Assembly (NCBI GenBank): GCA_003568945.1
Contig: BDIP01000048.1
Span: 1 to 36,362, forward strand
Direction of reading: 5' to 3'
DNA: 36,362 bases
Source of the DNA: Kipferlia bialata
Lineage: Eukaryota
Positions within the stretch are counted from its first letter, which is position 1. Every line of letters starts with the position of its first letter. The notes under the pieces were generated by a model. That model made no database searches. It was not told where the DNA came from and worked only from the letters and a program-made list of their open reading frames with translations. Position numbers and translations under genes: made by a program. Shown piece after piece: positions 1-36,362 of this stretch.

Positions 1-18
1 TGCTCTGTATGTGTGTAG

Positions 19-313
19 GTACTACCTACCAGTAAGCCCCCCCCCCCCCTCCCTCCCTCCTGTCACACTCTCACACTCTCTCCCTCACTCTCTAGTTGCC
101 AGTCTGGCTGTACAGGGTCTCTTCTCAGTGGTACGGTGGCTACTCCCCCTGCACACCAACTGCACTGGGTGTCACAGAGTGGCAGGGTGCAGGGAGTGCA
201 AGGGAGGGGGGTCTGGGTGCCAGGTGGGGCAGAGGGCATACGGAGAGTGTGGGTGCAAGGGTGGGGTGGGCAGTGGGGACATCGAGGACTGGGGCAAGGG
301 GCACATAGACTAG
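19..313 (+). CDS. 3' end of an unidentified spliced gene, Cys/Gly-rich C-terminus (partial)
   Basis: Micro-exon tag|GTACTACCTACCA|gtaag, pyrimidine-rich intron, then ctctag|TTGCC; most plausible frame reads VLPTIASLAVQGLFSVVRWLLPLHTNCTGCHRVAGCRECKGG...GHID* (TAG 311-313). Another frame is also open. Confidence 0.4.
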
Positions 314-547
314 AACATCGTATTACTATTATTATCCCCATTCCTCTCATTCTTCTCATTGCCACAGTGACATGCACAGATACATCAGTTCAGTTAATCT
401 ATTCGACTCTATGTCACAAGGCATAGACTACACAAACAACAGTTAAACACAGAGGGAGCCGGTGGAGAAGTAATGGAACTGCCGCAAATGGCTAATGAAG
501 TGTCTCCTTGGTGCCTCAATCAAATGCCGCAAAGTGTCTCATCTGCC

Positions 548-710
548 TCAGAGCACTGCCTCGATGTCCTTGGCCATCTTGGCGGGCTTGGTGGTGGGTG
601 CGTATCTCTTGACAGGCACACCCTCCTTGTTGCACAGGAACTTGGTGAAGTTCCACCTGGGGTGAGAAGGGAGAGGTAATGGTATGTATAGAGAGAGACA
701 AAGAGAGAGG

Positions 711-745
<35 letters not shown>

Positions 746-1510
746 TTGGTGAAGTTCCACCTGGGGTGAGAAGGATGTAACATGGTATGTATAGAGAGAG
801 AGCGTGTGTGTGTGTGACCGTACTTGATAGCGTTGCCGAAGACGCCTCCCTTGGCCTTCTTGAGGTACTTGTAGATGGGGGCGGCGTTGTCACCGTTGAC
901 ATCAATCTGGGGTGAGGGAGAGACACGTTGATATACACTAGGGCATGTCATCCTAGTATACAGTATATATAGACATATACACGATTGGGTACCTTGTCCA
1001 GGATGGGGAAGTCCACCTTGAATGAGGCAAAGTAGCAGGCGCCAACCTCCTCTCCCTCGAGGGGCTCCTGAGGGTGAGTATATATGTAGATGTGTATATC
1101 CATAGGGGCAATAGAGATGGAAGGGGGGGGGGGGGTCAACGTGTAATGTGATGTGTACCTGGTTACCGAACTGGTTGCATGGGAATCCAAGGATCACAAG
1201 GGAAGGATAGGTCTCGTGGAGGAGCTGGAGACCCTCGAGCTGGAGTGAGAGAGTGTACAGACAATACACTCCTGTCCCTCACTAGCATACCAACTACCAT
1301 ATAGCCCTCAATACCTGTGGGGTAAAGCCGCACTTAGAGGCAGTGTTCAGGACCAGGACGGGCTGGCCACGGTACTGGGACAGGTCAACGTCCTGCTATA
1401 AGTATACAAGTTATGGGGGTCGAATACACTTGGAGGCTGGTATATTACTATACACTCACCTCTCCGCGGGAGTTCTTGACAGTGAAATCGTAGATGCTGG
1501 TGGGCTCCAT
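548..1510 (-). CDS. GPX: Glutathione peroxidase family protein, Cys-type (no selenocysteine), 6 exons
   Basis: Exons 1460-1510, 1315-1392, 1159-1239, 993-1067, 824-906, 548-656 splice in frame with [47 protein letters not shown]...[14 protein letters not shown]...[13 protein letters not shown]...AIKWNFTKFL...DIEAVL*. GPx signatures ASxCG, FPCNQF and WNFxKF present; catalytic codon is TGC. Confidence 0.96.
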
Positions 1511-1832
1511 TGCTGTGTGTATTCTCTGAGGTAGTTATACCAGGTGTGTTGTAGAGAGTTAGACAACTGTAAACCAACCCAAAGGGGAGTGATTCAATAC
1601 CAGCCATCAGAACGGATCAATGTGATTTGACTTGCAACGTTTGGTGGTCATTTGATTCGGACTGAGTAATTCATTTTGAACCATCAGATTCACAACTCGT
1701 GTAAGGTAGTTGGAAGACCTCCTGCATCTATTGAAATCATACTAACTACTACTTGAATTGCACCCATACATAAGGGATGGGTGGGGTGACGAAGGAGGCC
1801 AGGAAAAAGGCACCGGGATTGATACATACCCA

Positions 1833-4289
1833 TCATATGGCCTTTCTCTTTGCACTAGGCTGCTGTGGAGGAGGGGGCGCACTCACACTGACCCCTGCGT
1901 CGTCCTGTTGTCCCTGGTAGATGTACCCTGGTCCTGCCCTGACGCCATAGGGTATGGTGACTGCATCCCCTGTGACCTCCTTGCCAGACACCTCCAGCAG
2001 CACACACACCTAAGTATTAGAGGGGGGGGGGGGACATAGCAGTAAGTACGAGGAGTAAGAGGGCAGGTGGGGTACCACTACACTCCTACCTGATGCTTGC
2101 AGAACCCTGCGATGCTGATGGACCCCATCTGACACGTGCACTTGCCCCATGTGGCTACTGGCCCAGGTACCCCCAGCACAGAGGGTGTCTTGTGGTGGAT
2201 GAGGGCGGTGTGGGTCATGGAGTGGTCTGGAGGGTGAGGGGAAGATAGTTGGGGATGGGTGTATACACTGTATAGGAATGCTACACCCCTCACCCTTTAC
2301 TCTGCCCCTTGCTGTGAACTGACAGGACACCCCCTGCCAGGCATCTGGGGATCCCCCTGCAAAGGCGTGGTTCTCACACTCAACCAGACTGGCCGCCCCC
2401 ACATCCTGCAGGGCCATGCCTCGGCCACAGGCACCGGGCTGGGTCAGATACATCTATATACATATATATACAAATACACTAGTATATTCATACACTGATG
2501 TCTCACAGGCACCGGGCTGGGGGGGTCAGGGGCATCAGTATGGATACATGGCCACATATATATGTATATAAATACCACACTGCTGCCCACCTGGCAGAAC
2601 TTCCTGAGCATGGCCACCTCTAGGACAGGATATAGTATATATATATATAGTAGAGTAAAGTGTATACTTCTGTATATATATAGGAGTACTGCCTACCTGG
2701 CAGTATTAGTAGTATATAGTATAGTATAGTGTACATACCTGGCAGAACTTCCTGAGCATGGCCACCTCTATGACAGTACATATACAGTATACATATGTAC
2801 ATATACAGTATAAATAGTATGTATATATATATATAGTATAGTGTATACCTGGCAGAACTTCCTGAGCATGGCCACCTCTATGACAGAATATAGTATATAG
2901 AGTATATATATAGTATAGTGTATACTTATGTATATCTATAGTATAGTGTATACCTGGCAGAACTTCCTGAGCATGGCCACCTCTATGACGGGTAGTCTGA
3001 ATGGGGTGGTCTGGGGGGACAGGGTGGGGATCGGGGACTGCGGGTGCTGCTTGATCAGACGGCTCTCCTCCTCCCGCAGCCTGGGGTCAGGACACGACAG
3101 AAAGAGATACAGAGGGTATAGAAAGAATAGATATATAATATTACAAAATACAAAATCAATGTATACGCACAGCTCTCTGTCGGGCTCTGGGTTCACAATG
3201 TTCTGCTGGTTCCTCTCCCTCTCTCTCTGCTCGGTCTGTCGTCTCTTCTCCCTCCTCATCCTATCCTGTAACTGCTGGGGGTCAGAGTATACAGAGTGCC
3301 AACAGCATATATATAAAGTACTCTTCACTAGATACCAGAGCAAGATTCAAATTGAAGGTACAGAGTACGGGATATGGTAGATGCACCGCATTGCTATGAC
3401 ATGTGCCTTGTGCAGTGCATCATGATTCATATACAGCAATATATTCACTATATTATATGTAGGGTATTGGGTGTAGAGTATCTATATACCTTCTCCCGCA
3501 TTGCCCTGGCCTGTGCCTTGTCCAGTGGATCACTATATATATCTATAGTAATATACATATTGTACTATATATACACTACATATATATTCAATATACCTTC
3601 TCCCGCATTGCCCTGGCCTGTGCCTTGTCCAGTGCCTCAATGTGGGGGTGGAACACAGCCTGGGGTCACAGGATATAGGCCTACTATACATATATAAACA
3701 TACATTCACAGATAGACATATGTGATGCAGTGCCACCCCCCGTACCGTGAGCTGCCTGGCCACTGACTCCGACTGATCATGGGCCTGCCCCCCCACCGCA
3801 CCTGGCCTGGCGGGGGGTGCACCTGCCACCACAGGGTACCCCTTGCCTAGGGGGTGAGATGGGCATCAGAGAGATAGAGACCTAAAGTGACGCCATGCAT
3901 ATATGTGCACCCACCTGTGTACGGGGCCTCCTGGCACCAGAAGACCTCTGTGCCCATAAGGGCCTTGGGCACAACAGCAGGCAGAGACCGGCTGGACATG
4001 AGGGGGGGGGTTGGATATGGAAAGACCTGCTGATCCATATGGAGGGCATATTTGATTTCTATGGAAATAGGTATATGTATTATGTGCATCCATCCTTACC
4101 TGAACATCATGGAGGACCCGGCCAGAAGCAGGGCAGCCTGGGAGTGAGAGAGAGGGTGTGTAACAATAGAGATATCCAGCGTGTAGACACACATATGATA
4201 CCACACCTGGTGCTTGCAGAGATAGGGTAGAGAGAGAGAGAGTATCAAGTCGAAACGTGTGGACACAGTCATGAATGATTCATTCATGT

Positions 4290-4322
<33 letters not shown>

Positions 4323-5158
4323 GCATACCTGGTGCTTGCAGAGATAGGGCGGGGGCTGGGTCAGGTCGTGGACCTGGTATGCAGCGTATTCAGGGCATGT
4401 GCAGAAGCCATTGCGCTCCATGGTCTGCTCCCCCGGCTGGTCTCTGGCATAGTAGGAGACACGCACAGCCACGGCGTAGTGGGTGTTATTGTCTGGGGGG
4501 GTAAGAAGAATGGTGGGGAGGGGGAATGCCTACACTAAAACTTGGCCATACATACACACACATATATATATATCCATATAATTATTAATGCATACACATA
4601 TACACACACCTGTCATGACTGTGGCCATTGTACAGTCCCTCGACTCCTCTGTGCGTACCAGGCCGTGTCTCTCCCCATCTGGGTGCTGGATGTATCGGAA
4701 GGCATGGTTGGAGGCAACGATGGTGGACCTGGATGTGAGATGTATAATATAATATATGACGGGGCTAGCACATATATATATACCTAAATATATTCCTAAA
4801 TATATATCCTAACGATGGTGGACCTGGCAGTGAGGGGGAGCTGCGTAATACATTGTTTACATACATATAAATCTCCACACTAATATATATAAGTACATCT
4901 ATGTACAACCCCACCTGTCGACCTGGTTGACCAGGTCCACAGCCCCGATACACATATGTATATATACATGTATATATACACAAATATATAAATACATGTA
5001 TGTGCACAGCTCACCTGTCGACCTGGTTGACGAGGTCCAGCCCCGGTATGACCCCGTCTGGGTTGGACACCACGCCATGGGGGATGGGGAACACGTGGAA
5101 GGGCACGGTCACTAGGGCATCTGCCAGGAGGGGGGACTCGGGGGGCATCAGCATGACT
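1833..5158 (-). CDS. Protein with two SWIM-type zinc fingers (5' end unresolved, may extend to ~5430)
   Basis: 12 phase-compatible exons (5015-5158, 4610-4728, 4329-4492, 4100-4137, 3915-3991, 3746-3846, 3597-3659, 3171-3274, 2954-3080, 2294-2438, 2090-2226, 1833-2009). Motifs GFCTCPEY...YLCKHQAALLL and GKCTCQMG...GFCKHQVCVLL match SWIM CxC-xn-CxH; charged helical linker; ends SAKRKAI* (TGA). Confidence 0.8.
2591..2886 (-). repeat. Three intronic direct copies of an exon 3' end + donor (gaggtggccatgctcaggaagttctgccag|gt)
   Basis: Copies at ~2591-2626, ~2739-2776 and ~2849-2886 match the end of exon 2954-3080 and are separated by (TA)-rich spacers. Confidence 0.95.
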
Positions 5159-5940
5159 CTGGGGTCAGTACAAGACCCAATGTACGGCGGGGGGGGGGGG
5201 GGGGGGGGGGGGGGATCCAACACCATAGGGACACATGTGTGATCAGACAGTATATACCTTCTGTTTCCGTTTGTTGAATCCGCTGGCCTTTCCTGGTGTT
5301 AGAACCTGATGACACATGTTGAGGACCAATGGACGCTGAATATATACCTTTCTTAGACCCTATCACGAACATGTCGTACTGGACACTGTCATTGTCTGTC
5401 CCCAGTGACTTGAGAGCCCTCCTGTTTGACATGTCTGGGCGTATGCGACAGACCAAGGCCTCAGAGTCCCCGAGGGTTCCCTGCTCCGCCCCTGGCAGAG
5501 CGGAGTTGGAGGTGTTTCCTCAACAACCGAACCCCACCCTTATGGGAAGCGTCTAAAGGGAGGGGACACAGTGCCGCAGATATTCTCCCTCGTTCAGGAA
5601 GAGACAGACAGTGATATCAGTAGCTGGTAGCAAGATTTTTGGCTGGGTTGATCAAAAGGGGCTAGGGTTGGTTACCAACCGTTGGTACCTGCAACTATTC
5701 CACTCTGGTCCCAAAATATGACTTCTGAGACGCAAAGGCCTTCCAATTTGTGGGGAAGGTGCCAGTATAGTGTATTGCTGGGTCCTTGCTCCCAAATAGT
5801 CAGTGTTCCTGATGGCACCATTATTCTATTGACACAAATCCAGTGTCACTCTGCTCCCAGAGACGTGCCAGTCAATGACACAATATTGACTGCCATAGCA
5901 TATGTAATTGAACTATAATCAAAGACACAGATACACAGAG

Positions 5941-8900
5941 TCATGGCTTGGGCTCTGCACTGGGTTCATGTGCGTATACATACCCCACAGAACCTGCACC
6001 TGTATCTCGATTACTGCCGGTGTCAAACCCATCCCCGCCGTCCTTCCGTCTAACTCTCAGGCACCTCACACTTCGCATGGAACGCCGTCCGGACTCTGTT
6101 GCCACTTCCTCAGACCCTACATACCCTGCATCCTGAGGCTGATACCCTGCCCCGTACAAGTCAGAGGGAGGACTCCCAGGGTGGCTATGTGTATGGGCCC
6201 GGTCTCTCTCCCCAGTCTTCAGGCTGATTTGTCTCTTGAACATAGGGCTCTCCACATCAACGAGATCCAGGCGCACAACTTGCTTCTTTACCCTCCGAGT
6301 TCCATATCTAAGTGTGAGGAGTTGAATATGGAGAAACTACTAGGCCTAGTAATAAGACATTAGTTTGAAAAGAAAACAACCATAGTCCTACCTGGGACCA
6401 CTGTCAGTTGCTACAGGCCTCTGTGCCTGGGCTGTATGTACAGGCCGAGACACAGACAGGGTGCGAGTAGGGGGCATGGAGGCATGTACCCGCCCACCTT
6501 GACCCCGATTGACCTCGGGTGACCCCTGCCTGCCCCTCTGGGGCACTCCAACACCATGCGCAGACCGAGACCCGTACTGTCCATACACTATGGTGTTGGC
6601 AGGAGAAGAGAATGGACCAGACTGCACCTGTTGTAGTCGGTAGAGGGGCCTCCCAGCACCTATCCCTTGTTTGCCTCGACCATCATGTATGCCAGACACT
6701 TCGGTGGGGTCGCCACGCACCCTACCAGCTAGGGGCCAATCTGGGCGAGAAGCCTCCACGGCACTCTCTCCAGCCTGGATCCACCGTTGTCCCCCCTGAG
6801 CAGCAGTTCCCGATAGAGTCTCTCCCCTACCAGTGGCTGGTACCAGAGAGGCATCAGGGATTATGGACACATGAGAGAAGCCGCATGAAGCGAAGGGAAC
6901 CGGCGCATAGGGAGGCGGGGACAGACTCAGGAGATCACGACGTGTCAGAGTACCAGGGCGACTGGCACCGGCCCCAGTGTCATCAGGCTCAGGCGATGCC
7001 CAGCTCCTCCTGACACGGTGCCCACTGGTGGGCCTAGGCCTCTCTCTCTTGGCAGAAGGAGAGATTGGGGTGTGGGGGGAGAGTTGCTCTGCCTGGTCTT
7101 GGGGGCCTACTTGCCCTGCTATAGGAACAGTTGAAGAGGGCCCGTCAGTCTGGGCCAGCCTCATCTCTCTCTCGCCAACCTTACGTGCATTCCGACGTTC
7201 AAGCCTCTCCTCACGACTCATCATATGCCTCTCCTCCTCCATCTCTCTCTCTCTCTCTCTCTCCTCTCTCCTCTCCTGCCTAACCAATTGATCCTGTCTG
7301 TCTACCTCTGTCGACGCCTCAACCAGTGACACCCACACGTTCTGCCGCTCTCGCTGCTCTTGCCGCTTGTGCTGTGGGTCAGAGATAGTCTCTCAATATC
7401 ACCTACTATTATATGTATATATTGAAGATAATTGACGTCCTACCTGCAATCGTCTTGACACGCGTCTAGACCCATATTCCTGGGCATCTGGAGACCTAGA
7501 TATGAGACAAACTACACACAGATCCATACAAATATTCCAAACTCAGATAGGAGAATAGGGCCACACATACCTGTTTAGGTTCATGAGGTGTGTCCGTCTC
7601 AACCGGGCATTCTCTCTCTCTTGCTCCCTCAAAGTCTCACAAGATATGCGAGGCAGCTCTCTGCATATGAGACTCAGAATAGCAGTGGCCATAATATCCC
7701 AGACAGAATGTGAGAGAACACAGAACAGCATAATACCGTAGCGTTACACCTGTCGAGAAAAGAAACCCACCTAATCTGATCTGGAAGTATGTCCTCATCA
7801 TGCAAGAAGGGGGGTAGGTGGCCGCGGCACATATCCTGTGCCGCAGCGGAGTGCTTGGCAACGAGGGTGGCAGCGTGGGTGGCCAGGTCACAGCCTGAGG
7901 TAAGGCCATGTACTAAACTGGACACATATTGTCACCAGACTATTGAGACATGCACATGCAACTATGAATAGACTTGTGAAGGTTATACAAGGAAGAATAA
8001 TACATACAATCACATCATTGCCGAAGCCTATACGTACACTCGGACATGCTATCCAGGATAGCATCGACCCTTCTCTCCCACATGAGCCATGCCTCCCCGA
8101 GTCTCTCCCACTCCTCCACGAAGGAACTGTACTGCTGGTATCTCTCCTGGGCATCCTCGAAGGCAACGGAGGCAAGACGCAGCTTGTCCTGTCTCTCTCT
8201 CTCCCGGTCGGCCTTACCCTTCTCTCTCTGCCTCTGCCTGACCCTTCTATCCCGTGCCCTCGTGGCCTTGATGGCCTGAACCTTGGCAGCGGCAGCATCG
8301 TCTCGCAGCTCCCGTTCCACCCTGGGTCAGTGATAAAAGAACAGGAGAATACAGTGATGTAGTATTCAGTATATGAATAGACACCCACCTTCTCCTTGGC
8401 ACTGGAGCATACCCTTCCACTGGTTGTAAGAGGGCACTCTCTAGCACACGAGGAGTCAGGCGAGGGATGCTCCCCCTCTTCATCTTGACATAGACAGTGT
8501 CCTCGTACTCCACGTCCATAAACAGCTCAGAGTCCTCGAGCAGATCGGCCACCAGGCCCTCCGAGTCTGAGTCCCCACTGCTTGAGGTCGCGTCCTGATC
8601 TGATCCAGACTCAGAGTACACATATCCGTCAGAGGCATCAGTCTCAGACGCGGCATCCCCAGAGTCCGGCTCCTGCCAGTGGGCCAAGACATCCTCGGAC
8701 ACACTGTCAAGAAGACCGTATGCTGCACTTCTGAACATACCGGTCATGTGCCGAGTGACACCCTGTCTGATAATGCCCATAACAGAGGGAGTGGGGGACA
8801 CAAGAGCATACACACAGATACCCTTGTCAGCACCACCTGCTGCAGCAGGCTGTGCTGTGGAGGCAGGAACCGAAGTGTCCGGAGTGTCCGGAGAGACAAG

Positions 8901-11407
8901 GGTGGCCGATGTACCGCCGGCTGAGTGCACAATGTCGGCATGGATGTCGAAGGGATACTGGCAGTGGGAGCTGTCTCCTAGCAGCAGTGGGGACAGCCTG
9001 AACCTGTCAACACTGTCTCCCGGAGCCCAATGAGCAGGGTCTGTGTCTGGACTGTCTCTCTCTCTCTCTCTCTGCTCGTGGGACATGTGCCACGCATCAG
9101 ATAGGCTACTCTGGAACAAACTGCCCGAGAAGACAAACTGCTCTACCCCTGGGGACCCAGTGTCAGTCACCGCCTCACTCACAGTGTCAGTTACTCTACT
9201 AGTCACTCTATCAGTGACTGTTTCAGTCACTGTGTCAGAGACACGGGCCTCAGGATGGACTGAAAGGTGGGCGTGAGAGACATGAGAGGGGTCATGTTCT
9301 CCCATGGTGGCATCTGCCCCCTCTCCCATGGTGGCATCTACCCCCTCTCCCTTGGCGGCATCTGCCCCCTCTCCCATGGTGGCATCTGCCCCCACTCCCA
9401 TGGTGGCATCTCCCCCCTCTCCCATGGCGGCATCTACCCCCTCTCCCATGGCGGCATCTCTCTCCTCACGGCATCTCTCTCCTCTGCCCCACCAACCTCA
9501 GTCACCCCAGTGTCAGTGGGGATGGTGCAAGACTTACCAGTCTCAACTATCCAGCCATCAGCACCCACTCCTACACCCTGCCCAAGGGTGTTGTGTATCA
9601 CAGATCGCGGACCATACACAGCAACATGGGCAGGAAGGCGAAGCCACTGGAGACTGGATGGATCACGGCCTGGCAAATGAGAACAAGACAAAAACACCAA
9701 ACTCAGAACCAAACTCAGAACCAAACTCAGAACCAAGAAATATAGAATACCACCATCCCCAGGGAGAAGTGGCTGGAGATGACGCAGTGTGCTATGCTCT
9801 ATGCACCCACCCAAGTAGCAGGGCTGTGCCTGGGGCACCACCATGTCGGTCAGGGTGTGAAGGTGATCCCAGTCATCCAGGGGAGCGTCCTCACTCTCAC
9901 TGCTCTCACTGCAGTGTGAGAAGACGCATGTCGATCCAGCAGGATATTACAATACTGATTGATCCACCCATACCTAAGATATGCCTCTCTTGCTGCCTCT
10001 TGCACAGGAACACCCGTTTCAACTTCCCCACGCACAGGTCGACTACTCATCCTCCGGCTCTCCCTGCGCAGTCTGTCTCTCTCCCTCCGCTGCCTCTCCT
10101 TCTGCCGCTTCAGCCTGAGCTGGTGTCGCCGTGCCTTGGCTTTGGCCCTCTTAGCCCTCTCGATATCCCTCTCAGCCTCGACCACAGCCTCATTGTGAGT
10201 CTGTGTCTTGTCATTGTACGACTCGGCAGCCTGGAGGTCAGAGACGGTCACATGGAACACCCTATACAGGCAGGAAATGGCTCGGACGCACACTATGTCA
10301 TATCATGAACAAACCAACAGTATCACAAGGGCAAGGGCACTGTCCCCCAACCCCCCCTCCCCAATCACCCATACTGTACAGTACCAGCCTCTATATACCT
10401 ATATATGTCTCTATACACTAATACCTGTTCGATGGTCTCTGCCGCCATACTGAGCAGGGTCTGTAGAATGTCAAGGCGGACAGAAGGGGTCAGGGCCTGG
10501 AAGAAGACATTGGGATCGGGGCGTGGCACGTTTCCCCTTCCGGCAAGGTCCGACAGAATCGTGGGGAGAGAGGGCCTGTGGCTGGTGTGACTGGGGTGGC
10601 TGTGGCCTGCCGAGGCAAGGGATGGGCCACGTCCCATGTCTGCCGTAGCCCACTGGTCAGTCCCCTGGGGGGAATCACTTCCCTCACCCTCATCGTCGTC
10701 CTCCCCTATGTTGTGCACAATACGCCACGCACACGAGGACAGCGCTTTGTCAAAACTAGGGTTAGAGACCGGAATACATAAGGGGCCACCCGAGAAAGGA
10801 AAGAGAAAGCCATCTGTTGAGGTGCAAAGGTACCTGAGGCGTTGGGTGAGGGTCTGACACACACGCCACACTATCAACCTGGAGTGAGTGCCTAGAGGTG
10901 GATACGGAAGCCTCACATGACCTGATCGGAGGTCAAACGCTGTTCTGTATGTATATACTTACAGTGGATGAAGAGGTCAGTATACAATAGGTCATATCAT
11001 GACAAGCAGGACACCCACCTATACAGGATGAAATGGTCCTCATCTCTTGCGTCCAAGGCCCCTCTGAAACTCTGGTGTGAGGGAGTGACACACAATCAAA
11101 TGCAGGGGTCATCGAGTAAGGGACTGAGTAATGGATGGAGAGCCTTGGAATATGGAGTGAACAGTAAGGCAAAGTTACACATCTCATTACTATTGGGTGA
11201 AAGACAAACACCCAAATGTACACCCAACATGATGCAACTAATGTCCACGCTTATAGCACTCAGGACACAACTGCCAGAGAGAGACTATATGGAGAACCGT
11301 GCCTCGATTGTCAAGTGTGGCAGACGCAGACAGGGACCATAGGCAGTCAGGAAGCTGAACACAGAGGACACCTCAAGCGCATGCAGGTCCAGTGGTTCAC
11401 CTCCCAT
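5941..11407 (-). CDS. DDT + WHIM1 domain protein (CECR2/RSF1/Ioc3-like ISWI partner) with long low-complexity and coiled-coil regions
   Basis: ATG 11405-11407: MGGEPLDLHALEVSSVFSFLTAYGPCLRLPHLTIE|SFRGALDARDEDHFILYR|LIVWRV resembles the DDT helix pattern; FFQALTPSVRLDILQTLL (~10450-10505) resembles WHIM1. A phase-compatible exon chain continues through ~9975-10230, ~8389-9496, ~8037-8321, ~6391-7371 and 5941-~6308. The first donor would be GC, so the 5' exon links are tentative. Confidence 0.65.
9298..9460 (-). repeat. Coding 24-bp minisatellite (~7 copies) encoding (M/K)GEG(A/V/G)DA(A/T)
   Basis: Unit ctcccatggtggcatctgccccct tandemly repeated with point variants; translates to MGEGVDAAMGEGGDATMGVGADATMGEGADAAKGEGVDATMGEGADATMGE. 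Confidence 0.9.
9696..9736. repeat. Intronic 12-bp tandem repeat (accaaactcaga x3)
   Basis: Three exact copies visible directly. Confidence 0.85.
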
Positions 11408-11553
11408 CTCTAACCACCCAAGAGCCAATCCTCTTTGCTATCTACGACTGTGAAGAGCTTTGTGATGACTGTCAAGAGAAAAGGGGCGAGCGAAAAGAAA
11501 ACTCGAAAATCACCGTCAGGCTGAGTCCAGGCTCTCTCTTTACTAAGGCGGCC
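11408..11553. promoter_or_regulatory. Short divergent intergenic region, probable bidirectional promoter
   Basis: 146 bp between the ATG of the DDT gene (-) and the ATG of the tectonic gene (+). Inferred from position only. Confidence 0.5.
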
Positions 11554-14425
11554 ATGGGGCTCCGGCAGTATGTTTTATGTGTGGCCCTTTCATTGATACT
11601 GCCATTCGTGAGTGGATACACCTTGGACTGGGATCAGGTTGTGTGTGTGTTCTGTCATCTTGCCTTGCCGTGTATTTCCTATGTCTGATTCCAGGTTGGA
11701 TACTCAGAGTCCACAGTAGTCGCCGCAGACACAGGTATTTGGTTGCAATCACATAGTTTACTTTACACATCTGGTTAGACCCCCCCCCCTCCCCCCTCCC
11801 CTCCCCTTCCGTCTCTGACCCAGATCTCTCTGTGTGTCCGAGTACATCTGCCGAGTGCAGTTGTGACGGGTGTGCAGATGCAGTCTCGACCAGCGAGGAT
11901 GACTGTCTGACTACATTTTGGGGGGAAACCCTCTGCCAAGGTGATTTCTACGATGCCGGCATGTATTTGTGTCTGACTCATTGCAGATGGTTCTGGGACA
12001 GGATACTACCCAGTTGTGGCACCCTCCGACTTTTCCTACGCAACATACACAACCTTGCAATCATCCGGTATTGACCCACCCGAGACCAGTACTGATCAGG
12101 TATCATATATCCATTCACATAGTCGTACAGAGGGAAGATAGTGGGTTAGAGTCTCTCTGCTCTTCACTTCCCCCAGTCCAGCAGTGATAGTGCCTCTGAA
12201 TCTTATGTAGATGGAGATACCCTCCAGTCGGTGCCATCCACCTATGCCCCTTATGTAGACCCTGTCTTAGGTGAGGGGGTAGTAGCTGGGTTGACGTGTT
12301 GCATTATATACTCTGAATATGGTCCAGTCGAAGGGACATCAGCCTTCCTGAAATCCAGGGAGCACGTCTCGAGAGGCCCTGGGGTTCTCTCCTGATTCCT
12401 GGCGGGCTCTCCCCCTCTCTGGCCTGTCTGACGGTGCCTCCTGTGTCGGGGGGTCCATAGGGGATGGGAGTGTGTGGGGAGTCCTATCTGTGTATGCCTC
12501 TCCCTCTAAGGCCTCTCTTGTATCACCCACCCTGCATCTATACTCCACAGACATCGAGGCCTCCGTGGCATCCTCCCTCACCCTGGGGTACCTGGTGGAG
12601 ACAGGCACCGAGTACACCTCGCTGCTAACCCCCTCCCTCTCGGGGTCTGTGTGCACTGGCTGGGTGGTCAAGGGGGAGGTGGTGGTGGGATACGCAGTCT
12701 CAGGCTCCTCATACACTGTATCCTCTGTCGACATTGTCCTCGTGACTCTGGCCTCTGTCGACACAGCCTCTGACTCCCTCCCTCCCCCTGTGCTCTGGGT
12801 CAAACAGATAGCCGCAGAGGCAGCGGCGGGGGAGGTCGCCAGTATAGGTAGGGACATTCAGTCTGGTCTCGTCTTTTGGCTCTCAGCCTGCATATCAGTA
12901 GCGTATATCCAGATGGGCCTAATGTCGAGAGCCTGTGCGTGTTGATTGCGTGGATTAACCCTCACCCCAGTTGCTGGCACTTGGGAGTCCCTCCCCTGTG
13001 ACCCTGGGTACGTGCTGTCCACCCCAGAGAGTGGGTACCCGCCCAGCAACCCCGTCTGGACCGGTCGCCAGGTCACCAAGGCAGACTCCCTGTTGACCGC
13101 AATCATACCCACACCCTTCCAGGTATGTGGCGCCCCGGTAACTACTATGCTACATTTCTACGTTTGTATGTTTGTATGGTTGGTGTACTCGTCCCTGTCC
13201 GACTACCCCTGCAGGGCCTGCCCCTTCCCGTGCCAGCCTCAGACGGGTCATGCACCGCACCCACCAGTGGCAGCATCCCAGGGTCAGGTAGGCCGCATGG
13301 ATACACCTCGATGGCAACGAGTATATCTTGTATCAGATAGATATCACCCACTCCCAGGATATGAATCTGGTGCATTTGGTTTGTCTTCTGTGTCCCAGTG
13401 CACAGTGGCTGGTACCTATGCCTCTTGCACCCTTTTGAGACAGGCGACCAGGGACATCATAACAGGCATGTCACCAGCAGACATCTATATATCCATCTGG
13501 TTTCCAACTAGGCACCTCTGGCTTATGGACAGGAGTGCACTGGAGCAGTGTGAGTGTTGGGGAGACTGACCCTACCGACCCAAGGTACAGAAACATGTGT
13601 CAGCATGGCACCAACTCTGTTTTGGCATACTGTGATAGTGCTTGGCCCTGTTGTGTCACTCATATTCAGTGTATACCCGCTGACCCACGTGGCCTCATTT
13701 GCAAACGGATCCCCAGAAATGGTAAGGAGTCCATAGGCTGTGTCCGATACATACTGTGCTATTCTTCTCCAATTATACTTTTTGAGTGTTAATGACATAT
13801 ATAAGTGTCTGGCTGTTCCTACGTATGTATGTCTGTCTGACACGCTAGGCAGCGGACTGGGTGTCTGTCCTGCCAGCAGAGAGCACTGGTACATACCCAC
13901 CAGACATCAGCACAGAGGTACATTGGGTGGTACATTGGAGGGCACTTTTCACACAACTGTGTGCTTTCCCCCATCCGTCCTCATTCTAATCTTCAGAGTG
14001 GAGTCGGCGGTGTCTGTGCCGACGTCCCCCTGTCTCTCAACTGGCATGTGGTATTTGCAAAACTAGGTACCACAGTGTATTTGACTCTCACAGCTGAGTA
14101 TTGTTTTCTCGGTCCATGCTATGTCACTTCCAACTACAGGCACTGTCTCAGAGCCACAACGGCGAATCTTAGGGGTATATAGAGAGGTGGCCACTGGCGA
14201 CATGACTCTGGCTGACGGGGGGGTCGTTACGGTACGACGGCATTGTACACACAAGTATTGGGAATCTATGGAGCATATTGATATTGGGTATTTCTTTCCT
14301 CACTCTTGTTTCTGATACTCCAGGGTACCGTGTCACACTGGGACGTTACTGACTATATGGCTCCTGTTGTTACAGAGACTGAGGACACAGTGACCTCTGT
14401 GGAGGCTGATTTGCCTTGGGTATAA
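11554..14425 (+). CDS. TCTN: Tectonic-family (TCTN1-like) ciliary transition-zone protein
   Basis: Signal peptide MGLRQYVLCVALSLILPFVSG; Cys-rich N-terminus (DLSVCPSTSAECSCDGC); spliced motifs SGYPPSNPVWTG, FGLSSVSQC, HVASFANGSPEMAADWVSV, CADVPLSLNWHVVFAKLGTVSEPQRRILGV and VSHWDVT...VEADLPWV* follow the order of tectonic motifs (PGY.G.P, FG...SGC, VA.FGN...DWV.I, G...PQ.KI, V.F.DV...A.LP). TAA stop at 14423-14425. Confidence 0.8.
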
Positions 14426-14684
14426 GCACATGTAAATCCCGGCCATGATTCAATCTGTACTACTGCAGTAGGATTTGTAAATGCATAACCATGATGGTGG
14501 TATACTCGTTATCTCCTTTTGGACAGAGGCAGTCAAGTGAAGTAGGTATGATGCCATACAGAAAGTATCAGTCTAATAGATTCACTTAAACCGGGAGACA
14601 TATCAACACTACCCACTATAAGACTCTATTAACACTAAATACAATGCAAGAACAATACAGAATGTACCCATACAGCATCAGGCC

Positions 14685-15577
14685 CTAGTCAACGTCGTCC
14701 ATGGTGTCAATGCCAGACACAGCGGAATGAGACTCCCGAGGCATCTCTGCCAGAGGCTGGAGAGCGGGGGACCCAGTGGTGCCAGTCTCACACACCAGTG
14801 CCACCTCAGTGGTATCACAGAGACCAGCTGGCTCACCCCCTCCCGCACCAGCCTCGGAGACAGAGACGGCAGAAGGGCGCGAGACCTCAGCAGGGGCCTC
14901 CTGGACCCGGGCAGCACCCTTGCTTAGACGCACGGTGTCGCCGGCAGACAGTGAGCCAGGCCCCCCAGACACACTGGGCACATCCAGAACCTCATGACCA
15001 GCAGCAGACACAACGGGGCCCTGGGGTCAGACGGGTAGACAATCATAGGGTGAATGTGTCCAAGTATCGGTAACTGACAGTGAGAGCAACTGAAGCGCTA
15101 TCCGGCACCGGAAATCCCTCAGACTGCAACCAGTGACAGCGTGGACACACAGACCAACATGTGCCTAAGTGTTGTGGTAAGTAAGAGATGCTCATAAGTC
15201 ACATACCTTACTCCGCTTGCGCCCCTTGCACTCCAACTTGTGTTCCTTCCAGTGCTTCCTCTGACACCGGTCGCTGCAGTACCAGACCTCTGAACAGGTA
15301 AGTGGTGGGCATATGATCTACACAAACGCAACTATATCGACGAATACACATATTAATACAATATGGTATATACCTTTGCATGCGCCGCACCGGTTACTGG
15401 CACTCTTGCCGCATCTTGAGTGAGACCCAGTGGGAGATGCAGATGGTATTGAACTAAACGGGACATGAGCTTCACACCCCCTCACCTCTTGCACTTTGGC
15501 GCCCCCAGGGCTAGTTCCTCGAAGGAGTCTGAGCCCATCACCTTGGTCAGAGACCCGATATCATCGGCCAGACTGCC
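14685..15577 (-). CDS. C-terminal part of a MYND zinc-finger protein, ZMYND10(BLU)-like; 5' exons not found
   Basis: Exons 15486-15577, 15374-15414, 15207-15289, 14685-15020 give GSLADDIGSLTKVMGSDSFEELALGAPKCKRCGKSASNRCGACKEVWYCSDRCQRKHWKEHKLECK plus an acidic tail. Full MYND Cys/His pattern; the preceding EEL..PKC and WYC resemble ZMYND10. Confidence 0.8.
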
Positions 15578-15946
15578 CTGCAGGGAGACAGAGATGGGGT
15601 GGGGGGGGGGGGGGGGAGAGGGGAAAAAGAAAGGGGGGACACAATTGTAGAAAGACATTGTTGTCATTTATATACCCTTATACATGGGTATACACTACAC
15701 TGAACAGATTATATAAGTACTGGTACTCTATCTTGTGCTCCAGTTCCTCTTCTGGTACACAAGGGACCCCCCCCCCCCTTCACTGAGGAATCAAGCTTCT
15801 TATCCTCCTCCTTTCTCCCTTAGAATGTGTTACTACCCCACACCCATAGTTCGAAGCAGATACACTCTACTATATGCACATAATTATGGTAGTGTACTCA
15901 CAATGATACAACTGAATACACAAATATATATACCTCCATATATCTA

Positions 15947-15985
<39 letters not shown>

Positions 15986-16024
15986 TAGTTCATATATATA
16001 TATATATATGCCTCTTACCCTTAG

Positions 16025-19000
16025 ATGGTTTTACTGGTCTCACACCCCCTTGGTTCGAGGCAGAGATTGTCAGACTGGTAACTAGTTCCAAGATGAGTCT
16101 TACTGTACGTATGCTAATTACATCTTACACCCTGAACTTGAATTCTTTGTCAACACACAACAAATGTTTCCCTGACGCTGAATACATGGTGGTCTATCAG
16201 AACCATGTATACAAAGAGTCCGGAGTACAGCTAGTATCACACTCACACCTAGAGTCTTGTTCCACATATTTCATACCACCTACGGTCTTGCTGCGTGAAG
16301 CACGAATACATGAAGGCGTATTCCGGAGGTCAGGTAATGACCATTGTCTTCACTTTTGCCCTTTGGCAGAAGTATACCATTAATGCCACACCCATTTTGG
16401 CCGTAGTATACTATCTCTCTACTCAACACATATTGAATAGCTATCAGTTCCCTCTTCTGATTTAGACTGTGACTATGACTGCCCAGTTCTCTTAGTAAGA
16501 GTCTTACAATAGGGTCTCTTTTATGTCCGTGTTACACGTATCTTCGATACAGATCTTGGTGTCAATGTGGAGACCAGAATACGAGAGAGACGGGACGGAA
16601 GGTGTGGTTGCTCTAAAATATGATATTTCTTTGAACTGAGTATGTCATTGATTATGAGTAGGGCCATGGTCACGATACACACAATGGAGTGAATCAATAT
16701 TTTGTTGACATACATATCTCTTTCACACAAGGGTTCTGGCTCTTGAGCCACCTCCCAGCATTCAGGCGGTATTGAAGAAACTGGACTGTGAGAAGTGGGA
16801 TCGGCAGAAGGGCATTAGCCATGTACGGGTAAAGTTATTCCGATTGAGTATAGATGCCGATTCGGCAATATTTGTGGACAGTGCTAACATCATGTTGCCT
16901 TTTCACCTTAGCCTGTCTCTTACATGTCGTCTTGGTCGCGATACACTGGATTGAAACGCTTTGCCCTTTGGCGCCTTACAGTGACACCCACCCAAAGAGT
17001 GATCAAGACAATCCTGCACGATCATTTCTCGAGGCGTGGGTATGTGTACATTAATACATGGCATTGATTGTACTATTTCTCTTCGCAAACCATATATCCT
17101 CGTCGCATACCTGATAGTATGGCCCATATCTGATATATGGTCATAAACATATGTATATATACTTCAATTCATTGGCCACATCCTCCACATATCAGAGCCA
17201 AGGAAGTCAGTATCTTCACATGCTTGAAATACTATATGACTCTTGCACCATGGTAATGCACTATCTCGAGGCTCATCATCAGTGGAGTGTGGGGTATTCT
17301 TCCCGACTCCCCGCTAATCAACTACCACAACCTGCCTCCTGGGGTGGATCCATTCTTTGTAGCGCATCCAAGCCTCCTACCAACACCGACTCAGCAGCTC
17401 AACGTCTCAATTAGTTCACTCTCTGCTGCCGTAACACCTTCATCTCCCTGGACTGAGGTAGAGTGTACCCACTGGTGCAACACCTGTAAAGTACCAGTTG
17501 TGAGGAACCTTGTGAGGATGGTAGTGAATGAGAACAGTGCCGAGAAGAGACGCCCATTCACGGTAAGAGTGTCTCTATATGTAATTTGACGTTGTGTTCC
17601 TTGATGTTCTCCTTTCCCACTATAATGGGGTATGTGTGTTCCAATCTATCATGTCTTTTAATGACAGGTAAACTTTCAGAGACACACCATTGGAGATGCT
17701 GGGATTCTGGAACTTGCGTCTGCCATGCCTCAGCTTGGGTCTATAGTATCGGTGCGTACATACACAAATATACCCGCCAATCACATTCATTACATGGTGT
17801 ATGATACACCGTGTAATTGACAATGTCTGATAGACCAACTTGGATAGATGTGCTTAAACATTACCACATGGTGTCTATATATATGTGCTGATTCCCAGCT
17901 ATCCCTTGTGGGCAACCAGATTGGAGACGAGGGAGCAGAAGCATTGGCGCAGACTCTACATCACCTGGATAGACTGACAATGGTATGTTCCTATTCGGTA
18001 TCTCTATTCTGTGCTTGGGGATAAGATGGGCTGATTATTGGGTCAATTTCACACCGTCAAATGTCATATTAAACTGCTAGATCGGTTCTTTTGGCATACT
18101 CACTGTCAGCTTGGACTCCATGACAACAACATTGGAGATATAGGGGCACTTGCTCTCGGTAGAGCAGTAGTCAGTCACAAGAGTCTGAAGCAGGTCTTTA
18201 TAGAAATATAGCAATACTGTGTAATTGTATATAATAGTAATACATAGAACATACCAGTAATCTCAACTGCGGGATGCCGGCTCACCTCTAGGTGATGCTT
18301 ACACGTAATAAGATCACTGAGAGAGGGGCCAGAGCACTTTCAGAGATATTGGGGGACTCAGTTGGAAGGGTTCTCTTCGGCAGGAGTCGCAGAATCCCCA
18401 TCAAGACCTTACCGGTGGTTGCCAGGCCTAGGCCGGCTGTGGACAGCCAGGTTCTAAGGGACAGCCTCCAGACGACAACAGTCTGGAGTAAGGATCAGTG
18501 GAACAACTGGTTCGGTACATGTGAGGCGACAGCTGTTGTTGACGCTGTGTCAGAGTCATATCGTAAGCGGCACTTCCAGGTATACGTCTAATTATCTTTT
18601 CGGTGTAGCATCATAGTAGTAAATGACCTGGTCTTGCAACTGATTCTCAGGTTCATCTTAGTGCTAGTAACCTAGGAGATATGGAGGTCATGTCTCTTAC
18701 ATCTGTCCTCCCACAGCTGTCTCACCGCTTGCACCGGAGTGTTAAGGGTCACTCTGGCGCATCCCTTACTCACGGCCACGGGTACAAGAGTGGTCTTCTT
18801 GAGGTATCTCCCAAATACTGACGTCATACTAGATGTCTCCTCATATATAACTCACAATATCTGGTCCGTGTGTACCACCCTTGTTTACAGAACAATCTAT
18901 ATCTGGTCCATTAGCTGTCTGCTCTATATAGTGGTAATGTACAACTTGTACAATTGTCTGATATCCAGTTGAGACTCGAAGACAATCTGATAGGTGACCA

Positions 19001-21543
19001 CGGAGCTATCGCTCTGGCTGAGACCCTTCCGCTCCTGACAGACATCTCAGTGGTAAGTAACCCTTGGAGTTGGCACATCTGATGTGATATGTCCTGTCTA
19101 CTTACTCACTTGTCCTGAGTATTCCCACTTCAGCTGAGACTCCACGGAAACAGAATAGGAGTTACGGGTTGTGTAGCCCTTGGCCGTGCAATATCCCGAC
19201 ACAGGACTCTAGGCCAGGTACTCATTCGTATTGAGTGTTATGCTGTAATCAACGCCAGCGCCGATCTCTCTGTAGATATTTGAAGACACTTTGTAGGCTT
19301 CACACTGACAATTGTCTCCCCTTAATCCATAGGTCTGGCTCTCTCCCACTGTTGACACGGACAGTGGGGCCAGAGCATTCGTGCAGAGCCTGGGAGACTC
19401 AGTTGGAAAGGTTAGGGTCTTGACTGTTTTGGAATACTGCATTCTATACTTACAAGAAGGGTAATCCAACTCTCGCTTATACTAGGTCTGTCTCTTCGGA
19501 TCCAGTATCGATCCACTGCTCATAAACCTCCTGAATGACGCACACGCCAAGCAGGCTACATCTAGTAGTTCTGGGACTGTAGAGGGGTTAGCAGGGGCCG
19601 ATCTGACGACTCAGCCACCTGATGGAGAGGAAGGAAGAGAGGTGATGATGGTAGAATATGGTGACACTACACACTCCCCACCCCTGGACCCATCGCTAGC
19701 CAGAGCGGCATTCAGAGAGGGTCTCTACTCTAGGGCGCCACATGCTACCTCTTCTCCAAGATTGGACTGTAGACGGGCTGTCACTGCATTCAGGCAGGGT
19801 CTCTATGGTCACTCCGATTCTGGAGCACCTTCCACTGACAGAAGAAGTAGCTATTCTGTTTCCAAGAGAACCAGGGAGACTGCTGGGTTGCCAGCTACCA
19901 CCTCTGACCCTGCTGCTGGACTGGTAGCGAAGCGGCGACCAGGTGCCAAGGTAGACATCCAACCCCAACCTTGCACAGCCTTGATAGAGGTTGACCCCTT
20001 CGATGGAGGTGGGGATCCCTTCGAAGAGATTGATGAGCTCAAGTGGGCCTGGCACCCATCGAGAGGTCTCGTAGGAGTAGCCCGTTTCGAAGAGGTGGAC
20101 CCTCCTCAGGAGGTGGATCCGTTTCTGGGGGATGGGGACCCATTCAGAGAGGATGATCCTTTTCAGGAGATTGAGTGGTGCCAGTATGGAGGTCCTTGGC
20201 TGAGAGATCCCTTTGAAGAGGTCGACGATCTTCTTGGAGAGTACATGCCTTACCAGTCTTCAGTAGCTGACCGTACAATGCATAGAGGGGTGGACTTTGA
20301 TGAAGTCGATCCATTCTTAGGGGATAGCGACCCTTTCGCAGAGGTGGATCCGTTCTTAGGGAATGCCGGAGCTGGGACAGAGTTGGATCCATTTGCAGAC
20401 GGCTATGACGCATTTGAAGGTGAGGATAGATGTGTTGATGAGAGTAAGCATTCTGGGAGAGAAGGTCAGAAGACACCAGCCGAGAGTACTGTCCGACCTA
20501 CTGAGAGTATGGCTCAGGAGAGAGTGAGGGATGCTGCAGTGGTTCCGACTCACTCCCTCTTAGGCACCCCACAGAGACAATATGCTTCTCCTTCTGCTAC
20601 CCCTGTGGCGAGTGTTCCCTCTGCTGATGCTACCATGAGAGACACTACAACTGAGGGTACTGATATGCAAGATCTACGAGATACCTGCCAGTCTCAGCAG
20701 GCCGAGATTGACACCCTTCGCTCTCTAGTGGCGACAATGGATACTGAGGCTGCCACTCTTCGCACTCAGCTCTCCACCAGTACCCAAGAGGCAGTATCCC
20801 TACACGCCAAGGTCTCTTCCCTACATGAGTCGCACGCGAAGTCCAGGGCAGAGGGGTATCAGCGGATAATGGGGATGCACAAGTTACTTGACATTCAGAA
20901 GGAGAGGACACAGAAGGCCCAGCAGCGAGTGAAGGACCTTAAAGAGCAGTGTGGGACGCAGAAGGCAGAGATTGTGAGACTTGAGTCAGAACTTCGCCCT
21001 CAGATTGCATCCCTGAGATCAGCACTAGTGACTGGGAATCAGCAAGTGCAGTCCTTACTTGCCAGTGGTAAGATTCTTCAGGAGTCCAATACCGCCTTAC
21101 ATGCTAGGGTGGTTGACATGGAGAGAGCGCAGACGGCTGCCCAGCAAGAGACTGCCTCTTTGCGGTCGGAACTAGCTGCTTCACGCACTCGCACTGACTC
21201 CCTCCAGAGAGACGTCTACAGTAGGAATATGAGGGTTGTCTCCTTGCAAATAAGGCTGCATGATCTTGCGACTTCACACACAGCTGCTTTACAAGAGAAG
21301 GACCAGCAGTATGCTGCTATGGAGCATGTGCTAGAGGAGCAGAAGGCTAAGGCTGTTCGTGCTAAGCAGAGAGGGATACAGGCATTGGCTGAAGTGGAGA
21401 GGCTACGTTCACTGCTGGCTGAGGTTGAGGGTCAGAACCTCATTGACACTATTCCTCTTGACCTGGATGATGACCAGTCTTCAGAGTCCCAATCGGATGA
21501 TGGTGCAGGGGGAGAGGGAGATGGAGATGTTGATATGGGTTAG
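16025..21543 (+). CDS. Paralog 1: N-terminal unknown domain + two RI-like LRR modules + DPF-repeat region + coiled coil (start not found)
   Basis: 84-nt phase-0 exons each encode one 28-aa LRR (17668-17751, 17899-17982 LSLVGNQIGDEGAEALAQTL, 18110-18193 LGLHDNNIGDIGALAL, 18969-19052, 19134-19217); last exon 19486-21543 has 10 DPF motifs and a heptad coiled coil. Upstream exons (16025-16104, ~16253-16333, ~16732-16828, ~16912-17039, 17283-17562) are supported by homology to paralog 2. Confidence 0.85.
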
Positions 21544-22750
21544 TCTCCAGTAAATGCAGTTGGACGTTTTGGTACCAAGCCGCTCTATATTCAATAGTGT
21601 CTCTGGAACATATACCCGGGGTTAACATCCTTTCTGTATTACCATAAAGTTCACTCTTTCATAATCTATAAATTTGCACTATTTGAACTCAGACCTTGTC
21701 ATGTGTACGTGTGTACATGTTGTTCAACTCTATTTGTTTCCTGAACCCTTTTCCAACACTGTTCCTGTAGATGCACCTTGCATCTACTGCAAGACCTCTC
21801 TATCACGAGCTGCTGTATCGTTAGTCAGAGCAGAGTCCCCAACACATACCCTCAATCCAGTCCTGCCTGGCATTGCAGTGGTATGCAGGGACATGCCCAG
21901 CCGCAGGGAGAGGTGTGTACACTGAGCCTTAAGATTGGCTGTCCTAAATCTGACTCTATATACTTTATCACCCATCTGCCCCATCCAACCTTTCAGCCTC
22001 TCACAGGTGCAGCTGTCCCTGTGACTCGTGTGCCACAGTTGGGAGGTGAGTACGCTAGACTTGCAACCCCCCCCCCCCCCCACCACATAGTAGTATTGTG
22101 TGTGTATTGTATGTATATATAGATATACTCTATATACACTCTATATACACTCTATATTTACTCATATATTGTGTTGTTGGACTCGTATGCCACAGTTGGG
22201 AGGTGTGTATACCATATTTGCAAGGTGCCCTGCCAGGATATGTGGAGAGTATCTATGTATAGAGTGCGTTACTTTCTCCACTCCACAATATGAGTATTCC
22301 ATACTGATACCAAAGGGTCCCAATGTCCCGTGTTAGTGTTGGTTGTACACTTCCATATTTACCCTCCCCCGTCCCCTCTCATAATAGTATTGTACTTGGT
22401 GTATGTGTGTTCTATAGCATTCCCACTCCATATACACTAGGGTCTCCATTCTACGCGGTGCCTCCATGGGATTGAGGGTGCTCCCTTTTGCTTCCCACAT
22501 CCATATATGCTCTCCTCATATGCACTACATATATACGTTTATGCATATATGAGAATTACATATATATACATACATGCTCATCACTGGGTATGACAGGGGG
22601 GGGGGGAGTATTAATCCATGTCCTATTATGTACATTCTTTTCTCCTCCTCCTCCCCACTCACAGAGGTGTCAGTGACACTATCACATTACAAATACACTA
22701 GAGATATTACTGATCCTATCTCTCTCCCTCAGACTCATTCTCCTACACTA

Positions 22751-25700
22751 GGGAGTCTTACCGGTTTGACTACCCCTTGGCTTGAGGCGGAAATGATCAG
22801 ACTCGCAAATGGTTCCACGAAGAGTCTTACAGTACGTCTACCTGTTATGGTGTTAATTTGGATGTATATGTGAGTGTCCACGTACATCTGTGTGTGTGTG
22901 TGTGAGTGTGTGCGTGGGTGTGTTTTCATTAATAGATATATATTGTATCCATACTCTCACACACATGCCATTGTTCACTACGTATCAAGCAGTCTCCGTT
23001 TCGGCTGTGTAACAGACGAGTACATGTTGAGGCACACAACACAGGTATCCTTACATCTATGAATAATACTATTACACTATTATAAATAGTAGTATAAATA
23101 TTAACAGACGAGTACATGCTCATGCACACTGTGCAGCACAGAAGACATGTATACATACTATGCAATTACATTGGATTGATAACAAAGTGTAATTTAAGTT
23201 GACGTACCGTCAATATATGTTGGTGTACTGTATTGTATTGTGTATTCAAATGGTAGACAGTATGAATGATTGTTTCAGCCATTCACGCATATATTATGGG
23301 TATCAACTATTAGATCACTTTCACTAATCTAATCACCCCAAGGGAGTGAGTATTGTACGGGTGACTCATGGAATAAGGACAAAGCATGTGGTCGATGGCG
23401 TGCTTCAGAGGAGTGGGGGAAGGTGATATGTCATGTATCATGTGGGTATATCATATAACACTCCACCATAATCTCTATATATCACTACTTTCTTTCATAT
23501 TACCCTCACTGGTGCTATGTGTTTCATATTGTGGTATTTGCTGTTAAAGTGAAGTTTGACTAAGTGCAGGGCTCTGTTCGTGGAACCACCAATCCGTATT
23601 CAACGGCAAGTACTCGATGCATTGCCTGACCTTGTAAAATATGCTTCCAGAGTGAGTCAAAGAAGTGAATAATGTGGAACAACAAGCCTTACAGTTCTTT
23701 ACGTGATTGTGTGGAGGGTAGTGGTAGTGTTCAATACTCGGTTTTGAGCATTCTTACAACAGGCACAGACTAGGTCGTTTCTCTATGATGACAGACCCGG
23801 TTCTGAGCCCTTTCACCTCACACGCATTGTCAACCCACCTGCAAAGAGATCGATCAAAGATATCATCAAGGAACACTTTGTTAAGGGTGACGGATACAGG
23901 TATGGGCCTTGCACCTTACTTCTATATATATTTATATTACATGCTTCTTTTGGGGCACCGTCAATGTATCACCGGTGAAACATGTTATCTATGCATATAT
24001 CTATCATATCAGGTATATTACCGTATATTGTGACTCACTTCCTAGGGGAGTCTGGCGTCTTCGGCCTGAATCTCCCCTTGTGACGCTGGAGACGCTTCAG
24101 CCTGGGGTGGATCCATTCCTACACTTGAGAACTAATCTCGACACTGATGTTTCTGAAGAGGTTGACAATACTCCAATGGAACCCTCTGAGTGGACTGATG
24201 ACGAGTGGGGTTTCTGGTTCCAAACATGTGACGATAGTGCTGTAAAGGAAGCTGTGAGGCAGAGAATTAGGGGAACTGCCCATACACATTGGTTCAGCCG
24301 TATGTATCCAGTTTCGCTTTGCTCTTCATTGAAGCATACCAACCTACTTATGTCGAAATGTCACTTCCCTCTTAGTAGAGTATCCCTGGGTGACACTGGC
24401 ATTTTGCAACTTGTAACAGCCCTTCCTCAGCTATGTGGTATCCACACGGTATGTGTCAATATATGTAAAGTATATCTATATATGAAGTGTATTCCATGTA
24501 TACTGTGTCTCTACATCTCTCTACTTCCATCTACCTACCCTCTTTAGAGCAATGCACATAATCTTTACTACCATCGGAGTCCGTTTGTGACCTTATCGCC
24601 ACACCGTTGCATCTTTACTCATCCACAGCTTTCGCTTATGCACAACAGGATTGGAGATGTGGGAGCAGTAGCTCTAGCACAGACGCTGCATCACATGAGA
24701 GACCTCACATATGTACGTCCAAAACGACGTTTGTTCTCTGATTCTGTTGTGTCTTCTCTTTGTAAATGTAAACTCTCTATCAGTAATGCAGCGAGTCTGG
24801 ATATACACTATCTTACGATAGCTTGGACTCCATGGAAACAATATCGGGGACATTGGTGCTGTTGCTCTTGGCGAGGCTGTCTTGGATCATCAGAGTCTAA
24901 AGCAGGCAAGTCTCTTGTATATTGACAAGTATATGCAGTTTCCACTCCAATGTGGAGAGCCTGTCCTTATCTTTCCATGTGACTCATCCTCAGGTCTGGC
25001 TGACTCGGAATCAAGTTACTGATAGTGGTGCGATGTCTCTGATTAGTATACTTGGAGGCTCAGTTGGACAGGTAACGCCTTCTTCTGTCAGAACCACATG
25101 ATAATCGATGGAGTGTAGTATATCTACTGAGTATACTCCCCATATACTTGTCTCATCCTCAGATCTGTCTGACTGATAACCATATTAGCCAACCAGTGTT
25201 GGGCAGAATCCGAAGGATCACTCGGAGAGAGGCTGCTTCGGCAAGGTCTCTGAATGAAGGCAGCCTATCCACTGATATCCAAGAACTCTGTTGTGATATC
25301 TCAGCAGAGCCATGGACCAAGAACCAGATGGTCGAATGGCTGAACAGTTGCAACGTACCAACTGTGCGTGCAGCCGTGGAGTCGTGCTTCAACTTGAAGT
25401 GGCCTACGGTATACTCATATATAGAGTTGATGGATATATGATCATAATTCGACATATGTCTGAAAGACAATTACGCTGCCACCACTCACACTCAGCTCTA
25501 TCTAGGTCAGAGGGATCTGAGGGATGGAGACGTAATTCCCTTCTTCTCTGTTCTGCCCAGACTGTGCAAGTTACTGCAGAAGACCAAGATGTCGTACTGT
25601 TACTATGCTAAGAGCCGTCAACCATGTATTCAAGAGGTATCAATGCCATAGTGTATCTATTGTATGGCCAGTATCAGTTCTGATCTAAGAGTGTGTATGT

Positions 25701-27951
25701 GAACTTGTACGTTGCAGCTACACACTCCACACGAGCTTCTAAATGTCAGATAAGACTGGAACACAACCAGATAGGAGACAGTGGGGCTATAGCTCTCGCC
25801 CAGGCCCTTCCATTCATGTTCCATTTGTCAGTGGTATGTAGGTGTCGTAATTGTATGTTAAAGTAGTTAATCCTGTTACAGTTATAGAAATCTCATGTAT
25901 CAGGTGAGACTCCATGGGAACAGTATTGGAGACAAGGGATTCCTTGCTCTTGCACGTGCTATCTCGAGTCACAAGGCCCTCACCAGGGTGAGATCAAGCA
26001 CTATACTGCTTCCCGTTGCCTCTATTGTGTGACACATTGTATGTGTAATTTGCCACCACTCTACCTTGACCCCTTTCTTTGACCATAGGTATACATATCG
26101 CCCATGAACATGACTGACGGTGCGGCCAAGGCATTTGTACAGAGCCTTGGAGAGTCTGTGGAAAAGGTTGGTGAATGGTATTGTGACTCTTGGTCATAAT
26201 AGTCCTCTATCCCATTTCACTTCTAGGTCTGCCTCTTTGGGTCGGGTATCAACACGGTGCTCATCCGACTGATGAATGAGGCTGTTTCTACCCTAATGGT
26301 GTCTAGGCGTACTGCTGTTGATGGTGTTGCAGCTGATAGTGATCACACGCCAGGGACGGAGACTGTGGAGAGAGAGGGTGTGGTTGGGCAGGCCACCATA
26401 GACACATCTCCAGCCTCACTAGCTCTAGACGCCACCCTGGCCAGAGCGGCTTTCAGGCAGGGCATGTATGGCATGAGTAGCTTATTTGGCAGGCTCTCGG
26501 TCTCTGTGGCTAGAGGGAGAGACGTCGTACTGAAGAGACCCAGAGAGAGTGCAGTCCGAGACGTGTCTAGTGAGGCGCTAGAGGTCACATGCCACTCTTC
26601 TAGGTCTCATGCTCTGAAGCGTCTTGCGTCACCAGCCAAGCGGAGACCACTCATGTCACGTACTTGCCTATTGACAGAGGTAGATCCATTTGATGGAGGT
26701 GTCAACGACCCATTTGAGGGAGGGGAGGATCCTTTCCAGGAGATTGATGAGATCAAGTATGTGTGGTGCCCAAGCCGGCATTGTGTTGGAAGTGGAGATC
26801 CCTTTGAAGAGATGGATCCGTTTCTGGGAGATGGGGACCCATTCAGAGAGGACGATCCATTTGAGGAGGTGGACACTGCACACCTTGGGATACATGATCC
26901 ATACTATGGCTCAACACAGAGGATACCAACTCTCGATTGGGATGAGGTAGATCCTTTCTTGGGTGATGCGACCCCGCTAGGTACAGAGTTGGATCCCTTT
27001 GCTGATGGCTATGGTACTGTTGCTGAGCCAGAGTGTCTGGACATCTCTGACGATGATGTACACATTACTGAGAGTGTGGGTCAGGACACTGGTGTGAAGG
27101 GCCCTCACTCGGAGAGAGTACACGCGGTAGAAGGTACTACCCTAGCACCAGTGGATGCATCACAGACGCTTGATGGGATTGGTGAGACTATGGATGGAGA
27201 GACTGAGGTTGACATCCTTCGCTCACTGCTGGCTACCAAGGACACTGAGGCTGTTGCTCTGCGCTCGCAACTCTCCACCAGTACCCAAGAGGTAGCGTCT
27301 CTACACGCACAGGTTGCCTCTCTTCACGCCAAGATGACCTCTCTTCAGCAGTCCCACACTGCTACTCTGGAGACCAGTCACCAGCAGTACCTCCAGATGC
27401 AGCAGTTATACTTGATGCAGGGGAAGAGTACTACTCAGGAGAGGCAGAGAGTGATGGGTCTCACAGAGAAGTGCCGTTCCCAGCAGACAGAGATAGATAG
27501 TCTGCGGTCTCAAGTTGCTGTCGAGACCAAGCGATCTGCCTCGCTGCAGTCAGATCTTCAGGGTAGAGACCTCCAGATATCGTCGTTGTAAACCACAGTG
27601 AAGGAGCTTCAGGACACCCACACTGCGGCATTGCAGGCGAAGGACCAGCAGTATCAGAGCATGGAACAGGGGTTTGCGACAGCTCTACAAGAGAGAGACC
27701 AGCAGTACACTGCTTTGGACCAAGTGCTAGAGGAGCAGAAGGCCAAGTCTATTAAGGCTAAGCAGAGACGGAGACAGGCACTGGCAGAGGTGGAGAGACT
27801 GCGTACACTGCTGTCTGAGGTTGAGGGTCAGAACCTCATAGACACCATCCCTCTTGATCTGGATGAGGACCAGTACTCTGAGTCAGTGGGAGAGGAAGAG
27901 GGAGTGGGAGAGGGAGAGGGAGAGGGAGGGGGCGATTTGGAGATGGCCTGA
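22751..27951 (+). pseudogene. Paralog 2 of the LRR-DPF-coiled-coil gene, probably pseudogenised (5' exons may reach ~21771)
   Basis: Same exon series as paralog 1 (e.g. LTGLTTPWLEAEMIRL, LSLMHNRIGDVGAVALAQTL, LGLHGNNIGDIGAVAL; 9 DPF motifs; shared C-terminal EVEGQNLIDTIPLDLD). In-frame TAA at 27589-27591 opposite CAA in paralog 1, and AT instead of AG at the expected acceptor 22965-22966. Confidence 0.7.
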
Positions 27952-28073
27952 ACGGCAGTATATCCGTGACTTATGGTTGATAGACATACCTCCATTGTTT
28001 TTGCGTCTTGAACCCTTTTCCCACACCGTTTTCGTCCAATGATTGACTCCAATCTTGCCTCTCTTCTCATAGC

Positions 28074-28167
28074 AATGCAGTGTGGTGTTGTTGCCCTGCT
28101 CTGTGCCTTGGCACTCTGCATATGCACCACATGCCCGCCTGGAGGCCCAGCAGACCCGAGTGAGAAC
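28074..28167 (+). CDS. Possible first exon of a secreted protein, no clear continuation
   Basis: MQCGVVALLCALALCICTTCPPGGPADPSEN followed by the strong donor gtgagt; signal-peptide-like; downstream exons not convincing. Confidence 0.3.
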
Positions 28168-28358
28168 GGTGAGTGGCAATATACTACTCTGTATGTGTTG
28201 GAGTATTGTAGACTCCATATGTCTCTCCATCCCACTACCTTGTACTATACAGTCGTCTCTCCCTCAATATACATACCGGGGGCTTAATGTGATTAGCTGG
28301 ATGGCAGGGGCACCTACTATTGTGACTGTTGTTAGCATATGGGTACCAGTTACGCCTA

Positions 28359-28389
<31 letters not shown>

Positions 28390-28396
<7 letters not shown>

Positions 28397-28957
28397 CCCA
28401 GCTTCACTACCCTCTGGGTACCATCAGCCATGGACACACACAGGTTGGCTATCCTGACCTGGTATTAATGCCTTAATACACACACATATATGAATAACAT
28501 AGAAAGTGTACCAAACAGTGATGAACTAACGTAATATCCAAATCTTCCTCACCTGTACGGCAATTGCGCCTCCCAGCTGGTAGTAGTCTCTCTCTCTCTC
28601 CTCCTCTATCCGCTCCTTCTCCTGAGGGGTTGCTGCATAGTAATCCGCAGAATCATCCCCTCTCTCCCCTTCTCTCTCCCTCTCCGAATTGAGTGAGGAT
28701 AGCTGGAGAGGACCTTTCTCACCCCCTGCCCCTCTAGACGTTCTCACAGCATAGGATGCAGACGGTGATGAGAATGGGTTGTATACAGGTCCAATGTCTA
28801 GATGGTCCTGTGAAGCTGTGGCCCCCATGCCCTTGGTGTCAGCAACCCAGTCATCATCCTAGGGGTTAGTGATATATATAGGTACATGTAGAGAGAGAGG
28901 GGGGGGGGAGGCCCCATCCCGTTTGTGTCAGCCACCCAGTGATCGTGAGTGATGAGG

Positions 28958-28988
<31 letters not shown>

Positions 28989-30941
28989 TATCGACGTTAC
29001 CTGTCCTTCCACTATGAGTCTCAGCACAGTCTTTGCAGTGGCCAGGTCAGCTAAGAGTGAGGGGGTATGTATACACATTTGTCTATGTATACATATATAT
29101 ATAGAGAGAGAGAGAGAGTGTGTGTGTGTCAACAATAGCCAAAGTCAGCTGGGGATAAGGGATATACATATGTGAATATATGAATAGAGAGAGGGAGAGA
29201 GAGAGAGAGGGAGAGAGACCACATCTTTAGATCAGTGAAGCACATGAAAGAAAACACAACACTCCCATATGATAAGAGCATATGATTCCAACAGGTACAG
29301 CTACACATACTATACCCCACCTGTCTCATAAACTGGCACATGCGGGTATCCAGAGCTTCCATAATCCCTAAGTATTAGAATAGAGCAACGACAAATATTT
29401 ATTATAGCTATCCCTAGGTGTGAGAACAATACAAATACAAACATGCATTTCTAGTTTCGGCATTACTAAGACACCATAAATACTCCTCTGCATCCTATGT
29501 CACACTGTAATATTCTGAAAGGAAGGGAAGGGAGCAACACGTACTTGTCCAGGGCGAGAATGGCAACAATAGGATCCAACTTGGACACTGGAAATACAAC
29601 CTAGGGGTTAGGGGGGGGGGGGAAGAAAGGAAAAGGAAAAACTTACGAATAGAGACAGCAATCTTTAATCAAAAGAGAACAATAATACATTAACCCTTGA
29701 TACATGCAGTACCTGATAGAGAACTATATCTAACAATTATTAATATGTATCCAAGTACCTGGTACAGGTCCCGTGTCACGTCCTCTTCCCTCTCGATAGC
29801 AGACCTGGAGACATAAGCATAAGTGACAAAACAGATATCACACAGGGAAGAGTCTAACACCGAGAATTGGAATGTGATATTGTTAACATACCATGTGCTC
29901 CTGGCAATCACTGTCCTGAAACAAATGTAGTAGAATAGAACAATTTAATACAGTACATATCGGCCCTACCTTGTGTTTCTGTCAATGACAATCCTGGAAC
30001 ACAAGTAAATAGAGAATTGTATGGTGTGGTAAAACACAATACTATATACCTCGTGTTTCTGTCAATGACCATCCTCAAACATATACATTTCAAATATTAT
30101 AGGATAATATCATGGTTATACCTTGTGTTCCTGTCAATGACCATCCGCCTCTCCTTCTTCCTGACCCGGATGGCATCCAGGGAGTTGGACAGGATCTCGT
30201 GTCTAGAGTTAGAGGGTATGGAGTATATATGTATGTCTATACATATATGTATAAATATATATATGTATAGACGAGTGAAGAATATCTGACCCGGATGGCA
30301 TCCAGCGAGTTGGACAGGATCTCGTGCCTAAGGTAAATAGTATATATACACTATATGTAGATATGTAGATTCTACTCTTATCAATATCTGACATCTGATG
30401 GCATCGAGGAAGTTGGACAGCATCTCAAGCCAGGAGACATATTCATATCAATGTATATATGGGTATATATATATATATGGGTATATATATGGGCAAGACC
30501 TCACCTTGACAGTTTGTATGGTAGCTCAGGTGGCTTGTGGCGGCTATTGACTGGTGAGTGAAGGTCACTGCAAGTTAGTATGATTCCGGTATACAATAAT
30601 AGTGTTTGACACTCCCATTGGGAAGAGGTGACGAAGAGGATAGAGGGTGAGAGAGAGAGAGAGACATGATCCATACCTATGGGCCGGGGAGTGTGCCACA
30701 TAGTGGATGATCCTGGGAGTCAGAGGGGCTACAGACACGTATATACAAACACTTGGAAACACTGCAAGGACATCATATATGTATGTATACACATTGGTTT
30801 GAGGTACCCATGAGTATGTCGAAAGATTACATTCATACACTTGTGGGAATTGAATACATACATGTATATATATGAATACCTTGGCTTGAGGTACATGATG
30901 GCCGAGAACGCTGGGATGCGGGAGGTCATGTGCTCAAGGCT
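28390..30941 (-). CDS. Hypothetical protein, 10 exons, 5' end missing
   Basis: Phase-compatible exons 30880-30941, 30677-30712, 30505-30543, 30122-30202, 29759-29804, 29545-29600, 29321-29367, 29001-29050, 28553-28858, 28390-28458: SLEHMTSRIPAFSAIMYLKPRIIHYVAH...HEILSNSLDAIRVRKKERRMVIDRNTRSAIEREEDV...VRIANLCVSMADGTQRVVKLGR*. No family recognised. Confidence 0.75.
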
Positions 30942-31472
30942 CTGGGGTCAGGTTCAACTCTAACTAGGCTTAGAATCATACACTTCAATATCTCCCCTCC
31001 ACTATCAGAAGAATAAGTCCATCCACGTACTCTATAATGGGCACAGTGTGTCTATCATCTGAAGCATGACAAACCTTCTCTCTAATCTCCCTCTCTCTAT
31101 ATATATGTACATATACATATACACATACACACGTATATACCTTCAGAGTGAGGACTGCATTGTCTGACACGTGAAGACATTCTCTCTCTCTCTCTCTCTC
31201 TCTCAAAATACATACATACATACCCAAATACAAATATATATGTAATATATACCTTGAAAGTGAGGACTGCATCGTCTGACAACGTGAATTATTCCCTCTC
31301 CCCCCCCCCCCGGTTTGTATCACTATTTATGTCTCACCCTCCAGGACAGCTCCCTCGTCAACGCCATTATAGTTACTTTATATGTATATGTATATATGTA
31401 TACAGTGATCAATAGTATGTATTGTACTGATTACTATGTACTGTATCACTCTATATACATCTCACTCTCCAG

Positions 31473-33059
31473 GACAGCTCCCTCGTCAACGCCAACCTCC
31501 ACGGCCTGGCACTCGACAGTACGTTCTTCTCTCTCTCTCTCTCCGTCTACACCCTTTTGTGCATATTGAAGTCAACCTGTCACAATGCATGACGATATGT
31601 TTTCTCTCTCCCTAAACCCCATTAATGCCTAGACCTTGACCTCTCTGGGTGTGATCTGTCTCTCTCTCTCTCTCTCTATACCCTTAATTCCTAGACCTTG
31701 ACCTCTCTGGGTGTGATATGTCCCACGCTGACCTTGGGGAGTGCTCCTTCAACAAGGCAGTCTTGAAGGGGACTATCTTGAAGGTATATAATGTATATAT
31801 ATATATATATAACAAGGCTATCTTGAAGGTAACCATACTTAATGTACTTAAGGTAAATATTTACAATATTGATGGTGAGTGCTCTTTCAACAAGGCAGTC
31901 TTGAAGGGGACTATACTTAAGGTATATAAATACAACATTGATATATATATATAGAGAGAGAGAGATGGTCATTCAACAAGGCAGTCTTGAAGGGAACTAT
32001 CCTGAAGGTATTATTGACTTCATATATTGACGTTTCTCCCCAGGGTACCGTATTTTCCCACTGTTCTAATTTTGCAACATTGTATATATATATGTATACA
32101 TATCTTTCTATATACTAATCTCACCCCCAGGGTACCGACCTGTCCCACTGCAGTGGCATTGACAATTATTAATACAGATAATACATATACTTTACTATAT
32201 GTGCACTGTATGAATATATGTATATATATATATAAATATATATACATTTATAATATACTATATCTACATTGTCTTACCTTAAGGGTGCCGACCTGTCCCA
32301 CTGCAGTGGCATTGACAAGAAGATGCTCCATGCCGTGGCAGACCTGAGGTACAGTGTATATGGTATATATGTTTATATATATATTGTATGATGTTAGTCA
32401 CATGTATGATGCTGCACGCAGTGGCGGACCTCAAGTAGGGAGTATATAGAGTGAAGATAGTGTGTATACACGTGTATATTCCTGAGGCAGACACGCTTCA
32501 GCTGCCTCTTTCGATGAGTTCACCCTTAGGGAGACCAACCTCTCTGCCCTCAACTTCCCTGATACTCTATACACATTTGTANNNNNNNNNNNNNNNNNNN
32601 NNNNNNNNNNNNNNNNNNNNNNNNNNNNNNNNNNNNNNNNNNNNNNNNNNNNNNNNNNNNNNNNNNNNNNNNNNNNNNNNNNNNNNNNNNNNNNNNNNNN
32701 NNNNNNNNNNNNNNNNNNNNNNNNNNNNNNNNNNNNNNNNNNNNNNNNNNNNNNNNNNNNNNNNNNNNNNNNNNNNNNNNNNNNNNNNNNNNNNNNNNNN
32801 NNNNNNNNNNNNNNNNTGTGTGTATATGTGCTATTGTTAGCTGTATATCTAATCTCTAGGGAGACCAACCTGTCTGCCCTCAACTTCTCTGATACTCTCA
32901 ATATGTATATATATATATGTGTGTGTGTGTGAATATACATATAGGTAGATAGATAGATACTGTATATTCTATCACTCACTTCTAGGGAGACCAACCTGTC
33001 TGCCCTCAACTTCTCTGGGTTCAGCCTCAAGAAGCTGGACATGACTGGGTGCATCCTAG
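31473..33059 (+). CDS. Pentapeptide-repeat protein fragment (4 exons; both ends missing)
   Basis: Exons 31473-31518, 31695-31783, 32284-32348, 32986-33059 join in frame: DSSLVNANLHGLALDNLDLSGCDMSHADLGECSFNKAVLKGTILKGADLSHCSGIDKKMLHAVADLRETNLSALNFSGFSLKKLDMTGCIL, an A(D/N)Lxx periodicity. Confidence 0.85.
32582..32816. other. Assembly gap (235 N) inside an intron
   Basis: Run of N; flanked on both sides by echoes of the same downstream exon, so the scaffolding is locally consistent. Confidence 0.99.
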
Positions 33060-33440
33060 GTATGTATATATAGATATATACATATATATACATGTACAAT
33101 AATCAATATATATATGTTTGAATATTAGAATATGTATATAGTGCATATATATATATCTGGCTTAAGCCTCAAGAAGCTGGACATGACTGGATATGTACTA
33201 CGTGTGTATACATTCATATATATATATATATACTTATTAGTTAATGTATATAGTGCATGTATATATATGTGGTGTCTATATCTGGCTTCAGCCTCAAAAA
33301 GCTGGACATGACTGGATGTGTGCTAGGTTTGGATTGGGTATATATAGTATGTATGCTATTGTATGGTACATTTAATATCATTGTGTATGTCCAGATATTG
33401 TGGACAGTATATTTTTAGACGTGACTGGGTGCATCCTTGG

Positions 33441-33483
<43 letters not shown>

Positions 33484-33496
33484 ACCCTTATTCCAG

Positions 33497-33688
33497 GGCA
33501 GCTATGCCACCAGCCAGTGTGACCTGTATGTCAGACAGAGCAATGAGGCACTGTCCACATCTCAGCTGCTCAGGACAAGGTATGGTCCATATATCATAGT
33601 ATCCATTTCTTACATGTAATCTGGTCTGTCCATGCATATTCTTTTTCTCTCTCCCCCTATCTCTAAGCTCAGCACCCCATTGCCCACT

Positions 33689-33726
<38 letters not shown>

Positions 33727-33780
33727 TCTAACCTCAGTACTCCCTTACCTACTGACGGGTCCGATCTGTCGGTGACTCTA

Positions 33781-33817
<37 letters not shown>

Positions 33818-36109
33818 AACCCCAGCACCCCCTTACCCACTGACGGGTCTGATCTGTCCATGACCCTTTTGGCCGGTACATACTCTGTGGTGGTGACAGA
33901 GAGGTCAAGGTCAAACAGTGAGGTACAGTACACAATTATGTGTTGCAATGATATGTGTATATAGACACAATGTAGAGTGTGTATGCCTGTACACTATACT
34001 CAGTGGTGGTGACAGAGAGGTCAAGCTCAAACAGTGAGGTATTTATGTATGTATATAGTAATTAAATTAGTTCATACTATATACTCACTTCCCACTCTCT
34101 CTAATTCTTCTAATTCTTCTAACCCCCCAGATCCTGACTGCCACCATCGACAACCCAGAGACATCCATGATGGACATCACGTGCGTAAGCCCCCTTTTAG
34201 AAACTCAAATTCTTCTCCCTACCCTAGTTTGTACACTCGCTATGTATACGAATACCTCTTTCGGCCCCTATTCTCACCCTAGTATGAGACTGCTTGCCTC
34301 TACAGAGCGTAGAACCGTGGCAGTCTCCCTATCCCAGTCCCTGGATGGATGGACACTCAGGTCTAGTACTGCTGGGACTACTGGTACCTTGCACTCAGTG
34401 GCCCTGGAGGATGGTGAGTATATAGTGTAGTATATCGCATATACACTGTGTCTAGCGTGCAGGTGGTCTCTCTGTCTCTCTTCTCTACGCCCCTTACCTG
34501 TAGGCACCGACAGCTACACCCTGACTATCCCCAGCTGTGTTACTATGGTTATTTTTATAGGGGTATACTTATACTTATGAAATCTTGAGTCTCTTACTTA
34601 CCTGCAGGCACCGACAGCTACACCCTGTCCTTCCCCACCACTGAGTGCACTGTCACACTGGTGTCACCCAGTGGTGTGTACAGCACAGACTACACACTAG
34701 CTGTAGGGGAGACTACTCTTGAGGTATATATGTATATATATGTGTATATATATACGTATATACCCCAGTGGTGTGTACAGCACATACTACACCATTAGTG
34801 TAGGGGAGACTAGCCTTGAGGTATCCATATACACTGAGTACTAGCACAAATAAATATGTGTATATATATGTATATATACACTGGCCGTTGGGGAGAACAC
34901 TCTGGTCTACTATTTAATGCAATTTTATGAGTGTCTCTCCATCTTACTCATCAGATTAGTATTTCCACCCTGACCCTTGCTGCCACTGATACTTTCTACT
35001 AAATAGTGATTTCTTAGAGACTTCTGTTTTTGTTTTGTTTCTAACCCTTCAGATTGACGTCACCACCCTCACCCTTGCTGCCACCGAGGCTGACCTACCC
35101 GTGGCAGTGGCAGTGACATCCAGCGGGGGAGTATCTGTGGAGGTATGTTAATCATAGTGTATTTTTACTATAACACACGCACATAGTACATAATTGTATA
35201 TATATGTTGTGGCAGTGGCAGTGACATCCAGTGGGGGAGTTTCACTGGAGGTATACATATTATGTAAATAGTATCTATGTGTGTTTATGTGTATGTATAT
35301 ATGACCTGTATACGTATATATGACTTACCCGTGTCAGTGGCAGTGACATCCAGTGGGGGAGTGTCAGTGGAGGTATCACAAACATATTTGTATTATTCAT
35401 ATTTGTTGTCTTGGTAGCCTTATCAGTGTGTCTATTGAGGTATTCCAAACACATTACAATACTTAAGATTAGTATATTATTCTTCCTAACCCTAGACCCT
35501 TGTCACAGCGGATGCATCTGCCGTGTCTGTCAGTGTGCCTGTCTCTGACACACTCTACACAGTACAGACAGGGTACATGTCACCTGTGACAGGTTAGTGT
35601 CACACCCAAGTACTGTTGTGTTCATGTATATTGTATATTGTATATTGTATATCAAGGGATCCAGACATCTCATTATATGTCTCACTCTCAAGCTCTGCTG
35701 TCTACATGACCTCCCACATACTCTCTCTCTCCCTCTATCTTCGATATATTTTCTAAATTAGTATATATTATCTCACTCTCAGGCTCTGCCCTGTACATGG
35801 CCTCCCAGGACATGGACACATCAGGGGCAGAGGATACATATGAGACAGGTACTGGATAATGTGTGTTATTGTAGACTGTTGAAATTTATATATATATGTG
35901 GTATGTCGTACATATATATCGATATCTATCCTAACCCTAGACCTGTGCACTGTGTATTCCAGTGTGGACACAGACACAGTATATATATATATGTGCGGAT
36001 ATTATTCATTATTATTATGTATATATGTGTATGTACCTAACCTTCAGACATGTGCACTGTGTATGCCAGTGTGGACACAGACTCAGACACCAACAACATC
36101 ATGGCCCAG
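33497..36109 (+). CDS. Ser/Thr/Val-rich, beta-strand-rich protein fragment, probably extracellular; continues past window end
   Basis: Exons 33497-33579, 33826-33922, 34131-34180, 34283-34413, 34608-34723, 35053-35142, 35496-35592, 35783-35848, 36048-36109 are all phase-compatible: GSYATSQCDLYVRQ...LSMTLLAGTYSVVVTE...GTDSYTLSFPTTECTVTLVSPSGVYSTDYTLAVGETTLEIDVTTLTL... Confidence 0.8.
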
Positions 36110-36309
36110 GTACATCACGCACTCTTATATTTTTGTTTGTGTATATATCTTTATTTGTATATATATGGTGACTGTATAGGTCTATATATGTATCATATAC
36201 AGGTACCAATGGCATATTGTCCAGTCATGATATAGTATGTACATATTCCCATCTGTTGTAACCTTTTATTAATGACACCTCCTGGTTGGTGTCCCCGTCC
36301 ATTTCCTCA

Positions 36310-36362
<53 letters not shown>

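Follow-up and report, generated by a model that had tools for sequence, protein, structure and literature searches.

Tandem duplicates of exon-intron junctions in the introns of Kipferlia bialata and their possible origin as captured alleles

Silent donor cassettes, such as chicken pseudo-V, Borrelia vls and Anaplasma msp2, serve one variable locus, and their transfer into the expressed copy is evidenced. Partial duplicates also arise by one-sided invasion, where one end is placed by homology and the opposite end is joined non-homologously. MMBIR and template-switch duplications, known from induced breaks and from rearrangements in disease, combine a homologous end with a join that is non-homologous or uses microhomology (PMC4888836). 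Intron 7 of the human F7 gene holds a 37-bp VNTR across the exon 7-intron 7 boundary (PMC1557585), reported as near-identical minisatellite monomers at one locus, whose pseudo splice sites are silent but potentially functional while the exon-proximal site is used. Partial tandem exon duplications described in Drosophila are short and extend over coding sequence and splice signals, the duplicate making a new intron from a proto-splice site (PMC2891723), and the mutually exclusive exons of Dscam are described as whole, spliced tandem copies diverging under coding constraint (PMC3236188).

The window considered here, a stretch of 36,362 nucleotides from Kipferlia bialata, holds five hand-built gene models with 43 exons. 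A codon-blind scan that started from the exons and covered ~15 kb of neighbouring intron plus short terminal flanks returned 39 partial copies of exon ends, here called echoes, at 19 of the 43 exons, against 2 control matches in 311,272 exon-by-non-adjacent-intron bases under the same scan; the echoes picked out by eye in a first-pass annotation of this DNA thus exist and lie far above chance. Twenty-nine are in the region of three genes (GA, GB and GC) on which that annotation had focused, and 10 in two genes at 550-5300. All are tandem and in direct orientation, and 38/39 are anchored at the splice end: every upstream echo (17/17) holds the 5' part of its exon, and 21 of the 22 echoes downstream hold the 3' part, with a whole-exon twin at 31141-31163 as the exception. 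The description of echoes as lacking the other exon boundary therefore holds for 38/39 and fails for the twin, which has both splice sites. Inner echo ends adjoin unrelated, often dinucleotide-rich sequence, the matching end being the exon-anchored one; the reported fading into (TA)n/(CT)n is an enrichment (39% of 38 internal junctions vs 15% of intron 16-mers) but not universal. Four echo pairs have a common breakpoint, no echo frame contains a stop codon, and the nearest echo is the youngest in 6 of 10 arrays, with 3 against and 1 tie. Among the echo arrays, TRF reported only a 62-nt unit at 31603-31722. Intron length rises by 102 nt per echo (r 0.89) over a 91-nt median intron; echoes account for intron length in these genes, at ~100 nt each. 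Each is a tandem duplicate, apparently not spliced, that comprises one exon end, its splice signal and ~70 nt of intron.

As tandem junction copies the echoes resemble the F7 VNTR, but their units are ~100 nt long, occur at both exon ends and in many exons, have intron portions that mostly cannot be aligned, and carry coding-type differences. They share with the Drosophila duplications their extent over coding sequence and splice signals, whereas an echo apparently stays silent inside an existing intron; with MMBIR products they share the one homologous end, but they occur in many introns and their template would have to be deduced. Dscam exons also diverged as tandem copies under coding constraint, yet nearly all echoes are single-boundary pieces. 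Like donor cassettes, echoes are apparently non-expressed partial copies with coding-like, conservative differences, although young snapshots would look equally so; unlike cassettes they are found in many unrelated genes, and no transfer is seen in contigs, which drop rare variants. The K. bialata genome paper does not mention junction echoes in the part consulted (PMC5874029), and a description of them was not found in the open literature on this organism.

GA, an unnamed gene on the minus strand (28637..31275), is modelled with 11 exons in a continuous spliced frame, its 5' part absent from the window and its last exon on RNA record 9. A decayed upstream echo of exon 28858 (28912-28947) has lost its AG. 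Exon 30202-30122 is followed by two echoes with donor present and the same inner breakpoint, 29970-29994, which a DNA contig spans, and 30050-30074, which has 2 silent changes; upstream of it are an echo with acceptor present and 2 silent changes (30286-30327) and an older one without AG (30397-30430). The whole-exon twin matches the modelled exon 31275-31253, with D>N and F>L replacements, and either copy may be the spliced one.

GB (31473..33059, plus strand), with pentapeptide-repeat exons 31473-31518, 31695-31783, 32284-32348 and 32986-33059, is the N-terminal part of P0001/KIPB_000433, and RNA record 10 holds 31695-31780. An exon at 31466-31544, modelled for a time as a minus-strand GA exon, was dropped from that gene because the pentapeptide register places it in GB; the recount altered the divergence figures little. 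Upstream of exon 31473 lies an identical echo with acceptor present (31345-31366). Exon 31695 is preceded by a near-exact 62-nt tandem duplicate that includes intron flank (31633-31660) and followed by an ambiguously aligned echo with a possible internal deletion (31811-31843), one with donor present in which 5 nt differ and the protein sequence is the same (31873-31921), and another with donor present (31966-32007). Exon 32284 has an upstream echo whose acceptor is different, yet consensus (32131-32165), and a downstream echo with donor present and 5 silent changes (32408-32434). Around exon 32986 there are two upstream echoes, one before an N gap (32530-32561) and one identical at 32/32 positions but with a different acceptor and intron (32860-32891), and three downstream: 33281-33326, with donor present and four silent codons plus I>V, its decayed sister 33156-33201, and 33418-33439, with donor present.

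GC (33497..36109, plus strand; 9 exons in the window, RNA record 11) encodes a Ser/Thr-rich protein and is the C-terminal part of P0001/KIPB_000433; the GC transcript contig measures 6467 nt. Exon 33826 has upstream echoes with only silent changes (33673-33690) and with 6 silent changes plus M>V (33738-33779), and a downstream echo with donor present (33996-34038). Those of exon 34608 lie upstream at 34504-34533, with conservative replacements, and downstream at 34764-34820, where three double-hit codons give conservative L>I, A>S and T>S, and at 34875-34907, with donor lost or shifted. Exon 35053 is flanked by an upstream echo with acceptor present (34955-34989) and two downstream with donor present (35209-35250 and 35321-35372); upstream echoes of exons 35783 (35692-35716, AG lost) and 36048 (35941-35979, three conservative replacements) complete the gene. 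The minus-strand genes elsewhere in the window are a glutathione peroxidase gene (G1), with one echo whose intron flank is still alignable (740-760), and G2, with nine in 2504..4939 (2504-2516, 2591-2629, 2739-2774, 2849-2884, 3380-3422, 3490-3527, 4207-4227, 4811-4823 and 4915-4939), mostly exon-identical, one decayed, and devoid of silent bias.

The first-pass annotation had tallied 38 synonymous to 5 non-synonymous codons in ten echoes and called the differences almost only synonymous. For those ten the excess stands (31/37 silent when trimmed, 37/47 when extended to the splice site), but they were cherry-picked: the other 29 give 25/59 and 38/88, and the full set 75/135, with 34/14/87 differences at codon positions 1/2/3. 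It had also taken dN/dS near 1 as the neutral expectation, which is wrong: a plainly duplicated exon goes on collecting silent changes in its working copy, so that a fair null is ~0.5 and only divergence below this is informative. The unbiased count it had recommended does fall below 0.5, by less than the hand tally implied: position-2 changes (14/432) against 4-fold changes (50/223) give a ratio of 0.14 (p 6e-6 to 2e-4), and 0-fold changes (43/833) against the same 50/223 give 0.23 (p 1.5e-4 to 2e-3). Bootstrapping on a single echo for each of 26 exon ends yielded 0.03-0.30 and 0.16-0.48, respectively, null simulations that included detection had means of 0.46-0.62 and reached values as low as observed in 0/600 (position-2/4-fold) and 1/600 (0-fold/4-fold) runs, and dropping the possibly misaligned echo 31811 left both ratios at 0.14 and 0.23. 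The region had been picked by eye for its silent differences; without the ten echoes the 0-fold ratio is 0.38 (p 0.18-0.39, not significant) and the position-2 ratio 0.22 (p 0.015-0.067, marginal), and the ten echoes of G1 and G2 show no bias (4/15 silent). Transition or GC mutation bias was rejected as the cause: 4-fold changes have ts:tv = 18:25, and when the tests were rerun at kappa values as high as 8 and with GC x3, neutrality failed at every setting, whereas the site-level null of 0.5 survives once kappa 8 is combined with GC x3 (p 0.14). Replacements are conservative (mean BLOSUM62 +0.41 vs -0.54 for neutral change, p 0.00035), 0-fold changes fall at position 1 (22/368) more than at position 2 (6/415), and between echoes the third position takes 50/79 differences in 16 pairs, or 24/35 in the 11 pairs with intact splice sites, pairs that are not independent. 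Position-2 changes number 8/57 in echoes without a splice dinucleotide vs 6/375 in intact ones, a pattern that suggests a snapshot followed by decay. Judged by their sequences, echoes of GA, GB and GC differ from their exons as two working genes would. The proposal that echoes are snapshots of coding-constrained sequence finds support in GB and GC and weak support in GA, but none in the ten echoes outside this region.

Splice flanks are homologous between echo and exon but about 40% changed, with 4.9 of 12 acceptor bases (7.3 for unrelated flanks) and 2.4 of 6 donor bases (3.9 for unrelated) differing. Branch motif and YAG are kept in 13/17 echo acceptors and GT in 21/23 donors (p 0.0005 under a rough decay model), counts from an older gene model that places the 31345 echo, an acceptor under the corrected GB model, among the donors; five echoes have lost the splice dinucleotide. 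Intron flank is alignable in 10/39. Twelve echoes differ from their exon at no more than one position, and in 7 of these the flank is no closer to the exon's than unrelated introns are, which counts against self-copying, since that would give a matching flank. Two sequencing runs, both from one sample, were available (X1, and X2, presumed to be RNA). DNA contigs of X1, which may derive from the assembly's own sample and so represent an independent assembly of reads and not an independent sample, span exon and echo at 29611-30450, 31688-31934, 32289-32556 and 33827-34720 (at least 9 of the 29 echoes), at depth 388-445 and with no other letters among the pieces listed. Inner echo junctions offer no long common match on which an assembler might jump. 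RNA contigs follow exon letters and exon splice sites (8 pieces in 3 records, among those listed), and none of the listed pieces carries echo letters, contigs being prone to drop rare forms. RNA record 11 runs unbroken through exons 33826, 34608 and 35053, with no new intron there, and intact upstream echo acceptors appear to be skipped by splicing.

Captured divergent alleles were one of three origins put forward in the annotation, and the best-fitting. We give about an even chance to recombination of strongly diverged alleles that is anchored in the exon and either unequal or one-sided, followed by neutral decay. Under the premise that only short exons still match between alleles, the process would start where a chromosome breaks or a fork stalls, which TA-rich introns would favour, and a free end would pair with the other allele within an exon; copying or crossover would exit the exon, stop in non-matching intron and be joined without homology. 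The exon end of one allele, with its splice site, would thereby remain behind in the intron, and that of the other allele would be the one in use. Further units sharing an inner breakpoint could then be gained or lost by unequal exchange of the echo with its exon, or, alternatively, ordinary recombination might bring a different allele beside an initially identical self-duplicate; the echo would decay neutrally and finally be lost. These steps are our inference; what is observed is the polarity, the unit size, the coding-type divergence of GB and GC, the diverged but mostly intact splice signals, the common breakpoints and the exon-only RNA contigs. Copying from an mRNA template was ruled out, as echoes include splice signals. 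All Fornicata examined in one survey are reported without NHEJ and Rad51A and with two Dmc1 paralogs (PMC8516963), and a Dmc1-type recombinase is described as perhaps more tolerant of divergence of at least 20% (PMC6719624). From the divergence ratios, allele capture would require a silent allelic diversity estimated at ~0.1-0.15; the Ne of 17-528 million and u of 2.26e-11 given for Paramecium (bioRxiv 10.64898/2026.05.26.727746) imply at most ~0.05, below that need. Also against allele capture, fast slippage in TA-rich introns could give unalignable flanks without any second allele. No second allele over 7.6 kb was seen in the DNA run contigs, which drop variants, and of 172 pattern matches in metagenome contigs none was confirmed as another isolate or relative.

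A rather unlikely competitor is self-duplication across junctions (sister-chromatid tandem duplication), with constraint on the exon only, fast intron slippage and a silent excess due to the hand-picked region. Any viable duplication ending in an exon would be expected to show the polarity and the ~100-nt unit, the ten alignable flanks and the near-exact tandem at 31633 suit it, and so do the ratio of 0.38 left without the ten chosen echoes, which fits 0.5, and the unbiased G1 and G2; the full-set ratios, however, lie beyond 600 simulations, 63-69% of echo-echo differences are at third positions, position-1 changes far exceed those at position 2, and splice dinucleotides are kept while adjoining bases changed. 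Improbable in our judgement is ectopic recombination with members of one gene family, either paralogs or repeat units. The bias is strongest in GB, with its pentapeptide repeats, and GC, some GC echoes resemble a homologue with several conservative replacements, and the 4-6 kb GB/GC transcripts and their contigs reach far beyond the window. Two GC exons and P0001 residues 103-368, however, match only P0001 in a length-limited, weak search, no diverged exon copies are listed among contigs compared at 80% likeness, and GA and the single-copy-looking G1 and G2 bear echoes too; the close paralogs that the annotation had named as possible donors were not found in that search.

Just as improbable is present selection on echoes, as spare ends re-activated by contraction, donor cassettes or rare splice sites. 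Stop-free frames, high splice-signal retention and the silent bias between echoes would agree with it, but the listed RNA contig pieces match exons only (rare forms being dropped by contigs), so the active cassettes that the annotation envisaged gain no support; moreover, the second boundary is missing, the five echoes without splice dinucleotide decay at position 2, and conversion quick enough to select on echoes would, by reasoning, homogenise them. Its remaining option, relics of mutually exclusive whole-exon duplicates, is very improbable: the twin pair 31141-31163 and 31253-31275, with both sites, is what such relics would leave, but one-sidedness in 38/39, strict polarity and the common inner breakpoints of neighbouring echoes contradict it. 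Least probable of all is an assembly mosaic of alleles or paralogs, which might be invited by a draft built from short reads, by the N gap and likely misjoins at simple repeats in this scaffold, and by the ~100-nt unit; independently assembled contigs span exon and echo without differences and at normal depth for at least nine echoes.

If echoes are captured alleles, one assembly would count past inter-allelic exchanges, allow silent diversity to be estimated in a metamonad and show the outcome of break repair in a lineage reported without NHEJ and Rad51A. More tentatively, K. bialata may routinely replace its intron ends by exon-anchored, mismatch-tolerant recombination of Dmc1 type between alleles with introns too diverged to align, each event stranding the old exon end and its splice site, with tens of thousands of fossil alleles genome-wide. 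If so, they would record hyperdiversity and genetic exchange in a free-living metamonad, and a reduced spliceosome would be passing over acceptors whose branch point is intact but which have no donor to pair with. Were plain duplication true, the density of junction duplication would be unusual and the rest ordinary. Echoes serve as natural tests of splice-site choice, and they mislead gene prediction. A looser scan of 5400-28600 added two further echoes, at 22180 and 23102.

The echoes, unspliced partial copies of the end of a neighbouring exon with its splice signal, were counted in this window only, against five hand-built gene models with continuous reading frames: G1 and G2 (two genes within 550-5300), GA (28637-31275, minus strand), GB (31473-33059, plus strand) and GC (33497-36109, plus strand). 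In a self-alignment of the window, short sequences recur in direct orientation at a spacing of about 100 nt, both in 28900-36000, the region originally singled out, and at 600-5050. An exon-first, codon-blind scan of the five genes finds 39 echoes, which belong to 19 of 43 exons, whereas 311,272 bases of comparison between exons and non-adjacent introns give 2 matches; the echoes exist as observed in the first-pass annotation. Upstream echoes carry the 5' part of the exon in 17/17 cases and downstream echoes the 3' part in 21/22, so that the reported lack of the other exon boundary holds for all but one. The exception is a whole-exon twin (31141-31163 and 31253-31275), in which all 23 nt and both splice sites are present with two replacements; inclusion of both copies would break the frame, which makes them a candidate mutually exclusive pair.

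The echo unit has a median length of 104 nt, and each echo adds 102 nt to its intron (r 0.89; 38 introns), the median of echo-free introns being 91 nt. TA runs make up 3-9% of the echo-rich G2, GA, GB and GC versus 0-1.3% of 5900-28000, where a looser scan recovers only two echoes, both downstream and outside the modelled genes (22180-22202, and 23102-23140, where one codon carries a silent change of two bases and the donor is gone); G1 has 0.8% TA runs and 5% CT/GA runs. Four echo pairs share inner breakpoints (2884/2774, 30074/29994, 32860/32530 and 33156/33281), and near-exact units occur at 760, 2884 and 31633.

According to the available text of the K. bialata genome study (PMC5874029), the assembly is a SPAdes draft of 51 Mb built from short reads, GU-AG introns number 124,912, and the k-mer peaks suggest diploidy. 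The possibility that the echoes are an assembly artefact, such as a mosaic of alleles or paralogs, is scarcely credible, given that at least nine echoes lie together with their own exons on single contigs from a DNA run, which is possibly the sample behind the assembly itself. Among the matches listed, these contigs cover 29611-30450, 31688-31934, 32289-32556, 33103-33433 and 33827-34720 at depths of 399-445, the same level as contigs elsewhere in the genome, with no other letters at these stretches, and echoes 33156 and 33281 share one contig. Over 7.6 kb, the matches listed contain no alternative letters, so that this sample gives no sign of a diverged second haplotype. In a second run, presumed to be RNA, a 6467-nt contig agrees with the six GC exon pieces listed and a 4363-nt contig lies on exon 31695; neither contained echo letters among the matches listed.

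The strongly synonymous character claimed for the differences is real but was overstated: 31/37 differences are silent in the ten echoes originally picked by eye, but only 25/59 in the other 29, and when all 39 are extended untrimmed to the splice end, 75 of 135 are silent (codon positions 34/14/87). Pure neutral decay, under which 24-35% silent changes are expected, is rejected (p < 4e-6 in all eight settings, main scoring), yet it is the wrong null because the working exon goes on gathering silent changes after duplication, and the expected ratio of non-silent to silent divergence is therefore about 0.5. Plain duplication of the exon end, which would produce that ratio, appears unlikely, as the full set gives 0.14 for position-2/4-fold and 0.23 for 0-fold/4-fold sites (bootstrap intervals over 26 exon ends 0.03-0.30 and 0.16-0.48), and simulations that include the detection step reach such low values in 0/600 and 1/600 cases, although they treat echoes as independent and have a 4-fold divergence of 0.13-0.15 against 0.22 observed. 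In its favour, leaving out the ten chosen echoes raises the ratios to 0.22 (p 0.015-0.067) and 0.38 (p 0.18-0.39), and silent bias is missing from the ten echoes that lie outside 28900-36000 (4/15 silent, with one decayed copy dominating). By gene, the signal favouring snapshots of coding-constrained sequence is strong in GB and GC, while GA alone gives no significant result.

Several features of the copies themselves say that the echo has a coding past. Amino-acid replacements score as conservative by BLOSUM62 (mean +0.41 versus -0.54 under neutrality, p 0.00035), and 0-fold sites differ more at position 1 (22/368) than at position 2 (6/415). When echo is compared with echo, neither being the working exon, 50/79 differences fall in third positions (24/35 in copies with intact sites), corresponding to 29 silent and 34 non-silent codons (18 and 14 in intact-site copies). 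GT is intact in 21/23 echo donors, and the branch motif, which lies 2-7 nt before YAG, is intact with YAG in 13/17 echo acceptors, compared with 37/41 real acceptors of the window and 23/155 intron-interior YAGs. Splice flanks of echoes are about 40% changed, yet nearer to their own exon's flank than to unrelated flanks. Twelve echoes match their exon with no more than a single mismatch (third positions changed 2/108), and in seven of these the intron flank is no closer than unrelated introns. Position-2 changes number 8/57 in the five echoes without a splice dinucleotide versus 6/375 in the others, which points to a snapshot followed by decay. Intact echo acceptors 5' of the real one are seemingly skipped; there are hints of exon definition or removal by NMD.

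From these sequence comparisons, the exon end and splice signal of an echo appear to have once worked in a distinct copy of the gene, one with an intron that had diverged beforehand. Paralogs would be improbable donors, as no close paralog was found in searches that were weak; the simplest separate copy is therefore another allele, and the reading that echoes derive from a diverged allele has about an even chance of being correct. Since such alleles would match only within exons of 23-160 nt, pairing would have to begin in an exon, and an exchange ending in unmatched intron would strand one exon end. Only products retaining one whole exon would survive, and hence echo polarity and a unit size limited by intron length would follow; the shared inner breakpoints would be consistent with subsequent unequal exchange of an echo with its exon. 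In a weaker form giving the same pattern, a self-duplicate would arise first and ordinary recombination would then place a different allele alongside, with the near-exact units at 760, 2884 and 31633 as candidate fresh self-copies. In the portions of the sources available, NHEJ and Rad51A are absent and two Dmc1 paralogs present in all examined Fornicata (PMC8516963), and Dmc1-type residues improved repair in yeast on templates of at least 20% divergence (PMC6719624). The weak point of the allele reading is that it requires silent diversity of roughly 0.1-0.15 by our estimate, which exceeds the value of at most about 0.05 implied by Paramecium population figures in the accessible part of bioRxiv 10.64898/2026.05.26.727746, and that no second allele is seen; admixture between cryptic lineages is a candidate source. 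Relic alternative exons, including the mutually exclusive exons initially suggested, are highly improbable, as only 1/39 echoes is whole and the echoes do not form such a set, and a present function is also improbable. The original interpretation is partly supported.

One-sided invasion is the known system that echoes most resemble in working, with the donor here putative. In anatomy, as far as the available text of each source goes, they resemble the human F7 exon-junction minisatellite, but are not near-identical monomers (PMC1557585), and partial tandem exon duplication, but lack its new intron (PMC2891723). No account of intronic echoes in K. bialata was found in the literature searched.

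Regarding the gene models, G1 matches glutathione peroxidase in Pfam and GB encodes pentapeptide repeats. Exon 34284-34412 matches a single protein, KIPB_000433 of K. bialata (31473-36109), which is probably a chimera of GB and GC: the prediction bridges them via a weak 26-nt exon, the phase goes from 1 at the end of GB to 0 at the start of GC across a (CT)19 run (33443-33481), and each has its own RNA contig (record 10, depth 430; record 11, depth 199). GA and GB meet at a poly-C run (31280-31345) with the 5' parts of both missing, and the GB RNA contig extends upstream by about 3.1 kb of sequence absent from the window. A scaffold misjoin is likely, and split or trans-spliced genes, of the kind described for Giardia, are an alternative still to be reckoned with. 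GB exon 31466-31544 is also open on the minus strand, where its acceptor, read in reverse complement, would make a plausible donor in phase with the next GA exon, probably by coincidence. At 28073-28168 (plus strand), a signal-peptide-like first exon with a donor has no evident next exon before a (CT)n run at about 28365-28390, possibly another misjoin. Two tandem paralogs (16025-21543 and 22750-27950), with exons about 70-80% identical, each combine exons resembling leucine-rich repeats with a last exon that is long and acidic/coiled-coil and that in the second paralog contains an in-frame stop (27589-27591). A 24-nt tandem repeat at 9298-9488, which is not an echo, lies within a long minus-strand reading frame.
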